Shown here piece after piece: positions 1-64,000 of a stretch of DNA of 64,000 nt. Positions within the stretch are counted from its first letter, which is position 1. Every line of letters begins with the position of its first letter. The stretch lies in assembly GCF_002854065.1 (NCBI RefSeq), contig NZ_CP024147.1. The stretch is one strand, 5' to 3'. Origin of the DNA: Escherichia coli. Its GTDB lineage: Bacteria > Pseudomonadota > Gammaproteobacteria > Enterobacterales > Enterobacteriaceae. Below the pieces are notes generated by a model. That model did not search any database, had not been told where the DNA came from, and worked only from the letters and a program-made list of their open reading frames with translations. The position numbers and the translations under genes were made by a program.

Positions 1-330
1 ACATTATCCGGTGGTAACCAGCAAAAAATCCTGATTGCCAAATGCCTGGAAGCTTCGCCGCAAGTATTGATTGTCGATGAGCCGACGCGCGGCGTGGATG
101 TCTCGGCGCGTAATGATATCTACCAACTGTTGCGCAGCATCGCCGCACAGAATGTGGCTGTGCTGCTTATCTCCTCTGATCTGGAAGAGATCGAACTGAT
201 GGCAGATCGTGTGTATGTGATGCATCAGGGCGAAATTACCCACTCTGCACTGACCGGGCGCGATATTAATGTCGAGACTATTATGCGCGTTGCCTTCGGC
301 GATAGTCAGCGTCAGGAGGCGTCATGCTGA
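1..330 (+). CDS. lsrA: AI-2 ABC transporter ATP-binding subunit, 3' portion only (gene begins upstream of window)
   Basis: Frame 1 is open from base 1; translation begins [33 protein letters not shown] (ABC signature and Walker B); stop TGA 328-330 overlaps the next start; followed by the lsrCDBFG gene order. Confidence 0.85.
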
Positions 331-1352
331 AGTTTATTCAGAACAACCGTGAAATCACGGCACTGCTGGCGGTGGTGCTGCTGTTTGTATTACCCGGTTT
401 TCTCGACCGCCAGTATTTAAGTGTGCAAACGCTGACCATGGTTTATAGCAGCGCGCAAATCCTGATCCTGCTGGCAATGGGCGCGACGCTGGTAATGCTT
501 ACGCGCAATATTGATGTTTCAGTGGGTTCGATTACCGGAATGTGCGCGGTGCTGTTGGGGATGTTACTGAACGCAGGATATTCACTACCTGTTGCCTGTG
601 TCGCGACTTTACTGCTTGGTTTGCTCGCGGGATTTTTCAACGGTGTCCTGGTCGCGTGGCTAAAGATCCCTGCCATTGTTGCCACCCTTGGCACGTTAGG
701 GTTGTACAGAGGCATCATGTTGCTGTGGACTGGCGGTAAATGGATTGAAGGGTTACCCGCCGAACTGAAACAACTCTCCGCCCCGCTACTGTTTGGCGTT
801 TCCGCGATTGGTTGGTTGACGATAATTCTGGTGGCATTTATTGCCTGGCTGCTGGCAAAGACGGCGTTTGGACGCAGTTTTTATGCCACAGGCGATAATT
901 TACAGGGCGCTCGTCAACTGGGCGTTCGTACGGAAGCCATTCGCATTGTGGCATTTTCGTTGAACGGCTGCATGGCGGCACTGGCGGGAATTGTGTTTGC
1001 TTCGCAGATTGGTTTTATCCCCAACCAGACCGGTACCGGGCTGGAGATGAAAGCAATTGCAGCCTGCGTGCTGGGCGGCATTAGTTTGCTCGGCGGTTCC
1101 GGTGCGATCATCGGTGCGGTACTCGGCGCATGGTTCCTGACGCAGATCGATAGTGTACTGGTGCTGTTGCGCATTCCGGCATGGTGGAACGATTTTATCG
1201 CGGGCCTCGTGCTGCTGGCGGTGCTGGTGTTTGATGGACGCCTGCGTTGCGCGCTGGAACGTAATCTGCGGCGGCAAAAATATGCCCGCTTTATGACGCC
1301 ACCGCCATCCGTTAAACCCGCTTCGTCAGGTAAAAAACGGGAGGCTGCATAA
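324..1352 (+). CDS. lsrC: AI-2 ABC transporter permease
   Basis: 342-aa polytopic membrane ORF; ATG overlaps the lsrA stop (ATGCTGA); position in lsr operon. Confidence 0.9.
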
Positions 1353-2344
1353 TGCGTATTCGCTACGGTTGGGAACTGGCTCTTGCCGCACTGCTCGTAA
1401 TTGAGATTGTCGCATTTGGTGCAACTAACCCGCGGATGTTAGACCTCAATATGTTGCTGTTCAGCACCAGTGATTTTATCTGCATTGGCATTGTCGCCCT
1501 ACCGTTGACGATGGTGATTGTCAGTGGCGGGATCGATATTTCGTTTGGTTCGACCATCGGCCTCTGCGCCATTGCATTGGGCGTGCTGTTTCAAAGTGGT
1601 GTGCCGATGCCGCTGGCGATTCTTCTGACCTTACTGCTCGGCGCATTGTGCGGGCTGATCAACGCCGGATTAATTATCTATACCAAAGTTAACCCGCTGG
1701 TGATTACGCTTGGCACGCTGTATCTGTTTGCCGGAAGCGCCCTGCTGCTTTCCGGGATGGCCGGAGCGACGGGGTACGAAGGTATTGGTGGATTCCCGAT
1801 GGCGTTTACAGATTTCGCTAACCTGGATGTGTTGGGGCTCCCCGTTCCGCTGATTATCTTCCTGATATGTCTCCTCGTTTTCTGGCTCTGGCTGCATAAA
1901 ACCCATGCCGGACGTAATGTGTTTTTGATTGGGCAAAGCCCGCGCGTGGCGCTTTATAGCGCGATTCCAGTTAACCGCACCTTATGTGCGCTCTATGCCA
2001 TGACGGGGCTGGCGTCTGCGGTCGCCGCTGTGCTGCTGGTGTCGTATTTTGGTTCAGCACGTTCCGATCTCGGTGCGTCGTTTCTGATGCCCGCCATCAC
2101 CGCCGTGGTGCTTGGCGGTGCCAATATTTATGGTGGTTCCGGTTCCATTATCGGCACCGCCATTGCGGTTTTATTAGTGGGATATTTGCAACAAGGTTTG
2201 CAAATGGCAGGAGTGCCAAATCAGGTGTCCAGCGCCCTTTCCGGTGCGCTACTTATCGTCGTTGTCGTAGGTCGTTCCGTTAGCCTGCATCGCCAGCAAA
2301 TTAAAGAGTGGCTGGCGCGTCGGGCCAATAACCCATTGCCATAA
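1352..2344 (+). CDS. lsrD: AI-2 ABC transporter permease
   Basis: 330-aa membrane ORF; start overlaps lsrC stop by 1 nt (TAATG), consistent with translational coupling. Confidence 0.9.
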
Positions 2345-2355
2345 AGGATATCTTC

Positions 2356-3378
2356 ATGACACTTCATCGCTTTAAGAAAATCGCCTTACTTAGCGCTCTT
2401 GGCATTGCCGCAATCTCTATGAATGTGCAGGCCGCAGAGCGTATTGCATTTATTCCCAAACTGGTTGGCGTGGGATTTTTTACCAGCGGTGGCAACGGCG
2501 CACAACAAGCGGGTAAAGAGCTGGGCGTTGATGTGACCTACGACGGGCCGACAGAACCCAGTGTTTCTAGTCAGGTACAGTTGATTAATAACTTCGTCAA
2601 TCAAGGTTATAACGCCATTATCGTTTCTGCGGTTTCGCCTGATGGCTTGTGTCCGGCACTGAAACGCGCCATGCAACGTGGTGTGAGAGTGCTGACCTGG
2701 GACTCTGATACTAAACCGGAGTGCCGCTCTTACTACATTAATCAGGGAACTCCCGCCCAGTTGGGAGGTATGTTGGTGGATATGGCGGCGCGTCAGGTGA
2801 ATAAAGACAAAGCCAAAGTCGCGTTTTTCTACTCAAGCCCCACCGTTACGGACCAAAACCAGTGGGTGAAAGAAGCGAAAGCGAAAATCGCCAAAGAGCA
2901 TCCTGGCTGGGAAATTGTCACTACGCAGTTTGGCTATAACGATGCCACTAAATCGTTACAAACCGCAGAAGGAATATTAAAAGCGTATAGCGATCTCGAC
3001 GCCATTATCGCCCCCGATGCCAATGCCCTGCCCGCTGCCGCACAAGCCGCAGAAAACCTGAAAAATGACAAAGTTGCGATTGTCGGATTCAGTACGCCAA
3101 ACGTGATGCGTCCATATGTGGAACGCGGCACGGTGAAAGAATTTGGCCTGTGGGATGTGGTTCAGCAAGGCAAAATTTCAGTTTATGTCGCGGATGCATT
3201 ATTGAAAAAAGGATCAATGAAAACGGGCGACAAGCTGGATATTCAGGGCGTAGGTCAGGTGGAAGTCTCGCCAAACAGCGTCCAGGGCTATGACTACGAA
3301 GCGGATGGTAATGGCATCGTACTGTTACCGGAGCGCGTGATATTCAACAAAGAGAATATCGGCAAATACGATTTCTGA
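2356..3378 (+). CDS. lsrB: AI-2 periplasmic binding protein
   Basis: 340-aa ORF with N-terminal signal peptide ([26 protein letters not shown]) and periplasmic sugar-binding-like fold. Confidence 0.9.
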
Positions 3379-3404
3379 TGTGCATTACTTAACCGGAGTA
3401 AGTT

Positions 3405-4280
3405 ATGGCAGATTTAGACGATATTAAAGATGGTAAAGATTTTCGTACCGATCAACCGCAAAAAAATATCCCTTTTACCCTGAAAGGTTGCGGTGCGCTG
3501 GATTGGGGAATGCAGTCACGCTTATCGCGGATATTTAATCCGAAAACGGGTAAAACCGTGATGCTGGCTTTTGACCATGGTTATTTTCAGGGACCGACTA
3601 CCGGACTTGAACGCATTGATATAAATATCGCCCCGCTGTTTGAACATGCCGATGTATTAATGTGTACGCGCGGCATTTTGCGCAGCGTAGTTCCCCCTGC
3701 GACCAATAGGCCGGTGGTACTGCGGGCGTCAGGTGCGAACTCTATTCTGGCGGAATTAAGTAATGAAGCCGTGGCGTTATCGATGGATGACGCCGTGCGC
3801 CTGAACAGTTGCGCGGTGGCGGCGCAGGTTTATATCGGAAGCGAATATGAACATCAGTCGATCAAAAATATTATTCAGCTGGTCGATGCCGGAATGAAAG
3901 TGGGAATGCCGACCATGGCCGTGACAGGCGTGGGCAAAGATATGGTGCGCGATCAGCGTTATTTCTCGCTCGCGACTCGAATAGCCGCTGAAATGGGGGC
4001 GCTAATTATCAAAACCTATTATGTCGAAAAAGGTTTTGAACGGATTGTTGCCGGATGTCCGGTACCCATTGTTATTGCTGGCGGTAAAAAATTACCGGAG
4101 CGCGAGGCGCTGGAAATGTGCTGGCAGGCTATCGATCAGGGCGCTTCTGGTGTGGATATGGGGCGTAATATTTTCCAGTCTGACCATCCGGTGGCAATGA
4201 TGAAAGCCGTACAGGCGGTGGTACACCATAACGAAACGGCTGATCGGGCATATGAACTCTATCTGAGTGAAAAACAGTAA
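3405..4280 (+). CDS. lsrF: aldolase-family enzyme of AI-2 processing (3-hydroxy-2,4-pentadione 5-phosphate thiolase)
   Basis: 291-aa ORF, class I aldolase-like; operon position. Confidence 0.85.
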
Positions 4281-4303
4281 CTGCGGATTTAAGGAGAAGA
4301 ATT

Positions 4304-4594
4304 ATGCACGTCACACTGGTTGAAATTAACGTTCATGAAGACAAGGTTGACGAGTTTATCGAAGTTTTTCGCCAGAACCACCTGGGCTCTGTACAGGAAG
4401 AAGGCAATTTGCGCTTCGATGTCTTACAGGACCCGGAAGTGAATTCGCGCTTTTATATCTACGAAGCCTATAAAGATGAAGACGCAGTGGCATTCCATAA
4501 AACCACGCCTCACTACAAAACCTGTGTCGCGAAACTGGAATCTTTAATGACCGGGCCGCGTAAAAAACGTCTGTTCAATGGGTTGATGCCGTGA
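4304..4594 (+). CDS. lsrG: phospho-AI-2 isomerase, small antibiotic-biosynthesis-monooxygenase-like protein
   Basis: 96-aa ORF with SD-like AAGGAGAA upstream; last gene of lsr cluster. Confidence 0.85.
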
Positions 4595-4650
4595 GGCGAA
4601 TTTATCAGTTTTATCTACAATTGGGGTAACGCGCTGACGGGAGTAAATAA

Positions 4651-5409
4651 ATGTCTGACTGGAACCCCTCTTTATATCTGCACTTTGCCGCTGAACGATC
4701 GCGTCCGGCGGTGGAGCTGCTTGCCAGAGTGCCGCTGGAGAATATCGAATACGTTGCCGATCTTGGCTGTGGCCCAGGTAACAGCACCGCCCTTCTACAA
4801 CAACGTTGGCCTGCTGCCAGGATAACGGGCATCGACTCGTCTCCGGCGATGATTGCCGAAGCGCGCAGTGCTTTGCCAGACTGCCAGTTTGTGGAAGCAG
4901 ATATCCGCAACTGGCAACCGGAACAGACACTCGATCTGATTTTTGCTAATGCCTCACTGCAATGGCTGCCCGACCACTACGAATTGTTTCCTCACTTGGT
5001 TTCTTTACTTAATCCGCAGGGCGTGCTGGCAGTACAGATGCCAGATAACTGGCTGGAGCCGACCCATGTGCTCATGCGCGAAGTTGCCTGGGAACAAAAC
5101 TACCCGGATCGCGGGCGTGAGCCGTTGGCTGGCGTTCATGCTTACTACGATATTTTGAGCGAAGCCGGATGTGAGGTCGATATCTGGCGAACCACCTACT
5201 ATCACCAGATGCCGTCGCACCAGGCGATTATCGATTGGGTGACCGCCACTGGATTACGTCCGTGGTTACAGGATCTGACCGAGAGCGAACAGCAGCTTTT
5301 TCTTACGCGCTACCATCAGATGTTGGAAGAGCAGTATCCACTGCAAGAGAACGGACAGATACTGCTGGCATTTCCGCGTCTGTTTATTGTTGCCCGACGT
5401 ACGGAGTAA
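4651..5409 (+). CDS. tam: trans-aconitate 2-methyltransferase (SAM-dependent)
   Basis: 252-aa ORF with SAM-binding motif [12 protein letters not shown]. Confidence 0.85.
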
Positions 5410-5412
5410 ATA

Positions 5413-6327
5413 TCACGTCAGTTGGTAATGGCGATCGGGAAGAATTTTTGCTGGAATTTCGGCTTCATCGTTCATCTGTAAGAGGTCAATTTCAATAGCG
5501 TTGCAGATGGCATCCAGTGGTAAATCATTGTTTTCAGTACCGAACGGATCTTCCAGTTCTTCCGCCAGACAATCCAGCGAAATAAAAGTGTAGGAAATCA
5601 GCACAGAGATAAAAGGCGTCATGTAATGCAGGTCCACGACCAGTGCGAACGGCAGCATGATACAAAACAGATAAACGGTACGATGCAAAATCAGGGTGTA
5701 GGCAAAGGGAATTGGCGTGTAGGCAATGCGCTCGCAGCCTGCCAGAACCGCTGAAATATCGTTAAGCCGATCGTTGAGGCTAATAAACAGGATATCTGAA
5801 AGCTGTCCATTGCGGCGCTGAACCGCCAACCATTCTCCCATTATTAACAAGATACGGTTAGCTGGAGAGTTCGAAGCCAGTACACGCTGAAGATCTTCAG
5901 TCTTGAGATAATGAGCCAGCACTTCCGCCTGTGGCTGTTTGCGTAATGTCATGCGTAAACAGTGAGCGAAGGCGATTTGCAGCCGGGCAAACTCCCTTAC
6001 ACTTGCCGAATCCGGCAATGTCGTTTTTACCTCGCGCAGTAACGACCGCGAGGCAATCATCAACTGCCCCCAAAGTTTTCGCGCTTCAACGTAACGGGCG
6101 TAACCGGCATTATTACGAAAACCAAGAAAAATGGCGATGGCGACACCGAGAATGCTGAACGGTGCGAGGGTGAATTTAATGCCCAAATGCGTGTACCAGG
6201 GCAGCATGAAAATAACAGCGATAGAAAAGAGAAAATTGAGTAGTAAGCGCGAGGATATCTTGGATAATACTGAACCGTGCCAGACAAAAATACGGCGCAG
6301 CCAGTGTTGTTGTGGACGAACAATCAT
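5413..6327 (-). CDS. yneE: bestrophin-like membrane protein (UPF0187)
   Basis: ORF track gives 321 aa to 6378; I favour the internal ATG at 6327 (MIVRPQQHW..., ~304 aa). Confidence 0.75.
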   Translation of the reverse strand: MIVRPQQHWLRRIFVWHGSVLSKISSRLLLNFLFSIAVIFMLPWYTHLGIKFTLAPFSILGVAIAIFLGFRNNAGYARYVEARKLWGQLMIASRSLLREVKTTLPDSASVREFARLQIAFAHCLRMTLRKQPQAEVLAHYLKTEDLQRVLASNSPANRILLIMGEWLAVQRRNGQLSDILFISLNDRLNDISAVLAGCERIAYTPIPFAYTLILHRTVYLFCIMLPFALVVDLHYMTPFISVLISYTFISLDCLAEELEDPFGTENNDLPLDAICNAIEIDLLQMNDEAEIPAKILPDRHYQLT

Positions 6328-6495
6328 GGTTATCTTCAGGCGTGGAAAAGTCGCCCTATTAAACGTGATTACGATCACATTCTCAAGACGCTACTTACAA
6401 ATCACCTACAAAATTACAACATTAACAGGCGCTGCATGTGGCACCTGTTAATGATAAAGGCTCATAGGATGTTGTAACTAATATAATGAAATAAG

Positions 6496-6517
6496 AAACC
6501 CGGTCGAAACCGGGTTC
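6496..6517. terminator. GC-rich hairpin (AAACCCGGTCGAAACCGGGTT) in the yneE-uxaB intergenic region, likely the intrinsic terminator downstream of uxaB
   Basis: Perfect 8-bp stem around a short loop, T-rich run following on the minus strand. Confidence 0.55.
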
Positions 6518-6523
6518 AGAGTA

Positions 6524-7975
6524 TTAGCACAACGGACGTACAGCTTCGCGCATCCCTTTTTCAAGAATCGCATCCAGGTCATTAGCAACCTGCTCGACCA
6601 GACCAGGCACTTGCGTCAGGTCCTGCTCCCAGTGGTCTTTTTCTGCCAACACAATCGCAACCAGTTCCTGGGTACCGATAACACGGTCACGATGCTGGCT
6701 CCAGAGTTGCTGATAACGTTCCAGCCAGTGTGCATCGTCCTGTACCGGATATGTTTCTCCGTTACGCTCACCGCGATAGAACGCAATCAATGCCGCTAAT
6801 GCGAAAGTAAGGCGCGCCGGAAGTGTGCCGTTTGCCTTCTGCCCTGCCAGTAGCTGCGGCAGGATGCGGGTACGGAACTTGGTCATACCGTTGAGCGCGA
6901 TAGACAGCAGCTGATGCTTGATGTACGGGTTACGGAAACGCCCGGTGACTGCACTGGCGAAAGACTCCAGTTCATCGCGAGGCAAATCCAGAACCGGAAT
7001 AATTTCTTCGTAGATGGCTTTTTCAACGAATGCGCAAATTTCAGCATCGTTCATCGCTTCACCTACGGTATCCAGCCCTGCCTGGAACGCCACCGGCACC
7101 AACGCGGTGTGTGCACCGTTGAGTATTGCCACTTTGCGTTCTTTATACGGTTTAATATCGTCAACAATCAGCACGTTGAGCGGATATTTGTCCAGACGCA
7201 GCTCGGTCGCTAAGGATTTCGGTCCCTGAATCACAAACAGGTAAAAGTGTTCAGCGGTGTCGAGGAAACCATCGTGATAACCCAGTTCTTCTTCCAGTTT
7301 AGCCACTTCATCACGCGGATAACCGGTAACGATACGGTCCACCAGCGTAGAACAGAAGCTGTTAGCCTGATCCAGCCATTGAATAAATGCTTCTGGCAGT
7401 GCCCACTCTTGCGCATAGCGCAGCACCAGTTCACGCAACGCGTCGCCATTGTAGTCGATCAACTCACACGGGATGATGATCCAACCTTTATCCAGCGCAC
7501 CGTTGAAATGGCTAAAACGTTCGAACAGCAGACGGGTCAGTTTTGCCGGATAACTTACCGCTGGCGCGTCATCGAATTTATCGCCCGCATGGTAGCTGAT
7601 ACCCGCTTCGGTGGTGTTAGAGAAAACAAAGCGCATTTCCGGGTTGTGCGCCAGTTTCAGGAATTCATCGTATTCACTGTAGACGCTGATTTCACGATTA
7701 ACAGAGCGAATCAGACGCGCGTCGCTGACCGCTTCCCCCTTTTCATTCAGGCCACGGATAATGGTGGTGTACAGACCATCCTGCGTGCTCAGTGACGGCG
7801 GGAATGAAGTTTCAATCGGACGAACAACGACCACACCAGAATTCAGATCGGTGTGCTCATTCAGGAGATCTATTTGCCAGTCAACAAAGGCGCGCAGGAA
7901 GTTACCTTCACCAAACTGAATGATACGTTCTGGATACTGTGCACCGGGAAAATCGCGACGATTTAGTGTTTTCAC
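6524..7975 (-). CDS. uxaB: altronate oxidoreductase (tagaturonate reductase)
   Basis: 483-aa ORF of the mannitol dehydrogenase family; hexuronate gene context. Confidence 0.9.
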
Positions 7976-8201
7976 AATGGGTTCCCTTCTGATTAGTCAT
8001 ACAACCTGTTTGAATTGGTACGACAGGTTAGCAAACTTTAATACGCCGAACCCCTGTTTTGATCAACTCCTGATGATTAATGAGCAGTTTTATGAGAAAA
8101 GTGTGGCGCGGATCATGGTTTAATCGAGGAAATACGCCTTTTCCTGGATCATAAAGTGGTAGAACACATTGCATTCAAATCGCTCTGAATGAATAAAGAT
8201 G

Positions 8202-9461
8202 TCAGACAACTTCCTCACCGTAACGCATAGTGCTGGTACGGTTGCGCCCATCTTTCTTCGAGCGATACAGACACGTATCGGCTTCGACCATCAATTTATT
8301 AAAGTCATCGGTCAGCGTTCGGTACGATGCGCGACCACTACCGACGCCAATACTTACCGTGAGATAAAGCGTTTTTTGTTGCCAGGTGAATGGTTGCAGT
8401 TCAACGCCTTTACGGATTTTTTCCGCCATTAGCAGACCATCGACAGGATTCACCGACGGCACTGCAACAGCAAATTCTTCGCCGCCCATTCGCGCCACCA
8501 GCCCCTTATCACCGACAATCTTCTGGATATGCCGGGCAAACACGCTTAACACTTTATCGCCACATTCATGTCCATAGTTATCGTTAATACTTTTGAAATA
8601 GTCGATATCAAGCAGCATGACAGTCAGATGTTGTGTCTGTTTCAGCGATGGACTTTTCAGCGCCTCATAAAGACCGGACCGTGAGTAAACCTGAGTCAGA
8701 AAATCAAAGTCGGCTCGCAGCGCAACTTGCTTCATTAGCGAATTGATCGCTGCCACGCTAAAAGAAACCATAATTGGGCATATCGCCATCGTGGCAATAC
8801 CGAGACGTGCGGAGAACATTTCCGGAATGGAGAACGGCGAACCGACCGAGATATCAATCACCGAATTAGCCACCAGTACGATTTCCACCGCACCGGTGAC
8901 AAAGGTCAACAGACATGTTACCTGCGGCGTATAGCGCACTGCACACCAGATTAATGCAGGCAGCGGGAACGCCAGACTCCCCGCTCCACCAATGACTACC
9001 GAGGCAATAACCGACACAATAAGCGCGATGGCGGGCATCATCTGTTCTGCTTTAAAGCGCGGCAGCACTCCAGGAATAGCCAACGTCAGCATACAAGGCA
9101 CGATCAACACGCCCGTTGAGAATTGCTCACTGAACCAGTCCGCAAGCAAAGGCCAGAAATCCAGACTATCAATACTGACCGAACCAATCGCCCCGACAAT
9201 AGCGCATAATAATGCGGCAATCAGACAGTAATTAAATAGCCGTAAGGCACTTACTGGCTCATACTTATTTTTCCCCAGACGCTTATCCCGCACGACCAGT
9301 AAGGCGACGGTAACAATAAACATCATATTGGAGAAATTGATAGCCAGTGAAACCAGTCCCCATTCGGTGGTTATGGCATCATAAACCAGCATCGCCACAT
9401 AACTGATCGCGTAGTAATGCAGTCGATTAAGCCAGACATAGCGGGCAAACACCCCCGCCAT
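8202..9461 (-). CDS. dgcF: membrane-anchored diguanylate cyclase (GGDEF domain)
   Basis: 419-aa ORF; multi-helix hydrophobic N-terminal region followed by a GGDEF domain with RMGGEEF active-site motif; the true start is uncertain (see finding). Confidence 0.8.
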   Translation of the reverse strand: MAGVFARYVWLNRLHYYAISYVAMLVYDAITTEWGLVSLAINFSNMMFIVTVALLVVRDKRLGKNKYEPVSALRLFNYCLIAALLCAIVGAIGSVSIDSLDFWPLLADWFSEQFSTGVLIVPCMLTLAIPGVLPRFKAEQMMPAIALIVSVIASVVIGGAGSLAFPLPALIWCAVRYTPQVTCLLTFVTGAVEIVLVANSVIDISVGSPFSIPEMFSARLGIATMAICPIMVSFSVAAINSLMKQVALRADFDFLTQVYSRSGLYEALKSPSLKQTQHLTVMLLDIDYFKSINDNYGHECGDKVLSVFARHIQKIVGDKGLVARMGGEEFAVAVPSVNPVDGLLMAEKIRKGVELQPFTWQQKTLYLTVSIGVGSGRASYRTLTDDFNKLMVEADTCLYRSKKDGRNRTSTMRYGEEVV

Positions 9462-9757
9462 TACGCCATTCAGGGCCAGAAAAGAGAAAGTTCGTGAACC
9501 AGCCGTAACTCTGCACCAATAAAATAGAACAGCGTGGTTAGCGCAAAAATAGCGATGCTATTACGTAGCAGATGACCTTCCTGGAACAAACGGAAAGTTG
9601 AAATGGGGTGTACATGCATTAATTATCTGTCCATACAATTGCGGGTGGCAATTATCTCAACGTAATAAGTAAATTCTCATAAAGGATAGCATGTTCGCTG
9701 ACAGCGGCGGCAAATAAAGGTACCCTGGGAATGCTATTTTATCGTTTTCCGCAATTC

Positions 9758-10117
9758 TCATAGCTGATTCATCTGTACAACCAGCCAGTGATAGATTACC
9801 GCCACGATATAACGTTGTTGTTCTTCGCTTAACGAAACACCCTGCGGAATGTTATGCCACTTAGCCAGACAACCGCGACAGCAGGTCGCGGTGGCGTGCT
9901 GAGCGATAAACACCGGATGCCCGCGCATGGGGGTTTGCTTACCGTCATTAGCCGGTAATGCCGGAGCAAGACGTTTAGCGACAAAATCCGCCGCATGTTG
10001 TTCGATGACTGGCGCGCCTTTCTCCAGACAATACTGACGCTCTTTCATGCCCAAACGAAAGCGAGATCGAAATTTTGAACGGGATAAACGCGCGAAGAGT
10101 GGATCGAGAGACTGCAT
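9758..10117 (-). CDS. yneG: small conserved protein (DUF4186 family)
   Basis: 119-aa ORF; its ATG overlaps the glsB stop (TTAATG), suggesting translational coupling. Confidence 0.8.
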   Translation of the reverse strand: MQSLDPLFARLSRSKFRSRFRLGMKERQYCLEKGAPVIEQHAADFVAKRLAPALPANDGKQTPMRGHPVFIAQHATATCCRGCLAKWHNIPQGVSLSEEQQRYIVAVIYHWLVVQMNQL

Positions 10118-11043
10118 TAATAAACCGAACGCCCTAACTGTTTCGTCAATTGTTCAAGGACGGCAATGCCCGCAAGCGAGTTACCTGCATCATCCAGTTC
10201 CGGACTCCAGACTGCGATGGCCATTTCATGCGGAACAATCGCCACAATACCGCCCCCAACGCCAGATTTCGCCGGTAGTCCCACCCGCCAGGCAAACTCC
10301 CCCGCGTTCTGGTACATACCACTGGTCGCCATCAGCGCGTTAATTTGCCGCGCCTGCATTGGCGTCACCACTGGTTCATCAATATGAATAGCTTTCCCCT
10401 GATTAGCCAGAAAGACAAACGTCCGGGCCAGCTCTACACAGCTCATTTTCAGAGCGCAGTAATGAAAGTAGTTTTGCAGAACGGTTGTCACGTCATGATG
10501 GAAATTGCCAAACGACTTCATCAGCCAGGCGATAGCCGCATTTCGCGCGGAATGTTCAAATTCGGAACGCGCTACCACCGTATCGTAGGAAATATCAGAC
10601 ACACCGCTTAAGCCGCGCACGACTTCCAGCATACGTTGCCGTGGTGCGCTTAATCGCCCTTGCAACATATCGCAGACCACCAGCGCACCGGCATTAATAA
10701 ACGGATTACGCGGAATACCCTGCTCCATTTCCAGTTGCACTAAAGAATTGAACGGTGATCCAGACGGATCTTTGCCGACGCGTTGCCAGATTTCCTCTTC
10801 GGAGTAATGACGCATGGCGACAACGAGACTCAGCACTTTAGAAATAGACTGAATGGAAAAACGTTCTTGCGCGTCTCCGGCCTGAAAAAGCTGTCCGTCA
10901 ACGGTACAGATAGCAATGCCCAATCGGGAACCGTCTACCGTAGCCAGCGCTGGGATATAATCCGCGACTTTACCCTGACCAATGAGCGGCCGGACTTGCC
11001 GCAAGATGTTTTCTAAAATTGCATTATCCATGGCGACTGCCAC
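10117..11043 (-). CDS. glsB: glutaminase 2
   Basis: 308-aa ORF with serine-dependent glutaminase-type motifs (SISKVLS). Confidence 0.9.
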
Positions 11044-11106
11044 TTTCTACTCCTGGACCGCAGGTCTGAAAAGACCTGCGAGTATATCAGAGCTGAATAT
11101 GTCGCG

Positions 11107-12495
11107 TCAGATCCGGTCTTTCCACACCGTCTGGATATTACAGAATTCGTGTAAGCCGAAATGGGAAAGCTCACGACCAAAGCCACTCTTTTTCACGCCA
11201 CCAAAGGCCACTCGCGCGTCGCTGGCACAATAACCATTGATAAACACCCCACCGCATTCCAGACGTGCCGCCATCTGTCTGGCCTGTGTTTCGTCGGTGG
11301 TAAAAATGGTCGCTGAAAGGCCGAACTCACTATCATTAGCCAGTGCCAGCGCATGTTCTGCATCTTTCGCAATGGTGATTGCCGCAACGGGGCCAAACAT
11401 TTCTTCCCGAAACGCGGTCATTTCTGGGGTAACATTCGCCAGAACCGTTGGCGGATAGTAGTTACCTGCCCCAGCCATCTTTTCCCCGCCCAGTAACAAA
11501 CGCGCACCTTGCGCCAGGGTTTTCTCCACCTGATGATGCAGCTCATCACGTAAATCGAAACGAGCCATTGGTCCGAGAGCGTTATCTTCGTCACGGGGAT
11601 CGCCCATTTTCAAGGCTGCCGCAGCTGCCACAAAACGTTCGGTAAATGCCGAAGCAATTCCCTCTTCGATAATAAAGCGTTTTGCCGCTGCACAAACCTG
11701 TCCGGTATTCTGATAACGTCCGGCTACCGCCGCTTTAACCGCCAGTTCCAGATCGGCATCGTTAAGCACAATAAATGGATCCGAACCGCCCAGTTCCAGT
11801 ACGCATTTTTTCAGTGCCGCTCCAGCCTGTGCACCAATAGCCGCTCCCGCACGAACACTTCCGGTCACCGTGACAGCAGCAATGCGCGAGTCTTTAATCA
11901 TCTGACTGACACCGTCGTTGTGGGCATTCAGCCAGCCATATACGCCTTGTGGGATTCCCGCATCTTTAAACACCTGGGCAATGAGCTGAGCACAGCCCAT
12001 CACATTCGGCGCATGTTTAAGTAAGTAACCGTTACCAGCAAGAATGATGGGAACAGCGCCACGCATCACCTGCCATAACGGAAAATTCCACGGCATAATC
12101 GCCAGAATCGTCCCCAACGGTCGATACTCAATAACTGCCTGCTGATTTTCCACCAGCGTAGGTTCCGCCTTCAGCATTGCCGGACCATGTTCTGCATACC
12201 AGTCACACAAATTCGCCGATTTCGCCACTTCAGCGCGCGCCTGGTTGATTGGTTTGCCCATTTCGCGGGTGATCATTTGCGCCATTTCTTCGCTACGGGC
12301 GCGCAGAGCCTTACCGATATCACGCAGTTTTTCAGCACGATAATCTATATTTGTCTCGCGCCAGTCACGAAAGCCTGCTGCCGCCAGCTGAAGTGCGTTT
12401 TCGATATCATCAGCGCCAGCCCACGGCAACACAGAAAGTTGTTCACCCGTGGCAGGATTTATCGAAATTGCATGAGTTGCCGGAGTAATGGTCAT
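11107..12495 (-). CDS. sad: NAD-dependent succinate-semialdehyde dehydrogenase
   Basis: Aldehyde dehydrogenase motifs ([16 protein letters not shown]); ATG at 12495 gives ~462 aa (ORF track extends 8 codons upstream). Confidence 0.9.
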
Positions 12496-12595
12496 CGGGG
12501 TATCTCCTTTATGAGTCATGGTATGAAGATACGCAGATTTACTCTTGCTTTAAAATGAATAATATTAAGCCACTTATTCACGAATCGAGAATATT

Positions 12596-13477
12596 ATGGA
12601 TCTGACCCAACTGGAGATGTTCAACGCGGTTGCCGAAGCTGGCAGCATTACGCAGGCTGCAGCAATAGTGCATCGCGTGCCGTCGAATCTCACTACCCGT
12701 CTACGCCAGCTGGAAACAGAACTGGGGGTAGATCTGTTTATTCGCGAGAATCAGCGTTTACGTCTATCTCCTGCCGGGCATAACTTTTTACGCTATAGCC
12801 AACAAATTCTCGCGTTAGTGGATGAAGCGCGGAGCGTTGTCGCTGGCGATGAGCCGCAAGGTTTATTTTCTCTGGGTTCGCTGGAAAGCACCGCAGCAGT
12901 TCGCATTCCGGCCACGCTGGCGGAATTCAACCGTCGTTATCCCAAAATTCAGTTTTCACTTTCCACCGGCCCTTCCGGCACTATGCTGGAAGGTGTGCTG
13001 GAGGGAAAACTTAATGCGGCGTTTATTGATGGACCCATTAACCATACTGCCATTGACGGGATACCGGTATACCGCGAGGAGCTGATGATCGTCACGCCAC
13101 AAGGTCATGCGCCAGTAATCCGTGCCAGTCAGGTTAATGGCAGTAACATTTATGCCTTCCGCGCCAATTGTTCGTATCGTCGCCACTTCGAGAGCTGGTT
13201 TCATGCTGACGGTGCCGCTCCGGGAACTATCCATGAGATGGAGTCTTATCACGGAATGTTGGCCTGTGTGGTCGCAGGAGCAGGTATTGCGCTTATTCCG
13301 CGCTCTATGCTGGAAAGTATGCCGGGGCATCACCAGGTTGAAGCGTGGCCGTTAGCTGAGCAATGGCGTTGGCTAACAACCTGGCTGGTCTGGCGTCGTG
13401 GTGCGAAAACGCGTCCGCTCGAGGCATTTATTCAACTACTGGATGTGCCTGACTCGACAAAACAGGGTTACCAATGA
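12596..13477 (+). CDS. yneJ: LysR-family transcriptional regulator
   Basis: 293-aa ORF with N-terminal LysR HTH; divergent from sad with a 76-bp intergenic region carrying an ATTC-N9-GAAT dyad. Confidence 0.85.
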
Positions 13478-13554
13478 GCTATTTTTGATAGTTCTTGCGG
13501 CTAATATGCTCTATATAGTGATGTTCCGATGACTTATGACTATATGGGGCAAAT

Positions 13555-14670
13555 ATGGTTACGCCAGTAAGCATCAGCAATTACATATCTCTTCCTGATG
13601 ATTTTCCCGTTCGTAATATTGCACCGCAGGTAAAAGAAGTTTTAAAGGATTTTATTGATGCACTTAGTACAATAATATGTAATGAAGAGTGGCGCACGTC
13701 TTTAAACATCAACTCAGCCACAAAAAAGATATTTAATAACCTTGACAACTTATCATATATTCAGAGGACTTCTTTTCGGGGTAACGACACGCTATACAAT
13801 GAAAAGGTTCAGTTTAAACTCACTTATCCCGCCAGGAATGGAAGACACAAAGAAAATATTGAATTTCAGGTAGTAATAAATTTAAGTCCTATTTATTTAG
13901 ATAATTTCCGCCATGATGGAGAAATTAATATTTTTTGCGCTCCCAACCCAAAGCCTGTCACTATGGGGCGCGTATTTCAGACCGGCGTCGAGCGTGTGCT
14001 CTTTCTGTTTCTGAATGATTTTATTGAACAATTTCCAATGATAAACCCTGGCGTTCCCATCAAAAGAGCGCATACACCACATATTGAACCCCTGCCTCCG
14101 GATCACCATACCGCTGCAGATTACTTACGCCAGTTTGATTTGCTTGTCCTGAATTTTATCTCTCGCGGTAATTTTGTTATACTCCCCCGATTATGGAATA
14201 ACTCTGAGGTTCACAGATGGTTCGTCAATAAAGATCCTAACTTGATCACCGCCATTCTCGACATAACGGACAGCGAATTAAAAGAGGATTTATTGCAAAG
14301 CCTGATGGATTCATTAGGTTCTAACAAACATGTACTACCCGAAGTCTGCATCTGCTTTTTATCCCTTTTAGCAGAACAAGAATCTCCTCATTTTCAGGAC
14401 TTGTTTTTATTTTTCGCCAGTATGTTATTGCACTATCACCAATTTATGAATCCCAATGAAAGTGATTTGAATAACGTGTTGATGCCAGCATCATTAAGTG
14501 ATGATAAAATTATCAAACATATGGCGCGCAAGACCCTCAAACTTTTTGTAAAAAATAAAACACCGCCAAAAGTTACTCATGAAGACCTGGTGAAAAACAG
14601 GCCTCGCTCCCCTGTCAGACCACCTATACCCGCAACCTCCAAAACGCCAGACATTCCTGATCGTCATTAA
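13555..14670 (+). CDS. yneK: uncharacterized protein, AT-rich gene
   Basis: 371-aa ORF; noticeably lower G+C than neighbours. Confidence 0.7.
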   Translation: MVTPVSISNYISLPDDFPVRNIAPQVKEVLKDFIDALSTIICNEEWRTSLNINSATKKIFNNLDNLSYIQRTSFRGNDTLYNEKVQFKLTYPARNGRHKENIEFQVVINLSPIYLDNFRHDGEINIFCAPNPKPVTMGRVFQTGVERVLFLFLNDFIEQFPMINPGVPIKRAHTPHIEPLPPDHHTAADYLRQFDLLVLNFISRGNFVILPRLWNNSEVHRWFVNKDPNLITAILDITDSELKEDLLQSLMDSLGSNKHVLPEVCICFLSLLAEQESPHFQDLFLFFASMLLHYHQFMNPNESDLNNVLMPASLSDDKIIKHMARKTLKLFVKNKTPPKVTHEDLVKNRPRSPVRPPIPATSKTPDIPDRH

Positions 14671-14820
14671 ACCGTGATGTTTACCGTCTCTCTGACGCGT
14701 GAAAGAATCAGCGTCAGAGAAACGGAAAACGCGATCCAGATCACAAATGCATTGTATTCACATCATTAACCGTTTTAAGATCATTTCATCACTTTTTCGC
14801 AACTCACCCGATAATCTGTT

Positions 14821-16011
14821 ATGACAACAAACACTGTTTCCCGCAAAGTGGCGTGGCTACGGGTCGTTACGCTGGCAGTCGCCGCCTTCATCTTCAACAC
14901 CACCGAATTTGTCCCTGTTGGCCTACTCTCTGACATTGCGCAAAGTTTTCACATGCAAACCGCTCAGGTCGGCATTATGTTGACCATTTACGCATGGGTA
15001 GTAGCGCTAATGTCATTGCCTTTTATGCTAATGACCAGCCAGGTTGAACGGCGCAAATTACTGATCTGCCTGTTTGTGGTGTTTATTGCCAGCCACGTAC
15101 TGTCGTTTTTATCGTGGAGCTTTACCGTTCTGGTGATCAGTCGCATTGGTGTGGCTTTTGCACATGCGATTTTCTGGTCGATTACGGCGTCCCTGGCGAT
15201 CCGTATGGCTCCGGCCGGGAAGCGAGCACAGGCATTGAGTTTAATTGCCACAGGTACAGCACTGGCAATGGTATTAGGATTACCTCTCGGGCGCATTGTG
15301 GGGCAGTATTTCGGTTGGCGAATGACCTTCTTCGCGATTGGTATCGGGGCGCTTGTTACCCTTTTGTGCCTGATTAAGTTACTTCCCTTACTGCCCAGTG
15401 AGCATTCCGGTTCATTGAAAAGCCTCCCGCTATTGTTCCGCCGCCCGGCATTGATGAGCATTTATTTGTTAACTGTGGTGGTTGTCACCGCCCATTACAC
15501 GGCATACAGCTATATTGAGCCTTTTGTGCAAAACATTGCGGGATTCAGCGCCAACTTTGCCACGGCATTACTGTTATTACTCGGTGGTGCGGGCATTATT
15601 GGCAGCGTGATTTTCGGGAAACTGGGTAATCAGTATGCGTCTGCGTTGGTGAGTACGGCGATTGCGCTGTTGCTGGTGTGTCTGGCACTGCTGCTACCTG
15701 CGGCGAACAGTGAAATACACCTCGGGGTGCTGAGTATTTTCTGGGGGATCGCGATGATGATCATCGGGCTTGGTATGCAGGTTAAAGTGCTGGCGCTGGC
15801 ACCAGATGCCACCGACGTCGCGATGGCGCTATTCTCCGGGATATTTAATATTGGAATCGGGGCGGGTGCGTTGGTAGGTAATCAGGTGAGTCTGCACTGG
15901 TCAATGTCGATGATTGGTTATGTGGGCGCGGTGCCTGCTTTTGCCGCGTTAATATGGTCAATCATTATATTTCGCCGCTGGCCAGTGACACTCGAAGAAC
16001 AGACGCAATAG
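14821..16011 (+). CDS. ydeA: MFS sugar efflux transporter
   Basis: 396-aa ORF with ~12 predicted TM helices. Confidence 0.85.
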
Positions 16012-16012
16012 T

Positions 16013-16040
16013 TGAAAGGCCCATTCGGGCCTTTTTTAAT
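16013..16040. terminator. bidirectional intrinsic terminator between convergent ydeA and marC
   Basis: AAAGGCCCATTCGGGCCTTTTTT: GC stem flanked by an A-run and a T-run. Confidence 0.7.
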
Positions 16041-16701
16041 GGTACGTTTTAATGATTTCCAGGATGCCGTTAATAATAAACTGCACACCCATACATACCA
16101 GCAGGAACCCCATCAGGCGGGAGATCGCTTCAATGCCACCCTTGCCCACCAGCCGCATAATTGCGCCAGAGCTGCGTAGACTTCCCCACAAAATAACCGC
16201 CACCAGGAAAAAGATCAGCGGCGGCGCAACCATCAGTACCCAATCAGCGAAGGTTGAACTCTGACGCACTGTGGACGCCGAGCTAATAATCATCGCAATG
16301 GTTCCCGGACCGGCGGTACTTGGCATTGCCAGTGGTACAAAAGCAATATTGGCGCTGGGTTCATCTTCCAGCTCTTCCGACTTGCTTTTCGCTTCCGGTG
16401 AATCAATCGCTTTCTGTTGCGGAAAGAGCATCCGAAAACCGATAAACGCGACGATTAAGCCGCCTGCAATTCGCAGACCGGGAATCGAAATGCCAAATGT
16501 ATCCATCACCAGTTGCCCGGCGTAATACGCCACCATCATGATGGCAAATACGTACACCGAGGCCATCAACGACTGACGATTACGTTCGGCACTGTTCATG
16601 TTGCCTGCCAGGCCAAGAAATAACGCGACAGTTGTTAATGGGTTAGCTAACGGCAGTAACACCACCAGCCCCAGGCCAATTGCTTTAAACAAATCTAACA
16701 T
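16036..16701 (-). CDS. marC: MarC-family inner membrane protein
   Basis: 221-aa membrane ORF divergent from marRAB. Confidence 0.9.
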
Positions 16702-16814
16702 TGGTGGTTGTTATCCTGTGTATCTGGGTTATCAGCGAAAAGTATAAGGGGTAAACAAGGATAAAGTGTCACTCTTTAGCTAACCTTGCATCGCATTGAC
16801 CAAAACTTGAACCG

Positions 16815-16910
16815 ATTTAGCAAAACGTGGCATCGGTCAATTCATTCATTTGACTTATACTTGCCTGGGCAATATTATCATCTGCAACTAATTACTTGCC
16901 AGGGCAACTA
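16815..16910 (+). promoter_or_regulatory. marO: marRAB promoter/operator: marbox-like site (ATTTAGCAAAACGTGGCATC, ~16815-16834), -35 TTGACT (16850-16855), -10 TATTAT (16873-16878, 17-bp spacing), and two TTGCC-N-GGCAA-type palindromes (MarR operator sites) overlapping the -35/-10 and the RBS
   Basis: Hexamers and palindromes TTGCCTGGGCAA / TTGCCAGGGCAA read directly from the sequence; assignment by established mar locus architecture. Confidence 0.75.
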
Positions 16911-16912
16911 AT

Positions 16913-17347
16913 GTGAAAAGTACCAGCGATCTGTTCAATGAAATTATTCCATTGGGTCGCTTAATCCATATGGTTAATCAGAAGAAAGATCGTCTGCTTA
17001 ACGAGTATCTGTCTCCGCTGGATATTACTGCGGCACAGTTTAAGGTGCTCTGCTCTATCCGCTGCGCGGCGTGTATTACTCCGGTTGAACTGAAAAAAGT
17101 GTTGTCGGTCGACCTGGGAGCACTGACCCGTATGCTGGATCGCCTGGTCTGTAAAGGCTGGGTGGAAAGGTTGCCGAACCCGAATGATAAGCGCGGCGTA
17201 CTGGTAAAACTTACCACCAGCGGCGCGGCAATATGTGAACAATGCCATCAATTAGTTGGCCAGGACCTGCATCAAGAATTAACAAAAAACCTGACGGCGG
17301 ACGAAGTGGCAACACTTGAGCATTTGCTTAAGAAAGTCCTGCCGTAA
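16913..17347 (+). CDS. marR: multiple antibiotic resistance repressor (MarR family)
   Basis: 144-aa ORF with GTG start and winged-helix MarR fold. Confidence 0.95.
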   Translation: MKSTSDLFNEIIPLGRLIHMVNQKKDRLLNEYLSPLDITAAQFKVLCSIRCAACITPVELKKVLSVDLGALTRMLDRLVCKGWVERLPNPNDKRGVLVKLTTSGAAICEQCHQLVGQDLHQELTKNLTADEVATLEHLLKKVLP

Positions 17348-17367
17348 ACAAAAAATGAGGTATGACG

Positions 17368-17751
17368 ATGTCCAGACGCAATACTGACGCTATTACCATT
17401 CATAGCATTTTGGACTGGATCGAGGACAACCTGGAATCGCCACTGTCACTGGAGAAAGTGTCAGAGCGTTCGGGTTACTCCAAATGGCACCTGCAACGGA
17501 TGTTTAAAAAAGAAACCGGTCATTCATTAGGCCAATACATCCGCAGCCGTAAGATGACGGAAATCGCGCAAAAGCTGAAGGAAAGTAACGAGCCGATACT
17601 CTATCTGGCAGAACGATATGGCTTCGAGTCGCAACAAACTCTGACCCGAACCTTCAAAAATTACTTTGATGTTCCGCCGCATAAATACCGGATGACCAAT
17701 ATGCAGGGCGAATCGCGCTTTTTACATCCATTAAACCATTACAACAGCTAG
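17368..17751 (+). CDS. marA: AraC/XylS-family transcriptional activator
   Basis: ~127 aa from the ATG at 17368 (ORF track starts 2 codons earlier at 17362); two HTH motifs. Confidence 0.95.
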
Positions 17752-17782
17752 TTGAAAACGTGACAACGTCACTGAGGCAATT

Positions 17783-18001
17783 ATGAAACCGCTTTTATCC
17801 GCAATAGCAGCTGCGCTTATTCTCTTTTCCGCGCAGGGCATTGCGGAACAAACCCAGCAACCGCTCGTTACTTCCTGTGGCGATGTGGTGGTTGTTCCCC
17901 CATCGCAGGAACAACCACCGTTCGATTTAAATCACATGGGTACAGGCAGTGACAAATCGGATGCGCTGGGCGTGCCCTATTATAACCAACAAGCCATGTA
18001 G
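17783..18001 (+). CDS. marB: small periplasmic protein MarB
   Basis: 72-aa ORF with signal peptide, immediately after marA. Confidence 0.9.
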   Translation: MKPLLSAIAAALILFSAQGIAEQTQQPLVTSCGDVVVVPPSQEQPPFDLNHMGTGSDKSDALGVPYYNQQAM

Positions 18002-18031
18002 TATATTCAGGCCCCGGCATATCGGGGCTTG

Positions 18032-18931
18032 TTAACCTCTTACCTTCACCGCTTTACGCCACTGCAAACCAAATACATTGATATACAGTCCGGCCATAAT
18101 GAGCACAGCCCCTAAGAATTGCAGACCTGTTAAGCGTTCATCCAGCAGTAACGCTGCACTTGCCAGACCGACTACTGGCACCAGTAATGATAATGGTGCG
18201 ACACGCCATGTTTCATAGCGTCCAAGCAGCGTACCCCAAATCCCGTAGCCAACTATCGTCGCTACAAATGCCAGATACATCAACGCCAGAATGGTGGTCA
18301 TGTCGATAGTGACCAGACTGTGAATCATTTTTCCGGAGCCATCGAGAATGAGCGAGGCGACAAAAAACGGAATTATTGGGATTAATGCGCTCCAGACGAC
18401 CAGAGACATTACCGCCGGACGGGATGAATGAGACATGATCTTTTTATTGAAGATGTTGCCACACGCCCAACTAAATGCTGCCGCCAGGGTCAACATAAAG
18501 CCGAGCATCGCCACATGCTGACCGTTCAGACTATCTTCGATTAACACCAGTACGCCAAAAATCGCTAACGCAATCCCCGCCAGTTGCTTACCGTGCAGCC
18601 GTTCGCCAAAAGTAAAAGCACCGAGCACGATAGTAAAAAACGCCTGAGCCTGTAACACCAGCGAAGCCAGTCCAGCAGGCATACCAAAGTTAATGGCGCA
18701 GAAGAGAAAGGCAAACTGTGCAAAACTGATGGTTAATCCATACCCCAGCAGCAAATTCAGTGGTACTTTCGGTCGTGCGACAAAAAAGATGGCCGGAAAA
18801 GCGACCAGCATAAAGCGCAAACCGGCCAGCATCAGCGGTGGCATGTTATGAAGCCCCACTTTGATGACCACAAAATTTAGCCCCCATACGACCACTACCA
18901 GTAGCGCCAACACCCCATCTTTTCGCGACAT
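18032..18931 (-). CDS. eamA: O-acetylserine/cysteine exporter (DMT superfamily)
   Basis: ~299 aa from the ATG at 18931; 10-TM EamA-like duplication. Confidence 0.85.
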   Translation of the reverse strand: MSRKDGVLALLVVVVWGLNFVVIKVGLHNMPPLMLAGLRFMLVAFPAIFFVARPKVPLNLLLGYGLTISFAQFAFLFCAINFGMPAGLASLVLQAQAFFTIVLGAFTFGERLHGKQLAGIALAIFGVLVLIEDSLNGQHVAMLGFMLTLAAAFSWACGNIFNKKIMSHSSRPAVMSLVVWSALIPIIPFFVASLILDGSGKMIHSLVTIDMTTILALMYLAFVATIVGYGIWGTLLGRYETWRVAPLSLLVPVVGLASAALLLDERLTGLQFLGAVLIMAGLYINVFGLQWRKAVKVRG

Positions 18932-19125
18932 TCTACCGCCTCTGAATTTCATCTTTTGTAAGCAATCAACTTAGCTGAATTTACTTTTCTTTAACAGTTG
19001 ATTCGTTAGTCGCCGGTTACGACGGCATTAATGCGCAAATAAGTCGCTATACTTCGGATTTTTGCCATGCTATTTCTTTACATCTCTAAAACAAAACATA
19101 ACGAAACGCACTGCCGGACAGACAA

Positions 19126-20337
19126 ATGAACTTATCCCTACGACGCTCTACCAGCGCCCTTCTTGCCTCGTCGTTGTTATTAACCATCGGACGCGGCGCT
19201 ACGCTGCCGTTTATGACCATTTACTTGAGTCGCCAGTACAGCCTGAGTGTCGATCTAATCGGTTATGCGATGACAATTGCGCTCACTATTGGCGTCGTTT
19301 TTAGCCTCGGTTTTGGTATCCTGGCGGATAAGTTCGACAAGAAACGCTATATGTTACTGGCAATTACCGCCTTCGCCAGCGGTTTTATTGCCATTCCTTT
19401 AGTGAATAACGTAGTGAATAACGTAGTGAATAACGTGACGCTGGTGGTGCTATTTTTTGCCCTTATTAACTGCGCCTATTCCGTTTTTGCTACCGTGCTG
19501 AAAGCCTGGTTTGCCGACAATCTTTCGTCCACCAGCAAAACGAAAATCTTCTCAATCAACTACACCATGCTCAACATTGGCTGGACCATCGGTCCGCCGC
19601 TCGGCACGCTGTTGGTGATGCAGAGCATCAATCTGCCCTTCTGGCTGGCAGCTATCTGTTCCGCGTTTCCCATGCTTTTCATTCAAATTTGGGTAAAGCG
19701 CAGCGAGAAAATCATCGCCACGGAAACAGGCAGTGTCTGGTCGCCGAAAGTTTTATTACAAGATAAAGCACTGTTGTGGTTTACCTGCTCTGGCTTTCTA
19801 GCTTCTTTTGTTAGCGGCGCATTTGCTTCATGCATTTCACAATATGTGATGGTGATTGCTGATGGGGATTTTGCCGAAAAGGTGGTCGCGGTTGTTCTTC
19901 CGGTGAATGCTGCCATGGTGGTTACGTTGCAATATTCCGTGGGCCGCCGACTTAACCCGGCTAACATCCGCGCGCTGATGACAGCAGGCACCCTCTGTTT
20001 CGTCATCGGTCTGGTCGGTTTTATTTTTTCCGGCAACAGCCTGCTATTGTGGGGTATGTCAGCTGCGGTATTTACTGTCGGTGAAATCATTTATGCGCCG
20101 GGCGAGTATATGTTGATTGACCATATTGCGCCGCCAGGAATGAAAGCCAGCTATTTTTCTGCCCAGTCTTTAGGCTGGCTTGGTGCCGCGATTAACCCAT
20201 TAGTGAGCGGCGTAGTGCTAACCAGCCTGCCGCCTTCCTCGCTGTTTATCATCTTAGCGTTGGTGATCATTGCTGCGTGGGTGCTGATGTTAAAAGGGAT
20301 TCGTGCAAAACCGTGGGGGCAGCCCGCGCTTTGTTGA
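19126..20337 (+). CDS. ydeE: MFS transporter
   Basis: 403-aa polytopic ORF; contains an in-frame 12-bp x3 tandem repeat (see repeat feature). Confidence 0.85.
   Translation: MNLSLRRSTSALLASSLLLTIGRGATLPFMTIYLSRQYSLSVDLIGYAMTIALTIGVVFSLGFGILADKFDKKRYMLLAITAFASGFIAIPLVNNVVNNVVNNVTLVVLFFALINCAYSVFATVLKAWFADNLSSTSKTKIFSINYTMLNIGWTIGPPLGTLLVMQSINLPFWLAAICSAFPMLFIQIWVKRSEKIIATETGSVWSPKVLLQDKALLWFTCSGFLASFVSGAFASCISQYVMVIADGDFAEKVVAVVLPVNAAMVVTLQYSVGRRLNPANIRALMTAGTLCFVIGLVGFIFSGNSLLLWGMSAAVFTVGEIIYAPGEYMLIDHIAPPGMKASYFSAQSLGWLGAAINPLVSGVVLTSLPPSSLFIILALVIIAAWVLMLKGIRAKPWGQPALC
19402..19437 (+). repeat. in-frame tandem repeat, 3 copies of a 12-bp unit (GTGAATAACGTA; third copy ends GTG) encoding VNNV x3 within ydeE
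   Basis: Direct reading of 19402-19437; repeat is in the ydeE reading frame. Confidence 0.9.
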
Positions 20338-20463
20338 TTTAAGTCGAACACAATAAAAATTTAATTCAGCCTTCGTTTAGGTTACCTCTGCTAATATCTT
20401 TCTCATTGAGATGAAAATTAAGGTAAGCGAGGAAACACACCACACCATAAACGGAGGCAAATA

Positions 20464-20559
20464 ATGCTGGGTAATATGAATGTTTTTATGGCAGTACTGG
20501 GAATAATTTTATTTTCTGGTTTTCTGGCCGCGTATTTCAGCCACAAATGGGATGACTAA
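20464..20559 (+). CDS. mgtS: 31-aa small inner-membrane protein (MgtS/YneM-type)
   Basis: ATG CTG GGT AAT ... GAT GAC TAA translates to MLGNMNVFMAVLGIILFSGFLAAYFSHKWDD; too short for the ORF track. Confidence 0.8.
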   Translation: MLGNMNVFMAVLGIILFSGFLAAYFSHKWDD

Positions 20560-20586
20560 TGAACGGAGATAATCCCTCACCTAACC

Positions 20587-20625
20587 GGCCCCTTGTTACA
20601 GTTGTGTACAAGGGGCCTGATTTTT
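20587..20625 (+). terminator. intrinsic terminator after mgtS
   Basis: Stem GGCCCCTTGT/ACAAGGGGCC followed by TGATTTTT. Confidence 0.7.
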
Positions 20626-20635
20626 ATGACGGCGA

Positions 20636-20738
20636 AAAAAAACCGCCAGTAAACCGGCGGTGAATGCTTGCATGGATAGATTTGTGTTTTGCTTTTACGC
20701 TAACAGGCATTTTCCTGCACTGATAACGGATCGTTGAC
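20636..20738 (-). ncRNA. mgrR: candidate PhoP-dependent small RNA (MgrR-like), ~100 nt; ends approximate
   Basis: Minus-strand intrinsic terminator at 20635-20662 (CCGCCGGTTTACTGGCGG then U8) lies ~100 nt downstream of a PhoP-box-like direct repeat at 20768-20784; no ORF; location between mgtS and dgcZ matches the known mgrR locus. Ends are inferred, not mapped. Confidence 0.5.
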
Positions 20739-20767
20739 ACAGTAGCATCAGTTTTCTCAATGAATGT

Positions 20768-20784
20768 TAAACGGAGCTTAAACT
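20768..20784 (-). promoter_or_regulatory. PhoP-box-like direct repeat (aGTTTA-N5-cGTTTA) on the minus strand, overlapping the dgcZ stop codon
   Basis: Minus-strand reading of 20784-20768 is AGTTTAAGCTCCGTTTA. Confidence 0.55.
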
Positions 20785-21668
20785 CGGTTAATCACATTTT
20801 GTTCGTCAATAAACATGCAGCGATTTCTTCCGGTTTGCTTACCCTCATACATTGCCCGGTCTGCTCTTCCAATGACCACATCCAGAGGCTCTTCAGGAAA
20901 TGCGCGACTGACACCTGCTGTCACGGTAATGTTGATATGCCCTTCGGAATGTGTGATGGCATGGTTATCGACTAACTGGCAAATTCTGACACCTGCACGA
21001 CATGCTTCTTCATCATTAGCCGCTTTAACAATAATGATAAATTCTTCCCCCCCGTAGCGATAAACCGTTTCGTAATCACGCGTCCAACTGGCTAAGTAAG
21101 TTGCCAGGGTGCGTAATACTACATCGCCGATTAAATGCCCGTAGGTATCATTAACCAATTTAAATCGGTCAATATCCAACAACATTAAATAAAGATTCAG
21201 AGGCTCAGCGTTGCGTAACTGATGATCAAAGGATTCATCAAGAACCCGGCGCCCCGGCAATCCCGTCAAAACATCCATATTGCTACGGATCGTCAGTAAA
21301 TAAATTTTGTAATCGGTTAATGCCGCAGTAAAAGAAAGTAACCCTTCCTGAAAAGCGGCGAAATGCGCGTCCTGCCAGTGATTTTCAACAATAGTCAGCA
21401 TTAATTCCCGACCACAGTTATGCATATGTTGATGGGCAGAATCCATTAGCCGAACGTAAGGTAATTCATCGTTATCGAGTGGCCCCAGATGATCAATCCA
21501 CCGACCAAACTGGCACAGTCCATAAGAATGGTTATCCGTTATTTCTGGCTTACTGGCATCTCTCGCGACCACGCTGTGAAACATACTCACCAGCCACTGG
21601 TAGTGGGCATCGATAGCCTTATTGAGATTTAACAAGATGGCATCAATTTCCGTTGTCTTCTTGATCAT
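20778..21668 (-). CDS. dgcZ: zinc-sensing diguanylate cyclase (CZB + GGDEF)
   Basis: ~296 aa from the ATG at 21668; GGEEF motif (RYGGEEF). Confidence 0.9.
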   Translation of the reverse strand: MIKKTTEIDAILLNLNKAIDAHYQWLVSMFHSVVARDASKPEITDNHSYGLCQFGRWIDHLGPLDNDELPYVRLMDSAHQHMHNCGRELMLTIVENHWQDAHFAAFQEGLLSFTAALTDYKIYLLTIRSNMDVLTGLPGRRVLDESFDHQLRNAEPLNLYLMLLDIDRFKLVNDTYGHLIGDVVLRTLATYLASWTRDYETVYRYGGEEFIIIVKAANDEEACRAGVRICQLVDNHAITHSEGHINITVTAGVSRAFPEEPLDVVIGRADRAMYEGKQTGRNRCMFIDEQNVINRV

Positions 21669-21922
21669 TGCCACTCCTTTTTCACAGTTCCTTGTGCGCG
21701 CTATTCTAACGAGAGAAAAGCAAAATTACGTCAATATTTTCATAGAAATCCGAAGTTATGATTCATCTCTGAGATAACATTGTGATTTAAAACAAAATCA
21801 GCGGATAAAAAATTGTTTAATTCTGTAAATTACCTCTGCATTATCGCAAATGAAAGGATGACAAATAGCATAACCCAGTACCCAAATGGCCCGGTAGTTC
21901 AGGCCATCAGGCTAATTTATTT

Positions 21923-22315
21923 TTATTTCTGCAAATGAGTGACCCGAACGACGGCCGGCGCGCTTTTCTTATCCAGACTGCCGCTAATGTTGATCATCTG
22001 GTCCGGCTGAACTTCTCGACCATCAAAAACGGCCGCAGGAATAACAACATTAATTTCACCGCTCTTATCGCGAAAAACGTAACGGTCATCTCCTTTGTGA
22101 GAAATCAAATTACCGCGTAGTGAAACCGAAGCGCCATCGTGCATGGTTTTTGCGAAATCAACGGTCATTTTTTTTGCATCATCGGTTCCGCGATAGCCAT
22201 CTTCTATTGCATGAGGCGGCGGTGGCGCTGCATCCTGTTTTAAACCGCCCTGGTCATCTGCCAACGCATAAGGCATGACAAGAAAACTTGCTAATACAAT
22301 GGCCTGAAATTTCAT
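21923..22315 (-). CDS. ydeI: periplasmic OB-fold (BOF/YgiW-family) stress protein
   Basis: 130-aa ORF with signal peptide [19 protein letters not shown]. Confidence 0.85.
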
Positions 22316-22590
22316 ACTAACTCCTTAATTGCGTTTGGTTTGACTTATTAAGTCTGGTTGCTATTTTTATAATTGCCAAATAAGAATGCTGCCAATTGTT
22401 ATAAGGCATTTAAAATCAGCCAACTAGCTGTCAAATATTCAGAGAATTTAACTCACTAAAGTTAAGAAGATTGAAGAGTCTTAAACATATTTTCAGAATA
22501 ATCGGATTTATATGTTTGAAAATTATTATATTGGACGAGCATACAGAAAAAGCAAATCACCTTTACATATTAAAGCGTGGACAAAAAACA

Positions 22591-23109
22591 GTGAACATTA
22601 ATAAAGATAAAATTGTACAGCTTGCAGATACCGACACTATTGAAAACCTGACATCCGCGTTGAGTCAAAGACTTATCACGGATCAATTACGCTTAACTAC
22701 CGCCGAATCATGCACCGGCGGTAAGTTGGCTAGCGCCCTGTGTGCAGCTGAAGATACACCCAAATTTTACGGTGCAGGCTTTGTTACTTTCACCGATCAG
22801 GCAAAGATGAAAATCCTCAGCGTAAGCCAGCAATCTCTTGAACGATATTCTGCGGTGAGTGAGAAAGTGGCAGCAGAAATGGCAACCGGTGCCATAGAGC
22901 GTGCGGATGCTGATGTCAGTATTGCCATTACCGGCTACGGCGGACCGGAGGGCGGTGAAGATGGTACGCCAGCGGGTACCGTCTGGTTCGCGTGGCATAT
23001 TAAAGGCCAGAACTACACTGCGGTTATGCATTTTGCTGGCGACTGCGAAACGGTATTAGCTTTAGCGGTGAGGTTTGCCCTCGCCCAGCTGCTGCAGTTA
23101 CTGCTATAA
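22591..23109 (+). CDS. ydeJ: CinA C-terminal-domain protein (putative NMN deamidase-like)
   Basis: ORF track starts at an upstream TTG (212 aa); GTG at 22591 gives ~172 aa covering the conserved domain. Confidence 0.7.
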   Translation: MNINKDKIVQLADTDTIENLTSALSQRLITDQLRLTTAESCTGGKLASALCAAEDTPKFYGAGFVTFTDQAKMKILSVSQQSLERYSAVSEKVAAEMATGAIERADADVSIAITGYGGPEGGEDGTPAGTVWFAWHIKGQNYTAVMHFAGDCETVLALAVRFALAQLLQLLL

Positions 23110-23153
23110 CCAGGCTGGCCTGGCGATATCTCCAGGACAGCCATTGGTGGTGT

Positions 23154-25199
23154 TTATATGTTCAAGCCACGATGTTGCAGCATCGGCATAATCTGAGGAG
23201 CCTTACCGCGCCATTGTCGATACAGGCGTTCCAGATCTTCGCTGTTACCTCTGGAAAGGATCGCCTCGCGAAAACGCAGCCCATTTTCACGCGTTAATCC
23301 GCCCTGCTCAACAAACCACTGGTAACCATCATCGGCCAACATTTGCGTCCACAGATAAGCGTAATAACCTGCGGCATATCCGCCACCAAAAATATGGGCA
23401 AAATAACTGCTGCGATAGCGTGGCGGTATAGCAGGAAGATCCATATTTTCTGCCACCAGCGCCCGCAATTCAAAATCATCGACATCCTGCATTGCTTCGT
23501 TTTCTTCCAGGCAATGCCAGCGCATATCGAGAAGTGCGGCGCTAAGCAGTTCGCTCATCTCATACCCTTTGTTGAACAGGCTGGCATTACGCATTTTCTG
23601 TTGCAGTTCGTCAGGCATTGCTGCCCCGCTCTGATAATGCCGGGCGTAGCGAGCGAATACCTGCGGATGCGTTGCCCAGTGTTCGTTGATTTGCGACGGA
23701 AATTCGACAAAATCACGCGGCGTGTTGGTACCGGAAAGCGTGGCAAAACGCTGGCGGGCAAAAAGGCCGTGCAGCGTATGACCAAATTCATGGAATAAGG
23801 TTATGACATCATCCCAGAGTAACAACGCAGGCTCACCGGCAGCGGGTTTCTGATAATTGCAGACGTTATAAATTACCGGATGCGTTTCATTAAGCGTTGA
23901 TTGCTCAACAAAATTGCCCATCCATGCACCGCCGCTTTTTGAATCACGGGCGAAGAAATCACCGTAAAATAACGCCAGCCCCACGCCATTATGATCAAAA
24001 ATTTCCCACACCCGAACGTCAGGATGGTAGACAGGAATATCAAAACGTTCGACAAACCTAATACCGAAGAGCTGATTCGCGGTCCAGAATACACCTTCAT
24101 TCAACACCGTGTTTAATTCAAAATATGGCTTGAGCTGCGCCTCATCAAGATCAAATTTCTCTCGCCGGACCTGTTCGGCATAAAATGCCCAGTCCCACGG
24201 CTGCGCGCTAAACCCGCCCTGCTGCTTATCAATAACCGCCTGTATGGAGGCTAATTCATCGCTCGCACGTTGACGCGCCGCTGGAACAATTTCCCGCATA
24301 AAGTTGAGTGCTGCTTCAGGTGTTTTTGCCATCTGATCGGCGATTTTCCATGCGGCATAATGAGGAAAACCAAGTAATGTTGCCTGTTGTGCACGGATCT
24401 CCACCAGACGTTGAATGATAGCGCGGGTATCATTGGCATCATTTTTTTCCGCTCGCGTCCAGCCCGCAATAAACAGTTTTTCACGCGTCGCACGATCGCG
24501 CATTTCGGCAAGCGCCGGTTGTTGGGTGGTATTCAGCAGCGGAATCAGCCATTTGTTATCCAGACCTTTCTCGCGAGCCGCCTCTGCCGCCAGCGCAATC
24601 TCTTGCTCACTCATTCCTGCCAGCTGCGCGATATCGTTCACAACCAGACCGCCGGATTTATTTGCTGCCAGTAATCGCTGGTTAAACTGGCTGGTCAGGG
24701 TCGCAGCTTCTGTATTCAGTACTTTTAATTTTGCTTTATCAGCATGCGCAAGCTTGGCTCCGGCAAGGACAAAACGTTGATGAATCTCCTCCACCAGGCG
24801 GATGGATTCACTATCAAGCCCCAGAGATTCACGGCGTTGCCAGACAGCATCTACCCGCGCGAATAATTCACCATTCAGATAGATATCATTAGCCAGTTCC
24901 GCCAGTTCAGCGGAAAACTGCTCGTCAAGACGCTGTAATTCATCATTGGTATGCGCCGCAGTCATCGCAAAAAAGACGCTGGTAACGCGGGTAAGTAATT
25001 CTCCACTTTGTTCCAGTGCCAGAATAGTATTGTTGAAATCAGGTGTTTGCGGGTTAAGCGCGATGGCAGCAATTTCTGCCCGCTTTTGCTGTATTCCCTC
25101 ATCGAATGCCGGGCGATAGTGATGATTGGCAATTTGATCAAAATGAGGAGCCAGATACGGCAGTGTGCTTTGCACAAGGAAAGGATTCATTGTTGTCAT
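23154..25199 (-). CDS. dcp: dipeptidyl carboxypeptidase II (M3 metallopeptidase)
   Basis: HEFGH zinc motif (FHEFGHTLH); ATG at 25199 gives ~681 aa. Confidence 0.95.
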   Translation of the reverse strand: MTTMNPFLVQSTLPYLAPHFDQIANHHYRPAFDEGIQQKRAEIAAIALNPQTPDFNNTILALEQSGELLTRVTSVFFAMTAAHTNDELQRLDEQFSAELAELANDIYLNGELFARVDAVWQRRESLGLDSESIRLVEEIHQRFVLAGAKLAHADKAKLKVLNTEAATLTSQFNQRLLAANKSGGLVVNDIAQLAGMSEQEIALAAEAAREKGLDNKWLIPLLNTTQQPALAEMRDRATREKLFIAGWTRAEKNDANDTRAIIQRLVEIRAQQATLLGFPHYAAWKIADQMAKTPEAALNFMREIVPAARQRASDELASIQAVIDKQQGGFSAQPWDWAFYAEQVRREKFDLDEAQLKPYFELNTVLNEGVFWTANQLFGIRFVERFDIPVYHPDVRVWEIFDHNGVGLALFYGDFFARDSKSGGAWMGNFVEQSTLNETHPVIYNVCNYQKPAAGEPALLLWDDVITLFHEFGHTLHGLFARQRFATLSGTNTPRDFVEFPSQINEHWATHPQVFARYARHYQSGAAMPDELQQKMRNASLFNKGYEMSELLSAALLDMRWHCLEENEAMQDVDDFELRALVAENMDLPAIPPRYRSSYFAHIFGGGYAAGYYAYLWTQMLADDGYQWFVEQGGLTRENGLRFREAILSRGNSEDLERLYRQWRGKAPQIMPMLQHRGLNI

Positions 25200-25335
25200 T
25201 TTCTTCTCCTGAACGCGAGGTGTTCCATAGCGTAGGCTTACTGATAACGGAGTGCAATCTTGCAAACCAGTATTACCCGCTCTTAAGCATCACGTGCTAT
25301 GTTATTGACACACAAAAGCGTTGAGGAACAGTGAG

Positions 25336-26082
25336 ATGATCGTTTTAGTAACTGGAGCAACGGCAGGTTTTGGTGAATGCATTACTCGTCGTTTTATTCA
25401 ACAAGGGCATAAAGTTATCGCCACTGGCCGTCGCCAGGAACGGTTGCAGGAGTTAAAAGACGAACTGGGAGATAATCTGTACATCGCCCAACTGGACGTT
25501 CGCAACCGCGCCGCTATTGAAGAGATGCTGGCATCGCTCCCTGCCGAGTGGAGCAATATTGATATCCTGGTAAATAATGCCGGCCTGGCGTTGGGCATGG
25601 AGCCTGCGCATAAAGCCAGCATTGAAGACTGGGAAACGATGATTGATACCAACAACAAAGGCCTGGTATATATGACGCGCGCCGTCTTACCGGGTATGGT
25701 TGAACGTAATCATGGTCATATTATTAACATTGGCTCAACGGCAGGCAGCTGGCCGTATGCCGGTGGTAACGTTTACGGTGCGACGAAAGCCTTTGTTCGT
25801 CAGTTTAGCCTGAATCTGCGTACGGACCTGCATGGTACGGCGGTGCGCGTCACCGACATCGAACCGGGTCTGGTGGGTGGCACCGAGTTTTCCAATGTCC
25901 GCTTTAAAGGCGATGACGGTAAAGCGGAAAAAACCTATCAAAATACCGTTGCATTAACGCCAGAAGATGTCAGCGAAGCCGTCTGGTGGGTGTCAACGCT
26001 GCCTGCTCACGTCAATATCAATACCCTGGAAATGATGCCGGTTACCCAAAGCTATGCCGGGCTGAATGTCCACCGTCAGTAA
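25336..26082 (+). CDS. ydfG: NADP-dependent short-chain dehydrogenase (3-hydroxy acid/malonic semialdehyde reductase)
   Basis: SDR Rossmann motif VLVTGATAGFG; ~248 aa from the ATG at 25336. Confidence 0.9.
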   Translation: MIVLVTGATAGFGECITRRFIQQGHKVIATGRRQERLQELKDELGDNLYIAQLDVRNRAAIEEMLASLPAEWSNIDILVNNAGLALGMEPAHKASIEDWETMIDTNNKGLVYMTRAVLPGMVERNHGHIINIGSTAGSWPYAGGNVYGATKAFVRQFSLNLRTDLHGTAVRVTDIEPGLVGGTEFSNVRFKGDDGKAEKTYQNTVALTPEDVSEAVWWVSTLPAHVNINTLEMMPVTQSYAGLNVHRQ

Positions 26083-26170
26083 TTTTTATACCCGGCGTAA
26101 CTGCCGGGTTATTGCTTGTCATAAAAAAGTGGTAGACTCATGCAGTTAACTCACTCACAAGCAAGAACGA

Positions 26171-26857
26171 ATGACCGTCGAAACGCAACTTAATCCCACA
26201 CAGCCTGTCAATCAGCAGATTTATCGTATCCTTCGTCGCGACATTGTCCATTGCCTGATTGCCCCAGGCACACCGTTGTCGGAAAAAGAAGTTTCTGTTC
26301 GTTTCAATGTGTCTCGCCAGCCGGTTCGTGAAGCCTTTATTAAACTGGCGGAAAACGGCCTGATTCAAATTCGTCCACAGCGTGGCAGCTACGTCAACAA
26401 AATTTCCATGGCCCAGGTGCGCAACGGCAGTTTTATCCGTCAGGCCATTGAGTGCGCGGTGGCGCGTCGGGCGGCGAGCATGATTACCGAAAGCCAGTGC
26501 TACCAACTGGAACAAAATCTTCACCAGCAACGCATTGCCATTGAGCGCAAGCAACTGGATGATTTTTTTGAACTTGATGACAACTTCCATCAACTCCTGA
26601 CGCAGATTGCCGACTGTCAACTGGCGTGGGATACCATTGAGAACCTGAAAGCGACCGTTGATCGCGTGCGCTATATGAGTTTCGACCACGTTTCTCCACC
26701 AGAAATGCTGTTACGCCAGCATCTTGATATTTTCTCTGCCCTGCAAAAACGTGATGGCGATGCGGTAGAACGTGCAATGACGCAACATTTGCAGGAAATC
26801 AGCGAATCCGTGCGCCAGATCCGCCAGGAAAATAGCGACTGGTTTAGCGAAGAGTAA
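26171..26857 (+). CDS. ydfH: GntR/FadR-family transcriptional regulator
   Basis: 228-aa ORF with N-terminal GntR HTH and FCD-like C-terminal domain. Confidence 0.85.
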
Positions 26858-26866
26858 TTCATTTCC

Positions 26867-26896
26867 TCTCATCCCATCCGGGGTGAGAGTCTTTTC
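26867..26896 (+). terminator. intrinsic terminator after ydfH
   Basis: TCTCATCCC-ATCCG-GGGTGAGA hairpin followed by a T-rich run. Confidence 0.6.
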
Positions 26897-26938
26897 CCCC
26901 GCCTTATGGCTCATGCATGCATCAAAAAAGATGTGAGC

Positions 26939-26952
26939 TTGATCAAAAACAA
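26939..26952 (+). promoter_or_regulatory. FNR-like site (TTGAT-CAAA-AACAA, one mismatch to TTGAT-N4-ATCAA) upstream of ydfZ
   Basis: Pattern match ~85 bp upstream of the ydfZ ATG; -10-like TATTTA ~30 bp downstream. Confidence 0.4.
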
Positions 26953-27033
26953 AAAATATTTCACTCGACAGGAGTATTTATATTGCGCCCGTTACGTGGG
27001 CTTCGACTGTAAATCAGAAAGGAGAAAACACCT

Positions 27034-27237
27034 ATGACGACCTACGATCGTAACCGTAACGCAATCACCACTGGCAGCCGTGTTATGGTTAGCGGCACCG
27101 GTCACACTGGCAAGATCCTGTCGATTGATACTGAAGGTCTGACCGCTGAGCAAATCCGCCGCGGAAAAACCGTAGTTGTTGAAGGTTGTGAAGAGAAACT
27201 GGCACCACTGGACCTGATTCGTCTCGGCATGAACTAA
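27034..27237 (+). CDS. ydfZ: small conserved protein YdfZ (putative selenoprotein-binding)
   Basis: 67-aa ORF with strong SD (AGGAGAAAACACCTATG). Confidence 0.85.
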
Positions 27238-27245
27238 GCGTGTGA

Positions 27246-27276
27246 ATGCCGCCGATGGCGGCATTGCTTTTTTTAC
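27246..27276 (+). terminator. intrinsic terminator after ydfZ, overlapping the 3' end of convergent ydfI
   Basis: AATGCCGCC-GATG-GCGGCATT followed by GCTTTTTTT. Confidence 0.7.
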
Positions 27277-28733
27277 TTCACGGAATATTTTGCCACGGTC
27301 GCTTTCGCGCCATGCGCTAATAAAGACAAGTACGCTTCCGTCACTTTTGCAGTAAACAAGCAATTGTCTGGCAAATCATCACCAAAGATTGCCTTAATCG
27401 CCAGCAATGACTGGACGCGCGCTTTCCCTTCGGCACTACTTTGTACAGCCTTCTGAATAACAGGTAACAGTGGGTCACTGATTTCTATCGGATTTCCCTG
27501 TTCATCAACACCACCGACATAACGCATCCAACCCGCGACGCCCAGCGCCAGCAGATCGAACTTGCTGTCATGCGCCAGATGCCAGCGAACAGAATCCAAC
27601 ATCCGCTGTGGCAATTTCTGGCTGCCATCCATCGCAATCTGCCAGGTTCGATGACGTAACGCCGGGTTGCTATAGCGTGCAATTAATCGGTTAGCGTAAT
27701 CTTGCAAATCAACGCCCTGCACTTTCAGCGTCGGCGCTTGTTCCTGCAACATCAAGCCATACGCCGCATAACGATAATGTTCATCTTCCATACAGTCATT
27801 AATGTGCTGATATCCGGCAAGATAACCCAAATACGCCAGGAATGAATGACTGCCGTTGAGCATGCGCAACTTCATCTCTTCATAAGGCAGTACATCGCTA
27901 ACCAGTTCGGCTCCCGCTTTTTCCCATTCCGGACGTCCGGCAACAAAATTATCTTCGATTACCCACTGGCGGAAAGGTTCACAGGCAACGCCAGCAGGAT
28001 CGCGCACACCGGTAAGCTGTTCGATTTTCGCCAGCGTATCCTCTGCCACTGCGGGCACAATACGGTCCACCATTGTTGATGGGAAAGTCACGTTATCTTC
28101 GATCCATTGTGCCAGTTTTACATCAACGGCTTGCGCGTAGGAAGTGACAACGTCACGCATAACATGACCGTTTTCTGGCATGTTGTCACATGACATGACG
28201 GTAAATGCGGGAAGTCCTGCCGCTTTACGGCGGGCCAGCGCCTCAACAATCACCCCTGTTGCTGTTTTCGGCTGGTGGGGATTTTGCACGTCGGCAGCGA
28301 CCATCGGGTGATCGAGCATTAACTGTCCGGTCGCCGGAGAGTGGAAATACCCTTTTTCGGTGATTGTCAGAGAGACAATCGCGATTTGTGGTTCACACAT
28401 CGCAGCCAACACGGTTTCTAAGCCATCTATCTGTACGTGCAAGGCTTTTTTAACGACGCCAACGACGCGAGCCGTCCACGCATCGGCCGACATTTCCGCA
28501 ACGGTATAAAGATTATCTTGCTGTTGTAAATCGGCAATTTGCTGTTCGCCACCGATTAAGTTGACCTCATAATATCCCCAGTCACTGAAATGTTCTGTAG
28601 CAAGAATATCGGCATACACGCCCTGATGCGCACGGTGAAATGCACCAAAGCCTAAATGAACAATTCTTGGGGCCAGGTTATTACGATCATAAACAGGGAG
28701 TGTCGCTTTTGCTGATAACAAATTATTTCCCAT
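27273..28733 (-). CDS. ydfI: mannitol-dehydrogenase-family oxidoreductase
   Basis: 486-aa ORF with N-terminal Rossmann motif ([11 protein letters not shown]). Confidence 0.9.
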
Positions 28734-28782
28734 AACAATTCCTTAAATATAAATATGGCAAGCTACATGTTTTGTTATATGA

Positions 28783-28815
28783 AGAAAAATCCCCTCTCCG
28801 GTAAGAGAAGGGATT
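28783..28815 (-). terminator. intrinsic terminator downstream of ydfJ'
   Basis: Imperfect stem CCCCTCTC/GAGAAGGG with a T-run on the minus strand. Confidence 0.5.
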
Positions 28816-28821
28816 GAGGAT

Positions 28822-30105
28822 TTACAGACTTCTGGAAGGTTGCGCAGCTCTTACAACACGCGGTTGATCTTCCGCAGCGTCTTCCAGTGCACTTAAATCA
28901 CGGTCTTTCACTTCTGGCATTTTCAGCGCAGAGATTAAACCAATCACTGAATATGCCATGATCATAATGGCGATTGGATACCAGGATTCCGTCATGGTGC
29001 AGAAAATACCTGCCAGGATAGGACCAAAACCGGAAGCGATAAGACCACCAATTTCTTTTGAAATAGCCATCCGGGTAAAGCGGTTTTTACAACCGAACAT
29101 TTCTGCCATGGTAATGTTTTCCAGAGCAAATAATCCCAGCACCGCACAGTTATGAATCACAATCAGTGCAACCATAATCGTGCTCGGGGCATAGCTTTTA
29201 TCTACGATGATAGAAAGCATTGGCCATGCCAGCACAATCGCGGAGGTATTCATAATAATATACGGGATCCGGCGACCAATTTTATCGGATAACCAACCAA
29301 GGAACGGAATGGTCATAAAGCCGAGAATCGAACTAATCATCAATGCATCTGTTGGAATTGCTTTGTTAAACAATAACGTCTGCACTAAATAGCCTGCAAG
29401 GAAAGTCTGAATTAACCCGGAGTTACCCGCCTGACCAAAACGCAGCCCTGTTGCCAGCCAGAAGGATTTGCTCTGGAACATGCTACCAGCAGGTGCAGGT
29501 TTTGCTGTCGGTTGGTTGCTGTCATTAACCTTCTCAAAGACCGGGCTTTCTTTCAGATTCATACGTAACCAGATAGCAAAGACCATCACGACAACGCTCG
29601 CCAGGAACGGTATACGCCATCCCCACGCCAGCAGTTCCTCTTTACTGAGAATGAAGAACATAAAGGCCCAGATTGCCGTTGCGCTCAAGGTTCCGCAGTT
29701 AGTTCCCATAGCTACAAATGAGGAGATAATTCCGCGCTTACCTTTTGGCGCATATTCCACCAGCATCGTACCGGCACCGGAAATTTCCGCACCTGCACCC
29801 AACCCCTGAATAATACGCAGCGTCACCAGCAAGATGGGGGCAAAAACACCAATCTGTGCATAGGTCGGTAACACTCCAATTAAGGTGGTACAGATCCCCA
29901 TCATGGTGATGGTAATAAAGAGCACTTTTTTACGCCCTATTCTGTCGCCCATTTTGCCGAAAATAAATGCTCCGACAATACGCGCCACATAACCTGCACC
30001 GTAGGTTCCCATTGCCAGAATTAACGCCATTGCCGTTGATGATTCAGGAAAAAATATTTCATGAAACACTAACGCTGCGCCGAGCGAATATAACTGGAAA
30101 TCCAT
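28822..30105 (-). pseudogene. ydfJ: MFS transporter gene ydfJ, 3' portion (427 codons); first ~28 codons displaced to 44890-44982 by prophage insertion
   Basis: ORF begins MDFQLYSLGAALVF...; the fragment at 44982-44890 encodes MTIEKHERSTKDLVKAAVSGWLGTALEFMDF, which joins in frame across the att core. Confidence 0.85.
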
Positions 30106-30110
30106 AATTC
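30097..30110. repeat. attL core (host-phage junction inside ydfJ)
   Basis: 14 bp matching the 15-bp copy at 44890-44904 apart from a 1-nt indel. Confidence 0.75.
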
Positions 30111-30706
30111 ACAGGTGTTTTTTCCCATCCTGTGGTTTCCTTGGCGTTTTCTAGGTTTTTTCAGATAGTTGCATTTTTTTAAAAGCATCCTAAGTTCGAT
30201 CTCAGTGTCTATCTGGGGCCTATTTCTGTCCCATATATGCCCCAAAAAACTCCCCAACAGATAAGTAGTTTTTTCATGGATTTACGCGTAAAATCAATAA
30301 CGGCTGGAAATCATTCAATACTCGCACTATCGAAAAATTTACCAGCCAACCGCAGCACGTTCTTGCATAAGGTGTGTCTGCGGTTTTTCAACTATTCAGA
30401 TACATCACTCCCATCACATTCATTCCTCCACATCAAAGGCATATAGGCTATATCACCTTGATATTTTTCTTCTTCAGATAAAAACTGTTATCTATGTATA
30501 CTTTTAAACCCAATCCGTGTAGAGTCTCTGCATAAGATAGTTTGCAGTTGCCACTTCAGATTGCGCCATAAACCGCCTGATTTTTGCCGCCACCTGTTAG
30601 CATTCCTGTATACCTGAAACGACAATGTTTATCTACGAACTTTAAGAACACCCAAGATAAAATTGTCAACTATATCATATATAACACATTACTAATTCGA
30701 GGCTAT

Positions 30707-30820
30707 ATGAACAGCATACTGATAATCACTTCTCTCCTTATCATATTCAGCATTTTTAGTCATGCCCTAATAAAATTAGGGATTGGCATATCCAATAACC
30801 CAGACAAAACCGATGTATAA
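30707..30820 (+). CDS. candidate 37-aa hydrophobic small protein ([37 protein letters not shown])
   Basis: ATG at 30707 preceded by GAGG 4 nt upstream; single predicted TM helix; within a longer track ORF (30584..30820). Confidence 0.3.
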
Positions 30821-30888
30821 GTCAACATATCCTGAATCAGACATACAATATCGCAATGAAAATCAATAATATTTTAAGGAATATCTTC

Positions 30889-31122
30889 ATGAAATCAAAA
30901 GACACCCTAAAGTGGTTCCCTGCGCAGCTTCCTGAAGTAAGAATTATCCTAGGGGATGCTGTAGTGGAAGTAGCAAAACAGGGAAGACCTATCAATACCA
31001 GAACATTGCTTGATTACATTGAAGGAAACATAAAGAAAAAATCATGGCTGGATAACAAAGAATTATTACAAACAGCGATATCAGTTCTTAAAGACAACCA
31101 AAATTTAAATGGTAAAATGTAA
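30889..31122 (+). CDS. ydfK: small prophage protein (YdfK/YnaE family, cold-shock associated)
   Basis: ~77 aa from the ATG at 30889 (MKSKDTLKWFPAQLPEV...). Confidence 0.75.
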   Translation: MKSKDTLKWFPAQLPEVRIILGDAVVEVAKQGRPINTRTLLDYIEGNIKKKSWLDNKELLQTAISVLKDNQNLNGKM

Positions 31123-31438
31123 TATAATAAACTTACTTTTTTATCATTTTTCCACTTTAACAACATTTTGCTCCACTTTTCCACGAGCAAACAACTTGAA
31201 ATCTGGTTAAAATAACACGCAACACTATTCTTCTTCCTTGAGTCCGCCCGGAACTCGAAAAACAAACCGAGTTAAAGCCATTTTTCACAAAATCGATTTT
31301 GGGTCTCACCAAAGTTACGGGGTTGCATACGCATTCGTTTATTTTCGAACGTGTACATACAAATATGCACAAAAATAATCAAAATTATTTTCTGAGATGC
31401 ATTATGATATGAACACCAATTTCGTATAGAGTCTCACT

Positions 31439-32029
31439 ATGTCTCGAATTTTTGCTTACTGTCGGATATCAACGCTGGATCAGACCACCGAAAATCAACG
31501 CCGGGAAATCGAAAGTGCAGGTTTTAAAATCAAACCTCAGCAAATAATCGAAGAACACATTAGCGGCTCAGCAGCAACCAGTGAGCGTCCTGGTTTTAAC
31601 CGGTTGCTTGCTCGCCTGAAATGTGGTGATCAATTGATTGTGACAAAACTGGATCGCCTTGGTTGTAATGCAATGGATATCAGGAAAACAGTGGAACAAC
31701 TGACCGAAACAGGTATCAGAGTGCATTGCTTAGCATTGGGGGGCATTGACCTGACCAGTCCAACAGGAAAAATGATGATGCACGTAATTTCAGCAGTCGC
31801 TGAATTTGAACGAGACCTTTTACTTGAACGCACTCATTCCGGGATAGTAAGAGCCCGCGGCGCAGGGAAACGTTTTGGTCGACCACCTGTGTTAAATGAA
31901 GAACAGAAACAGGTGGTATTCGAACGAATTAAGTCAGGTGTAAGTATAAGTGCCATTGCCCGGGAATTCAAAACCTCGCGGCAAACCATTTTAAGAGCCA
32001 AAGCAAAACTTCAGACACCTGACATATAA
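31439..32029 (+). CDS. pinQ: serine-recombinase DNA invertase (Pin/Gin/Hin family)
   Basis: 196-aa ORF; N-terminal catalytic region YCRISTLDQ with the conserved serine; C-terminal HTH. Confidence 0.9.
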
Positions 32030-32126
32030 AAAATAATCTCGGTGTGAGATGCTTTACGTCTTCCAAGCCCCCTTCCTTGCCGTAAATGGAAAGATACATC
32101 TAATTATAGAATTTATATGTTTTACC

Positions 32127-32702
32127 CTACGGCAGTGCTGGCCATTCAATATCCTGTGCAGTTGACGTATCAACACGGTTCAGCAACACCCGATACTTTT
32201 TCCAGGCTTCCAGCAATGAGGTTTCTTCCTCCGTTGCGATTTCCAGATCTACAGCATCCTGAAGTGGCGCAATATGCTCACTGGCTACCTGCATCAGGCT
32301 GTTTTTTGTTTCTTCCGCCTCCCGGATCCGGAACAGTTTTTCTGCTTCTGCATCTTTCACCCAGGCTGTGCCGTTCCACTTCTGAAACTCCCCTTCCGGC
32401 GATAACCAGGTAACATTTTCCGGTAACGGACCGAGTTCAGAAATAAATAACGCGTCCCCTGACGCTACGTCATAAACCGTTTTACCCCGATGGTCTTCAA
32501 CGAGATGCCACGATGCCTCATCACTGTTGAAAACAGCCACAAAGCCAGCAGGAATATCTGGCGGTGCAATATCGGTACTGTTTGCTGGCAGACCTGTATG
32601 AGGCGGAATATATGCATCACCTTCACCAATAAATTCATTAGTTCCGGCCAGCAGATTATAAATTTTTATGGTCCGTGGTTGTTCACTCATTCTGAATGCC
32701 AT
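32127..32702 (-). CDS. tfaQ: tail fibre assembly protein (Tfa)
   Basis: 191-aa ORF of the lambda Tfa/Mu U type; start overlaps the stop of the upstream tail-fibre fragment. Confidence 0.85.
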
Positions 32703-33271
32703 TATGCAAGCCTCACAATATAGTTAAATGCGATGTTTTTGACGGTGTTTTCCGCGTTACCAGCAGCGTTAACGGTGATGGTGTGTCCATGTGAACCAAT
32801 CGCAACGGAGTGCGTATGAGCACCAATACCGACAGTATGTGCGTGTGCACCTGCGCTTGCAGCAGTGCCGGACAGTGAGTGGGTACTGGTATAATCCCAT
32901 TGAATATTTACACCAGTCGCATAATTTCCGATTGCAACGTAAATATCGTAAGTATCACCAGATGTATTGACCCAGGCAAAATTTGTAAACCCTGCCGATG
33001 TGCGCTGCCATAAAGCACCAGTAATCCCCTTCGGATTACCATTACCTGCACGCAAAACAAGTTCAGATATACCTGCCTGTTGAGGTGAACCGACGTTATA
33101 TCCAGCCCCACCAATCAACGTAATTGAAACAACAGAACTCGCCTGCGGCATGGTTACCGTTGCTAATTTGAACCAACCAGCACCACCGCTGAATGACATT
33201 GTTGTTGAGTTAAGCGTACCAATATCTTTCGGTGTCAGTGTTATATCCGCTGAAAGCGCCTTACCATTCAC
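32702..33271 (-). pseudogene. stfQ: side tail fibre, C-terminal fragment only
   Basis: 189-codon ORF with tail-fibre-tip-like C-terminus ([22 protein letters not shown] repeats); no ATG, in-frame stop 6 codons upstream at 33290-33292. Confidence 0.75.
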
Positions 33272-33275
33272 CTTA

Positions 33276-33401
33276 CGGGCAGAAGGTATTCACGCAGGGA
33301 AAATATCTTTCCCCCTCCGGTGTTCTCACCACGAAGCCGCACGACTCCGCTGGCGCACATCGCCGGGCGTGCGCCAGAATCGCTGATTCTGTCTCTGTCA
33401 T
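33276..33401 (-). pseudogene. N-terminal stub (42 codons) of lambda K-like tail assembly protein
   Basis: Minus-strand translation [38 protein letters not shown] then TFCP-stop; near-identical to the lambda K N-terminus as I recall it, then divergent. Confidence 0.7.
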
Positions 33402-33406
33402 GGGAT

Positions 33407-34105
33407 TCACTGCGAAAGTTTGTTAATGGAAAGGAAGCCGCCAAAGTTGCCGACGTTATTGCGAAACTTACAGCCGCTCAGGCATTTGCTGCATTTATCC
33501 TTCGTGATATCGGACGTCGGCTGATCATATTCATCCGCGACCGCCGGACCGTGATAACCGCACTCATCACCGCGATAGGTCCAGGTGCAGGTGTTGGCCA
33601 GCATGATACGTCCCGGAAAAACGGCACCGTCCGTTTCCGTCGGCGTGGACAGTACAAAAGAGGCACTGACCGCGCTCAGTTCGCTGCACTGCTCGATGCG
33701 CCAGCGGCTGATCACCTCCTGCTCCGGATCGGCGTCACTGTTTCCGTTGACGAAGTTCACCGCATCCAGAAAACGGGCGTAAACCTTACGCCGGACCACC
33801 GTTCCTCCGACCAGACTCTGCAGGTCTTCCGCCATCCCGGTGACCATGCCGTGCAGGTTAGAAACCGTCAGTGTCGGACGGGCAGCACTGCCTTTGCCGT
33901 TCAGTTCAAATCCCGTCCCCTGAATGGGATACGCCTGATACTGTCGCCCCTGCCAGGTGACCGGCTCACCTTTATCGTTCTGCTCATTACAGAAAAAGTA
34001 GCGTTCCCCGCCTACCTCGGTCAGGTCGATTTCCCAGAGCACCACCTGGGCTGACTGAGTGAGGCGTGTCGTCTCATGATGTGTTTCCTGTGGAATATCC
34101 TGCAT
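33407..34105 (-). CDS. minor tail protein L (lambda L homologue)
   Basis: 232 aa, same length as lambda L; position between M and K. Confidence 0.85.
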   Translation of the reverse strand: MQDIPQETHHETTRLTQSAQVVLWEIDLTEVGGERYFFCNEQNDKGEPVTWQGRQYQAYPIQGTGFELNGKGSAARPTLTVSNLHGMVTGMAEDLQSLVGGTVVRRKVYARFLDAVNFVNGNSDADPEQEVISRWRIEQCSELSAVSASFVLSTPTETDGAVFPGRIMLANTCTWTYRGDECGYHGPAVADEYDQPTSDITKDKCSKCLSGCKFRNNVGNFGGFLSINKLSQ

Positions 34106-34114
34106 CAGAGACTC

Positions 34115-34444
34115 CTATGCCACGACCTGTTCAAAATCTGCCGTTATGGTTACCCACAACGCCCCCACGCTTGCCGACCATTTACGACAAACCACCCTGA
34201 TCGGCTTCCAGTCATAAGGTGGCGTCCACTGAAATGCGCGGACGCCACCGTGCCGTTCCAGAAAGGCTTTTAAAGATGGGTGTTCACATTTACGAACACG
34301 TATAGTCACGCTGTAAATCGACAACTGGTTATTCAGTCCCGCCGCACGACGCTGTTCATAACCATCGCCCAGCTTCACTGTCACCACTTTCGGCTCTGAT
34401 ACCACATTCATATCCGGGCGCACTTTCCAGTGAAACGTCTCCAT
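34115..34444 (-). CDS. minor tail protein M (lambda M homologue)
   Basis: 109 aa; METFHWKVRPDMNVVSEPKV... closely resembles lambda M. Confidence 0.85.
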   Translation of the reverse strand: METFHWKVRPDMNVVSEPKVVTVKLGDGYEQRRAAGLNNQLSIYSVTIRVRKCEHPSLKAFLERHGGVRAFQWTPPYDWKPIRVVCRKWSASVGALWVTITADFEQVVA

Positions 34445-36618
34445 TACCGATATGCTCCACTTAACCGACCACCATCACGGGCCTGCTGTTGCATAAAGTC
34501 CGCTGCCGCTTTTTTCCCAAGGTCATAAACCACCTTCAGGGCAGCCGGACCTATCTGCCCGTTCGTGCCATCGTTATTGATCTCGATGTTGTACTGCGGG
34601 GCAAACATCGCCATACCTGAACCACCAATATCCGCCACAACCCCCAGCTTACCGTCAGCACCACGACGCAGTGGCAGAATGGCTTCAGGTCCAGCTTCCC
34701 CCATCACACCCGCGCCTTTTGCAAAAGCAAAAAACGTCGGACGGTTAACCACCGTGCCACTGTAACGACTCAAATCAGCAGACTGATAAATCCCCCCATT
34801 GGCATTCAGGGAAAGGCTGCTGAGATCAAATCCCAGTACACTGCCAATCCCTTTTATCGATTTCATCATGGTTGCCTGCGCCAGGATTTTCGCCATATCT
34901 GACAGCACCGAAGAGGTGAAGGATTTGAAGTTGAGTTTGCCGGTAGTGACAAAAGTTGCCAGGCCATTTCCCATGTTGCTGAAGGCTGATGAGAACACCT
35001 GTTCTGCTGTTCCTGCCGTATTGTCTGCATCCACGGTAAAATCCTGAAATGCACGCAGGACTCCGTTTTTCCAGTTACCCTGCACAACTTCAAGCTGTTG
35101 CCAGTAACGGCGATTCTCATTCAGTTGTCGGTTCAGGCTCTCCGTCAGCGCCTGCTCGGCCTTTCTGTAGTCATCCGTGTTATATGTCCCTTTCTGCTCA
35201 CTATCCCGCCTCAACTGCTCCAGCTGTTGCTGGTATTTCTGGCGAAGACTCAGTTGTACCTGATATCGCTGCCGCTGCTGATCACCCATACCCACCGTGG
35301 CGATATCCAGGTCATGTTGCTGACGCTGAGCGCGCTCTTCTTCAGCCAGTTGACTGGTCAGCTGAATTGTTTTTTTCTTCAGATCGTTGAGTGCCGTCTG
35401 TTTCTGAAGCTCCTGCTGTTTTACATCCAGCAGCGTCAGTGCCTGAATCAGTTCATCTTTACGGGCCAGCACACTCTTTTCATCTGCCGTCAGTTTTTTC
35501 CCGTCCAGATCGCTGATGCGCTGCTGCAGAGCCAGAAGCTGTTTATGCGCTTCTGTCATCTTTTCAGTGGCAATGCCTGCTGACTGTCTTGCAGCAGCAA
35601 TCTGTCCTTCCACCTGTGCCTGTTGCTGACTGTACTGCAGCAATAACCGGGTGGCCTCATCATTACGGGGTTCGCGTGTTTTTTTCTTACCGGATGCCAG
35701 GGCTTTCTCGTAACGTTCATTTTCACGTTGTATCGCCGCATCCCTGACAGCCTGATCGGCGTACTGCATGGCATTAATACGCGCAATTTCACGCTGATGT
35801 CGTGCTGCTTCCGTTTCATTCATCCGGTTCAGTGCAGCATTTTCAGCATTACGGCGTTTCTGTTGCTCCTGATAATTCCGCTCTGCCTGCTCTTTTGCAT
35901 CCTGCAAATCCTTCTGGCGTTTTTTCTCCTGAAGCTCGTTAAGACGCTGCTGATCGTACTCAACCTGAGAAGATGATGCCGTCCAGGGGAGTCTTTTCAC
36001 CCGCGACACTTTCTCCTGTAAAGCGGAAATCTGTTCATCCAGCGAGTCTTCACGACCAATATTCATGGCCGCATCCCAGAAACGACTCCATAAATCAGAC
36101 AGATACTTCAGCGTACTGCCCAGCGCATTGAGGTTATTATCAATATCCGCAGTACGCCGACCGGTTTCCTCTGCCAGTGCAGACATGGCTATCCGTGCCG
36201 CATCACTGGACCGCCCCTGTTCCCCAAGGACGCGTATCTGTTCAAGCTGAGTGGCAGTAAGAAAATGCAGCTCATTGTCCAGAGCCTTCGCGGCATTTAC
36301 AGGATCATCCTTCAGCCGCTTAAACTGATTTATGGTATCGCTGACCGACTGGCCAACCGATCGCTCCATCTGTGCGGCAGCTCTCGCCACCATACGGGAT
36401 GGATCATGAACAGAGTCTGCTGCCTCATGCTTCACACTAAACAGGGCTGGCCCGACATGGTGCAGGGCGTAAACGGGGTTCCCCCTGACAGTCGCAGCCA
36501 CAGGAGTGTTGGCCGCGAGGAGCCGTTTTTTTACTGTGTCCCGGTGAAGCCCAAAGGCCTCAGCGATTTTAAAAACACTCCAGTAATAAGCATCACCGAT
36601 CCCGCTCACATTTGACAT
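34444..36618 (-). CDS. chimeric ORF: Nu1-like terminase small-subunit N-terminal DNA-binding region fused to lambda H-like tail tape measure (central and C-terminal parts)
   Basis: C-terminus INNDGTNGQIGPAALKVVYD...RDGGRLSGAYR matches the lambda H C-terminus; glutamine-rich coiled-coil middle; N-terminal ~100 aa has a Nu1-like winged-HTH pattern; ATG at 36618 has GGAG 6 nt upstream (track ORF extends to 36648). Confidence 0.7.
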   Translation of the reverse strand: MSNVSGIGDAYYWSVFKIAEAFGLHRDTVKKRLLAANTPVAATVRGNPVYALHHVGPALFSVKHEAADSVHDPSRMVARAAAQMERSVGQSVSDTINQFKRLKDDPVNAAKALDNELHFLTATQLEQIRVLGEQGRSSDAARIAMSALAEETGRRTADIDNNLNALGSTLKYLSDLWSRFWDAAMNIGREDSLDEQISALQEKVSRVKRLPWTASSSQVEYDQQRLNELQEKKRQKDLQDAKEQAERNYQEQQKRRNAENAALNRMNETEAARHQREIARINAMQYADQAVRDAAIQRENERYEKALASGKKKTREPRNDEATRLLLQYSQQQAQVEGQIAAARQSAGIATEKMTEAHKQLLALQQRISDLDGKKLTADEKSVLARKDELIQALTLLDVKQQELQKQTALNDLKKKTIQLTSQLAEEERAQRQQHDLDIATVGMGDQQRQRYQVQLSLRQKYQQQLEQLRRDSEQKGTYNTDDYRKAEQALTESLNRQLNENRRYWQQLEVVQGNWKNGVLRAFQDFTVDADNTAGTAEQVFSSAFSNMGNGLATFVTTGKLNFKSFTSSVLSDMAKILAQATMMKSIKGIGSVLGFDLSSLSLNANGGIYQSADLSRYSGTVVNRPTFFAFAKGAGVMGEAGPEAILPLRRGADGKLGVVADIGGSGMAMFAPQYNIEINNDGTNGQIGPAALKVVYDLGKKAAADFMQQQARDGGRLSGAYR

Positions 36619-36798
36619 AAGCAACTCCATCTGGCAGGTGAAAATCATGTTTATTTATATATTTCAATTAATTGCAAACTGGTCTAATGACAGGGAGAAA
36701 AAAATATTGTACAGGTGAAAAGAGAAATAACTTTTAATTATCAATAAATTACCAAACATGCTGCCGCCGCCATGGAAATGCAAAAACTAGCCTTTTTC

Positions 36799-36818
36799 CG
36801 CGACGCTCCCGCCCCGTG
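36799..36818 (-). other. lambda-like cos (cosN-like) sequence ~180 bp upstream of the Nu1-like start
   Basis: Minus strand reads ACGGGGCGGGAGCGTCGCGG, close to the lambda cosN region ACGGGGCGGCGACCTCGCGG as I recall it. Confidence 0.55.
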
Positions 36819-37182
36819 GCAGGGGCCCCCACCGGGAGGACCCGACAGCCTGACAGCCGTGACGAGCATCTGATACAGCGCTTTACATAATGGCATAGGA
36901 ATAATTCAGAAGGACATCACAGCATGCCCACACAAATTAGTGTGAGTGTCCTGTTTCTTCCTACGCACAGGACTGACGAGCATGAGGGGAAAATATGCGA
37001 ACCATAAATGCCTCATCTTCAGCAATGCAGCCGGCATCCGAACAGGACGATATTGTAAATTCACCTAATTACGAGGACATTGCAGTAGTTGAATTGCAGC
37101 TCTGTATTAGCCTGACAGTGACAGAATGCGATACTGACTCTGTCACAGGTGAAATAGTTTGAATGATTAGCAGTTATGGTGC

Positions 37183-37389
37183 TCAGTCAACCACCAGGGA
37201 ATAATCCTTCGAATTCTTATCGTGCTTCACCAACGCTGCCTCAATTGCCCTGAATGCTTCCAGAGACACCTGATGTTCTATACATGCAATTACAACATCC
37301 GGGTAACTCATAGAAATGGTGCTATTAAGCATATTTTTTACACGAATCAGATCCAACGAGAGTTCATCAGCAGATTGTTCTTTATTCAT
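37183..37389 (-). CDS. small uncharacterized prophage protein
   Basis: 68-aa ORF in the AT-rich moron region divergent from ydfO. Confidence 0.5.
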
Positions 37390-37689
37390 TTTGTCGCTCC
37401 ATGCGTTTGCTCGTCATCTAGCGGTTAAAATATTACTTCAAATCTTTCTGCATAAAAGAGGAAAAGTATGAAAGTTTGAGTACATCGACCTTACATACAT
37501 CTGTCGGTTGCATATCCCTCCTGGATGCCAGCAAGGCTCAACTTTGTTACGCAATCAACACTATTCATTAAAAACAGGCTTAATATTTGACATAAATCAT
37601 CAACAAAACACAAAGAGGTCAGACCAGATTGAAACAATAAACACGATAATGCAAACTACGCGCCATCGTATCACATGGAAGGTTAACCA

Positions 37690-38100
37690 ATGGCTCAGGC
37701 TGCCATTTTTAAAGAAATATTCGATCAAGTGCGTAAAGATTTAAACTGTGAATTATTTTATTCTGAGCTAAAACGTCACAATGTCTCACTTTATATTTAC
37801 TATTTAGCCACAGATAATATTCACATTGTGTTAGAAAACGACAACATAGTGTTAGTAAAAGGACTCAAAAAGGTTGTAAATGTTAAATTCTCCAGAAACA
37901 AACATCTTATAGAGACCTCCTATAATAAGTTGAAATCAAAAGAAATCACATTTCAACAATACAGGGATAATCTTGCTAAAGCAGGAGTTTTCCGATGGGT
38001 TACAAATATCCAGGAACACCAAAGATATTACTATGCCTTTGATAACTCATTACTATTTACTGAAAGCATCCAGAAAACTACACAGATCTTACCACGCTAA
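37690..38100 (+). CDS. ydfO: uncharacterized prophage protein (DUF1398, YdfO-like)
   Basis: 136-aa ORF. Confidence 0.7.
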
Positions 38101-38251
38101 ACCATAACGTCCGGCTTCTCTCACTCCTGAGCCGGACTGCATTGGTTTAATAAAAACCATCAACAATTGTGATTTAGATATTCGGAACCATTCAAATATA
38201 ACAAAACCCCGTAAAAACGAGGTTTATGGATAAATTTTATTATTGAATACA

Positions 38252-38425
38252 TCAGATTAAATTAATCTTGACATCATAGCTTTCAAGACCCGTCATTTTT
38301 TCCCGTGCGGTAAACTGAATACTGGTAACTTCTTTCCCGGTCTTTTTCTTAAGTTCAATAATTTTTTTTGTTATATATTCAGAAATATCTGCTTCTGCTT
38401 TTGTTTTTAAGTCTTCAATATTCAT
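38252..38425 (-). CDS. gnsB: 57-aa GnsA/GnsB-family small protein
   Basis: Minus-strand translation MNIEDLKTKAEADISEYITKKIIELKKKTGKEVTSIQFTAREKMTGLESYDVKINLI; too short for the ORF track. Confidence 0.75.
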   Translation of the reverse strand: MNIEDLKTKAEADISEYITKKIIELKKKTGKEVTSIQFTAREKMTGLESYDVKINLI

Positions 38426-38596
38426 CATTTCCTCTTTTAGTCTGTTATGACTTTCCAGTTACACAGTAAATCGATTATATGGTGCAAACGTGTAAAAGAT
38501 AAGATGAAAAATCGCAATAATCAACATACGATAGTCTAAATTTTACACAAACAGACAAAGAGAATTTTCCTGAATTATCAATGCAATAGCATCAAA

Positions 38597-38752
38597 TCAA
38601 CTCAAGAGCCTTATTGCTGCTTCCAGAATTTCTTCTGAAGTAACATGTCGATCCGCGGCTACATAAATGACTTTATGATCTCCGGTCAGAGATGGAAACC
38701 CTGCGGCCATTACAGTAAGGTGTGTTTTTTCGCCATTTGGATATTCACGCAT
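38597..38752 (-). CDS. ynfN: small prophage protein (YnfN-like); start uncertain
   Basis: 51 aa from MREYPNGEK...; the same frame stays open upstream to 38869. Confidence 0.6.
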   Translation of the reverse strand: MREYPNGEKTHLTVMAAGFPSLTGDHKVIYVAADRHVTSEEILEAAIRLLS

Positions 38753-38870
38753 GATGGTGTTAACTCCAGTCATCGCTGGCACTACCACTGCTGGTTCAGA
38801 GTTAAAAAAAACTATGATTTTTTTCATGATGTTACCGTAGTATGTGAGTATCCATCGAATAGACACCAAG

Positions 38871-38905
38871 CAAAAAAGCTCCCGAAGGAGCCTTCATTTT
38901 CACTT
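38871..38905. terminator. bidirectional-looking hairpin (GCTCC-CGAA-GGAGC) flanked by A-run and T-run, ~200 bp downstream of cspI
   Basis: AAAAAAGCTCCCGAAGGAGCCTTCATTTTCACTTTTTT. Confidence 0.55.
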
Positions 38906-39098
38906 TTTTAAATCCAACGACAGACGGCTGGCATTTAAGTATTGTGAAATATTATCAAATGTAATCATCATTGATTTACAAAAGATACATTTTGCCCCGA
39001 AAGGATTCATGTCAGAAACATCAAAAGATGATGTTCTATACTGGGAACCATGACAACACGGGCATCTAAAGTGAATATGGTTTGTAATATTGTCTACC

Positions 39099-39311
39099 TC
39101 AAAGCGCCACTACATGAACAGCGGCAGGACCTTTAGGTCCGTTCTCAATACCAAATTCAACTTCCTGATTCTCAGTTAATGTTTTGAAATCGTTGCTCTG
39201 AATTGCTGAGAAATGGACAAACACATCTTTGCTGCCATCTTTCGGCGTGATGAAACCAAAACCTTTTTCAGGGTTAAACCATTTCACTAAACCAGTCATT
39301 TTGTTAGACAT
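39099..39311 (-). CDS. cspI: CspA-family cold shock protein
   Basis: 70 aa, [23 protein letters not shown]... with RNP1/RNP2 motifs. Confidence 0.9.
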
Positions 39312-39673
39312 AATTATTACCTTTTGAAGAAATTAGCCCTTGGGCAGAATGGTCCGAAAAAAAATATCAGAGAGAAAAACCAACAAGGAAATCCCAAGAG
39401 GTACAAATAATAAAATTATAACAATGACTGCTTCAGATAAATTTGTAACAAACCAGAACACCATTAACGCATGATTAACCACCCATAGCAAGGATTACTT
39501 TTGTAAAGAAAAACACAGCAATGAAAGAATAGCTTTATTTATTAATAAAACGTGTCATTCTGATTAAGACCTTTTATCTTACCCTTAAGATTTCAGGAAT
39601 TTTGGCTCATGGAAGAGTCCTTTTTATTTAAATTTTACATTCCGCGATGTAAATGTTCCGATTTAATATTACC

Positions 39674-40698
<1,025 letters not shown>

Positions 40699-40702
<4 letters not shown>

Positions 40703-41010
40703 AGATATTTATGATGAGGACGCTCGTGCTTATTGGCAGGATTTTCAATCTTAAAGGAGTACTGATGCTGCAGATAAGACTCAACTTTTTCTGACAATTT
40801 TTCTGCTACTTCCAGGAAGACTTGCCGGACGCTCCTTCTGGCTGCTGCCTCATAAAACTCCAGCGCAGCTCCTTCAACACGGTCCATGGCGACATCCAGG
40901 TCAAAAATTTCACCGTCAAAGCGTTCTTTGTCCTGTAAGGCTACAGTTACCGTAACTTTGTTCTCAAAATTACGGACTCCTTTCACAACCAGTTCATAGT
41001 CTTGAGTCAT
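40699..41010 (-). CDS. ydfR: uncharacterized protein encoded between holin and endolysin
   Basis: 103-aa ORF overlapping the endolysin start by 4 nt (ATGA). Confidence 0.7.
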
Positions 41011-41014
41011 TGGA

Positions 41015-41230
41015 TTACTCTCCTCTCGCAGCCTTACGCCTGTCTTCTTTAATCTTGAAATAAAGATTTGTCAGATACGTCAGCAGGCCAAAAACCAGGC
41101 TACCCAGCACACCGATTGCAGCCCACTGTGACGGAGTTACTTTATCGAGTAACTGCAATGCCCAGAAACCAGCATTACCCGCCGATGTGCCATAGGCAAC
41201 ACCTGTTGTTAACTTATCCATTGATTTCAT
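41015..41230 (-). CDS. essQ: S21-type holin (pinholin)
   Basis: 71 aa from [28 protein letters not shown]... with two TM segments; track ORF extends upstream to 41305. Confidence 0.85.
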
Positions 41231-41449
41231 ATCCTCACCCCGATGTACACGGATGGTGCAATATGTTTGAAAAGATCGGAGTCTACGGGGTAGTTTTGAC
41301 AGCACACGCTGTTCTCAACGGCGCTAAAGAAACATACACATTAAAAATGTGAGTAATTATTTTGAAAGAAAGTCATATATAAAATAATAATACGAGAAAT
41401 GTTTTCATATTTAGTGTACTGTATACGGCCATTTATACAGGAAAAGCCT

Positions 41450-41620
41450 ATGTCAGAACGTAAAGACTCAAAATCACGCCGTAATTATCTCGTTAAATGT
41501 TCCTGCCCAAACTGCACCCAAGAGTCAGAACACAGTTTTTCAAGAGTACAAAAAGGTGCCCTTTTGATCTGCCCTCATTGCAACAAAGTATTCCAGACAA
41601 ATCTTAAAGCTGCAGCCTGA
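41450..41620 (+). CDS. 56-aa zinc-ribbon small protein (CPNC-x17-CPHC)
   Basis: ATG at 41450 with AGGAAAAG upstream; two CxxC pairs. Confidence 0.6.
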   Translation: MSERKDSKSRRNYLVKCSCPNCTQESEHSFSRVQKGALLICPHCNKVFQTNLKAAA

Positions 41621-41677
41621 TTGATTTTATTAGTAACAAGTATTTTTTATATTTTAATAATATATTTAAAGTAGATA

Positions 41678-41703
41678 ATAAAAAACCCGCCTGAGCGGGT
41701 TTG
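41678..41703 (-). terminator. minus-strand intrinsic terminator ~280 nt downstream of cspB
   Basis: AACCCGC-CTGA-GCGGGTT with a U-run on the minus strand. Confidence 0.6.
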
Positions 41704-41983
41704 AGATTGTGGTGCTTTTTGTGGGAGTCATCCACTTACGCACTTTGTTTTGCCATGCCAGCAGTTAGCTTCTGCTGTAAAACTATTCATGCCGCAAACC
41801 TGCACTTCACCACAATGGTTAGCATACTTTTCCTGATTAAGATTTTGCCAAATATGCTGGCCATTGTTTCATGTATTGGACCTCCTTAATTTTTATTAAA
41901 GAAATCCAATATTCACTACTCTGTCCGTATCTCTACTCAGGCATCAGCCTTCTTCGTTATCGTATACAGACGAGCGATGAATT

Positions 41984-42199
41984 TTAATCAGTAATGATGA
42001 CATTTGCTGCTGCAGGACCTTTAGCACCACTCTCTATAGAGAAGGTAACCTTTTGACCTTCAAATAAGGTTCGATAATTATCATTCTGAATCGCAGAAAA
42101 ATGCACAAACACATCTTTACTACCATCAACAGGAGAAATAAAGCCGAAACCTTTATCAGCGTTAAACCATTTTACTAAACCAGTCATTTTATTTGACAT
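41984..42199 (-). CDS. cspB: CspA-family cold shock protein
   Basis: 71 aa, [23 protein letters not shown]... Confidence 0.9.
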
Positions 42200-42490
42200 T
42201 CTACATTCCTTAACTTGAGCCTTTCGGCATAAATGGTTTGCATAACAGAAACGACTTCGTACTTAATTGGAGAGACTCAAAGAAGGAATAAGTGAATAAC
42301 ACCTGAAATGAGAACTGCTTTAGTAAACTACTTCGTATATCGTCTGTTCTTCAAACCGACGCAGTCATTAACTCATAGTTGAACATATGAAGCAATGTTT
42401 ATTTTAGACATCCAGCCACCTTCAACCCTATCAAAAAAGTAGTTTTCTCCAGGAACGTGTGTATGGTGCACCAGGTTATCAGTATTAAGG

Positions 42491-42724
42491 AGTTTTTCTG
42501 TCCCCTAAAATGACAGGAATTGTCAAAAACTTTGACTACAAAAGCAGCAAAGGTCTTATATCCCCATCCGATGGCGTATCGATGCCCAGCTTCAGGTTTC
42601 AGCTCTCAATCTTCGAGATGCAGAAGAAATTACCACAGGATTACGCGTGGAATTTTGCCGGATAAATGGTTCGCGTGGACCTTCAACTCCCAATGTTTAT
42701 CCTGGGATGAGATTCAATATCTCT
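42491..42724 (+). pseudogene. cspF: cspF-like cold-shock gene, apparently frameshifted
   Basis: Frame A (ATG 42491) encodes [22 protein letters not shown] then leaves the cold-shock-domain pattern; a second frame from ~42556 encodes ...[20 protein letters not shown] (domain C-terminus) and runs on without the expected stop. Confidence 0.5.
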
Positions 42725-42744
42725 ATTGCCCCATTTAAAGCACA

Positions 42745-42777
42745 AAAACCCGCTTATCAGCGGGTTTTCTACTTTTT
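42745..42777 (+). terminator. intrinsic terminator after the cspF-like gene
   Basis: AAACCCGC-TTATCA-GCGGGTTT followed by a T-rich run. Confidence 0.65.
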
Positions 42778-42874
42778 TCTAAACGTCGGATACACAAAGC
42801 CCATCGTTGAGAAAATCTTATCCATGTTTTTTGAAAAATGCAAACATCATGTCGCCATCTTCAGCAAAAATCAT

Positions 42875-44516
<1,642 letters not shown>

Positions 44517-44852
44517 GTTTTTCAACCTGAAGTGTCAGCGAGAGTAAAAAATTATGGTGACCATTTTACCGTTGACTCAATAAGGCAGATGTGGGACGCA
44601 GCGATAAAACGTGCCGGACTCCGCCATTGAAAATCATATCAGTCGAGACATACTTATGCCTGCTGGTCGCTGACAGCTGGTGCTAACCCGGCATTTATAG
44701 CAAACCAGATGGGCCATGCAGATGCGCAAATGGTATTTCAGGTATACGGAAAATGGATGTCTGAAAACAATAATGCACAGGTAGCTTTGTTAAATACACA
44801 GTTAAGCGAGTTTGCCCCAACCATGCCCCATAACGAAGCAATGAAAAATTAA
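44517..44852 (+). pseudogene. intQ: tyrosine integrase C-terminal remnant with an in-frame stop
   Basis: Frame reads ...WDAAIKRAGLRH-stop(TGA 44628-44630)-KSYQSRHTYACWSLTAGANPAFIANQMGHADAQMVFQVYGKWM...; begins at the IS right end, ends 38 bp before attR. Confidence 0.65.
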
Positions 44853-44889
44853 TTTAATATTTATCAAATAGTTGACACGTATGACTCTT

Positions 44890-44904
44890 GAAATCCATAA
44901 ATTC
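44890..44904. repeat. attR core
   Basis: GAAATCCATAAATTC, direct repeat of 30097-30110. Confidence 0.75.
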
Positions 44905-44982
44905 AAGCGCAGTGCCCAGCCATCCCGATACTGCTGCTTTCACCAAATCCTTAGTGCTTCTTTCGTGTTTTTCTATTGTCAT
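44890..44982 (-). pseudogene. ydfJ: ydfJ 5' fragment (first ~28 codons) displaced by the prophage
   Basis: ATG at 44982; MTIEKHERSTKDLVKAAVSGWLGTALEFMDF then phage sequence. Confidence 0.8.
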
Positions 44983-45039
44983 AATGGTTATCTCTAAAAA
45001 AGAGGTAAGATGCGTACTACTTACTCGCCGTTATTGGTA

Positions 45040-46059
45040 TTATTCAGAAAAAGTGAGTAAGACTTTGCAGCAATGTTTTTGATCCTGTTCAAATAAACTA
45101 ATGGCATCAGCAACATGCTGGAAATCAAACGTATGGGTAATTAATTTTTCTGGTTTAATTAACCCTTTACTTAACCAGTCGATAACGACCGGAAATTTAT
45201 TTGCATTTAAGCGTGAAGAGAAAATAGATAGTTCTTTTCCGGTAATTCCTTGCTGAATCACTTCAGAAGGTTCACTGGAGAAGCCCATCAATACAATACG
45301 TGCCGCTGGAGAAGCCAGCGTTACGGCCTCTTTCAGGATAGAAGGATGACAAGCCGCATCAATAATTAATGTCGGCTTTATGCCTTTTTCAGCGAAAATC
45401 TCGCCAAGCGGTGTCTGGCTGTTATTAATCACCCAGTCAGCCCCGCTCTCTTTCGCTTTTTCCAGTCGTTCATCAATGCGATCGGCAACAATCACATTTT
45501 TAACGTTATAGACGCCTTTTAATACCTGAACGATCGTCAGGCCGATTGGACCGGCACCGTAAACCAGAACGGTATCATTTTCAGTCGGTTGACCATGACC
45601 GGTTACGTTAGCCGCAATGGTAAAAGGTTCGATCATCACCGCATATTGATCGGCCACTGCTTCAGGAATTTTCCACGCATTTTTTGCCGGAACCACAGCA
45701 TATTCACTGAAACCACCGTCAGCGTGCACACCTAATACAGCGAGTGTCGTACAAACGTTCGGCTTACCTATAGAGCACGGATAGCAATGACCACAGCTGA
45801 CCACCGGATCGACAGCAACACGTTCACCGACTCTGGCGCTTTCCACACCTTCACCCACCACATCAATGACGCCAAAGAATTCATGTCCAATGACGCGCGG
45901 ATATTTCGCAAAAGGATTATGCCCACGATAAATATGGCTATCTGAACCACAAATTCCGGCAAGTTTCACTTTTACTCGTACTTCACCCGCTGACGGGGTG
46001 GGTATTTCACGTTCGACAATCGCCAGTTGATTCGGTTTTTCAATTAATATGCTTTTCAT
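45040..46059 (-). CDS. rspB: zinc-dependent alcohol-dehydrogenase-family protein (starvation-sensing operon)
   Basis: MDR motifs (GHEFFGVI, GAGPIGL); ~339 aa from the ATG at 46059. Confidence 0.9.
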   Translation of the reverse strand: MKSILIEKPNQLAIVEREIPTPSAGEVRVKVKLAGICGSDSHIYRGHNPFAKYPRVIGHEFFGVIDVVGEGVESARVGERVAVDPVVSCGHCYPCSIGKPNVCTTLAVLGVHADGGFSEYAVVPAKNAWKIPEAVADQYAVMIEPFTIAANVTGHGQPTENDTVLVYGAGPIGLTIVQVLKGVYNVKNVIVADRIDERLEKAKESGADWVINNSQTPLGEIFAEKGIKPTLIIDAACHPSILKEAVTLASPAARIVLMGFSSEPSEVIQQGITGKELSIFSSRLNANKFPVVIDWLSKGLIKPEKLITHTFDFQHVADAISLFEQDQKHCCKVLLTFSE

Positions 46060-46070
46060 TATCTTACTCC

Positions 46071-47285
46071 TTACCAGTTCCACAGCGTGCCATCTTCCAG
46101 ACGTGCGACTGGTAGATAAGCAGGTTCATAGGGATATTTCGCCGCCAGCTTTTCATCGAATTCGATGCCAAGACCCGGTTTGTCTCCCGGATGCATATAG
46201 CCGTTATCGAAAGTCCAGTTGTGCGGGAAGACTTCGAGCATTTGTTCGGAATAACCCATGTATTCCTGGACACCGAAATTGGGGACCCACAGATCAAAGT
46301 GCAGCGCTGCAGCCATGCAGACTGGTGACAAATCGGAAGGACCGTGTGAGCCAGTACGTACCTGATACAGCGAAGCAAAATCGGCAATCCGGCGCATACC
46401 GGTAATTCCGCCTGCATGGGTCAGCGTGGTGCGGATATAATCGATGAGTTGCTCTTCAATCAGTTGTTTGCAGTCCCAGATGCTGTTGAAGACTTCACCC
46501 ACTGCGATGGGTGTGACGGTATGTTGGCGAATGAGACGGAAGCATTCCTGGTTTTCCGCAGGCGTCGGGTCTTCCATCCAGAACATGCGATAATCTTCAA
46601 TGCTTTTACCAAAGCGCGCCGCTTCAATAGGCGTTAAGCGATGGTGCATGTCATGCAGCAAATGTTCATTAAAACCAAACTTGTTACGTACCGCGTCAAA
46701 CAATTTCGGCATGAAATCGAGGTATTTCTCCGTCGACCACAGCTGCTCTTCCGGCCACTGTCCTTTGGTTGCGGGTTCATAAGCCAGACCTTTACCTTTC
46801 GACATGCCGTAGGTGGTTTTCATACCAGGGATTCCGCACTGCACGCGGATGGCTTTGAATCCCAGCTCCTGATGACGGGCATAATCATCCAGAGCTTCAT
46901 CAATACTGTGACCGGTGGTATGGCAATAAACCATCACCCCTTCACGAGACGCGCCGCCGAGTAACTGGTAAAGCGGCATGTTGGCAGCTTTGGCTTTAAT
47001 ATCCCACAGCGCCATATCAACCGCTGAAATAGCCGACATCGTAACCGGACCGCGACGCCAGTAAGCACCTTTATAGAAAAACTGCCAGATATCTTCGATA
47101 CGGTGCGCATCGCGACCAATAAGCTGCGGACAAAGGTGATCCTGCAAATAAGAGGCCACGGAAAGCTCACGTCCATTGAGGGTGGCATCCCCAAGGCCCG
47201 TAATACCGTCCTCAGTGGTGATTTTTAATGTGACGAAATTACGCCCCGGACAGGTAACAAAAACTTCAGCCTTTACGATCTTCAT
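46071..47285 (-). CDS. rspA: enolase-superfamily mannonate-dehydratase-like protein
   Basis: ~404 aa from the ATG at 47285; overlaps or abuts rspB. Confidence 0.9.
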
Positions 47286-47491
47286 GTTCGATTCCTTGCA
47301 TCGCTTGTCGTGATGCATGAAATCTACGCAACTGAGCTACTACCATACAAGTATGAGGATCAAAAAAAGCCGGAGTGATCACAAAAAAAAGGCGTATATT
47401 TTCGCCATGAATGGTTGACAAAAGATGAAATAGAGTACCTTTTATCAGCTGACGCTTCCTCGTATCTTATTGATAAAATAGATTTATGTCC

Positions 47492-47818
47492 TTACGTGCG
47501 CCCCCAGCCGGCAACAATGATCAACATGCCGCAAAGCGCAATCAACGCCCCCGTCCAGTCATAAAGACTCAGTTTCACGCCATCCACAACGCGCAGCCAC
47601 ATCAACGCCGTGCAGACATAAACGCCACCATAAGCCGCGTAAACACGCCCACTCGCCGCAGGATGCAACGTTAACAACCAGACAAACAGCGCCAGTGAAA
47701 TCCCCGCCGGAAGCAACAGCCAGATACTGGCGTTTCGTTTTAACCACAACCAGGGCAGAAAGCATCCAATAATTTCACACAGCGCAGTAGCAAAAAATAG
47801 TAACGTTGTTTTAATCAT
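47492..47818 (-). CDS. ynfA: UPF0060 small membrane protein
   Basis: 108-aa ORF with four predicted TM helices. Confidence 0.85.
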
Positions 47819-47952
47819 CTTTGTCTCTTATTGACATCATGTATAGTTATAGGGCGACATAATATCATCAATATAAACACCCTCCTGGTACGTTTTGCGT
47901 CCGCAGTGGATGGTGTAGAATCACCTTTAATCATTCATACAGGGAATGAATT

Positions 47953-48294
47953 ATGAAAATCACTCTCAGCAAACGAATCGGCCTGCTCGCTTTTCTGCTG
48001 CCTTGCGCACTGGCATTGAGCACAACTGTTCATGCCGAAACTAACAAACTGGTGATTGAGTCTGGCGACAGTGCACAAAGCCGCCAGCACGCCGCTATGG
48101 AAAAAGAGCAATGGAATGACACGCGCAATCTGCGCCAGAAAGTGAATAAACGCACTGAAAAAGAGTGGGATAAAGCCGACGCCGCTTTTGATAACCGCGA
48201 TAAATGTGAGCAAAGCGCCAACATCAATGCCTACTGGGAGCCAAATACTTTGCGCTGCCTGGACCGTCGAACTGGCCGCGTTATTACCCCCTAA
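47953..48294 (+). CDS. ynfB: secreted DUF1283 protein
   Basis: 113-aa ORF with signal peptide. Confidence 0.85.
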
Positions 48295-48328
48295 CCTGTT
48301 ATTGATTTAAGGAATGTAAGGACACGTT

Positions 48329-48889
48329 ATGCCAAGCGCCCACAGTGTTAAGCTACGCCCGCTGGAGCGTGAAGATTTACGCTATGTACATCAACTCGAC
48401 AATAACGCCAGTGTGATGCGTTACTGGTTTGAGGAACCCTACGAAGCCTTTGTTGAACTCTCTGATCTGTATGATAAGCATATTCACGATCAGAGCGAAC
48501 GACGCTTTGTGGTGGAATGTGACGGCGAAAAAGCCGGTCTGGTGGAGTTGGTGGAAATTAACCATGTACATCGCCGCGCAGAATTTCAGATAATTATCTC
48601 CCCGGAGTATCAGGGGAAAGGTCTGGCAACCCGTGCCGCCAAATTAGCAATGGACTATGGCTTCACCGTTCTCAATCTCTATAAGCTGTATCTGATCGTC
48701 GATAAAGAGAATGAAAAAGCGATTCACATTTACCGCAAGCTTGGCTTTACGGTTGAAGGTGAATTGATGCATGAGTTCTTTATTAATGGTCAATATCGTA
48801 ATGCTATTCGCATGTGTATATTCCAGCATCAGTATCTGGCAGAGCACAAAACACCGGGTCAGACTCTCCTGAAGCCGACCGCACAATAG
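48329..48889 (+). CDS. speG: spermidine N1-acetyltransferase (GNAT)
   Basis: 186-aa ORF with GNAT fold motifs. Confidence 0.9.
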
Positions 48890-49174
48890 CATTAATAATA
48901 ATCGATCGTATTTTTGATGGTGTAAACCCGTTCGACGGCGGGTTTTACTCCTTCATCAACAATGATCAGCTGACAGTCCACTGGATTGGCGTGACTGTCA
49001 TATTCACAGCTCTGTTTTACATTACCAACCCGTTGATTGTTCAGTAAAGTAACCGCTGTGTAATCTAATTTTTTGATCGGATCCGTTGATGGCGTGGCGC
49101 TGACAGATAATGTTTTGTCGTTACTTTTCGTGGTTTTACCCAGCGGATACCCCTGATCATCATTGGATTTGCCC

Positions 49175-50080
49175 CTATATTTCCAGACATCTGTTATCAC
49201 TTAACCCATTACAAGCCCGCTGCCGCAGATATTCCCGTGGCGAGCGATAACCCAGCGCACTATGCGGATGCCATTCGTTATAATGCTCGAACGCCTCTGC
49301 AAGGTTCTTTGCTGCCGTTAACCCGTCTGGTTTGGGCATGATACTGATGTAGTCACGCTTTATCGTTTTCACGAAGCTCTCTGCTATTCCGTTACTCTCC
49401 GGACTCCGCACCGCCGTGTTCTTCGGTTCAAGTCCCAACATCCGGGCGAACTGGCGTGTTTCATTAGCCCGGTAGCATGAACCATTATCCGTCAGCCACT
49501 CCACTGGAGACGACGGAAGATCGTTGCCGAAGCGGCGTTCCACCGCTCCCAGCATGACGTCCTGTACTGTTTCACTGTTGAAGCCGCCGGTAGTGACCGC
49601 CCAGTGCAGTGCCTCACGATCACAGCAGTCCAGCGCGAACGTGACACGCAGTCTCTCTCCGTTATCACAGCAGAACTCGAACCCGTCAGAGCACCATCGC
49701 TGATTGCTTTCTTTCACGGCCACTCTGCCTGTATGTGCCCGTTTCGATGGCGGTACAGCAGGTTTTCGCTCAAGCAACAGCGCATTCTGGCGCATGATCC
49801 GGTAAACACGTTTGGCATTGATCGCAGGCATACCATCAAGTTCTGCCTGTCTGCGAAGCAGCGCCCATACCCGACGATAACCATACGTGGGCAGCTCTCC
49901 GATAACATGGTGTATACGGAGAAGCACATCCGTATCATCAGTGTGACGACTGCGGCGGCCATCCATCCAGTCATCGGTTCGTCTGAGAATGACGTGCAAC
50001 TGCGCACGCGACACCCGGAGACAACGGCTGACTAAGCTTACTCCCCATCCCCGGGCAATAAGGGCGCGTGCGCTATCCAC
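49175..50080 (-). CDS. insD: IS2 transposase OrfB (InsD-type)
   Basis: 301-aa DDE transposase ORF overlapping insC. Confidence 0.9.
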
Positions 50081-50403
50081 TTTTTTGCCCGTCCATATTC
50101 AACGGCTTCTTTGAGGAGTTCATTTTCCATCGTTTTCTTGCCGAGCAGGCGCTGGAGTTCTTTAATCTGCTTCATGGCGGCAGCAAGTTCAGAGGCAGGA
50201 ACAACCTGTTCTCCGGCGGCGACAGCAGTAAGACTTCCTTCCTGGTATTGCTTACGCCAGAGAAATAACTGGCTGGCTGCTACACCATGTTGCCGGGCAA
50301 CGAGGGAGACCGTCATCCCCGGTTCAAAGCTCTGCTGAACAATTGCGATCTTTTCCTGTGTGGTACGCCGTCTGCGTTTCTCCGGCCCTAAGACATCAAT
50401 CAT
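50038..50403 (-). CDS. insC: IS2 OrfA (InsC-type)
   Basis: [56 protein letters not shown]... Confidence 0.9.
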
Positions 50404-51045
50404 CTGTTCTCCAATGACTAGTCTAAAAACTAGTATTAAGACTATCACTTATTTAAGTGATATTGGTTGTCTGGAGATTCAGGGGGCCAGTCTAATCATA
50501 GCGATATTCCATCTGCATCTGTTTGCTGCTGGCTTTAATCACGAAGCCATTATCATCGGTTTCCCAACTCACCCCGGCAGAAGGTAATTCTGCTAGCTGG
50601 CATTTTCCCTGTAAACGTACTCTCTTCTCCAGCGTCTCGGCATCACGGTAATAATTGGCGTCCAGTACCAGAGCGACCACGGTATTATTTTCCAGATCCA
50701 GTAATTCGAGTGAATCAAAACAGCCTTCTTCCGACAAAGTCCCCGAAACACGTTTCGTCACTTCACCTTGCTCATCCATTAATGTCTGAGTGAAATCTTT
50801 TACCGGACCACGCAGCGGATCAAAATCGAATTCATTAGAGAAACTGGCCATCTCAGGAGTAAATGAAAGTGTTACCTCTGTGCGGTCACATCCTGTGAGT
50901 AATATCGCGAGTAAGCATGGCAGTAATTTGTATTTCACATCAGTCACCAGAGAGTAGAGATGATTCTCAATCATAGTAGCAAATACAGTACTTTACACGT
51001 TAAATGCTATGCTTAAAGAAGTTATCTTCGCGTAAGGAGCTTATG

Positions 51046-51351
51046 ATGAAACTCTCAACCTGCTGTGCCGCGCTTCTGCTCGCCCTCGCCTCACCCGCGG
51101 TACTCGCCGCGCCGGGATCCTGTGAGTGCATACAGAGCGATATATCACAGCGCATTATCAATAATGGCGTACCCGAAAGCAGCTTCACGTTAAGTATTGC
51201 ACCCAATGACCAGGTTGATCAGCCTGATTCCCAGGTCGTCGGGCATTGTGCTAATGATACGCATAAAATTCTCTACACCCGCACCACCAGCGGTAACGTC
51301 TCTGCTCCCGCGCAGTCTACCCAGGATGGCGCGCCTGCCGAACTGCAGTAA
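51046..51351 (+). CDS. ynfD: secreted DUF1161 protein
   Basis: ~101 aa from the ATG at 51046, signal peptide MKLSTCCAALLLALASPAVLA. Confidence 0.8.
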   Translation: MKLSTCCAALLLALASPAVLAAPGSCECIQSDISQRIINNGVPESSFTLSIAPNDQVDQPDSQVVGHCANDTHKILYTRTTSGNVSAPAQSTQDGAPAELQ

Positions 51352-51435
51352 TACATTATCGACTGAACGCCGGATACGACGCATCCGGCGATTTGAACAT
51401 ATAACATAACCCACCTTATTACTCATACCCTTCTA

Positions 51436-51449
51436 TTGATATGGATTAA
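51436..51449 (+). promoter_or_regulatory. FNR-like site (TTGAT-ATGG-ATTAA) ~100 bp upstream of ynfE
   Basis: One mismatch to TTGAT-N4-ATCAA; fits an anaerobic respiratory operon. Confidence 0.4.
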
Positions 51450-51548
51450 TAATTCTTAACCCAAAATGGGTAGACCCCCTCTATTGTTAGCGCGCTAAAT
51501 ATTCAATATATAAACTTTTATATAACGATAAAGAACAGGGAGTGAGTT

Positions 51549-53975
51549 ATGTCCAAAAATGAACAAATGGTGGGCATCAGCCGCAGAACACTCGTTAAAT
51601 CTACCGCGATAGGTTCTCTGGCGCTGGCTGCAGGCGGTTTTTCTTTACCGTTTACCCTGCACAGTGCAGCAGCAGCGGTACAACAGGCCCGCGAAAAAGT
51701 GGTCTGGGGTGCCTGTTCTGTCAACTGTGGTAGCCGCTGTGCACTTCGTCTACATGTTAAAGATAATGAAGTGACCTGGGTGGAAACTGACAATACCGGC
51801 AGCGATGAGTACGGCAACCATCAGGTACGCGCCTGTTTGCGCGGTCGCTCCATCCGCCGGCGTATTAATCATCCCGATCGCTTGAATTACCCAATGAAAC
51901 GCGTGGGCAAACGCGGCGAAGGCAAATTCGAACGGATTAGCTGGGATGAAGCCCTGGATACTATCGCCAGTAGCCTGAAGAAAACCGTCGAACAATATGG
52001 CAATGAGGCTGTATATATTCAGTACTCTTCGGGGATCGTTGGCGGCAATATGACCCGCTCTTCGCCATCAGCCTCGGCGGTCAAACGCCTGATGAACTGC
52101 TACGGCGGTTCACTCAACCAGTATGGCTCCTACAGCACTGCGCAAATTTCCTGTGCCATGCCCTACACCTACGGCAGTAATGATGGCAACAGCACCACGG
52201 ATATTGAAAACAGCAAGCTGGTCGTGATGTTTGGTAACAACCCGGCAGAAACCCGCATGAGCGGCGGTGGCATCACTTATCTTCTTGAAAAAGCCCGCGA
52301 AAAATCGAACGCAAAAATGATTGTTATCGATCCGCGATATACCGATACGGCTGCCGGTCGTGAAGACGAATGGCTTCCTATTCGCCCGGGCACCGATGCC
52401 GCGCTGGTTGCGGGTATTGCCTGGGTATTGATTAACGAAAATCTCGTTGATCAACCTTTTCTCGATAAATACTGCGTCGGCTATGACGAAAAAACCTTAC
52501 CCGCAGATGCACCCAAAAATGGTCACTATAAAGCCTATATTCTTGGTGAAGGTGACGATAAAACAGCGAAAACGCCGCAGTGGGCTTCGCAAATTACCGG
52601 TATCCCGGTGGACCGTATCATCAAACTGGCGCGTGAAATTGGCACAGCAAAACCCGCTTATATCTGCCAGGGCTGGGGGCCGCAACGCCAGGCAAACGGC
52701 GAGCTGACCGCACGCGCTATTGCTATGTTGCCTATTCTGACGGGCAATGTCGGCATCAGCGGCGGAAATAGTGGCGCGCGTGAATCGACCTATACCATTA
52801 CCATAGAGCGCCTGCCGGTGCTGGATAATCCGGTCAAAACGTCAATTTCCTGCTTCAGCTGGACAGATGCTATCGATCATGGCCCACAAATGACGGCAAT
52901 CCGCGACGGTGTCCGGGGCAAAGATAAACTGGATGTGCCCATTAAGTTCATCTGGAACTACGCGGGAAATACCCTGGTTAATCAGCATTCTGACATCAAC
53001 AAAACGCATGAAATTCTGCAGGACGAATCGAAATGCGAAATGATTGTGGTCATCGAAAACTTTATGACCTCATCGGCAAAATATGCCGACATTCTGCTGC
53101 CAGACCTGATGACCGTTGAGCAGGAAGATATTATTCCTAACGACTACGCCGGTAACATGGGATATCTCATTTTCCTCCAGCCAGTCACCAGCGAAAAATT
53201 CGAACGTAAACCGATTTACTGGATCCTGAGTGAGGTCGCGAAACGTCTTGGACCTGACGTCTATCAAAAGTTCACTGAAGGTCGCACGCAGGAACAATGG
53301 TTACAACATCTGTACGCCAAAATGCTTGCCAAAGATCCGGCGTTACCGTCTTACGACGAACTGAAAAAAATGGGTATCTATAAGCGTAAAGATCCCAATG
53401 GTCATTTTGTCGCCTACAAAGCATTTCGTGACGACCCCGAGGCAAATCCACTTAAAACACCTTCCGGTAAGATTGAAATTTATTCCAGCAAGCTGGCGGA
53501 AATTGCCCGTACCTGGGAACTGGAAAAAGATGAAGTGATAAGCCCACTGCCAGTTTATGCCTCAACCTTTGAAGGCTGGGACTCCCCTGAACGTAGTACC
53601 TTTCCACTGCAACTGTTTGGTTTCCATTACAAATCCCGTACTCACTCGACCTACGGCAATATTGATCTCCTGAAGGCTGCCTGCCGTCAGGAGGTGTGGA
53701 TCAACCCTATAGATGCGCAGAAACGTGGGATTGCCAACGGCGATATGGTGCGGGTGTTTAACCATCGTGGCGAAGTTCGGCTACCAGCCAAAGTGACACC
53801 ACGTATTCTCCCTGGAGTTAGCGCTATGGGCCAGGGAGCCTGGCACGAGGCCAATATGTCTGGCGATAAAATCGACCATGGAGGCTGTGTGAATACGCTA
53901 ACCACTCTGCGCCCTTCACCACTGGCGAAGGGAAACCCGCAGCATACGAATCTGGTCGAGATCGAAAAAATATAA
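51549..53975 (+). CDS. ynfE: molybdopterin oxidoreductase catalytic subunit (DmsA paralogue; putative selenate reductase), Tat-exported
   Basis: 808-aa ORF; twin-arginine signal (SRRTLVKS); CSVNCGSRC FeS motif. Confidence 0.95.
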   Translation: MSKNEQMVGISRRTLVKSTAIGSLALAAGGFSLPFTLHSAAAAVQQAREKVVWGACSVNCGSRCALRLHVKDNEVTWVETDNTGSDEYGNHQVRACLRGRSIRRRINHPDRLNYPMKRVGKRGEGKFERISWDEALDTIASSLKKTVEQYGNEAVYIQYSSGIVGGNMTRSSPSASAVKRLMNCYGGSLNQYGSYSTAQISCAMPYTYGSNDGNSTTDIENSKLVVMFGNNPAETRMSGGGITYLLEKAREKSNAKMIVIDPRYTDTAAGREDEWLPIRPGTDAALVAGIAWVLINENLVDQPFLDKYCVGYDEKTLPADAPKNGHYKAYILGEGDDKTAKTPQWASQITGIPVDRIIKLAREIGTAKPAYICQGWGPQRQANGELTARAIAMLPILTGNVGISGGNSGARESTYTITIERLPVLDNPVKTSISCFSWTDAIDHGPQMTAIRDGVRGKDKLDVPIKFIWNYAGNTLVNQHSDINKTHEILQDESKCEMIVVIENFMTSSAKYADILLPDLMTVEQEDIIPNDYAGNMGYLIFLQPVTSEKFERKPIYWILSEVAKRLGPDVYQKFTEGRTQEQWLQHLYAKMLAKDPALPSYDELKKMGIYKRKDPNGHFVAYKAFRDDPEANPLKTPSGKIEIYSSKLAEIARTWELEKDEVISPLPVYASTFEGWDSPERSTFPLQLFGFHYKSRTHSTYGNIDLLKAACRQEVWINPIDAQKRGIANGDMVRVFNHRGEVRLPAKVTPRILPGVSAMGQGAWHEANMSGDKIDHGGCVNTLTTLRPSPLAKGNPQHTNLVEIEKI

Positions 53976-54032
53976 CCCACTACAACCATAAATTCTGGCA
54001 TGACATTTTGTTTGAAAAGCAATAAGTGAGTA

Positions 54033-56459
54033 ATGATGAAAATCCATACCACAGAGGCGCTCATGAAGGCTGAAATCAGCCGTAGAAGTCTGATGAAAAC
54101 CTCCGCACTTGGCAGTCTTGCGCTGGCAAGCAGTGCTTTCACTCTGCCATTTTCCCAAATGGTCCGGGCGGCAGAGGCTCCGGTAGAAGAGAAAGCGGTC
54201 TGGAGTTCCTGTACCGTTAACTGCGGGAGCCGCTGTCTGTTACGTTTGCATGTGAAAGATGACACCGTGTACTGGGTGGAGTCTGATACGACAGGTGACG
54301 ACGTCTACGGTAATCATCAGGTTCGAGCGTGTTTACGCGGGCGCTCTATCCGCCGACGGATGAATCATCCTGATAGGTTGAAATATCCCATGAAGCGCGT
54401 CGGCAAGCGCGGTGAAGGTAAATTTGAACGGATAAGTTGGGACGAAGCCCTGGATACCATCAGTGATAATCTTCGGCGGATCCTAAAAGATTACGGCAAT
54501 GAGGCTGTACATGTCCTGTACGGAACAGGTGTAGATGGCGGAAACATCACCAACTCAAACGTCCCGTACCGTCTGATGAACTCTTGCGGTGGTTTTCTCA
54601 GTCGCTATGGCAGCTACAGTACCGCACAGATCAGTGCCGCAATGAGTTATATGTTCGGTGCCAATGATGGCAACAGCCCGGATGATATCGCCAATACGAA
54701 ACTGGTCGTTATGTTCGGAAATAACCCGGCAGAAACGCGGATGAGCGGTGGTGGTGTCACTTACTACGTCGAGCAAGCCCGCGAACGTTCAAACGCACGC
54801 ATGATCGTCATCGATCCACGTTATAACGACACAGCTGCCGGGCGTGAAGATGAATGGCTGCCCATTCGCCCTGGCACCGATGGCGCACTGGCCTGTGCGA
54901 TTGCCTGGGTACTGATTACTGAAAACATGGTCGATCAGCCATTTCTCGACAAATATTGTGTTGGTTACGATGAAAAAACGCTGCCCGCCAACGCACCACG
55001 TAACGCGCATTATAAAGCCTATATTCTGGGCGAAGGGCCTGACGGCATAGCTAAAACGCCGGAATGGGCAGCAAAAATCACCTGCATCCCGGCAGAAAAA
55101 ATTATCCAGTTGGCACGAGAGATCGGTTCAGCAAAACCTGCTTATATTTGTCAGGGTTGGGGGCCACAACGACATTCCAACGGCGAGCAAACATCCCGCG
55201 CTATTGCCATGCTTTCCGTTCTCATCGGTAACGTCGGCATAAACGGCGGCAACTCAGGCGTACGCGAAGGTAGCTGGGATCTGGGGGTAGAATGGTTCCC
55301 GATGCTCGAGAATCCTGTTAAAACGCAGATTTCCGTCTTTACATGGACAGATGCCATCGATCATGGTACGGAAATGACCGCGACCCGTGATGGTGTTCGT
55401 GGAAAAGAAAAACTGGATGTCCCCATCAAGTTTTTATGGTGCTACGCCAGTAACACATTGATCAATCAACATGGCGACATCAATCACACCCATGAGGTGC
55501 TTCAGGATGACAGCAAGTGCGAGATGATTGTTGGCATTGACCACTTCATGACGGCCTCGGCTAAGTATTGCGATATCCTGTTGCCCGACCTGATGCCAAC
55601 AGAGCAAGAAGACCTTATCTCTCATGAATCTGCAGGGAATATGGGCTATGTGATCCTCGCCCAACCCGCAACCTCAGCAAAATTTGAACGCAAACCCATC
55701 TACTGGATGCTGAGTGAAGTCGCCAAACGCTTAGGACCGGACGTTTATCAAACCTTTACTGAAGGTCGCAGTCAGCATGAATGGATCAAATATCTCCATG
55801 CGAAAACGAAGGAACGTAACCCTGAGATGCCCGACTACGAGGAGATGAAAACGACCGGGATCTTTAAGAAAAAATGCCCGGAAGAACACTACGTCGCTTT
55901 CCGCGCATTCCGTGAAGATCCACAGGCAAACCCGTTGAAAACACCTTCGGGGAAAATCGAAATTTATTCTGAACGACTGGCGAAGATTGCAGATACCTGG
56001 GAATTGAAAAAAGATGAAGTTATTCATCCCCTTCCAGCTTATACGCCAGGTTTTGATGGCTGGGACGATCCCCTGCGGAAAACCTATCCACTGCAGTTAA
56101 CGGGCTTCCACTACAAAGCGCGTACCCACTCCAGCTACGGCAATATTGATGTGTTACAGCAGGCCTGCCCACAAGAGGTGTGGATCAACCCCATTGATGC
56201 TCAGGCACGCGGTATCCGTCATGGCGATACCGTGCGGGTATTTAACAATAATGGAGAAATGCTGATTGCCGCAAAAGTGACTCCGCGTATTCTGCCTGGC
56301 GTTACCGCCATCGGGCAAGGTGCGTGGCTTAAAGCGGATATGTTTGGTGACCGGGTCGATCACGGCGGCAGTATTAATATTCTGACCTCTCACCGCCCTT
56401 CACCGCTGGCAAAGGGAAACCCGTCGCACAGCAATCTTGTCCAGATCGAAAAGGTTTAA
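54033..56459 (+). CDS. ynfF: molybdopterin oxidoreductase catalytic subunit, tandem paralogue of ynfE, Tat-exported
   Basis: 808-codon ORF (start may be the second ATG at 54036); twin-arginine signal (SRRSLMKT); CTVNCGSRC. Confidence 0.95.
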   Translation: MMKIHTTEALMKAEISRRSLMKTSALGSLALASSAFTLPFSQMVRAAEAPVEEKAVWSSCTVNCGSRCLLRLHVKDDTVYWVESDTTGDDVYGNHQVRACLRGRSIRRRMNHPDRLKYPMKRVGKRGEGKFERISWDEALDTISDNLRRILKDYGNEAVHVLYGTGVDGGNITNSNVPYRLMNSCGGFLSRYGSYSTAQISAAMSYMFGANDGNSPDDIANTKLVVMFGNNPAETRMSGGGVTYYVEQARERSNARMIVIDPRYNDTAAGREDEWLPIRPGTDGALACAIAWVLITENMVDQPFLDKYCVGYDEKTLPANAPRNAHYKAYILGEGPDGIAKTPEWAAKITCIPAEKIIQLAREIGSAKPAYICQGWGPQRHSNGEQTSRAIAMLSVLIGNVGINGGNSGVREGSWDLGVEWFPMLENPVKTQISVFTWTDAIDHGTEMTATRDGVRGKEKLDVPIKFLWCYASNTLINQHGDINHTHEVLQDDSKCEMIVGIDHFMTASAKYCDILLPDLMPTEQEDLISHESAGNMGYVILAQPATSAKFERKPIYWMLSEVAKRLGPDVYQTFTEGRSQHEWIKYLHAKTKERNPEMPDYEEMKTTGIFKKKCPEEHYVAFRAFREDPQANPLKTPSGKIEIYSERLAKIADTWELKKDEVIHPLPAYTPGFDGWDDPLRKTYPLQLTGFHYKARTHSSYGNIDVLQQACPQEVWINPIDAQARGIRHGDTVRVFNNNGEMLIAAKVTPRILPGVTAIGQGAWLKADMFGDRVDHGGSINILTSHRPSPLAKGNPSHSNLVQIEKV

Positions 56460-56469
56460 GGAGTAGCCC

Positions 56470-57087
56470 ATGACCACACAATATGGATTTTTTATCGATT
56501 CCAGCCGCTGTACTGGCTGTAAAACCTGCGAACTGGCGTGCAAAGATTTTAAAGATCTTGGCCCGGAAGTCAGTTTCCGCCGTATTTATGAATATGCTGG
56601 CGGCGACTGGCAGGAAGATAATGGCGTCTGGCACCAGAACGTGTTCGCTTATTATCTCTCCATCTCCTGTAACCATTGCGATGACCCCGCATGTACAAAA
56701 GTCTGCCCCAGCGGCGCAATGCATAAGCGTGAAGATGGCTTTGTGGTGGTTGATGAAGATGTTTGTATCGGCTGCCGCTACTGCCACATGGCTTGTCCGT
56801 ACGGCGCGCCACAGTACAATGCTGAAAAAGGGCACATGACGAAGTGCGATGGTTGTTATTCGCGCGTCGCCGAGGGGAAACAACCCATATGTGTCGAATC
56901 CTGCCCGCTGCGTGCACTTGAGTTCGGTCCAATTGAAGAGCTGCGCCAGAAGCACGGCACTCTGGCTGCCGTCGCGCCACTGCCGCGCGCGCATTTCACA
57001 AAACCCAATATCGTTATCAAACCTAACGCCAACAGCCGCCCGACCGGCGATACCACTGGTTATCTGGCTAATCCGGAGGAAGTTTAA
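56470..57087 (+). CDS. ynfG: 4Fe-4S ferredoxin-type electron-transfer subunit (DmsB-like)
   Basis: 205-aa ORF with four Cys clusters. Confidence 0.95.
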   Translation: MTTQYGFFIDSSRCTGCKTCELACKDFKDLGPEVSFRRIYEYAGGDWQEDNGVWHQNVFAYYLSISCNHCDDPACTKVCPSGAMHKREDGFVVVDEDVCIGCRYCHMACPYGAPQYNAEKGHMTKCDGCYSRVAEGKQPICVESCPLRALEFGPIEELRQKHGTLAAVAPLPRAHFTKPNIVIKPNANSRPTGDTTGYLANPEEV

Positions 57088-57088
57088 A

Positions 57089-57943
57089 ATGGGAAATGGA
57101 TGGCATGAATGGCCACTGGTTATCTTTACCGTATTGGGTCAATGCATAGTAGGCGCGCTGATTGTTAGCGGAATTGGCTGGTTCGCCGCCAAAAATGACG
57201 CAGACCGTCAGCACATTGTTCGTGGCATGTTTTTCCTCTGGCTGTTGATGGGCATCGGGTTTATTGCCTCTGTCATGCACCTGGGATCGCCACTGCGGGC
57301 GTTTAACTCGCTGAATCGAATCGGAGCTTCTGGTCTGAGTAACGAGATTGCTGCCGGTTCCATATTTTTTGCCGTTGGCGGACTATGGTGGCTGGTGGCG
57401 GTCATCGGTAAAATGCCGCAAGCGTTGGGGAAACTCTGGTTACTTGTCAGCATGGCGCTCGGCGTCATTTTCGTCTGGATGATGACCTGCGTGTATCAAA
57501 TCGACACTGTGCCCACCTGGCATAACGGTTACACTACGCTGGCTTTCTTCCTGACGGTATTGTTGAGTGGTCCAATACTTGCTGCCGCAATTCTGCGGGC
57601 AGCCCGCGTTACATTTAATACCACACCATTTGCCATCATTAGCGTTCTAGCGCTGATCGCTTGTGCCGGGGTGATTGTGCTGCAAGGTTTGTCTCTGTCG
57701 TCTATTCACTCATCCGTGCAACAAGCCAGCGCACTAGTACCAGATTACGCCTCCTTACAGGTCTGGCGTGTGGTATTGTTATGCGCAGGTCTAGGATGCT
57801 GGCTTTGTCCGCTCATACGTCGCCGTGAACCTCACGTTGCCGGACTTATTCTGGGGTTAATCCTCATTCTTGGCGGTGAGATGATCGGGCGTGTGCTCTT
57901 TTATGGCCTGCACATGACGGTAGGAATGGCTATTGCAGGTTAA
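57089..57943 (+). CDS. ynfH: membrane anchor subunit (DmsC-like)
   Basis: ATG at 57089 (MGNGWHEWPLVIFTVLG...), ~284 aa, 8 TM helices; track ORF is an upstream extension. Confidence 0.9.
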   Translation: MGNGWHEWPLVIFTVLGQCIVGALIVSGIGWFAAKNDADRQHIVRGMFFLWLLMGIGFIASVMHLGSPLRAFNSLNRIGASGLSNEIAAGSIFFAVGGLWWLVAVIGKMPQALGKLWLLVSMALGVIFVWMMTCVYQIDTVPTWHNGYTTLAFFLTVLLSGPILAAAILRAARVTFNTTPFAIISVLALIACAGVIVLQGLSLSSIHSSVQQASALVPDYASLQVWRVVLLCAGLGCWLCPLIRRREPHVAGLILGLILILGGEMIGRVLFYGLHMTVGMAIAG

Positions 57944-57985
57944 CAAATTGGTGCGGGGCAACCCGCACATTTCAGGATGTTAGGA

Positions 57986-58600
57986 ATGACCCATTTTTCA
58001 CAGCAAGATAATTTTTCTGTCGCGGCGCGCGTGTTGGGCGCGCTGTTTTATTACGCTCCAGAGAGTGCTGAAGCCGCACCTCTGGTTGCGGTACTCACCA
58101 GTGACGGCTGGGAAACTCAGTGGCCTCTACCAGAAGCGTCATTAGCGCCGCTGGTGACGGCTTTTCAGACACAGTGTGAAGAGACTCACGCCCAGGCCTG
58201 GCAGCGTTTGTTTGTCGGCCCGTGGGCACTGCCGTCTCCGCCGTGGGGGTCGGTCTGGCTGGATCGCGAATCTGTGCTGTTTGGCGATTCAACATTGGCA
58301 CTTCGTCAGTGGATGCGCGAGAAAGGCATTCAGTTTGAAATGAAGCAAAACGAACCGGAAGATCATTTTGGTTCACTGCTGTTGATGGCTGCGTGGTTGG
58401 CGGAGAATGGTCGCCAGACAGAATGCGAAGAATTGCTGGCATGGCACCTTTTTCCGTGGTCAACACGTTTTCTTGACGTTTTTATCGAAAAAGCAGAACA
58501 CCCTTTCTACCGCGCACTGGGTGAACTGGCTCGCTTAACGCTGGCGCAATGGCAATCACAACTGTTAATTCCTGTCGCGGTTAAACCGCTGTTTCGATAG
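57986..58600 (+). CDS. dmsD: Tat proofreading chaperone (TorD/DmsD family)
   Basis: ~204 aa from the ATG at 57986. Confidence 0.9.
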   Translation: MTHFSQQDNFSVAARVLGALFYYAPESAEAAPLVAVLTSDGWETQWPLPEASLAPLVTAFQTQCEETHAQAWQRLFVGPWALPSPPWGSVWLDRESVLFGDSTLALRQWMREKGIQFEMKQNEPEDHFGSLLLMAAWLAENGRQTECEELLAWHLFPWSTRFLDVFIEKAEHPFYRALGELARLTLAQWQSQLLIPVAVKPLFR

Positions 58601-58613
58601 GATCACCGTAATA

Positions 58614-58650
58614 TTGCCGGATGGTGACGATTACGCGCAATCCGGCAATA
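58614..58650. repeat. REP-like inverted repeat/hairpin (ATTGCCGGAT ... ATCCGGCAAT) after dmsD
   Basis: 10-bp perfect inverted arms with a 17-nt loop. Confidence 0.5.
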
Positions 58651-58793
58651 ATAGGTTACAGTGTCACGTTTTTTATCTCTTAAAGCACGCACTGCTTTTG
58701 CGGCTGGCCTCTTTTGCCGCAAAATAGTCGCCCGTGTTTCATTGCCCATTTCTGCTCATGCATCATCTACACATCTATCCGGATCTGCGCACT

Positions 58794-60050
58794 ATGTTCC
58801 GCCGTCTGCTTATCGAAACAGTCGTCGGTATTCTCGCGGCCTTTGCCGTTGCCGGGTTTCGTCATGCGATGCTGCTACTGGAGTGGTTGTTCCTCAATAA
58901 TGACTCGGGCAGTCTGGTCAATGCAGCGACAAATCTTTCCCCCTGGCGACGGCTGCTAACTCCGGCGCTCGGCGGACTGGCGGCGGGTTTGTTGTTGATG
59001 GGCTGGCAGAAATTTACCCAGCAACGCCCTCATGCGCCGACCGATTACATGGAAGCGTTGCAAACCGATGGTCAGTTTGATTACGCAGCAAGCCTGGTTA
59101 AATCGCTTGCCTCTCTGCTGGTAGTAACCAGCGGCAGCGCAATTGGTCGCGAAGGTGCGATGATTCTTTTAGCTGCCCTTGCCGCCTCCTGTTTTGCCCA
59201 ACGTTTTACGCCACGCCAGGAGTGGAAATTATGGATCGCCTGTGGGGCCGCGGCGGGAATGGCTGCGGCCTATCGTGCCCCGCTTGCTGGCAGTTTATTT
59301 ATAGCCGAAGTGCTGTTTGGCACTATGATGTTGGCCTCTCTCGGCCCGGTGATTATTTCCGCCGTCGTGGCATTGCTGGTTAGCAATCTGATTAATCATA
59401 GCGACGCGTTACTCTACAGCGTACAACTCTCAGTGACGGTTCAGGCTCGTGACTATGCGCTGATTATCAGTACAGGTGTGCTGGCAGGTCGGTGCGGACC
59501 ACTGTTGTTAACGTTAATGAACGCCTGTCATCGTGGATTTGTGAGTCTCAAACTTGCGCCGCCCTGGCAACTGGCACTAGGCGGGTTGATCGTGGGTCTG
59601 CTTTCCCTGTTCACACCTGCAGTGTGGGGCAACGGCTATAGCACCGTACAATCCTTTTTAACCGCCCCGCCACTGTTAATGATCATTGCCGGGATCTTCC
59701 TTTGTAAACTGTGTGCCGTGCTGGCGAGTAGCGGTTCCGGCGCACCCGGTGGTGTCTTTACACCGACGCTATTTATCGGTCTTGCCATTGGCATGTTGTA
59801 TGGTCGTAGCCTGGGATTATGGTTCCCTGATGGCGAAGAAATTACGCTTTTACTCGGATTGACCGGGATGGCGACACTGTTGGCGGCAACCACGCACGCG
59901 CCGATTATGTCGACGTTGATGATATGTGAAATGACCGGGGAGTATCAGCTACTCCCCGGTTTATTGATTGCCTGCGTAATTGCGTCGGTAATCTCGCGGA
60001 CGTTACACCGTGACTCTATCTACCGCCAGCACACTGCGCAGCATAGCTAA
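58794..60050 (+). CDS. clcB: ClC-family voltage-gated chloride channel
   Basis: ATG at 58794 gives ~418 aa (track ORF starts at GTG 58734); GSAIGREGA selectivity-filter-like motif. Confidence 0.9.
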
Positions 60051-60698
60051 GCGGATGTATTGCCCCAGTTCACGCTGTTCGGCGCGCGGCAGATAAGGCA
60101 GTTCACCAATGAGCGGTGCCGGAAGTTTTTTACCGAGCACATCAATGATTTCCGCATAATGCGCCAGTCCTGGGTTGATTCGGTTAGCCACCCAGCCAAT
60201 GAGCGGCAGCCCGTCGTTGGCAATCGCCTGAGCTGTTAGCAGTGCATGGTTAATGCAACCTTCCTGAATACCGACAACCATCAACACCGGCAGTTGTTCC
60301 TGCACCACCCATTCAGAGAGTGGACGCAAATCATTCATCAGACTACGCCAGCCGCCAGTCCCTTCTACCACGACATGATCGACTTTTTCGGTCAGGTTTG
60401 CCAGGCCGTTTGAAATGAGGGTGTAATTGATTGGGCAACTGTGCGCCACGCTACTTTCTTCTTCGCTTAACGCGATAGGATTAACTGCTTCATAAGGCAG
60501 TTCGATGGTTGAAACACTCTGCAACACCAGGGCATCTTTATTACGCAGCCCTTCGGGTGTCTCTTTGCTCCCCTTCGCTACGGGTTTATATCCCGCAACC
60601 GTTTTTCCCTGGGAGGCTAACGCTTGTAGCAATGCGCGGGAAACCACCGTTTTCCCTACAGAAGTGTCTGTACCGGTAATAAAGAAACGCTTCAGCAT
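60003..60698 (-). CDS. ynfK: dethiobiotin-synthetase paralogue (BioD-like ATPase)
   Basis: P-loop GTDTSVGKT; ~231 aa; 3' end overlaps the clcB 3' end by 48 bp on the opposite strand. Confidence 0.85.
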
Positions 60699-60822
60699 CA
60701 CTAACTCCACCGTTATGCTTCACAAATATAAACCAGGAAAATAATTAACCTTGAAAGTCTAAGTTATGCTTTCCTGGCCCAAATTGAGATAGCGCAAATT
60801 TTGGTAGAACAGTTAAAAAATG

Positions 60823-62043
60823 TTAACCCTGCAACAGACGAATCAACAAAGAACCGTTATACATCGCGTCTTTTACCAGCGCAGCCCCTGCCATCGTGCC
60901 CTGGTTAGAAAACTGAGTACTCTCAACGCTAATGTGCTGACTATACGCAGGAAGGGCCTGCTGACGGATGCTATCTGAGATGACCGGGAAGAGGATATCT
61001 GCCGCTTTACTTAACGGTGAGCCAATCAGTATTTTTTGTGGGTTAAATAAATTCACCATGATGGCAAGAATGCGCCCTACATGCGCGCCCACCCCGGTAA
61101 TGATGTCTTTTGCCAGCAGATCGCCGCGCAATGCCGCCTGACACAATGAGTCCACGGTTAACGGTTGCCCATGTAACATCGAGCTCATGGATTGATTGAG
61201 ACGCAGCTGTGCCAGCTCAAGAATACTGTCCACACTGGCGATGGTTTCGAGGCAGCCGTGGTTCCCGCAATAACAGCGTTTACCATATGGGTCTACCTGT
61301 GTGTGACCTATTTCCACGAGGCTACTGCTGCCTGCGTGTAGCAGATGACCATCGGTAATGACGCCCGCCCCCACGTTGTGATCGATAACCACCTGGATCA
61401 CATCGCGCGCCCCGCGTGAGGCACCAAACAAGGCCTCTGCCATCGTCCATGCGCTGATATCATGCTGAATATAAACCGGAACGCCGGTATGCTGCTCCAG
61501 AGCCTCGCCGAGCGGCATCTCTTTTACATCCTCGTAGAACGGCATGCGATGTACAATGCCATTTTCCGTATCAATAATTCCCGGCAGGGTTATGGCAATC
61601 GAAGTTAGACGCTCAAGTTTTTTCTGGTGGCGGATAAAAAACTGATCGATATGGGAAATGATACGATCCAGCAATGGCGAGTCATCTTTTAACGCCAGTT
61701 CCTGCGACTCTTCCACCACCAGTTTGCTGCTCAGATCGCGCAGAGCAAGGAAAATCTCCCCGCGACTAATGCGCAGAGAAAGATAGTGCCAGGCTTCAGT
61801 TTCAACCACCAGCCCCACCGCCGGACGGCCACGGTTCCCCGCTTCTTTGATTTCCAGCTCTTGTACCAAGTGTGCTTCGAGCATCTCACGGACAATTTTA
61901 GTGATACTGGCAGGAGCCAGCTGCGCCAGACGGGAAAGATCGATACGCGAGACTGGACCAAGCTGATCAATCAGGCGATAAACCGCGCCCGCGTTGGTCT
62001 GCTTTATTTGATCAATGTGCCCAGGCTGGTTTTCAGCAACCAC
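60823..62043 (-). CDS. mlc: ROK-family global regulator of sugar uptake (Mlc/DgsA)
   Basis: 406-aa ORF with N-terminal HTH and ROK sugar-kinase-like domain. Confidence 0.9.
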   Translation of the reverse strand: MVAENQPGHIDQIKQTNAGAVYRLIDQLGPVSRIDLSRLAQLAPASITKIVREMLEAHLVQELEIKEAGNRGRPAVGLVVETEAWHYLSLRISRGEIFLALRDLSSKLVVEESQELALKDDSPLLDRIISHIDQFFIRHQKKLERLTSIAITLPGIIDTENGIVHRMPFYEDVKEMPLGEALEQHTGVPVYIQHDISAWTMAEALFGASRGARDVIQVVIDHNVGAGVITDGHLLHAGSSSLVEIGHTQVDPYGKRCYCGNHGCLETIASVDSILELAQLRLNQSMSSMLHGQPLTVDSLCQAALRGDLLAKDIITGVGAHVGRILAIMVNLFNPQKILIGSPLSKAADILFPVISDSIRQQALPAYSQHISVESTQFSNQGTMAGAALVKDAMYNGSLLIRLLQG

Positions 62044-62177
62044 CGCATACTCCCTATATTTTCGCGCTCCGAAATAATCTGTAGGCTATGGTGAAGCACT
62101 TCAATACGTGTCGTCAAATTTTTACTTAGGCATGTGATTAACAGCACATTTTTCGGGCTTTTTCGCTGAAATTTCCC

Positions 62178-63071
62178 TCACCTGAGAGCATTCAGCAGAT
62201 GAATACGAAAGTTACGCGCAGCTGGACTTTGTTCATGATGTTTCGGCCAGACCAACCACATTTCAGAAACCGCATCCTCTTCAGCAATCGGCACCCAGCG
62301 CATTTCGTTGAGCTGAACACGTTTAAATGACGCAGGCAAAATTGAAACACCCAGACCGGCGGAAACCAGACCGATGATGGTCATTGCCTCGCCCACCTCC
62401 TGAGTGATGACGGGCGTCAAATGGTAACGTCGCATCAGCCCGAGAATATCGTCATACAGCCCTGTCCCGACGTGCGGATCAAAAAAGACAAAGGGTTCTT
62501 TCGCCAGTTCAGCCAGTTTTACACTCGAATTATTTGCCAGGGGATGATCGTGCGGGATCATCGCCATAAGCGGTTCATGGACGATGACTGCGTGTTCAAG
62601 CGTCTCCGGTAACGCTGTGTTACGCAGCAATCCCATATCCAGCGTTCCTTCAATGAGCGGAGCGATTTGCTCGCGAGTGTTCATTTCGCGGGTTTGTAAA
62701 TGGACATCGGGATAATCTCGGCGAAACAGCGATAACGTATCGGACACCGCCCGAATAAAAGGAGCCGACGAAGTAAAACCAATGCGCAACTCCCCCGCTT
62801 CACCCTGATGCAGTCTTTCAGCGCGAGCGGCAGCGTCATCCACCATAGACAGGATTTGCCGACTATCTGCAAGAAACTGTTTTCCTGCTGCCGTCAGCAA
62901 TACACTGCGATTGGTTCGTGCCAGCAGTCGGGCACCAATTTGTTGCTCCAGCGCCTGAATCTGCTGACTTAGCGGCGGTTGCGAAATATTCAGGCGGGCA
63001 GCGGCGCGCCCGAAATGCAGCTCTTCCGCAACAGCAACAAAGTAACGCAGATGACGAAGTTCAATATTCAT
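62178..63071 (-). CDS. ynfL: LysR-family transcriptional regulator
   Basis: 297-aa ORF with LysR HTH (MNIELRHLRYFVAVAEELHFGRAAARLNISQPPLSQQIQALE). Confidence 0.85.
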   Translation of the reverse strand: MNIELRHLRYFVAVAEELHFGRAAARLNISQPPLSQQIQALEQQIGARLLARTNRSVLLTAAGKQFLADSRQILSMVDDAAARAERLHQGEAGELRIGFTSSAPFIRAVSDTLSLFRRDYPDVHLQTREMNTREQIAPLIEGTLDMGLLRNTALPETLEHAVIVHEPLMAMIPHDHPLANNSSVKLAELAKEPFVFFDPHVGTGLYDDILGLMRRYHLTPVITQEVGEAMTIIGLVSAGLGVSILPASFKRVQLNEMRWVPIAEEDAVSEMWLVWPKHHEQSPAARNFRIHLLNALR

Positions 63072-63177
63072 ATTTAAAACATCTTATTTGAGATTATTAA
63101 TATATTAGACAGAACAATTCGATTTTCCTACCCTATGTATAAGCCTGATCCACAGGCATATTTAGCAAGGATTTCAA

Positions 63178-64000
63178 GTGAGCCGTACTACAACTGTTGA
63201 TGGCGCTCCGGCAAGCGACACTGACAAGCAAAGCATTTCTCAGCCAAATCAATTTATTAAACGCGGTACGCCGCAATTTATGCGCGTCACCCTGGCGCTG
63301 TTCTCTGCCGGACTGGCAACATTTGCACTTCTCTATTGTGTGCAGCCTATCCTTCCGGTGCTTTCGCAGGAGTTTGGCTTAACGCCCGCGAACAGTAGTA
63401 TTTCACTGTCCATTTCCACGGCGATGTTGGCTATTGGTTTGCTGTTTACTGGCCCCCTATCCGATGCCATTGGTCGCAAACCAGTGATGGTCACGGCGCT
63501 ACTGTTGGCCTCCATTTGTACGTTACTTTCGACAATGATGACCAGCTGGCACGGCATTTTGATTATGCGCGCCTTGATTGGGCTTTCGTTAAGTGGCGTG
63601 GCAGCTGTTGGCATGACTTATCTTAGCGAGGAAATCCACCCCAGTTTCGTGGCCTTTTCGATGGGGTTGTATATCAGCGGCAACTCAATTGGCGGCATGA
63701 GCGGACGCTTAATTAGTGGTGTCTTCACGGACTTTTTCAACTGGCGAATTGCTCTGGCGGCTATCGGTTGTTTCGCGCTAGCCTCGGCGTTGATGTTCTG
63801 GAAAATCCTCCCGGAATCACGCCATTTTCGCCCGACTTCGCTGCGACCTAAGTCGTTGTTTATCAACTTTCGTCTGCACTGGCGTGACCGGGGATTACCG
63901 TTATTGTTCGCAGAAGGCTTTTTGCTGATGGGGTCGTTCGTCACGCTGTTTAATTACATCGGCTATCGGTTGATGCTCTCCCCCTGGCATGTCAGTCAGG
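63178..64000 (+). CDS. ynfM: MFS transporter, 5' portion (continues beyond window end)
   Basis: GTG start at 63178 (VSRTTTVDGAPASDTDK...), open to the window end; divergent from ynfL; absent from ORF track. Confidence 0.75.
   Translation, partial: MSRTTTVDGAPASDTDKQSISQPNQFIKRGTPQFMRVTLALFSAGLATFALLYCVQPILPVLSQEFGLTPANSSISLSISTAMLAIGLLFTGPLSDAIGRKPVMVTALLLASICTLLSTMMTSWHGILIMRALIGLSLSGVAAVGMTYLSEEIHPSFVAFSMGLYISGNSIGGMSGRLISGVFTDFFNWRIALAAIGCFALASALMFWKILPESRHFRPTSLRPKSLFINFRLHWRDRGLPLLFAEGFLLMGSFVTLFNYIGYRLMLSPWHVSQ

Follow-up and report, generated by a model that had tools for sequence, protein, structure and literature searches.

A terminase–tape measure chimera as a deletion scar in a Qin-type prophage of Escherichia coli

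A chimeric reading frame in a degraded prophage

Is a long open reading frame (ORF) that couples a terminase-like N-terminus to the C-terminus of a tail tape-measure protein a protein in its own right, or what a deletion left behind? The ORF in question lies in a degraded Qin-type lambdoid prophage with ydfJ as its insertion site, within a 64,000-nucleotide stretch of Escherichia coli contig NZ_CP024147.1 (the window). A mechanical ORF list places it at 36648..34444 on the minus strand (734 aa, counted from the ATG at 36648), identical to the coordinates given in a preliminary description of this DNA, and the peptides quoted there (WSVFKIAEAFGLHRDTVKKRLL..., ...NNDGTNGQIGPAALKVVYD... and ...RDGGRLSGAYR) are all found in it. 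At 2.2 kb the open frame is far longer than expected by chance. Intact homologues start at the ATG at 36618 (MSNVSG...), with GGAG upstream at a 6-nt spacing; sequence features thus make this ATG the likely true start of the chimeric ORF, and its product has the 724 aa that had been claimed for the chimera. L002, an almost intact Qin-type prophage at the same locus in E. coli strain GPEC1446, served as the reference for dissecting the ORF into the following parts.

34444..36618, minus strand: chimeric ORF, 724 aa plus stop, annotated-type start
36391..36618, minus strand: small-terminase (DUF1441 / PHROG 141) codons 1-76, colinear with L002 7386-7614
36390..36395, minus strand: deletion junction, 6-bp microhomology GTATGG, L002 7609-7614 and 18001-18006
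34444..36389, minus strand: tape-measure residues 374-1021 (648 of 1021 aa), 99.97% identical to L002 18001-19952

Parental genes of the two parts

Gene context and curated-family profiles point to a small terminase as the parental gene of the N-terminal part. The PHROG 141 profile 'terminase small subunit' matches ORF residues 6-88 (E 2.6e-16, profile positions 4-81 of 183), and DUF1441, the sole Pfam family for this part, is found at residues 25-87 of the 734-aa ORF, so that the N-terminus is terminase-like and not tape-measure-like. In L002 and in phages cdtI (AB285204) and Tritos (OV696610), the intact 175-aa parental gene lies between a cos-like site and a GpA-family TerL gene. The window keeps only the 5' 228 nt of this gene, and the terminase-derived portion spans residues 11-86 of the 734-aa ORF (1-76 of the 724-aa product), shorter than the ~100 residues first proposed. 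These 76 codons contain the entire predicted winged-helix DNA-binding domain together with a linker.

The N-terminus had been called Nu1-type, a label that its position, family name and predicted fold class support and its sequence does not. Lambda Nu1 showed no significant similarity to it by BLASTP (E 3.5) and reached a probability of 1% in an hhalign comparison with a 39-sequence profile, where the helix-turn-helix regions were the parts aligned; Phage_Nu1 is absent among the Pfam matches of the ORF, and the DUF1441 alignment, run as a profile against PDB sequences, returned nothing significant. The Nu1 DNA-binding domain is of the MerR-like winged-helix class. An AF2 model of the intact terminase protein (pLDDT 82) predicts a β-α-α-β-β-α domain (residues 7-60) followed by a low-confidence linker (residues 64-69). 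Foldseek hits of this model at probabilities of 0.9-1.0 and TM scores of 0.6-0.68 include RacA, MerR-family proteins, BldC, Xis and a DNA-binding domain of a viral packaging motor (7lwr_A); none of the hits has E <= 0.001, and Nu1 is outside the top 50.

The cos-like site that had been placed ~180 bp upstream of the ORF is real, and is predicted to be of the lambda type from its 12-nt end and the conserved flanks that it shares with the genome ends of related phages.

36803..36814, minus strand: cosN-like 12-nt cohesive-end sequence GGGCGGGAGCGT, recognized by its lambda match and by phage record starts

Of its 12 positions, 8 are identical to the lambda 12-nt end GGGCGGCGACCT, its flanks (ACG before and CGCGG after) are the same as those of lambda, and the deposited cdtI and Tritos genomes begin precisely at this cos-like sequence. 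The distance from the first cos base to the ATG at 36618 is 196 nt, similar to the 190 nt of lambda, where Nu1 starts at position 191 and the gene order is likewise cos-terS-terL...H-M-L. Unlike the head genes of lambda, those of the intact relative L002 are of the HK97 type, with a protease-capsid fusion.

The remainder of the ORF is tape measure. A predicted lambda-H-type C-terminal domain passes the curated threshold of TIGR01541 (287.7 bits vs a cut-off of 104.75, residues 369-694), Pfam detects TMP_2 (from residue 84), TMP_4 and Tape_meas_lam_C, and the PHROG 24 tape-measure profile covers residues 85-734. Residues 205-853 of lambda H align from ORF residue 87 to the C-terminus (24% identity, E 9e-38), and the C-terminal INNDGTNGQIGPAALK motif of lambda H is also present; the preliminary description had set the start of the homology too late, at about residue 125. 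The full-length tape measure was not kept: its N-terminal 373 of 1021 residues are deleted along with the G, T, V, U and Z genes, while M and L still lie downstream.

A single in-frame deletion across GTATGG

Comparison with L002 accounts for the fusion to the base, and no observation speaks against the resulting anatomy. L002 1292..7614 corresponds to window 42703..36390, and L002 18001..21109 to window 36395..33287 at 99.97% identity. GTATGG occurs in both parental genes, and the junction was fixed by exact-match extension from either side. The missing stretch is one block of 10,392 bp that ends in codon 76 of the DUF1441-type small terminase and codon 373 of the 1021-aa tape measure, Met76 of the one being common with Met373 of the other (residue 86 of the 734-aa ORF). 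Across the junction the protein reads ...HDPSRM|VARAAAQ.... The fusion reads through because both GTATGG copies share codon phase, the block being a multiple of 3. Lost with it were the small-terminase C-terminus and the TerL, portal, protease/capsid, head-tail joining, tail-tube and chaperone genes. The suspected in-frame scar, formed by removal of TerL, portal, head and tail-shaft genes and leaving an open chimera, is therefore demonstrated by the L002 comparison; its junction was misplaced, being at 36395..36390 rather than at ~36250-36350, about 40 residues earlier than guessed. Intact tape measures do not share the N-terminus of the chimera, since the 1021-aa protein of the relatives begins differently. 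One illegitimate recombination event across GTATGG very probably removed the 10,392 bp.

That the junction is an assembly artefact is scarcely credible. Nothing specific speaks for it, the same junction occurs in the independent complete genome of strain 100416, which differs from the window by one SNP within the ORF, and a public NCBI-derived collection contains an identical 724-aa product, from an NCBI contig of 4.64 Mb. Taken with the state of the surrounding prophage, we regard the ORF as very probably a deletion scar in a decaying cryptic Qin-type lambdoid prophage and, functionally, a pseudogene.

General decay of the prophage

The rest of the prophage contains both intact genes and further damage.

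34115..34444, minus strand: intact M-type minor tail protein, 109 aa
33407..34105, minus strand: intact minor tail protein L, 232 aa
33287..33288, minus strand: second deletion junction with a TA overlap, L002 21109 joined to 28254
42875..43255, minus strand: 3' remnant of late antiterminator Q (ydfT type), without about 123 N-terminal codons
43259..44516, plus strand: IS3-family element standing where about 9.5 kb of early region, from the Q N-terminus to intQ, has been replaced

The second deletion joins codon 39 of a K-type peptidase gene out of frame to a tail-fibre gene, at a cost of about 7.1 kb (K, I, J, lom and the tail-fibre N-terminus), and the corresponding site in strain 100416 is annotated as two adjoining RefSeq pseudogenes. 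Window 43258..42700, which carries the Q remnant, matches L002 480..1036 within ydfT 111-863. The flanks of the IS3-family element match positions 14873 and 24374 of the K-12 locus (L004); the element shares 92.8% identity with the second IS in L009, and its counterpart in L001 carries the RefSeq label 'ISEc31 family'. The second, out-of-frame deletion and the IS-truncated Q show general decay of this prophage.

Relatives place this decay in context. The phages cdtI and Tritos and the prophage L002 share the cos site, the upstream region and the small-terminase N-terminus with the window at 97-99% DNA identity, and L002 additionally has in common with it the chromosomal site, the flanking morons cspI, cspB, gnsB, ydfO, pinQ and tfaQ and, at 99.97% identity, the genes for the tape measure, M and L. 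All three have a full late operon, whereas the window lacks 10.4 kb of it, a further 7.1 kb (K to tail fibre) and the early region. The nohA-stfQ junction of K-12 Qin is the same kind of decay at the same locus, where a small terminase abuts a tail-fibre fragment after structural-gene deletion. However, nohA is of the lambda Nu1 type rather than the DUF1441 type, the K-12 deletion has other end points, its remnants overlap out of frame and are not fused, and window 32885-37612 has no K-12 counterpart. A diversity review (PMC6379469) gives sizes between 11 and 97 kb for Qin prophages and is silent on this junction.

A recurrent breakpoint in the terminase linker

As a relic the ORF is ordinary, an instance of textbook prophage decay; what is unusual is that its terminase-side breakpoint is met again in many further strains and is also hit by IS elements. 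Within 18 bp of the breakpoint, at least 10 different deletions (8 of them DNA-verified) and 4 independent IS insertions were found. The left ends of the 8 verified deletions lie at L002 7611-7614 and AGC is never kept, while their right ends are all different, falling in TerL, protease, capsid, tape-measure, J and, three times, tail-fibre genes. Among protein sequences, codons 73-77 account for 17 of 38 breaks. Complete genomes with a hot-spot deletion include those of strains 100416 and PI12 and of the window's strain. Every crossover has TA in common, and the terS-side 30-mer before the breakpoint ends ...TTCATGATCCATCCCGTA.

IS elements occupy the fixed deletion end in sister alleles. In NCTC9064 (L009/L010) an IS911-family element follows L002 7617 with the target duplication AGC, and an ISEc52-family element in L011 sits at the identical nucleotide. 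ISEc23 (IS66 family) in L013/L014 has its left boundary after 7607 and the target duplication ATCCATCC at 7600-7607, and another IS66-family element is inserted after 7614 in L012, both IS66-family insertions thus lying within 10 bp. The clustering of insertions and deletions at the breakpoint suggests, and does not prove, an IS-linked origin.

How might the window deletion have arisen? One account, to which we give somewhat less than an even chance, is that an IS3-family element once occupied the AGC to the right of the junction (L002 7615-7617) and was then lost with this AGC and 10.4 kb, through transposase-dependent excision-with-deletion and microhomology repair; this concerns how the scar formed and leaves its identity the same. 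In IS911-type figure-eight chemistry, the 3'-OH left on the flank lies three nucleotides beyond the IS end. At this site the 3'-OH would be ...GTATGG-3', which is the left edge of the window junction and could prime on the tape-measure GTATGG. The coincidence of two IS3-family elements at one nucleotide and two IS66-family elements close by, the left ends of the verified deletions with AGC absent, and a deletion-causing IS3-family element 7 kb away in the window prophage itself are consistent with such an origin. Against it, the window junction contains no IS remnant, no precursor allele (terS-IS-tape measure) was present among the loci fetched, and 7 of the 8 verified junctions lie at 7611 or 7612, whereas the 3'-OH is predicted 2-3 nt further on, at 7614. 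In its simplest form the IS model therefore fits the window alone. Additionally, insertions and deletions may have a common cause, such as local DNA structure.

An IS origin would also fit the excision literature. The IS-excision-enhancer (IEE), with an IS3-family transposase, is reported to excise IS elements with adjacent deletions of a few nt to >40 kb and 2-6-nt microhomology joints (PMC9943667, citing Kusumoto 2011). The outcome in E. coli O157 resembles the deletions seen here in its fixed IS-site end, its variable other end up to tens of kb away, its joints and the absence of the IS afterwards (Kusumoto 2011; Calvo 2023, PMC9943667). In contrast to IEE excision, no IS is present at the window junction and the left ends at the hot spot lie 1-6 nt outside the IS target duplication.

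We consider it close to an even chance that no IS was involved, and that replication slippage, template switching or another RecA-independent illegitimate recombination joined the two GTATGG copies, with the terS site favoured as donor through local sequence or structure. A clean junction with 6-bp microhomology and without foreign DNA is what such an event would leave; the breakpoint falls within a small inverted repeat (TCCAT-CCCGT-ATGGA) and is followed 20 nt further downstream by a perfect palindrome of 14 bp (GACTGGTACCAGTC), and the TA common to all crossovers also agrees with it. However, the hairpin does not exceed shuffled sequence in stability (z -1.4), slippage across 10 kb on the strength of 2-6 bp of homology would be very inefficient, and four IS insertions clustered at one place are left unexplained.

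Several further causes of the breakpoint were considered, and none is favoured. No AAACC..GGTTT half-sites of Pin/Gin-type invertase quasi-sites were seen by eye at the breakpoint, and the known crossover dinucleotides of these invertases are AA, GA or TC, not TA. Terminase cutting would act at cos, 420 bp off, and protect the wrong end, and RecBCD/Chi cannot keep an end to the nucleotide. There is no IS630-type element present that would account for TA targeting, and no terS alleles were found that pair an identical N-terminus with a different C-domain, as homology-facilitated recombination ending at a mosaic boundary would predict them. Hairpin pausing is not favoured by a local fold no better than shuffles, and the target, judged by eye, resembles the inverted repeats of IS911 or IS66 no more than expected by chance.

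A broader reading, rather unlikely in our judgement, is that the 18-bp linker-coding stretch (L002 7600-7617, window about 36404-36387) attracts IS elements of several families and is where deletions start that repeatedly erode the late operon one-directionally in Qin-type prophages, the window chimera being one product. Whatever its cause, the recurrent breakpoint provides natural, base-resolved nested deletions with one fixed end, beside IS-bearing sister alleles, and this series could be used for testing IS excision and microhomology joining in E. coli prophage domestication.

Function and expression of the chimera

The stronger version of the 18-bp-stretch reading would have the cos-binding domain kept for interference with the packaging of related phages. 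In the window, this would make the chimera a selected functional protein, for example a cos-binding decoy against packaging of superinfecting phages with the same cos, which we judge very unlikely. The breakpoint leaves the winged-helix domain whole and falls right behind it, in the predicted linker; the cos site is kept, and 7 of the 8 DNA-verified hot-spot deletions are in frame at the first junction, as selection might produce. However, the in-frame excess is inflated by ascertainment, and was dropped as a sign of selection because 90% identity clusters merge short out-of-frame products. The fusion partners in sister alleles are unrelated fragments, some a few residues long, and in the alleles with an IS insertion here the protein is truncated. 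The junction was found in 1 of 5,426 complete E. coli genomes (strain 100416), and Q is truncated. The ORF differs from the parental sequences by only 2 nt, and both substitutions are nonsynonymous, with one falling within the helix-turn-helix domain, which also argues against a decoy. Luck (1 in 3) and the youth of the fusion best explain the open frame, which is in itself no sign of function.

The chimera would be unable to package DNA or measure a tail, because TerL, portal, protease/capsid, head-tail joining, tail tube and chaperones are gone. Its main practical importance is as an annotation warning: open, 724 aa long and equipped with a DNA-binding domain, it is mistakable for a novel protein. 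Conversely, RefSeq/PGAP annotates the strain 100416 copy as a tape-measure pseudogene, and the label 'tape measure, missing N-terminus' conceals the fusion.

Expression from the late operon is unlikely because an IS has truncated Q. As a promoter-like site was also not found next to or just upstream of the ORF, transcription of the chimera is probably low.

Two further observations concern expression. The ORF is fully open with a good Shine-Dalgarno sequence, so translation is possible, and Q from another resident lambdoid prophage could act on the late promoter in trans.

Structure of the Terminase-Tape-Measure Junction

The window contains E. coli chromosome around ydfJ with a Qin-type lambdoid prophage remnant (pinQ, tfaQ, cspI, cspB, rrrQ, essD, and others). 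The corresponding prophage of strain GPEC1446 (locus L002, which supplies the reference coordinates) is nearly complete and occupies the same site. Its late genes encode, in order, a DUF1441 protein (175 aa), the large terminase TerL, portal, a ClpP-capsid fusion, head-tail proteins, the tail proteins Z, U, V, G, and T, a tape-measure protein of 1021 aa, and then M, L, K, I, J, lom, tail fibre, tfaQ, and pinQ. Window positions 42703..36390 are colinear with L002 1292..7614, and positions 36395..33287 are colinear with L002 18001..21109 at 99.97% identity. Exact matches extended from both sides overlap by 6 bp, GTATGG, found at L002 7609-7614 and 18001-18006, and the stretch deleted relative to L002 measures 10,392 bp. 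The sequence of the join shows it to be a product of microhomology-mediated illegitimate recombination. The frame remains open because both GTATGG copies share codon phase: the parental terminase (...HDPSRM/EPKERK) and tape measure (...GNDIGM/VARAAAQ) yield ...HDPSRM/VARAAAQ in the window, and the product carries tape-measure residues 374-1021 after terminase residues 1-76. The in-frame deletion scar proposed in the preliminary description is therefore seen directly in the synteny comparison with L002, and its junction (about residue 125, 36250-36350) was placed about 40 residues too far downstream.

The open reading frame and the site upstream of it are as follows.

34444..36648, minus strand: 734-aa chimeric ORF
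36618, minus strand: second in-frame ATG (MSNVSG...), the start used by intact homologues, with GGAG and a 6-nt spacer 5' of it
36814..36803, minus strand: cos-like sequence GGGCGGGAGCGT, flanked by ACG and CGCGG as is lambda GGGCGGCGACCT, with 8 of 12 positions identical

A mechanical ORF list of the window gives the coordinates first described, the peptides quoted with them are present, and the 724-aa length matches the product from the ATG at 36618. The reported cos-like site and its spacing are likewise real, as judged by the lambda-like flanks, by the genome records of phages cdtI and Tritos, which both begin at the start base of this site, and by the distance from site to ATG (196 nt in the window vs 190 nt in lambda). 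In cdtI and Tritos, a gene annotated as small terminase starts at position 185 or 197, with TerL next. The site appears intact within the cryptic prophage, lambda-type and identical to the cdtI and Tritos genome start, and a helper phage of this type may in principle be able to cut the chromosome at 36803-36814 and package from there.

Separate protein searches, as first suggested, find terminase at the N-terminus and tape measure beyond it, in agreement with the junction from L002.

Matches of the 734-aa ORF (ORF residues)
6-88: PHROG 141, terminase small subunit, E 2.6e-16
25-87: Pfam DUF1441, E 4.7e-07
84-139: Pfam TMP_2, E 1.3e-14
85-734: PHROG 24, tape measure, E 2.1e-218
87-734: lambda H residues 205-853, 24% identity, E 9e-38
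329-406: Pfam TMP_4, E 1.7e-17
369-694: TIGR01541, 287.7 bits (cut-off 104.75)
524-598: Pfam Tape_meas_lam_C, E 2.1e-22

Identity of the Small Terminase

Position, family, and predicted fold class make the parental gene the small terminase of its phage type, and it lies outside the Nu1 sequence family. The N-terminus was originally called Nu1-type, a label that stands on those three grounds but fails on sequence: BLASTP aligns lambda Nu1 with the ORF N-terminus at E 3.5, and a 39-sequence DUF1441 profile matches Nu1 with a probability of 1%, the aligned segment being the helix-turn-helix of both proteins. Modelled with AlphaFold (mean pLDDT 82), the intact 175-aa protein has a b-a-a-b-b-a domain (residues 7-60), a low-confidence linker (64-69), and long helices from residue 78 onward. 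Foldseek matches the N-domain to MerR-like winged helices, namely those of RacA, BldC, Xis, MerR-family regulators, and 7lwr_A, a 'viral DNA packaging motor' DNA-binding domain, with probabilities of 0.9-1.0 and no E below 0.001. The DNA-binding domain of Nu1 is reported to have a fold of the MerR-like winged-helix class.

K-12 Qin differs from the window, with its DUF1441 type, in having a true homologue of Nu1, nohA; this gene belongs to another module with another deletion, which abuts stfQ. Window 32885-37612 has no counterpart in K-12 Qin (compared with L004 7069-8970). The two remnants therefore have different packaging modules, with independent deletions at one chromosomal site.

A Recurrent Breakpoint and Insertion Target

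The intact terminase, and likewise its first 75 residues, retrieved many distinct chimeras from the protein collection, all diverging right after ...HDPSR. The retrieved proteins show 38 breaks; 17 fall in codons 73-77, and 10 of these are at codon 75. An 18-bp stretch (L002 7600-7617, window 36387-36404) holds the breakpoints of at least 10 distinct deletions, which run into different late genes; eight are verified in DNA. On the left these eight all end within L002 7611-7614 (...CATCCCGTA[T][GG]), whereas their right ends differ, and TA lies inside every crossover.

Right ends of deletions at the terminase breakpoint
L008: TerL, L002 8188
L007: prohead protease, L002 11859
L017/L018: capsid, L002 13491
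Window and L001 (strain 100416): tape measure, L002 18001
L006: J, L002 25226
L015/L016: tail fibre
L019 (complete genome, strain PI12): tail fibre
L005: tail fibre, L002 29230

Four independent IS insertions occur within the same 18 bp.

IS insertions
After L002 7617: IS911-family element, target duplication AGC (L009/L010; complete genome NCTC9064)
After L002 7617, the same nucleotide: ISEc52-family (IS3-like) element (L011)
L002 7600-7607: ISEc23 (IS66 family), duplication ATCCATCC (L013/L014; complete genome)
After L002 7614: other IS66-type end (L012)

The region is uninterrupted in 739 of the 752 complete genomes that have it; disrupted alleles are rare in absolute terms, yet represent many separate events. 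Wider interest lies only in this recurrent breakpoint and IS target in the terminase gene.

Three further observations concern these sequences. L002 25226, inside J (TATCAG), is a second recurrent end point, a right end common to two different deletion alleles, L006 1967 (joined to the small-terminase gene) and L007 3883 (joined to the protease gene). Intact terminase genes have a perfect palindrome of 14 bp, GACTGGTACCAGTC (L002 7632-7645), 20 nt downstream of the hot spot; the window has lost it. Finally, a small inverted repeat, TCCAT-CCCGT-ATGGA, spans the hot spot, and its fold is no better than that of shuffled sequence.

Possible Origins of the Deletion

Two routes to the window's deletion are rated about equal. 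In IS911 figure-eight formation, the flank 3'-OH lies three nucleotides beyond the IS end; for the observed insertion this would be ...GTATGG-3', which coincides exactly with the left boundary of the junction in the window. In this candidate route, an IS would have inserted at the site and been lost with neighbouring DNA through a microhomology join. IS3-family transposase and IS-excision enhancer are reported to remove an IS with flanking DNA of a few nt to more than 40 kb, the enhancer joining ends via 2-6-nt microhomology (PMC9943667, citing Kusumoto et al. 2011). However, neither an IS trace nor, among the loci compared, a precursor allele was found for the window, and the seven other junctions stop 2-3 nt earlier. 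IS-independent template switching at a locally favoured site has close to an even chance, but the sole local features are a hairpin with a 5-bp stem, no more stable than shuffled sequence, and the palindrome 20 nt away, and the clustering of IS insertions is left unexplained. Also considered as causes of the breakpoint, and rejected, were quasi-sites for an invertase, cutting by terminase, RecBCD/Chi, targeting of the IS630 type, and recombination at a mosaic boundary.

Seven of the eight verified junctions are in frame, an excess that is confounded because clustering conceals short out-of-frame products; for the window's ORF, a 1-in-3 chance is enough to account for the open frame. Selection for the retained DNA-binding domain as a 'cos-binding decoy' is very unlikely, given that the window's allele is almost unique, that sister alleles have arbitrary fusion partners, and that the IS alleles cut the protein short.

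Decay, Expression, and Rarity

Judging by gene content, the chimera would be unable to do either parental job, because the deletion took away the part of the terminase for oligomerisation and TerL binding, TerL itself, every head gene, the tail tube, and the tail chaperones. Two other lesions affect the prophage.

33287-33288: second deletion junction, TA overlap, joining L002 21109 to 28254; K-type peptidase codon 39 is joined out of frame to the tail-fibre gene
43259-44516: IS3-family element, replacing the N-terminal half of Q through intQ

The second deletion (~7.1 kb) removed K, I, J, lom, and the fibre N-terminus; a ~0.6-kb rearrangement in fibre repeats is also present at 32884/32885. 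Within window 42875-44516, the IS3-family element cuts Q down to its C-terminal 126 codons and replaces ~9.5 kb of the K-12 early region (ydfU, rem, hokD, relBE, dicABC, dicF, intQ). With Q missing, the late operon should not be antiterminated, and no promoter-like site adjoining the ORF emerged from a consensus scan. An Rfam match to an isrC-type sRNA lies within the element (43327-43449).

Only two nucleotides of the ORF differ from the parental sequences, which marks the deletion as recent. Both are nonsynonymous: Q53H, in the helix-turn-helix domain, is window-only, and A207V is common to the window and strain 100416. When 5,426 complete E. coli genomes were searched with the region by megablast, thousands proved to have the tape-measure part but only one the whole stretch, strain 100416, which alone matched a 200-bp junction-centred query. 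The exact 724-aa product is also recorded from a 4.64-Mb NCBI contig, and with the 100416 match this shows that the junction is not an assembly artefact. PGAP annotates the 100416 locus as 'phage tail tape measure protein; incomplete; missing N-terminus', and RefSeq already marks the sister strain's locus as a pseudogene. The ORF is a recent deletion scar of an ordinary sort, left in a cryptic prophage, and an instance of a well-known kind.

Other Features of the Window

The Rz-like gene rzpQ (39674-40172) is apparently split into overlapping ORFs of 51 and 123 aa, in agreement with the 'frameshifted' flag in strain 100416. A second insertion element, IS2 type by eye, lies between speG and ynfC (49175-50448) and has two transposase ORFs (136 and 301 aa) that overlap. 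Rfam matches, counted above the gathering score, fall at 20553-20766, 32161-32359, 39072-39457, and 41968-42360 and comprise STnc560 sRNA, 'IS009' RNA (inside or adjoining tfaQ), and, upstream of the cold-shock genes in the prophage, two cspA-type thermoregulator leaders.

Follow-up and report, generated by a model that had tools for sequence, protein, structure and literature searches.

A cos site of the lambda family, very probably complete and of the cdtI packaging type, retained in a decayed Qin-locus prophage of Escherichia coli

In lambda-like cos sites, as reviewed in PMC4669245, the 7-bp cosQ element is highly conserved and indeed invariant, the CG dinucleotides at the nicks are conserved as well, and base pairs 7 to 12 of the cohesive end vary freely. 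Phages lambda and 21 have both cosQ and cosN in common but discriminate more than 1000-fold via cosB (PMC4669245). The same source lists Gifsy-1 among the phages with a lambda-like cos. With respect to the architecture of lambda cosB, the R3 element is located at bp 50-65 (PMC9026076). The fate of cos sites residing in prophages has also been addressed: an infecting phage of the same specificity initiates packaging at the prophage cos, whereupon the motor stalls (PMC4669245, section 18). Recombination junctions between lambda and the defective prophage DLP12 cluster near the DLP12 cos, and breaks at this cos were proposed to stimulate recombination with lambda (PMC3945230). Cos sites which are associated with a small terminase (TerS) of the DUF1441 type are not among the packaging specificities documented in PMC4669245 and PMC9026076. 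Our search of the full-text literature yielded no paper describing a cos of the cdtI type, the genome announcement of phage Ayreon merely guessing a cos location, and the corresponding search for the cohesive-end string GGGCGGGAGCGT returned unrelated mammalian papers only.

The window, by which we mean the entire analysed stretch of 64,000 nucleotides of E. coli DNA, corresponds to the Qin locus of K-12 with its ydfJ flank, the module present between positions 32885 and 37612 being different from that of K-12 Qin. The original prediction held that a lambda-like cos persists here in a prophage remnant which lacks terminase. This is borne out by the termini of phage genome records, which fall at the predicted nick, by the conservation of cosQ, cosN and their spacing, and by the complete deletion of terL together with the truncation of terS. 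We consider it very probable that the minus strand of 36620-36845 constitutes the complete lambda-family cos, comprising cosQ, cosN and cosB, of the packaging module known from phages cdtI, Tritos and HannyBb, that it has been retained as a passive cis-site in a Qin-locus prophage decayed in three steps, and that a terminase of the same specificity could cleave it in trans. In kind, a lambda-family cos at this place is an ordinary relic. The coordinates of the features discussed below are compiled in Table 1.

Table 1. Features in and around the retained cos site (window coordinates; bp values count from the left end generated at cosN).
Feature	Position	Strand	Remarks
Leader	36844..37182	.	between ybcW-like gene and cosQ
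Hairpin 2, GTGACAGA/TCTGTCAC	37118-37146		perfect 8 bp stem
55-aa ORF	36995-37162	+	phrog_4035, full length, E = 1.4e-40; opposite late transcription
10-mer direct repeat TGACGAGCAT	36860-36869 and 36974-36983		family D2
Hairpin 1, GGACATCACA/TGTGAGTGTCC	36913-36951		one bulge
Tandem GACAGCCT, 1.9 copies	36845-36859		directly upstream of cosQ
cosQ heptamer GGGTCCT	36837..36843	-	29 bp upstream of top-strand nick
cosN	36801..36816	-	reads CG/GGGCGGGAGCGT/CG
Candidate R3-equivalent CCATGGCGGCGGCAGCATGT	36756..36775	-	bp 40-59; positional conservation
IHF consensus TATCAATAAATTA, candidate I1	36739..36751	+	bp 64-76
Candidate small-terminase site TTTTCACCTGTACA	36708..36721	-	CACCTG at bp 98-103; direct-repeat family D1
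Candidate small-terminase site TTTTCACCTGCCAG	36631..36644	-	CACCTG at bp 175-180; direct-repeat family D1
terS::tape-measure fusion ORF	34444..36618	-	in frame; ~77 terS codons plus C-terminal two thirds of tape-measure protein
10.4-kb deletion junction	36390..36395	-	microhomology GTATGG
IS3-family element	~43260-44517		orfA/orfB-like ORFs at 43295-43642 and 43462-44508

The GC-rich 20-mer ACGGGGCGGGAGCGTCGCGG, which had first drawn attention to this region, is cosN. An exact match to it is found on the minus strand at 36817..36798; its letters had thus been given correctly, while the coordinates originally assigned to it (36818-36799) were too high by 1 nt. The pattern ACGGGGCGGN5TCGCGG occurs a single time in the 64-kb window, in which only 0.13 chance matches are expected even if up to two mismatches are tolerated. 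The first base of the genome records of both cdtI and Tritos coincides with window position 36814 in minus-strand reading and the last base of the Tritos record with 36815. Since these record termini map there, we assume that the top strand is nicked at the step from 36815 to 36814; for cdtI, the record carries a circular annotation. Judged from the same termini, the 5' cohesive end would span 12 nt, 36814..36803, and read GGGCGGGAGCGT. On both flanks of cosN the CG dinucleotide is kept. The two-fold symmetry of the element comprises 8 of 16 bp versus 10 of 16 in lambda (the latter figure taken from PMC9026076).

An IMG/VR scan with the small terminase provided 58 distinct upstream regions of relatives whose TerS identity ranges from 53 to 100%. 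Within this set the left half of the cohesive end, GGGCGG, is nearly invariant, bp 7-12 are variable, and some of the IMG/VR relatives carry lambda's own CGACCT at the latter positions. The variation of the window's cohesive end is the very pattern which PMC4669245 gives for lambda-like cos sites. As a further observation, bp 1 is A instead of G in some IMG/VR relatives (AGGCGGCGGCCC, AGGCGGCGACCA), even among those with closely related TerS.

The heptamer GGGTCCT, embedded in CGGGTCCTCCCGGTG, was detected by nick-anchored ungapped comparison with lambda. It becomes visible only in this way and in multiple alignments, not in a stringent local alignment. The cosQ of lambda (bp 48473-48479) is situated 30 bp upstream of the nick, that of the window being 1 bp closer, which leaves a spacer between cosQ and cosN of 19 nt in the window versus 20 nt in lambda. 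In a multiple alignment of the window with lambda, cdtI, HannyBb, PhiR40_1, mEp213, VT1-Sakai and Kp4865-4, cosQ is conserved, as is cosN in the comparison with lambda, Gifsy-1, mEp213, VT1-Sakai and the Klebsiella phage, and a cosQ-like heptamer resides at -29/-30 in the 58 distinct relatives, those bearing GGGTCCT sharing its position. Moreover, about 64 bp of core sequence (36844-36781) recur in many phages which are otherwise unrelated, namely mEp213, mEp043, VT1-Sakai, several Stx2 phages, CP-1639 and a Klebsiella phage.

These results decide upon the view that the 20-mer merely reflects chance GC richness and that no cos is present at all. Support for it comes from the stringent local alignment of the 560-bp region with the lambda cos junction, which recovers nothing but the 21-column cosN core. 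Yet the records of two phages terminate exactly at the predicted nick, cosQ is correctly spaced, the 64-bp core is kept across many phages, and the positions are conserved over 58 distinct relatives, with hardly any match to be expected by chance. A coincidental 20-mer is thereby refuted, and we rate its probability as practically nil. The original prediction had reckoned with the case that no alignment to lambdoid cos regions extends beyond the 20-mer; this case does not apply, as cosQ at 29 bp and the ~64-bp core are conserved in addition.

Directly upstream of cosQ, about 40-56 bp upstream of the nick, a Fur-box-like palindrome, GATGATAATCATTATC, was noticed in lambda (48,44x-48,46x), mEp213, VT1-Sakai and the Klebsiella phage Kp4865-4. 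Compared with the 19-mer which we take to be the Fur consensus, it attains 15 to 17 matches out of 19 in these four phages, a score of 15 out of 19 being reached by none of 2,000 random 150-mers. The lineage of the window is devoid of this palindrome; the equivalent segment (36853-36872) reads GATGCTCGTCACGG and includes the first copy of TGACGAGCAT.

On the other side of cosN, the distance from the nick to the ATG of the adjoining gene (at 36618) amounts to 196 bp, compared to 190 bp between nick and Nu1 gene in lambda and 195 bp in the Providencia phage PSTCR8lys, so that this gene does start at the distance from cosN which had been anticipated. Neither local nor anchored comparison reveals any alignable similarity between the cosB-like region which occupies these 196 bp of the window and the cosB of lambda. 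Nevertheless, several elements are positionally conserved among the relatives of the window. The candidate R3-equivalent CCATGGCGGCGGCAGCATGT sits roughly where R3 is located in lambda; CATG..GCAGCA[G/T]GT is found at the matching position in relatives, and the majority of the 58 carry CA[G/T]GT at bp 55. The IHF consensus proposed as I1 is one of five exact matches to WATCAANNNNTTR in the 64-kb window, and its core, YTGAW, has been retained at bp 71 by the majority of the relatives. The original prediction had suggested scanning the repeats for IHF and R-site motifs. An IHF consensus exists at bp 64-76, whereas the repeats of the leader, which will be dealt with below, hardly look like cos subsites.

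Two further candidate sites harbour a CACCTG. At bp 98 this hexamer is present throughout the cdtI subgroup and confined to it, the group with TerS identities of 53-59% displaying GAGGTGACA/CTGTCACCTC inverted repeats at this position instead. The distal site TTTTCACCTGCCAG is placed directly upstream of the ribosome-binding site of terS; here, with few exceptions, the 58 distinct relatives carry CACCTG at bp 174/175, PSTCR8lys among them. In addition, a CTGTCA is found at bp 122 in the window and at bp 121 in PSTCR8lys. The positional conservation suggests that the candidate elements may serve as R-type or small-terminase sites. Putatively assigned in this manner, the layout resembles that of the complex cosB of lambda with sites on both sides of an IHF bend and an additional distal site.

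The gene which adjoins cos encodes, according to Pfam and PHROG, a small terminase of the DUF1441 type. The original prediction had termed its start Nu1-like, which holds for its position but not for its sequence: BLASTP of the DUF1441 TerS against lambda Nu1 results in an E value of 4.6, hhalign assigns a probability of 10%, and a phmmer search of the PDB indicated no relationship between the two proteins. As far as sequence comparison can tell, the adjacent gene is thus a positional analogue of Nu1 only, without detectable similarity. An AlphaFold model of TerS, which is of moderate confidence (pLDDT 71), shows an N-terminus with the succession strand-helix-helix-wing-helix, and its best Foldseek neighbours are MerR-type winged helix-turn-helix domains and DNA-binding domains of small terminases, although with non-significant scores (E >= 0.09). 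The N-terminus is accordingly predicted to be a MerR-like winged helix-turn-helix, which would share no more than the fold class with Nu1. The N-terminal 76 residues of the TerS encoded in the window differ from those of cdtI by a single residue. For the large subunit, TerL of cdtI is a distant homologue of lambda gpA (24% identity over 627 aa, E = 4e-22).

In the window, no more than about 77 codons of terS are left and terL is missing altogether, which renders the packaging module not self-sufficient; the original statement that the remnant contains no terminase is hereby confirmed. The truncated terS continues in frame into the tape-measure gene. In the resulting fusion ORF, PHROG recognises a small terminase at residues 10-78 and a tape measure at residues 75-724, and Pfam finds DUF1441 at residues 15-77 plus tape-measure (TMP) domains. 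The whole predicted winged helix-turn-helix domain of TerS would accordingly be kept.

The fusion originates from a deletion of 10.4 kb. Positions 1-434 of cdtI correspond to 36814-36381 of the window and positions 10811-13912 to 36395-33284, the two segments meeting at the hexamer given in Table 1, which marks the deletion as a microhomology-mediated decay step. Lost with it are the 3' half of terS, terL, the portal gene, the head and tail-shaft genes and the 5' third of the tape-measure gene. Among 5,426 complete E. coli genomes, the terS::tape-measure junction is present in one (strain 100416), although 565 of them cover at least 80% of window 36500-37200 and at least one, strain 98206, possesses the same cos beside an intact morphogenesis region. 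It follows that the decay of the prophage is recent. As the junction is nearly unique, the retention of cos may simply mirror this recency.

Further traces of decay are apparent within the window. A second internal deletion concerns 32885-33284: similarity to cdtI breaks off at 33284 within the gpK (C40 peptidase) gene, and a match to K-12 stfQ sets in again at 32885, genes I and J and most of the tail-tip region being missing. By this deletion, the gpK gene is joined to stfQ. The IS3-family element takes the place of the Qin early region, which in K-12 comprises ydfU, rem, hokD, relBE, flxA, dicA/C, dicF and dicB, and it truncates the Q-antiterminator homologue ydfT (window 42875-43255). Of intQ, only the last ~335 bp are left (44517-44852). 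The claim that the remnant is devoid of replication and excision functions therefore proved right, its early region having been replaced by the IS3-family element and its integrase gene having been reduced to the intQ remnant. The decay has accordingly comprised three steps: the 10.4-kb deletion, the deletion joining gpK and stfQ, and the IS3-family replacement of the early region with truncation of Q. Outside these changes, an insertion of 1.3 kb relative to K-12 is found at 49164-50494 between speG and ynfC; since it agrees at 100% identity with the K-12 IS2E fragment over its first 706 bp, it probably represents a full IS2. A cspA thermoregulator (RF01766, 122 bits) is matched on the minus strand at 39068-39400; it precedes the cspI homologue, which belongs to the moron block located between Rz and cos, as expected for Qin.

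The cos itself has been left unscathed by these events. Its bp 1-200 are identical to those of strain 98206, whose prophage still has an intact morphogenesis region, and they differ from HannyBb at two positions and from cdtI at four, none of which lies in cosN or in the IHF core. Likewise, bp -1 to -44 are identical to Tritos and strain 98206 and exhibit three differences from HannyBb, none of them in cosQ. A cos free of lesions implies that the locus has been preserved as a passive cis-site. By analogy with the described systems, a terminase of the cdtI type provided in trans should still cut it while that of lambda should not. Should a phage with this packaging specificity multiply in the cell, the TerS which it encodes would assemble on cosB together with IHF, and the TerL of this helper would, as in lambda, nick cosN. 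DNA on the cosB side would then enter the prohead, that is from 36814 towards lower coordinates, through the remnant tail genes to ydfJ and beyond, and thus in the direction away from the Rz side. As the 64-kb window yielded no further cosN-type match, packaging is not expected to terminate. The outcome would be stalled, non-infectious heads rather than transduction. In addition, the double-strand break at cos might promote recombination with the infecting helper. The classical precedent is provided by the 'doc' particles of lambda. In the closest complete genome, that of strain 100416, a single copy of the cos region is present, and for this reason the cognate terminase is probably absent from the cell unless a phage infects.

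The original prediction had envisaged that the terminase of a co-resident lambdoid phage could in principle cleave or package adjacent chromosomal DNA. This may well apply to a helper of the cdtI type, but hardly to lambdoid phages in general, given that cosB is not alignable with that of lambda. A substrate for lambda-type (Nu1/gpA) terminases would indeed be usable by any such phage, and such a role is suggested by the left half of cosN and by cosQ, which are identical to those of lambda, by the presence, at this very locus in K-12, of nohA and of a cos almost the same as that of lambda, and by the terminase of N15, which packages lambda DNA despite its divergence (PMC4669245). However, cosB shows no alignable similarity, the sequence of the cognate TerS bears no relation to that of Nu1, and four of the twelve positions of the cohesive end differ from lambda. 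As lambda and 21 discriminate through cosB and the cosB of the window is unlike that of lambda, terminases of the lambda type are unlikely helpers; use of the site by lambdoid phages at large appears highly improbable to us. Plausible helpers are, judged by sequence relationship, confined to the specificity group of cdtI, Tritos and HannyBb.

A different role was considered for the combination of cos and the TerS DNA-binding-domain fusion, namely that of a decoy which lowers the yield of superinfecting phages of the cdtI type. Initiation at a prophage cos gives dead particles and thereby reduces phage yield, as argued in PMC4669245, and the fusion ORF would supply an entire winged helix-turn-helix domain. 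Yet a junction present in only one of 5,426 genomes gives no sign of selection, late transcription of the fusion is doubtful since the Q antiterminator gene is truncated by the IS element, and a single chromosomal cos makes a poor competitor against many phage concatemers. We therefore deem a decoy function very unlikely and adhere to the passive relic.

Upstream of cosQ, the leader had been described as rich in repeats and strong hairpins. Regarding the former, exact 10-mer direct repeats are enriched in the segment 36650-37180, with three pairs versus 0.16 in shuffled sequences (P = 0.014); yet the 10-mer is not conserved, and no enrichment is seen in this segment for short hairpins with 8-bp stems (P = 0.2 against shuffles). 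The two repeat copies predicted at about 36878-36890 and 36972-36985 do share the 10-mer TGACGAGCAT. The first of them, however, had been placed some 18 nt off, and the copies deviate from each other in the 11th base (G vs C). Both hairpins exist as well, but their strength is modest with folding z-scores of -2.2 to -2.6 for segments which had been picked after the fact. The tandem next to cosQ contains one extra 8-bp copy of GACAGCCT in Tritos. As to the 55-aa ORF, HannyBb has ACG in place of its ATG, and 1-nt gaps are present in HannyBb and PhiR30_1, which makes protein coding doubtful; hairpin 2 sits in the 3' end of this ORF. In its composition the leader is a mosaic: phages of the mEp460 type, whose TerS is only about 42% identical, match 36718-37011 at about 82%, and 36964-37200 is common to the window and PhiR30_1, a phage with a terminase of the Nu1 type. 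A third copy of ACAGGTGAAA together with hairpin 2 (37118-37154) was evaluated as an extra TerS site and rejected, as HannyBb with an identical TerS lacks the CAGGTG and PhiR30_1 has the hairpin.

It is against this background that the repeats and hairpins at 36845-37180 have to be judged as functional accessory sites of cos or as a structured RNA leader of the late operon. The enrichment of exact 10-mers, the folding z-scores of around -2.4, a change in one arm of hairpin 1 which looks compensatory in 569R4 and PhiR40_1, and the third ACAGGTGAAA copy adjoining hairpin 2 are in favour of such a role. But the two TGACGAGCAT copies are unlike in relatives (TGACGAACGT vs TGGCGAGCAT), the third CAGGTG has been lost in HannyBb in spite of a 100% identical TerS, and hairpin 2 is not restricted to phages with a DUF1441-type terminase as it recurs in PhiR30_1. 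Furthermore, an Rfam scan of 36400-39400 matched the cspA thermoregulator only and nothing in the leader, no terminator-like sites were found in 36400-37700, where promoter-like sites are not in excess, and hairpin counts do not exceed those of shuffles. Altogether there is little sign and no good evidence that the elements of the leader act as cos subsites, and we judge either function unlikely.

What the retained cos signifies beyond annotation is little. It indicates the point at which the chromosome would be cut by the terminase of a cognate helper and the direction in which host DNA would enter capsids, and it documents a recent, microhomology-mediated decay step in a Qin-locus prophage. 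Maybe more useful is a by-product, a map of the positions which cosQ, cosN, the IHF site and the CACCTG elements occupy across 58 distinct cos regions of the DUF1441 type; it supplies testable candidate recognition sites for this packaging group. Going further, one might speculate that the cos group with DUF1441-type TerS, which includes cdtI, Gifsy-2, mEp460, VT1-Sakai and relatives, forms one or more lambda-like packaging specificities beyond the documented ones of lambda, 21 and N15, with a cosB made up of CACCTG-type sites around an IHF bend, and that the orphan cos of this strain, with or without the in-frame TerS DNA-binding-domain fusion, serves as a decoy against superinfecting phages of the cdtI type or as a hot spot of recombination against them. 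In its entirety, we regard this as a long shot.

The closest known counterparts are cdtI (NC_009514), Tritos (OV696610) and HannyBb (PP925841), with 97-99% nucleotide identity across cosQ, cosN and cosB of the window, the same 12-nt end and record termini at the nick base of the window. In contrast to these phages, the window is lacking the 10.4 kb which follow downstream, from the 3' half of terS through the 5' third of the tape-measure gene; moreover, the sequence upstream of cosQ in cdtI is unrelated to that of the window. With lambda, the window has in common the GGGTCCT of cosQ, the GGGCGG left half of the cohesive end, the CG at both nicks, a similar distance to the small-terminase gene, and an IHF site inside cosB, and lambda gpA is homologous to TerL of cdtI, the window's cognate phage. 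It deviates from lambda at bp 7, 8, 9 and 11 of the cohesive end (8/12 match), in a cosB which is not alignable, in a TerS which belongs to the DUF1441 rather than the Nu1 family, and in the absence of the Fur-box-like palindrome. The cohesive end of Gifsy-1, GGGCGGCAGCGT, matches at 11 of 12 positions, differing at bp 7 only, and its cosQ is as in the window, but its TerS is a homologue of those of lambda (Nu1) and phage 21, and its cosB is unlike that of the window. The Qin prophage of K-12 shares the chromosomal locus, yet its cos, accompanied by a Nu1 homologue (nohA), is a near-identical copy of that of lambda. Like the window, both Qin and DLP12 of K-12 have kept a cos in a defective prophage beside a small-terminase gene.

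Follow-up and report, generated by a model that had tools for sequence, protein, structure and literature searches.

The DUF1327 gene ydfR between the holin and endolysin genes of a decayed Qin prophage of Escherichia coli: a widespread late-operon gene with a tentative link to RNase E

What does a 103-codon gene do when it is packed between the holin and the endolysin genes of a prophage? The question is raised by a stretch of 64,000 nucleotides of Escherichia coli DNA (RefSeq assembly GCF_002854065.1, contig NZ_CP024147.1), hereafter called the window, for which an initial annotation had placed such an open reading frame, under the name ydfR, between the two lysis genes and had listed three possible roles for it: lysis timing, antiholin-like regulation or unrelated cargo. 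The placement holds, with the addition that the gene lies on the minus strand, and its neighbors match the Pfam families Phage_holin_2_1 and Phage_lysozyme (Table 1). The name is correct as well, because the product is identical over 103 of 103 residues to YdfR of E. coli K-12 MG1655 (b1555, UniProt P76160). The protein also matches Pfam DUF1327 (PF07041) over profile positions 1-93 of 93 with 179.9 bits (E = 1.1e-53), for a curated cut-off of 25 bits. The object is hence an already catalogued gene of the E. coli Qin prophage with nothing new in the gene itself, and a K-12 gene listing of 2024 still counts it among the uncharacterized genes (throughout, R stands for the endolysin gene, rrrQ in the window).

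Table 1. Features of the lysis region and of ydfR in the window (positions count from the first nucleotide of the window)
Feature	Position	Strand	Remarks
ydfR coding sequence, 103 codons + stop	40699..41010	minus	product identical to K-12 YdfR (b1555)
Conserved DUF1327 core, codons 1-72	40795..41010	minus	from alignment and model (pLDDT 82-96, residues 1-70)
Allele-specific C-terminal tail, codons 73-103	40699..40794	minus	continuation of the helix, then disorder; unrelated tails in other alleles (total lengths of 104 to 287 aa)
Mosaic breakpoint	40708..40713	minus	similarity to longer alleles (L039, L040, L043) ends and resumes in the R leader
ATGA overlap of ydfR stop and rrrQ start	40699..40702	minus	
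Holin/ydfR junction	41011..41027	minus	GAGAGGAGAG in the last holin codons, TAA, 4-nt spacer
essQ, S21-type class II holin (pinholin family), 71 aa	41015..41230	minus	starts with MKSM
rrrQ, 177-aa phage lysozyme	40169..40702	minus	SAR-like hydrophobic N-terminal segment; Pfam Phage_lysozyme match
rzpQ, Rz-like spanin (DUF2514)	39674..40172	minus	frameshifted
rzoQ, Rz1-like lipoprotein	39724..39978	minus	embedded in rzpQ; intact
Terminator-like hairpin with T-run	41683..41702	minus	between cspB and the lysis cassette
Remnant of late-gene antiterminator Q	42875..43255	minus	126 aa, 250 aa in K-12
IS3-family element	43295..44508		removed the N-terminus of Q; ORFs 43295..43642 and 43462..44508

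The locus is a Qin-like remnant, located on the E. coli chromosome between ydfJ and the rspBA/ynfB/speG region. The Qin prophage of K-12 has the same gene order, essQ-ydfR-rrrQ-rzpQ between cspB and cspI, and the DNA of the cassette is 99.4% identical, but the remnant in the window is more decayed: rzpQ is frameshifted and cspF seemingly so, the IS3-family element has cut Q, and nothing is left of the early region, with rspB/rspA-like genes found at 45040..47318. The holin EssQ scores 117 bits against Phage_holin_2_1, the family of the P21 S holin, and its MKSM double-start motif lies at 41219..41230. At 499 nt, the frameshifted rzpQ differs from its K-12 counterpart of 498 nt; it is split into the ORFs 40017..40172 and 39674..40045.

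Several further elements were recorded around the cassette and elsewhere in the window. Leaders matching the cspA-type thermoregulator of Rfam precede cspB and cspI (41683..42360 and 39072..39457, minus strand), and the lysis cassette lies between them. A small zinc-ribbon gene, ynfU (41399..41620, plus strand; Pfam YnfU, 107 bits), is found between cspB and the holin gene; its listed start is 41399 and the annotation of related strains begins 17 codons later. On the plus strand too, cspF (42510..42738) is seemingly frameshifted, and a strain that is 100% identical over positions 40100..41400 of the window, the lysis-cassette stretch, has a pseudogene annotation for it. Rfam also matched isrC (43327..43449) inside the IS3-family element and, outside the cassette, the STnc560 sRNA (282 bits, 20553..20766, minus strand) and IS009 (227 bits, 32161..32359, minus strand).

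What kind of protein is YdfR? In family alignments, the conservation of DUF1327 is confined to residues 1 to ~72, with M1, Y5, L7, Y53, E54 and A57 invariant and a motif EGxxLE[FY]YEA where the helix begins. The AlphaFold model, computed from a 20-sequence alignment and confident over the core, begins with an antiparallel three-stranded sheet (residues 5-14, 18-27 and 34-43), continues as a long helix over residues 50-89 and ends in disorder. The protein is acidic (pI 5.6 as a whole and 4.6 for the fragment 1-72, with a GRAVY of -0.61), as is the core of all relatives tested (pI 4.6-5.3). The initial annotation had seen neither a transmembrane segment nor a catalytic motif and had judged that the role could not be read from sequence, and on these points it was right: the highest 19-residue Kyte-Doolittle mean is only 0.67, and searches of Pfam, NCBIfam, PHROGs, PADLOC, PDB sequences and folds returned nothing beyond "unknown function", the wording carried by all PHROG matches. 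The structure prediction that it had proposed gave the confident core model but no informative fold match, as Foldseek comparisons of the model with the PDB and with viral models were without significant hits and the PDB sequence search stayed at chance level (E ≥ 0.6). Clear homology to a known non-lysis family, which it had named, together with unchanged lysis timing on deletion, as the refuting observation, did not emerge either, DUF1327 being the only Pfam family matched. Moreover, no similarity to the RNase E binders RraA, RraB, RapZ, Srd and Dip was detected by Pfam, NCBIfam, PDB sequence or fold searches, and YdfR does not combine the alpha-beta-beta-beta-alpha fold and the basic RNA-binding surface of a dsRBD.

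Sequence conservation identifies ydfR as a genuine gene under constraint instead of a fortuitous ORF: dN/dS values are mostly low, and homologues extend down to ~30% identity. Of eight informative pairs, six (the Qin allele against five other alleles, plus one within-clade pair) have a dN/dS of 0.19-0.28 over codons 1-70, which places the core under purifying selection in most comparisons; the two comparisons of Stx-type alleles gave ~0.9-1.1 with few substitutions. According to the ORF listing of the window, the frame opens with ATG. No structured RNA was matched by Rfam inside the gene, the thermoregulators of cspB and cspI being the only matches in its vicinity.

Since the protein of the window is identical to that of K-12, published data on YdfR apply to it directly. 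The sole functional study that we found is recent (Göpel et al., RNA Biol 2026; PMC13232886). In this work, RNase G served as bait in a two-hybrid library screen, from which YdfR(1-72) was recovered three times. The signals with RNase E constructs exceeded those with RNase G, and a fusion of full-length YdfR scored with residues 1-597 of RNase E. Furthermore, FLAG-tagged RNase E(1-598) co-eluted with Strep-YdfR and not with the negative control PtsN, and large, RapZ-like amounts of DNase-resistant nucleic acid co-purified with YdfR; the pull-down was performed without nuclease treatment, so that bridging by RNA is possible. Overexpression of YdfR caused no growth defect and changed few transcripts, and RNA-seq gave almost no ydfR reads in growing K-12 (PMC13232886). 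The interacting fragment, residues 1-72, coincides with the only part of the DUF1327 family that is conserved.

From these data and from the gene contexts given below we infer, tentatively, that YdfR is an accessory protein of the late operon which acts on host RNase E and/or RNA and does not belong to the lysis machinery. It would be a soluble, acidic, cytoplasmic protein, accessory to the late operons of lambdoid phages and made only when these are transcribed, with the ~72-residue N-terminal domain (three beta-strands and a helix) as its functional unit and a C-terminal tail that may be swapped. Its likeliest activity would be to bind the catalytic N-terminal half of RNase E, more weakly RNase G, and/or RNA, by which RNA decay might be adjusted late in infection; YdfR could in this way correspond, in temperate phages, to the proteins that lytic phages direct at RNase E. 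A more specific version is in our eyes doubtful: DUF1327 as a late temperate-phage effector docking on the catalytic half of RNase E/G and re-tuning RNA decay, for example by shielding the long late transcript, perhaps as an acidic mimic of nucleic acid and perhaps together with swappable partner modules.

How far does the distribution of the family bear on these proposals? Few prophage genes of E. coli are as widespread as ydfR: of 5,426 complete E. coli genomes, 3,571 (about two thirds) contain DNA resembling a part of the gene and 1,788 (about one third) a near-full-length match, and matches of at least 99% identity are present in 1,587 E. coli records. The family as a whole is narrow. An exhaustive HMMER scan found DUF1327 in 57 clusters among 1.84 billion representative proteins, and a pattern scan of 100,044 species, each represented by one genome, met it only in E. 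coli, in E. albertii and in two metagenome bins, the hits of which (79-84% identical to the query) are probably contaminating coliphage contigs. A 3,128-aa repeat protein (P0135; E = 2.7e-11 in the representative search) was rejected as a relative of YdfR because it scores only ~31 bits per repeat, its total being inflated by six near-identical repeats. The Qin-type late region also exists in a complete phage genome: the deposited 48.7-kb Escherichia phage PhiR42_1 (PV340562.1; L107) has the block Q-cspF-cspB-ynfU-essQ-ydfR-rrrQ-rzpQ-cspI-ynfN-gnsB, with Q intact and a YdfR identical to that of the window. A literature search for the source paper of the PhiR phages returned nothing relevant.

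The narrowness of the family is among the points in favor of a rival explanation that we hold to be rather unlikely, namely that YdfR is moron-like cargo apart from both lysis and RNase E, serving for instance in superinfection exclusion, defense or anti-defense, maybe together with the C-terminal modules and the convergent ORFs. The contexts of the family members speak for it too. All homologues examined are co-directional with the late genes, at varied sites: besides the post-holin position, DUF1327 genes were found after Rz with no adjoining holin (L092), after a holin of another family (PF16080; L093, 4001..4517, where a frameshift in an A-run yields ORFs of 72 and 107 aa) and between the tail genes M and L (L006), L and K (L007-L009) or I and J (L091). 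The distant members, in tail operons and after Rz, all score above the Pfam threshold. For L007 and L091, megablast against phage records found nothing and gpL is only ~53% identical to the gpL of Gifsy-2 and of a Yersinia phage; the host of these tail-operon relatives is probably of an enterobacterial lineage. In alleles other than that of Qin, DUF1327 is often followed by a small ORF in convergent orientation, and at least five different PHROG families are represented among these ORFs. Convergent ORFs of 182-186 aa, belonging to one uncharacterized family, were noted after DUF1327 in L007 (4273..4821, minus strand; phrog_18578) and in L092 (768..1328, minus strand), which hints at a two-gene cassette moving together.

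The same explanation could draw on the modular build of the alleles. Past residue ~72, DUF1327 proteins continue into unrelated, swapped tails and reach total lengths of 72 to 287 aa. The C-terminal part of the 268-aa allele of Stx2-86 occurs also as a separate 213-aa gene, and in Stx-type prophages of E. coli (L103-L105, 3282..5347) the order is holin, 213-aa gene, stand-alone 75-aa DUF1327 gene, convergent 95-aa ORF (phrog_10490) and endolysin. The two modules thus come either as one fused protein or as two genes, with their order reversed between the two forms, which suggests that DUF1327 and the 213-aa module work together. The latter matched no known family, and its structure model (mean pLDDT 48) was too poor for a fold search.

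Against cargo of this kind stands the way in which ydfR is built into the operon. No promoter-like or terminator-like site was seen flanking the gene in the window, so that it has neither of the two elements by which a moron is recognized, its own promoter and its own terminator; being packed between the holin gene, 4 nt away, and R, with which it overlaps, it would have no independent expression in a lysogen, and the near absence of ydfR reads in growing K-12 (PMC13232886) points in the same direction. In addition, PADLOC-DB has no match for YdfR, for the longer alleles or for the convergent neighbors. Among the three roles listed at the outset, unrelated cargo is the one that fits best, and the varied late-operon sites agree with a late-expressed function independent of lysis partners, which counts in favor of the RNase E reading as well.

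A second rival, which we regard as unlikely, keeps YdfR within lysis, as a cytoplasmic modulator that would time or restrain the pinholin/SAR-endolysin pathway, for instance by attaching to the charged, cytoplasmic C-terminal tail of the holin or by setting the amount of endolysin; were it true, YdfR would represent a new kind of soluble lysis regulator. One argument for it is the junction with the holin gene. In the window this junction reads GAGAGGAGAG-TAA-TCCA-ATG, a Shine-Dalgarno-like run for ydfR being embedded in the last holin codons. The survey of other phages for the same insertion, proposed in the initial annotation, found the ATG of DUF1327 exactly 4 nt past the stop of an S21-type holin gene in all 84 Escherichia phage and viral loci surveyed (80 from IMG/VR and four GenBank phages), a spacing that is kept despite identities of 70-100% for the holin and of 39-100% for DUF1327. 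In phage 24B (933W type), the post-holin slot with the same embedded Shine-Dalgarno run is used by a 177-aa endolysin, which places DUF1327 at the position that R takes in such cassettes. The members located after Rz (L092) and after the second holin family (L093), the endolysin start overlapping the ydfR stop in the Qin allele and the identical cassette of PhiR42_1 can be added on this side. So can an envelope phenotype, as the CPRG screen for envelope leakiness of Paradis-Bleau et al. (2014; cited in PMC13232886) includes the Keio ydfR mutant among the positives in its supplement, and essQ, ydfQ and ydfP do not appear in the supplementary files. This phenotype is plausibly explained by a polar effect, in which an outward promoter of the kanamycin cassette would drive the downstream SAR endolysin gene, and such possible polarity is a warning for any use of the mutant.

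The other observations argue against modulation of lysis. YdfR has no transmembrane segment, and neither Pfam, NCBIfam nor PHROG comparisons reveal similarity to a holin, an antiholin or an endolysin regulator. The holin of the window, moreover, already has the MKSM double start, which in published studies of S21 supplies the antiholin. DUF1327 is also dispensable with this type of holin: tblastn of phage records detected an S21-type holin in 438 records and DUF1327 in 100, so that about three quarters of the records with such a holin are without a DUF1327 match. The endolysin gene directly follows the holin gene in the three phages inspected, cdtI, 434 and 24B. DUF1327 is therefore neither always present in S21-type cassettes nor always beside lysis genes, as an obligate component would be, the tail-operon members having no adjoining lysis gene at all. 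Finally, overexpression was without effect on growth (PMC13232886).

The junction with the endolysin gene, which reads AAA-TAT-CTA-TGA-AC in the window, is variable within the family. The initial annotation had taken the ATGA formed by the ydfR TGA and the endolysin ATG as a sign of probable co-translation with the lysis genes; the overlap is there, but it does not stand as a conserved design, for among the surveyed loci only the 103-aa Qin allele has it. Other DUF1327 alleles end 50-63 nt or 319-452 nt before R, in the latter case with a convergent ORF in between. DNA comparison shows how the overlap arose: the Qin allele corresponds to the first ~99 codons of alleles of 174-243 aa, joined ~10 nt upstream of the R start, and 360-773 nt of the alleles L039, L040 and L043 are absent from it. 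As similarity is lost at 40713/40708 and found again within the R leader, the final ydfR codons and the overlap itself were built from this leader. With ydfR in the post-holin initiation slot and the endolysin start overlapping its stop, translation of the endolysin in the window probably follows that of ydfR, and no Shine-Dalgarno-like run was seen there ahead of the rrrQ ATG. Phage mEp460 has a similar R leader, also without such a run, and its R starts 55 nt past DUF1327; coupling to DUF1327 is thus not required for R expression in relatives. The only tie of ydfR to lysis shown in the window is positional, and both a leaning toward a lysis regulator and an antiholin-like role are unsupported; distant DUF1327 genes also sit after Rz or among tail genes.

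The weakest rival, that ydfR in the window is an inert relic, a truncated allele kept by linkage in a decaying prophage, can appeal to the truncated form of the Qin allele, to the cut Q, frameshifted rzpQ and missing early region and to the near absence of transcripts under standard growth (PMC13232886), but it is improbable in view of a conserved domain that is intact and identical to that of K-12, of the 1,587 records and 1,788 genomes mentioned above, of the low dN/dS in most allele comparisons and of the same allele in the complete genome of PhiR42_1.

We thus return to the tentative reading of YdfR as a late-operon accessory protein acting on RNase E and/or RNA. It does not account for the invariant 4-nt junction with the holin gene, which may reflect one successful insertion that was inherited, holin and DUF1327 being kept together by linkage. 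If the more specific docking proposal were true, a latent modulator of RNase E would be present in one third to two thirds of E. coli genomes, and low temperature might switch it on; the essQ-ydfR cluster is mentioned in the literature as cold-induced (PMC13232886), which could stem from read-through from cspB. The 72-residue core, the fixed post-holin start, the swappable tails, the partner module in fused and separate form and the tail-operon relatives make up a minimal unit for tests.

After K-12 YdfR itself, the closest known systems are DUF1327 alleles of greater length in lambdoid and Stx phages, such as gp055 of mEp460 (104 aa), an unannotated ORF of H-19B (114 aa), the allele of PhiR12_2 (169 aa) and gp05 of Stx2-86 (268 aa). 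They share with YdfR the N-terminal domain of ~72 residues, the start 4 nt past the stop of an S21-type holin gene and, downstream, a 177-aa endolysin of the same type as in the window. They differ from it in their unrelated C-terminal tails and in ending 50-452 nt ahead of the endolysin gene, with no overlap and often with a convergent ORF between. The S21 antiholin (S21-71), the classic regulator of holins of this type, is likewise encoded in the cassette and bears on the same holin, but it is a membrane protein, made as the longer of the products of the holin gene, whereas YdfR has a gene of its own, is soluble and lacks a transmembrane segment. With regard to RNA decay, YdfR is comparable to the phage proteins T4 Srd, T7 gp0.7 and phiKZ Dip, which act on RNase E, and to the host partners of the enzyme, RapZ and RraA/RraB, in that it is reported to associate with RNase E and, like RapZ, with the catalytic N-terminal half (PMC13232886). 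Compared with these phage proteins and host partners, the small, phage-encoded YdfR is without similarity in sequence or fold and comes from the late operon of a temperate phage. Should its association with RNase E prove physiological, the RNA-decay machinery of the host would be a target of lambdoid phages as it is of T4, T7 and phiKZ, attacked in their case from a gene of the late operon.

Follow-up and report, generated by a model that had tools for sequence, protein, structure and literature searches.

The 64,000-nt stretch of Escherichia coli DNA analysed here (the window) carries a homologue of the cold-shock gene cspF whose two halves lie in different reading frames, which raises the question of whether the gene is dead, wrongly assembled, decoded by an unusual mechanism or kept for another role. 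Judged from sequence comparison, the locus is almost certainly a non-functional remnant (pseudogene) of cspF within a Qin-like lambdoid prophage. This pseudogene is real and fixed, an ordinary dead copy of an accessory gene that NCBI's annotation pipeline has already annotated, and its significance is small, as another instance of accessory-gene decay in a Qin-like prophage.

The position of the locus is that of cspF. In the window, the cspF homologue is flanked by an intact cspB and by the Q antiterminator gene, and the order of the genes, with the lysis genes (rzpQ, rrrQ, ydfR and essD) followed by ynfU, cspB, cspF and Q, is the same in K-12, in LF82-type genomes and in the phages Tritos and 2H10. 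A megablast search with positions 42440-42800 gave matches in 1622 of the 5426 complete E. coli genomes, every one of them under a feature named cspF, and the annotated neighbourhood is the Qin cryptic prophage. K-12 cspF (b1558) occupies the same position in Qin, divergent from cspB and convergent with the Q gene ydfT/quuQ. The two neighbouring paralogues in the window, cspB (41984-42199, minus strand, 71 aa, divergent from cspF) and cspI (39099-39311, minus strand, 70 aa), had been described as intact in an earlier reading made from the DNA letters alone (the sequence-only reading), and both are. Full-length matches to the cspA thermoregulator family (Rfam RF01766) cover cspB together with its cspA-type 5′ leader, which extends up to 42360 (41968-42360, minus strand, 158.8 bits), as well as cspI and its 5′ leader (39072-39457, minus strand, 113.1 bits). 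No such cspA-type leader was found upstream of cspF on the plus strand (no match to RF01766 at E <= 0.1), and an Rfam scan of the cspF strand at the locus found no RNA family. Between the holin gene and cspB lies a homologue of ynfU, a small Cys-rich ORF on the plus strand (41399-41620) that appears intact; ynfU encodes a putative zinc-binding protein with an annotated length of 56 aa.

The alignment of the window with K-12 cspF showed 89.4% nucleotide identity over 264 nt, with the Shine-Dalgarno region and the terminator in common. In K-12 the gene is intact: its 70 codons run from a TTG start to an LS-stop end, with ynfS behind it. In the window, a CTG replaces the TTG, one nucleotide is missing at codon 26, and 258 bp comprising the 3′ end and ynfS are deleted. 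A Shine-Dalgarno-like TAAGGAG, read from the sequence (42486-42492, plus strand; TAAGGAA in K-12), is separated by 5 nt from the CTG and by 17 nt from the in-frame ATG that follows. The CTG (42498) occupies the place of the K-12 TTG start, is common to intact alleles (ET450 and GCA_029855305.1) and is equivalent to the position at which the homologous feature begins in NCBI's annotation pipeline, while the ATG (42510) is codon 5. The frame from the CTG reads LSPK, then 22 CspF residues from the ATG and then 29 unrelated residues, before a premature TAA (42663-42665, plus strand); the product would have 55 aa if started at the CTG and 51 aa if started at the ATG.

Within this frame, the first CspF segment (42498-42574, plus strand, by alignment to K-12 cspF) comprises codons 1-25 and two bases of codon 26. 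Exactly one base is missing relative to the intact K-12 gene, the T that forms the third base of GGT (Gly26), so that GATGGTCGT has become GATGGCGT and the deletion site lies at 42574/42575 on the plus strand. The second segment (42575-42700, plus strand), in the -1 frame with respect to the first, comprises codons 27-68 (RIDAQ...PSTPNVY) and includes the 20-residue C-terminal motif of the CspF homology at 42641-42700; its frame has no stop until 43036. The sequence-only reading had recognised this arrangement, and the sequences it quoted do lie inside 42491-42780, but it set each internal position ~19 nt too low. The cold-shock-domain start that it read from an ATG at 42491 is present, but the ATG is at 42510, ~19 nt higher; the C-terminal motif does lie one frame over, in a segment that begins at 42575 and not at ~42556; and the single-nucleotide indel proposed near 42554-42557 is indeed one missing base, located at 42574/42575. 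It was right that the second frame has no stop where a ~70-aa protein should end, but its suggestion that the stop codon had been lost by a point change did not hold.

A point mutation of the stop was rejected on the alignment to K-12, which shows the 258-bp deletion (alignment columns 262-519; junction at 42699/42700 on the plus strand, with a placement uncertain by ~2 nt) that takes out the last two cspF codons and the stop (CTT TCA TGA) as well as the 29-codon ynfS. This small gene (29 aa, Pfam PF23697) lies downstream of the intact cspF alleles in K-12 and its relatives (L002, 3326-3415). An intrinsic-terminator-like hairpin, AAAACCCGCTTATCAGCGGGTTTT, followed by a T-tract (42745-42778, plus strand), stands between the convergent cspF and Q, is conserved in K-12 and is kept in the deletion allele. 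Because the displaced cspF frame has lost its stop, there is a spurious 129-codon ORF (42647-43036, plus strand) that crosses the terminator and runs antisense to the Q gene fragment (42875-43255, opposite strand). The sole start codon of the displaced frame is the GTG at 42647, 24 codons in, and no start reads all 42 CspF-like codons. Neither this ORF nor the 51-codon ORF at 42510-42665 should be called a gene in annotation.

Both the encoded and the conceptually repaired protein were compared with the CspF model NCBIfam NF012007, which has a profile length of 70 and a curated cut-off of 111 bits. The encoded ORF (51 aa from the ATG at 42510) reached 37.2 bits over profile positions 5-27 only, below the cut-off, whereas the repaired protein, which matched positions 1-68, passed it with 126.5 bits (E = 2.6e-37). 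It follows that the DNA is derived from cspF but has ceased to encode a CspF. The homology in two frames is not a product of chance. The 29-residue out-of-frame tail had no match to a known family in the NCBIfam search. The chromosomal paralogue of CspF is CspH (b0989), which belongs to the same divergent Csp clade; on the CspH model, the repaired window sequence scored 96.5 bits, under the cut-off of 141 bits. Judged by both its sequence and its gene neighbourhood, the window locus is cspF and not cspH. The proteins of this CspF-CspH clade contain few aromatic residues, and their function is not known (PMC6719143); CspF overexpression had little effect on two tested Csp target mRNAs, baxL-bax and gdx (PMC11648934), which together fit a dispensable gene.

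The gene was broken by two deletions. The missing T at codon 26 shifts the reading frame, so that a ribosome starting from the CTG or the ATG would make the first 26 (or 22) CspF residues followed by 29 unrelated ones and end at 42663-42665. The ~26 residues are only the start of a cold-shock domain of ~70 residues, and hence no folded CspF would be expected. The 258-bp deletion removed the stop of the displaced frame together with ynfS. As an accessory gene, cspF accompanies cspB in Qin-like lambdoid prophages, in the interval from the Q antiterminator gene to the lysis genes; we infer that it is dispensable and that the broken allele spreads passively with the prophage. The locus carries what is expected of a pseudogene, namely a lesion that disrupts the frame relative to the intact orthologues (the 1-nt deletion at 42574/42575, with the stop at 42663-42665) and further damage, with the 258-bp 3′ deletion in every copy and an extra nonsense codon in one of the eight sampled.

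We then looked at the intact relatives of this allele. The frame assignment of the sequence-only reading depended on intact alleles differing from the window at this place, and they do: in K-12, ET450, 097H6, GCA_029855305.1 and 2H10 alike, the extra T is present and the gene ends in LS-stop. Over codons 2-68, the repaired allele differs from K-12 at 10 codons with a change of amino acid and at 8 where the change is silent, a pattern that does not prove long neutral drift. The repaired window protein is 94% identical to the intact 70-aa CspF of GCA_029855305.1 (CP123276.1; WP-type P0001), and the two alleles share P3, N11, Y14, S17, A30, S59, T64 and the CTG start; the listed residues make up most of the substitutions by which the window differs from K-12. 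Unlike the window, GCA_029855305.1 has the T at codon 26, a K-12-type 3′ end with ynfS and a complete 70-aa CspF. As these substitutions are common to an intact allele, most of the divergence from K-12 predates the inactivation. Among the RefSeq complete genomes there was no intact copy of the window haplotype, and this one intact relative came from the protein database alone. The possibility that GCA_029855305.1 derives from K-12 and was patched locally was rejected: its Qin region differs from that of K-12 at 385 of 5213 positions, and its prophage is therefore a natural mosaic variant. The protein database also contains cspF products that were damaged independently, by frameshift or fusion (P0019, P0026 and P0033), which shows that cspF has been lost repeatedly.

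The broken allele is widespread. The exact 32-mer across the 1-nt deletion was found in 213 of the 5426 complete E. coli genomes (~4%), while none of the 5426 had the version of this haplotype that contains the T. The short 3′ form, with the 258-bp deletion, was present in 214 complete E. coli genomes among those matched by megablast; the near equality of the two counts indicates that the two lesions travel together, and these 214 genomes therefore lack ynfS at the cspF locus. In a sample of eight broken alleles, made up of the window and seven opened RefSeq genomes (including LF82, 2014C-4587, 100416 and A31), both lesions were present in every copy, and all seven RefSeq records bore the flag of NCBI's annotation pipeline for a pseudogene, "frameshifted; incomplete; missing C-terminus". 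The annotated cspF pseudogenes of LF82, 2014C-4587, 100416 and others have the two lesions at the same positions and are 98.1-99.7% identical to the window; the best match, strain 100416, differs from it by one base, at 42616, and none of the complete genomes of the collection is identical to the window over the cspF region. Over 12 kb around the locus, the best matches, in various E. coli strains, are 97.9-99.0% identical. The Z1323PEC0014 allele, alone among the eight, carries one more defect, a nonsense mutation of GGA to TGA within the CspF frame (equivalent of window 42638), which fits continued decay.

The broken allele is also carried by the 46-kb phage Tritos (99.2% identity), among intact Q, cspB and lysis genes, whereas in phage 2H10, a relative of Tritos, cspF is intact. 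In the deposited Tritos genome (OV696610.1; segment L012, 3001-3361), there is no feature between cspB and Q despite the cspF remnant. The loss of cspF in an otherwise complete-looking phage and in ~4% of the complete E. coli genomes gives mild support to the view that the gene is dispensable.

Copies of the broken allele in many unrelated strains show 98-99.7% conservation, and its ribosome-binding site, promoter region and terminator are intact, so that a transcript of the remnant and a peptide of 51-55 aa could still be made. The alternative that survives best builds on these signals, and we regard it as very improbable: the remnant would be expressed and would have taken up a new role in the late region of the prophage, either as a small protein of 51-55 aa (the CspF N-terminus plus a new 29-residue tail) or as a non-coding RNA of ~290 nt, with a candidate influence on cspB or Q. 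The Shine-Dalgarno, the in-frame ATG and the terminator are all kept, and the length of the frame-0 ORF is unchanged in eight of eight sampled alleles. However, these alleles are only a few bases apart, and given such a recent common ancestry the retention of the ORF is expected and is no signal of selection; in addition, three variable sites in the frame-0 ORF alter the out-of-frame tail (R/T, E/G and Q/H), which resembles no known family. If such a role were true, selection, and not hitch-hiking, would explain the ~4% frequency in E. coli and the presence of the allele in at least one complete phage genome.

Programmed -1 ribosomal frameshifting, which would carry translation from the first segment into the second and yield a CspF-like protein that is extended and functional, is almost certainly not at work here, even though the two halves are offset by -1 and more than 200 genomes have kept this layout. 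There is no slippery heptamer of the form X XXY YYZ at the junction, which reads GAT GGC GTA; the target frame stays open past the terminator as far as 43036, antisense to the Q gene; in Z1323PEC0014 the nonsense codon falls in this very frame; and the intact alleles need no frameshifting. No more credible is a sequencing or assembly error, in which cspF would be truly intact and one base would have been dropped: such errors typically consist of one missing base, but this one lies outside a homopolymer run (GATGG^CGT), the co-occurring 258-bp deletion cannot come from base calling, and the error is rejected because the exact lesion recurs, in an identical 32-mer, in phage Tritos and in 213 complete genomes that were each assembled independently, which makes it real and heritable and not an assembly artefact.

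Besides the cspF pseudogene, the same prophage shows other damage. The rzpQ-like (DUF2514) ORF at 39674-40045 on the minus strand encodes 123 aa, compared to 165 aa in K-12, and as the rzpQ homologue of strain 100416 is annotated as frameshifted, the rzpQ of the window looks like a second pseudogene. Of the Q antiterminator gene (ydfT/quuQ homologue; 42875-43255, minus strand), only the C-terminal 126 codons are left. Its 5′ part has been replaced by an IS3-family element (~43256-44510), with orfA at 43295-43642 and orfB extending to 44508, after which there are integrase-like fragments at 44505-44852. The same truncation of Q is annotated in strain 100416, with a transposase of the ISEc31 family. 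A full-length match to the Hfq-binding sRNA isrC (Rfam RF01387; 43327-43449, plus strand, 150 bits, E = 1.3e-37) falls within the orfA region of the window's IS3-family element.

Follow-up and report, generated by a model that had tools for sequence, protein, structure and literature searches.

The window (the whole stretch of DNA analyzed here, 64,000 nucleotides of Escherichia coli contig NZ_CP024147.1, assembly GCF_002854065.1, numbered from its first letter) carries the conserved chromosomal lipoprotein gene ynfC between speG and ynfD, in the same gene order as in three annotated genomes, and ynfC is split there by a complete copy of the insertion sequence IS2. The features of the locus are collected in Table 1, along with two IS2-like insertions in ynfC from other E. 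coli genomes, which are discussed further below. IS2 has been described since the 1970s. The copy in the window lies in minus-strand orientation, with its left end (IRL) at the high-coordinate side and its right end (IRR) at the low-coordinate side; read on the plus strand, it starts TGGATTTGCCCC (the outer end of IRR) and finishes GGGGGCCAGTCTA (the outer end of IRL). On the same strand the two junctions with ynfC read ...CCCCTGATCATCAT/TGGATTTGCCCCTATATTTCC... at 49163/49164 and ...CAGGGGGCCAGTCTA/ATCATAGCGATATT... at 50494/50495.

Table 1. Features of the split ynfC locus and of two further IS2-like insertions in ynfC
Feature	Coordinates	Strand or orientation	Basis or remark
Complete IS2 element	49164-50494	-	1331 bp; transposase genes on the minus strand
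IRL, 42-bp left terminal inverted repeat, TAGACTGGCCCCCTGAATCTCCAGACAACCAATATCACTTAA	50453-50494	-	Same as the IRL string printed in PMC3219604
IRR, 41-bp right terminal inverted repeat	49164-49204	-	CA-3' end on the transposase-sense strand
orfA (insC), 121 aa, IS2 repressor/OrfA	50038-50403	-	NF006928 and identity to K-12 InsC1
orfB (insD), 301 aa, catalytic part of the OrfAB transposase	49175-50080	-	NF006918 and identity to K-12 InsD1
A6G slippery window AAAAAAG, programmed -1 frameshift to OrfAB	50080-50086	-	In the orfA/orfB overlap
ynfC 5' fragment, codons 1-148	50492-50938	-	NF002798 profile positions 1-148 of 236
ynfC 3' fragment, codons 148/149-236 and stop	48892-49163	-	NF002798 profile positions 147-236 of 236
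Target-site duplication copy 1, ATCAT	49159-49163		Perfect 5-bp repeat
Target-site duplication copy 2, ATCAT	50495-50499		Single copy at the empty site of strain 100416
IS2-like element in ynfC, TW10590	L001 3528-4858	Same as window IS2	About codon 4; target-site duplication AGTAA
IS2-like element in ynfC, TUM9812	L002 3254-4584	Same as window IS2	Middle of the N-terminal part; target-site duplication GTAAT

A megablast search of 5,426 complete E. coli genomes returned many 1331-bp copies 100% identical to this element, and these are annotated as 'IS3-like element IS2 family transposase'. IS2A of K-12 MG1655 (insC1/insD1, in yaiX) shares with it the length, IRL, IRR, the A6G window and the InsC and InsD proteins, and also has a 5-bp duplication (ATTAC); the two differ in site (ynfC codon 148/149 here, rather than yaiX) and in one base out of 1331 (1330 identical), a synonymous change at IS position 606. 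The terminal repeats are imperfect: IRL ends in TA, the IRR end sequence is ...GGGGCAAATCCA (last bases AATCCA), and a gapped alignment of IRL with IRR has 31 identical columns out of 42, with one gap. The 42-bp IRL has been described together with the position of PIRL, a weak promoter just inside IRL that reads inward and is repressed by OrfA (PMC3299598). Other IS2 copies or large repeats were sought within the window, and none was found.

The two reading frames of the element are intact over their full lengths, each profile being covered from end to end: orfA scores 276 bits against the NCBIfam 'IS2 repressor TnpA' model (cut-off 229, positions 1-121 of 121), and orfB scores 728 bits against the NCBIfam 'IS2 transposase TnpB' model (cut-off 597, positions 1-301 of 301). 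The frame of orfB is -1 relative to orfA (a frame offset of 2, equal to -1), and the slippery window, a motif described for IS2 (PMC3219604), lies at IS coordinate 409 with zero-frame codons GCA AAA AAG. A slip at this point fuses 108 codons of orfA with 301 of orfB; the resulting 409 residues agree with the way in which the 46-kDa transposase is numbered (PMC3219604). Every testable hallmark of IS2 was thus found in the window (length and identity, terminal repeats, overlapping open reading frames with A6G, protein models and a 5-bp duplication), and the original prediction, which had set the element at exactly these coordinates with both canonical ends and with insC and insD intact, was correct in all of these points. 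The element has every sequence feature required for activity, which suggests that it is active and may still be mobile. Its identity to the IS2 studied experimentally suggests, in addition, that it would transpose by way of a figure-of-eight and a minicircle, with the junction promoter Pjunc (PMC3299598).

The closest relative of the window is E. coli strain 100416, isolated from human stool in the Gambia, which is approximately 99.9% identical over about 58 kb (99.90% against window 1-28053, and 99.92-99.95% against 27829-44029, 47847-49163 and 50495-64000). This strain has the empty site: its sequence reads ...CCCCTGATCATCATAGCGATATTCC..., with one ATCAT, and its alignments to the two flanks of the element overlap by exactly 5 bp; the flanks carry one mismatch over 1317 bp and two over 3000 bp. 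The repeat in the window is exactly 5 bp long (the sixth base does not match), and a 5-bp match would arise by chance, with the ends of the element fixed, about once in 1024 cases. Comparison with this empty site, where only one copy is present, settles that ATCAT is a true duplication of the target. The perfect duplication, the absence of extra mutations in the gene fragments, the identity of the element to other IS2 copies and its absence from the nearest relative together argue that the insertion is a simple and, in evolutionary terms, probably recent event; both the perfect repeat on each side and a simple, probably recent transposition had been proposed beforehand, and both hold.

When the element and one ATCAT (49164-50499) are removed, the two fragments form a single 711-bp, 236-codon open reading frame on the minus strand, as the proposal that they are parts of one gene demands. 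The rejoined gene is identical in 711 of 711 positions to the intact annotated ynfC of three complete genome records (strain 100416, strain CUWW06 and NZ_OZ197100.1), and it scores 419 bits against NF002798, the YnfC lipoprotein equivalog (cut-off 263, positions 1-236 of 236 covered). Every testable characteristic of the YnfC family (UPF0257, PF06788, NF002798) was found in it, and a sequence search of the PDB for YnfC returned no solved relative. The 5' fragment keeps the hydrophobic signal sequence, the lipobox and the GTG from which RefSeq annotates the gene: the N-terminus reads VKYKLLPCLLAILLTGC followed by D, with L-T-G-C at residues 14-17 and Asp at the +2 position, a lipidation site predicted from the sequence. 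Under the classical +2 rule, Asp after the lipobox cysteine predicts retention in the inner membrane.

Directly after codon 148, the opening bases of IRL (TAGACT...) provide the TAG that closes this 5' fragment. The 3' fragment lies within a 102-codon open reading frame (48892-49200) whose sole in-frame start is a GTG inside IRR; no good ribosome-binding site was evident at this GTG when judged by eye, and the product of the frame, if any, would be without a signal peptide. The gene is therefore divided as anticipated, into an N-terminal part with signal peptide and lipobox and a C-terminal part, and the expectation that no full-length product is made is upheld. Full-length YnfC cannot be made from the split reading frame, from which we infer that its function is lost; the truncated N-terminal lipoprotein can still be encoded and may keep a residual or altered activity. 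The Keio deletion of ynfC is viable and turns up only in lists from screens: a ciprofloxacin persister screen places it with the less tolerant mutants (PMC13131330), and a screen of uropathogenic E. coli names ynfC as a candidate fitness gene (PMC3855560). Because no function has been assigned to YnfC and its deletion is known from such lists only, no specific phenotype can be predicted for the allele.

A search with the IRR junction and its 100 bp to either side found it in one piece in none of the 5,426 complete E. coli genomes; two apparent full-coverage matches, in TW10590 and TUM9812, proved to come from other insertions in this gene. At least one draft assembly, GCA_035821435.1, encodes the exact truncated product; its contig reaches 77 bp into IRL and matches the window at 99.97% identity, and two further contigs are similar to this one. 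Another candidate, a Logan contig from SRR7191679 with the exact 160-aa product of the truncated reading frame, was rejected as not being the same insertion, its sequence going on ...TATGATGA, as in intact ynfC. This contig is 98.1% identical to window 50495-53144 and ends 2 nt beyond the IS2 insertion site. Its ending there is most likely a coincidence, because the look-up selects for a protein of exactly this length; the possible alternative is a repeat that was inserted 2 bp from the site.

Three other explanations of the locus have to be weighed against an ordinary insertion, and two of them concern whether the junction is genuine and what it does to its neighbors. IS2 is present in multiple copies in most E. 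coli genomes (a median of 4 places per genome), and repeats commonly cause misjoins, so a copy might have been misplaced into ynfC during repeat resolution; a misjoin would not, however, create the 5-bp duplication found at both junctions, and the same ynfC-IRL junction exists in GCA_035821435.1, an independent short-read draft assembly. For the latter reason we regard the allele as real, and an assembly artefact as extremely improbable. The other explanation is an adaptive activation of genes, in which an outward or hybrid IS2 promoter alters the expression of ynfD/ynfE, or of the ynfC 3' fragment together with antisense transcription of speG. IS2 is documented to make fusion promoters from an outward -35 element in IRR and a flanking -10, for example at ampC and acrEF (PMC9330008), and speG and ynfC are a convergent pair with overlapping transcripts (an 'excludon') in E. 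coli (PMC12288877). A lax, home-made scan did return candidates (TGGAAA-18-GATGAT across the junction of IRR and its flank, reading toward speG, and two sites on the IRL side directed outward to ynfD), but every one of them matches at only 8 of 12 positions, below the threshold of the standard tool and at the level of chance. The standard consensus scan found no outward promoter at threshold, and promoter-like sites were fewer than in shuffled sequence (3 versus a mean of 5.2). Moreover, IRR, the end known to donate the -35 element, faces away from ynfD/ynfE, toward the ynfC 3' fragment and then the 3' end of speG; ynfD has IRL on its side, and the promoter of IRL reads inward, away from that gene. 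Some 550 bp, including the whole native ynfC-ynfD intergenic region, lie untouched between the element and ynfD, and the stretch between 50495 and the start of ynfD (about 51043) matches strain 100416, the nearest single-base substitution being at about 51127, inside ynfD. We therefore consider activation very unlikely, and the suggestion in the original prediction that outward-reading IS2 sequence could affect the ynfD/ynfE side was not supported: these observations point to little or no effect there. If any neighbor were affected, speG would be a more plausible candidate than ynfD/ynfE. The insertion also has no downstream operon partner that could suffer polarity, because ynfC and speG are convergent, and ynfC and ynfD divergent.

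The remaining explanation is that ynfC is a preferred target of IS3-family elements, or is selected for loss, such that its inactivation is recurrent and convergent rather than random. Two complete genomes, TW10590 (NZ_CP035850.1) and TUM9812 (NZ_CP128926.1), carry 1331-bp IS2-like elements in ynfC, each with a 5-bp duplication and in the orientation seen in the window. Because their sites within the gene differ and the IS variant is another one (approximately 95.7% identical to the copy in the window), we count them as independent events. In TW10590, the RefSeq annotation nevertheless retains a 714-bp 'ynfC' that starts within the end of the element. A further disruption has been reported in the atypical enteropathogenic ST302 strain F2_18C, where IS1203 interrupts ynfC (PMC6985150); that case resembles ours in that an IS3-family element breaks the gene, but the element belongs to the IS1203/IS629 group and the strain is different. 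Against a preference stands the fact that ynfC is unbroken, in one piece, in 5379 of the 5426 complete genomes. IS2 has approximately 25,000 recorded places across these genomes, and by a rough estimate one insertion in a 711-bp gene of a 5-Mb genome is expected for every several thousand independent insertions; the two or three insertions in ynfC are not clearly an excess over this estimate. The targets ATCAT, AGTAA and GTAAT have only their A+T richness in common, and three insertions would share one orientation by chance in 1 case in 4. A few hits are roughly what chance would give, and we do not claim that ynfC is enriched for IS insertions; a preferred or selected target is in our judgment very unlikely. 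It is very unlikely, likewise, that a recurrent IS3-family knock-out of ynfC represents convergent pathoadaptive gene loss of which this allele is one instance. If that were true, losing YnfC, or changing the overlap of the speG and ynfC transcripts, would be advantageous in some host-associated lineages.

Elsewhere in the window, other mobile and degraded sequences were observed. A second, apparently intact IS3-family element lies at 43254-44521 (ISEc31-like, judging from how the corresponding part of strain 100416 is annotated), with imperfect terminal inverted repeats of 31 nt, a 115-aa OrfA and a 348-aa OrfB-type reading frame; it is situated where a Qin-like cryptic prophage borders on rspB. 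The same element is broken in strain 100416 by a group II intron (ltrA), and the adjacent rspB-rspA-ynfA are missing there. The Qin-like remnant (27829-44029, 99.94% identical to strain 100416) contains ydfK, pinQ, tfaQ, tail genes, cspI/cspB/cspF and the lysis genes essD/rrrQ, and it holds several truncated phage genes in the annotation of strain 100416. At 19126-20337, ydeE is an open frame of 403 codons, for which the annotation of strain 100416 has an internal stop, and at 8202-9461 a diguanylate cyclase gene (seen here only as a 419-codon open reading frame) is frameshifted in that strain; the pseudogene content of the two near-identical genomes thus differs.

Taken as a whole, the locus is almost certainly a standard IS2 insertion that splits ynfC in an E. 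coli-type genome close to strain 100416, and nothing in the sequence contradicts this reading. IS2, a member of the IS3 family (IS2 group), would have entered ynfC at codon 148/149 through its usual copy-out/paste-in mechanism, oriented like the gene, duplicating 5 bp of the target (ATCAT) and leaving a loss-of-function allele. Translation from the ynfC start would halt at the stop codon that the element supplies, giving a prolipoprotein fragment of at most 148 residues, of which 132 would remain after cleavage at Cys17, and the last 88 codons of the gene would be left with no start signal of their own. This is an ordinary IS2 insertion whose biology is already known, and its significance is small outside annotation. 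For this strain, the allele marks ynfC as a pseudogene, the ynfC-IS2 junction provides a lineage marker, and the element itself represents an apparently active copy of IS2.

Follow-up and report, generated by a model that had tools for sequence, protein, structure and literature searches.

Ynf has been described, from the near-identical genes of Escherichia coli K-12 and Salmonella, as a DmsABC-related reductase of selenate and tellurate; the primary operon literature (Lubitz and Weiner, 2003; Guymer et al., 2009; Fujita et al., 2021) is represented here as reported in citing papers. The two systems share a three-subunit plan, in which a Tat-exported catalytic subunit with Mo-bisPGD and the FS0 cluster is joined by a four-cluster ferredoxin and a membrane anchor, and they have in common the chaperone DmsD, which according to the literature proofreads the Tat signal peptides of DmsA, YnfE and YnfF. 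Selenate and tellurate reduction has been assigned to Ynf in the literature, in contrast to DmsABC. Little has been published on what each of the two ynf catalytic copies does: YnfE and YnfF contribute differently to selenate reduction, the contribution of YnfF being small in Salmonella, and an E. coli strain deleted for ynfEF is complemented by the SrnA of Enterobacter cloacae. Moreover, RyhB acts as a translational repressor of ynfF and dmsA, ynfE not being listed among its targets, and the ynfF region from -60 to +24 was reported to confer this repression in a reporter fusion (PMC4666370), which would place the RyhB target in the ynfE-ynfF spacer. No structure of DmsA, YnfE or YnfF is found in the PDB, where the nearest entries are Rhodobacter DMSO reductase, TorA and PsrA.

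The locus considered here lies in a window of 64,000 nucleotides of E. coli DNA (the whole stretch that was analysed; contig NZ_CP024147.1). The original prediction had noted two adjacent molybdoenzyme genes with the same motifs at the same spacing, followed by one ferredoxin and one anchor gene. The two reading frames were confirmed with exact coordinates, strand and motifs, the downstream pair was recovered by TIGR02951 and PF04976, and the matching motif spacing holds after residue about 180 of the global alignment. The operon comprises the following features.

51549-53975, plus strand: ynfE, an 808-residue ORF for a Tat-exported Mo-bisPGD/[4Fe-4S] catalytic subunit.
53976-54035, plus strand: ynfE-ynfF spacer of about 57-60 nt.
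54033-56459, plus strand: ynfF, the paralogous catalytic subunit, 808 residues from the first ATG (807 in RefSeq, which starts one codon later at window position 54036).
56470-57087, plus strand: ynfG, a single-copy DmsB-type four-cluster ferredoxin and electron-transfer subunit (TIGR02951, Fer4_11).
57089-57943, plus strand: ynfH, a DmsC-type membrane anchor/quinol oxidase subunit (Pfam PF04976; RefSeq annotation).
57986-58600, plus strand: dmsD, the Tat-proofreading chaperone for DmsA, YnfE and YnfF (NF008632).

The region is 99.9-100% identical to the annotated ynfE, ynfF, ynfG, ynfH and dmsD of E. coli CUWW06 (100% for ynfE), YnfE and YnfF share 99.1% and 99.6% amino-acid identity with a K-12-like strain, and gene order, sizes and motifs match the K-12 and Salmonella ynfEFGH-dmsD (ynfEFGHI) operon with no substantive difference. 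In their translations, YnfE and YnfF carry the twin-arginine signals ISRRTLVK and ISRRSLMK, the cysteine motifs CSVNCGSRC and CTVNCGSRC, and the C-termini NLVEIEKI and NLVQIEKV, respectively. Each is recognised by its own NCBIfam model (YnfE by NF041885, 1795.7 against a cut-off of 1675; YnfF by NF041884, 1770.8 against 1650), and YnfE stays under the cut-offs of the YnfF and DmsA models; with the DmsA model the two proteins reach about 1320-1340 bits, under the cut-off of 1600. Both exceed the cut-off of 777.7 for TIGR02166 (1398.7 and 1283.3) and contain PF04879 (Molybdop_Fe4S4), PF00384 (Molybdopterin) and PF01568 (Molydop_binding), so that the Tat signal, the N-terminal Cys cluster for FS0 and the Molybdopterin and Molydop_binding domains of the type III DMSO-reductase family (DmsA/YnfE-type) are all present. 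The genes downstream give similarly clear matches (YnfG, TIGR02951, 264.8 over a cut-off of 214.1; YnfH, PF04976 DmsC, E = 1.6e-127; DmsD, NF008632, 347.4 over 162), and the succession of catalytic genes, DmsB-type ferredoxin, DmsC-type anchor and NarJ/DmsD-family chaperone is the layout of a DmsABC-type operon. A scan of the ynfE-ynfF spacer found no promoter-like or terminator-like sites. Among 5426 complete E. coli genomes, more than 5300 carry the ynf region; the operon itself is already known and holds nothing new. With a probability of about 0.9, we read the region as the canonical ynfEFGH-dmsD operon, whose two catalytic genes are ancient tandem paralogues and a poor but not inert substrate for recombination.

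By analogy with DmsABC, menaquinol would supply electrons to YnfH, and the four clusters of YnfG would hand them on to YnfE or YnfF. Both catalytic subunits are exported by Tat, face the periplasm as part of a membrane-bound reductase, and hold Mo-bis(pyranopterin guanine dinucleotide) and an N-terminal [4Fe-4S] cluster. DmsD proofreads the Tat signal peptides of YnfE and YnfF, and the catalytic subunit that receives the electrons would then, judging from the literature, reduce selenate or tellurate and probably S- and N-oxides.

The two copies are old and strongly diverged. In global alignment they share 70.7% of amino acids and 69.7% of nucleotides, far beyond chance; their third positions are 47% identical and synonymous differences are saturated (pS 0.70), pS between the paralogues being 0.70-0.74 in each of three species (E. 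coli, Salmonella and Citrobacter amalonaticus). Nonsynonymous divergence is 0.21 between paralogues, compared to 0.05-0.08 between orthologues. When E. coli is compared with C. amalonaticus, omega comes to about 0.03 for either gene, and the comparison with Salmonella gives the same value for ynfE; for ynfF in the latter pair dS is saturated, and its dN of 0.053 lies below the 0.081 of ynfE. On these sequence comparisons each copy is kept by strong purifying selection, ynfF being constrained at least as much as ynfE. Orthologous pairs of both genes occur at four other species loci, including Salmonella, C. amalonaticus and Pseudocitrobacter, and in a neighbour-joining tree computed without support values ynfF forms a separate clade, the E and F types cluster apart rather than by species, and YnfE and YnfF are nearer to each other than to DmsA. 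The duplication would hence be older than the split of Escherichia, Salmonella and Citrobacter, and the copies would have diverged without concerted evolution; the tree is compatible with an old duplication followed by many losses, or with a later duplication and fast early divergence of ynfF. The wider distribution was scanned at 80 of 560 confirmed loci, with E. coli, Shigella, E. albertii and S. enterica subsp. enterica left out, which makes it a sample and not a census: 36 of the 80 are single-copy with ynfG, ynfH and dmsD, 23 have ynfE followed by dmsD without ynfG, a true ynfF is present in 4, and a different second catalytic gene in 8. Single-copy ynfE-ynfG-ynfH-dmsD loci are found in Klebsiella, Kluyvera, Citrobacter portucalensis and Escherichia whittamii, with a YnfE 79-97% identical and the same downstream genes, lacking ynfF.

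Functional divergence of YnfE and YnfF is plausible from published work, and it fits with long-term purifying selection on both copies, their differing contributions to selenate reduction, and the listing of ynfF, but not ynfE, among the targets of RyhB. The best surviving alternative is that the two are redundant isoenzymes, of which one, mainly ynfF, is decaying, so that the tandem layout has no present significance. Decay is indeed frequent in E. coli: ynfF is retained at no less than 80% of its length in 4739 of the 5426 genomes and ynfE in 5111, with about 11% and 4% of genomes, respectively, carrying decayed genes, and a whole clade of ~500-570 genomes, to which strains 131, JJ1887 and MNCRE44 belong, has a ynfF pseudogene with two internal deletions, located in window coordinates as follows.

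54749-55329, plus strand: ynfF segment deleted in the pseudogene clade; the second deletion spans 56104-56377.

Several further lineages carry insertion-sequence (IS) lesions, both genes are among the metabolic genes most often pseudogenised in the E. coli pangenome (PMC13322260), and a Salmonella ynfF deletion was published as hardly altering selenate reduction. Decay this frequent in both genes shows that neither is essential to present-day E. coli, and the large pseudogene clade matters whenever ynfF expression or Ynf-dependent phenotypes are used in such strains. Against redundancy stand the pairs retained in Escherichia, Salmonella, C. amalonaticus and Pseudocitrobacter, the omega of about 0.03 with the lower dN of ynfF, the selective listing of ynfF and dmsA as RyhB targets (PMC4666370), and the published difference between the expression patterns of ynfE and ynfF; weighing both sides, we regard redundancy as an unlikely account. 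The ynfE allele of the window is itself rare, with 15 genomes at no less than 99% identity as opposed to 3415 for ynfF. In this strain an IS2 sits in the neighbouring ynfC.

The original prediction had further proposed that repeats of this kind are substrates for unequal recombination, by deletion or amplification, to be followed up with a survey for single-copy or fused variants and a scan of identity along the two genes. The survey recovered four independent in-frame ynfE'-'ynfF hybrids that stand in place of both genes, in the order ynfD-hybrid-ynfG-ynfH-dmsD. Each time exactly 2484 bp was removed, which is one repeat period, and the crossover lies inside an identity island of 6-14 nt. These islands, together with one at the gene ends, are located in the window as follows.

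52239-52252, plus strand: crossover island AACCCGGCAGAAAC of allele 2, partner 54723-54736 in ynfF; carriers JCC-EE 7 and FELIX_MS533.
52569-52577, plus strand: crossover island AAAACGCCG of allele 3, partner 55053-55061; carriers GCA_014942065.1 and ERR8574360.
52695-52704, plus strand: crossover island AACGGCGAGC of allele 1, whose length varies with the parental allele (8-10 nt), partner 55179-55188; carriers ECONIH4, CAVP776 and 0H15-0H26.
52836-52841, plus strand: crossover island AAAACG of allele 4, partner 55320-55325; carriers GCA_017909975.1 and SRR13848070.
53959-53968, plus strand: island AGATCGAAAA at the 3' ends of ynfE and ynfF, partner 56443-56452.

The junctions fall at about residues 232-236, 341-344, 383-386 and 430-432, giving proteins with the signal peptide and N-terminal third to half of YnfE and the C-terminal part of YnfF. 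Typing at the 715-718 fixed sites that separate ynfE from ynfF showed one clean switch from E to F in every hybrid, allele 2 for instance having 246 E-type sites and then 472 F-type sites with no exceptions. Stray opposite-type sites seen near the crossovers in a first pass disappeared once several E and F alleles defined the diagnostic sites, and were attributed to ordinary polymorphism. At 14, 10, 9 and 6 nt, the crossover tracts exceed the length expected if crossovers were placed uniformly along the gene (P about 0.01-0.02), a test on four events only, with lengths measured on non-parental alleles. Two more synthetic chimera queries for fusions crossing near the gene ends returned only normal genomes and out-of-register or internal deletions (XJ5.2, the E200086 group and AZ 191). 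The single ynfE of E. whittamii has an E-type body, with F-type last codons and spacer before ynfG; AGATCGAAAA would be its junction, and from the phylogeny its single copy is probably due to a secondary loss of ynfF.

Amplification, the other half of the proposal, was not recovered: a query spanning ynfE, the spacer and ynfF matched 5290 places in 5289 genomes, one place being on a plasmid, with no three-copy array, although amplifications are unstable and could escape a junction survey of this type. The products of unequal exchange in populations thus number four deletions and no amplification, so the claim held weakly for deletion and found no support for amplification. Nor did the scan along the two genes detect gene conversion. 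The longest exact common run, in or out of register, is 17 nt, a length reached in 1891 of 2000 codon shuffles and hence no more than chance, third-position identity is 35-60% in each 40-codon window, and sliding-window and longest-run tests on the codon alignment with a codon-shuffle control gave no conversion tract. RecA recombination in E. coli has a minimal processing segment of ~23-27 bp. This figure is said to originate with Shen and Huang in 1986. With 17 nt of exact identity ynfE and ynfF fall short of it, and they likewise lack the raised-identity tracts and clustering by species of concertedly evolving paralogues.

One might still view the pair as an active recombination and gene-conversion hotspot in concerted evolution, with frequent deletions and amplifications, and indeed the four in-register fusions, the single-copy locus of E. 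whittamii and an in-register E-IS-F structure found in O145 point in that direction. However, 69.7% nucleotide identity with a longest match of 17 nt, saturated synonymous sites, the lack of any conversion tract, fusions in a mere 10 of 5426 complete genomes (two alleles, and so two events), and an E-F junction never convincingly duplicated already contradict a hotspot, which we consider highly improbable; loss of ynf genes by routes other than fusion is far commoner than fusion. That the hybrids are assembly or annotation artefacts has next to no likelihood: alleles 3 and 4 do come from short-read draft assemblies only, but each from two independent ones, while allele 2 is present in two complete genomes, the same 2427-nt allele 1 recurs in three separately deposited complete-genome sets (USA, USA and Canada) with its exact protein on 68 public contigs of several sources, and paralogues without an exact word longer than 17 nt leave an assembler nothing to collapse.

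Returning to the reading of ancient paralogues that recombine poorly, a rare in-register exchange at islands of 6-14 nt would delete 2484 bp and leave a single in-frame hybrid ahead of ynfG. With parents that share only 70% identity and islands this short, classical homologous recombination is unlikely, and we favour an exchange guided by homeology and dependent on short homology over a classical RecA crossover. The near-inertness of a 70%-identical tandem pair is hereby quantified, at two fusions in 5426 complete genomes with zero amplification and zero conversion. Whether such recurrent exchange makes active chimeric molybdoenzymes in wild E. coli, at least one of them persisting in a geographically spread lineage, is a more tentative matter, which we hold possible but rather doubtful. 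Allele 1 scores under the cut-offs of both the YnfE and YnfF models (1642.9 and 1615.7), allele 2 is narrowly above that of YnfF (1674.4), and all hybrids are without the ynfF 5' region reported as the RyhB target. If true, the hybrids would amount to a domain-shuffling series made by nature, with which the substrate specificity of DmsA-type enzymes could be mapped, and to a case of homeology-guided, short-homology recombination in the chromosome; the four mapped chimeras could in any case serve to locate the part of a DmsA-type subunit that determines its substrate preference. We found no earlier description of natural ynfE/F hybrids in the literature searched, subscription papers being outside its scope.

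The locus departs from DmsABC in having two catalytic genes instead of one. Its hybrids resemble chimeric genes produced elsewhere by unequal crossing-over of tandem paralogues, such as the delta/beta-globin fusions (PMC4041002), in which, as in the ynf hybrids, an in-register exchange between tandem genes removes a single repeat unit and an in-frame hybrid remains. The ynf parents differ from the globin case in being only 70% identical and in having exchanged within islands of 6-14 nt.

The original prediction placed two similar molybdoenzyme genes in tandem, followed by one ferredoxin and one anchor gene, and all of these were recovered, the sole correction being the RefSeq start of ynfF at 54036, one codon downstream of the ORF start. 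The operon runs as follows, with ynfE and ynfF head to tail and the last three genes assigned by family models:

51549-53975, plus strand: ynfE, ORF of 808 codons
54033-56459, plus strand: ynfF, ORF of 808 codons
56470-57087, plus strand: ynfG, DmsB-type four-cluster ferredoxin
57089-57943, plus strand: ynfH, DmsC-type anchor
57986-58600, plus strand: dmsD, Tat-proofreading chaperone DmsD

The translations of YnfE and YnfF carry twin-arginine signals (ISRRTLVK and ISRRSLMK), cysteine motifs (CSVNCGSRC and CTVNCGSRC), matching C-termini (NLVEIEKI and NLVQIEKV) and Molybdop_Fe4S4, Molybdopterin and Molydop_binding domains. Each protein passes its own NCBIfam model (YnfE 1795.7 against a cut-off of 1675, YnfF 1770.8 against 1650) and falls below the cut-offs of the sister and DmsA models. 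Aligned globally, the pair is 70.7% identical in amino acids (803 aligned residues) and 69.7% in nucleotides; indels are confined to the signal-peptide region and the vicinity of residue 177, and a Salmonella paper independently gives 71%. The 8.5-kb stretch spanning both genes (annotated ynfE, ynfF, ynfG, ynfH, dmsD, clcB) is 99.9% identical to E. coli CUWW06 and has a match in 5424 of the 5426 complete E. coli genomes. The ynfE-ynfF spacer showed no promoter-like or terminator-like site.

A search for conversion tracts along the two genes revealed none. At third codon positions the genes are 47% identical overall, with a range of 35% to 60% across all 40-codon windows, and their longest identical run, whether in register or not, measures 17 nt, a length reached in 1891 of 2000 codon-shuffled alignments. 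By the Nei-Gojobori method, pS between the E. coli paralogues is 0.70, which is saturated, and dN is 0.21; the same figures hold for the pairs of Salmonella arizonae and Citrobacter amalonaticus. E. coli-Salmonella orthologues differ far less than the paralogues do (dN 0.081 for YnfE, 0.053 for YnfF). Omega comes to about 0.03 in all comparisons with an estimable dS, which are the E. coli-C. amalonaticus pairs of both genes and the E. coli-Salmonella pair of ynfE. The duplication is thus old and free of concerted evolution, and purifying selection has maintained both copies.

The repeats had also been proposed as substrates for unequal recombination, and this holds, though only weakly, for deletion; no amplification was detected. 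The 5426 genomes were surveyed with a synthetic query joining the ynfE 5' half to the ynfF 3' half, which normal genomes match at about 84-88%, so that true fusions rank highest. In ten genomes the interval from ynfD to ynfG holds one in-frame gene of 2427 bp: allele 1 is a single sequence common to ECONIH4, CAVP776 and six 0H isolates, and allele 2 is shared by JCC-EE 7 and FELIX_MS533. The exact allele 1 protein occurs on 68 public contigs, and its 90% cluster holds two more full-length hybrids, alleles 3 and 4, each in a ynfD-hybrid-ynfG-ynfH-dmsD locus and each from two independent assemblies. At 715-718 diagnostic sites, where five ynfE alleles consistently differ from five ynfF alleles, every hybrid shows a single clean switch from ynfE-like (E-type) to ynfF-like (F-type) sequence, and each event deletes exactly 2484 bp.

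Shared tracts at the switch points of the four hybrid alleles
Allele 2: AACCCGGCAGAAAC (14 nt), ynfE 52239-52252, ynfF 54723-54736
Allele 3: AAAACGCCG (9 nt), ynfE 52569-52577, ynfF 55053-55061
Allele 1: AACGGCGA(GC) (8-10 nt), ynfE 52695-52704, ynfF 55179-55188
Allele 4: AAAACG (6 nt), ynfE 52836-52841, ynfF 55320-55325

These tracts exceed the expectation under crossovers placed uniformly along the gene (P = 0.011 for all four being at least 6 nt; P = 0.018 for a sum of at least 39), and exact ynfE/ynfF matches of at least 12 nt occur in register only. RecA-mediated exchange usually requires a length well above these 6-14 nt. We therefore favour, from the four events, a homeology-guided, short-homology-dependent exchange by which the hybrids would arise. 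Chimera queries for both gene ends returned no more in-register fusions among the 5426 genomes, and the ynfE-spacer-ynfF junction was counted 5290 times across 5289 genomes, which gives no sign of amplification of the pair. No earlier description of natural ynfE/ynfF hybrids was found in the accessible literature.

In Escherichia whittamii ynfE is the only copy; its final codons and the spacer before ynfG are F-type, with AGATCGAAAA common at the switch. Since its sister species and Salmonella possess ynfF, this is most simply read as a fifth, older in-register loss, although it could be the ancestral arrangement. A different in-register structure occurs in O145 strains. In RM9872, ynfE is intact and an IS3-family element interrupts ynfF at about nt 1485; the related strain RM9154-C1 (1501-5239 of the fetched locus) carries ynfE nt 1-1487, the same IS and ynfF from nt 1482, the E-to-F switch being in register exactly at the IS end. 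Two routes could account for it: IS-IS recombination after a second insertion had hit the homologous triplet, or an in-register deletion next to the IS.

Non-fusion lesions are far more frequent than hybrids. At 80% length coverage or more, ynfE is found in 5111 of the 5426 genomes and ynfF in only 4739; both are absent from 104. Two internal deletions (corresponding to 54749-55329 and 56104-56377) mark the ynfF of about 500-570 genomes, among them strains 131, JJ1887 and MNCRE44, and elsewhere there are a 1.28-kb in-frame deletion within ynfE, an out-of-register E-to-F deletion and IS-associated deletions. Given such frequent loss of either copy, neither gene is essential in E. coli. A 2026 pangenome paper lists both among the E. 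coli metabolic genes most often pseudogenised (PMC13322260). IS-adjacent deletions also take out parts of the locus in EC812A1, where an IS3-family element replaces the ynfC 5' part, ynfD and nt 1-1396 of ynfE, and in MB07152, where IS1 links ydfJ with the final 326 nt of ynfF.

Beyond E. coli, a scan that took a single genome from each species gave 80 Enterobacterales loci holding a YnfE orthologue, a sample of 560 confirmed ones:

36 loci: single ynfE-ynfG-ynfH-dmsD
23 loci: ynfE then dmsD, without ynfG
8 loci: ynfE and a different second catalytic gene (about 65%)
4 loci: ynfE and true ynfF (89-91% to E. coli YnfF)
1 locus: two separate units
8 loci: too short for judgement

The true ynfF loci belong to Pseudocitrobacter, C. 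amalonaticus and two Salmonella subspecies. A rough neighbour-joining tree sets YnfF apart as a long-stemmed clade next to the one formed by all YnfE proteins, which fits either an old duplication with many losses or a later duplication with fast early divergence. The other second gene, in eight Serratia, Rahnella and Ewingella loci, shares about 65-69% identity with YnfE and 63-65% with YnfF and branches closer to the base of the rough tree; as it is not ynfF, the catalytic gene has been doubled in tandem, or the doubling retained, on more than one occasion in this family of operons. Six draft Enterobacter and Kluyvera contigs end from a few to about 220 bases past the ynfE orthologue, and in 23 other species dmsD follows ynfE with ynfG and ynfH absent from the fetched flank, which may reflect an assembly break at a repeat such as ynfG/dmsB or an operon that is truly organised differently.

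Immediately upstream of the operon, the lipoprotein gene ynfC is split by an IS3-family insertion of IS2 type (49164-50494; orfA 50038-50448 and orfB 49175-80, minus strand) with a 5-bp target duplication, leaving ynfC fragments at 48892-49163 and 50495-50974; CUWW06, otherwise 99.96-99.98% identical, has ynfC intact. CUWW06 also lacks a 13.5-kb segment (31044-44516), with IS1-flanked remnants at that position, which looks like a degraded lambdoid prophage from translations read by eye:

31439-32029: Pin-type invertase
32127-33271: tail-fibre assembly and tail-fibre fragments
33407-34105: minor tail protein L-like ORF
34444-36648: truncated tape-measure ORF
40169-40702: lysozyme
43295-44508: IS3-family element

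The ynfE allele here is rare (15 genomes at least 99% identical; dS 0.058 to a K-12-like strain) and the ynfF allele common (3415 genomes; dS 0.024). Together with differences from K-12 clustered at 51000-51500, 52500-53000 and 57000-58000 (ynfH), this suggests a patchy recombination history along the operon.

Functional divergence of the two copies is made plausible by published data, and long-term purifying selection on both agrees with it. In Salmonella, YnfE suffices for selenate reduction and the contribution of YnfF is small; in a dmsA mutant exposed to hypochlorite, ynfE and ynfF respond differently; and RyhB represses translation of ynfF through its -60 to +24 region, and of dmsA, ynfE not being listed (PMC4666370). 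The ynfF 5' region is absent from all four hybrids, which, if expressed, should escape RyhB control.

The operon itself is textbook knowledge and was rightly interpreted; a handful of precisely in-register natural hybrid genes lifts its interest slightly above the ordinary, which is still low. It has been described as a dmsABC paralogue encoding a selenate/tellurate reductase, with YnfE and YnfF as "paralogous isoenzymes" that both need DmsD. The PDB holds no solved structure of DmsA, YnfE or YnfF. By analogy with the established route in the dimethyl sulfoxide reductase DmsABC, electrons would travel from menaquinol by way of YnfH and YnfG to the N-terminal [4Fe-4S] cluster FS0 and the Mo-bisPGD of whichever catalytic subunit is assembled.
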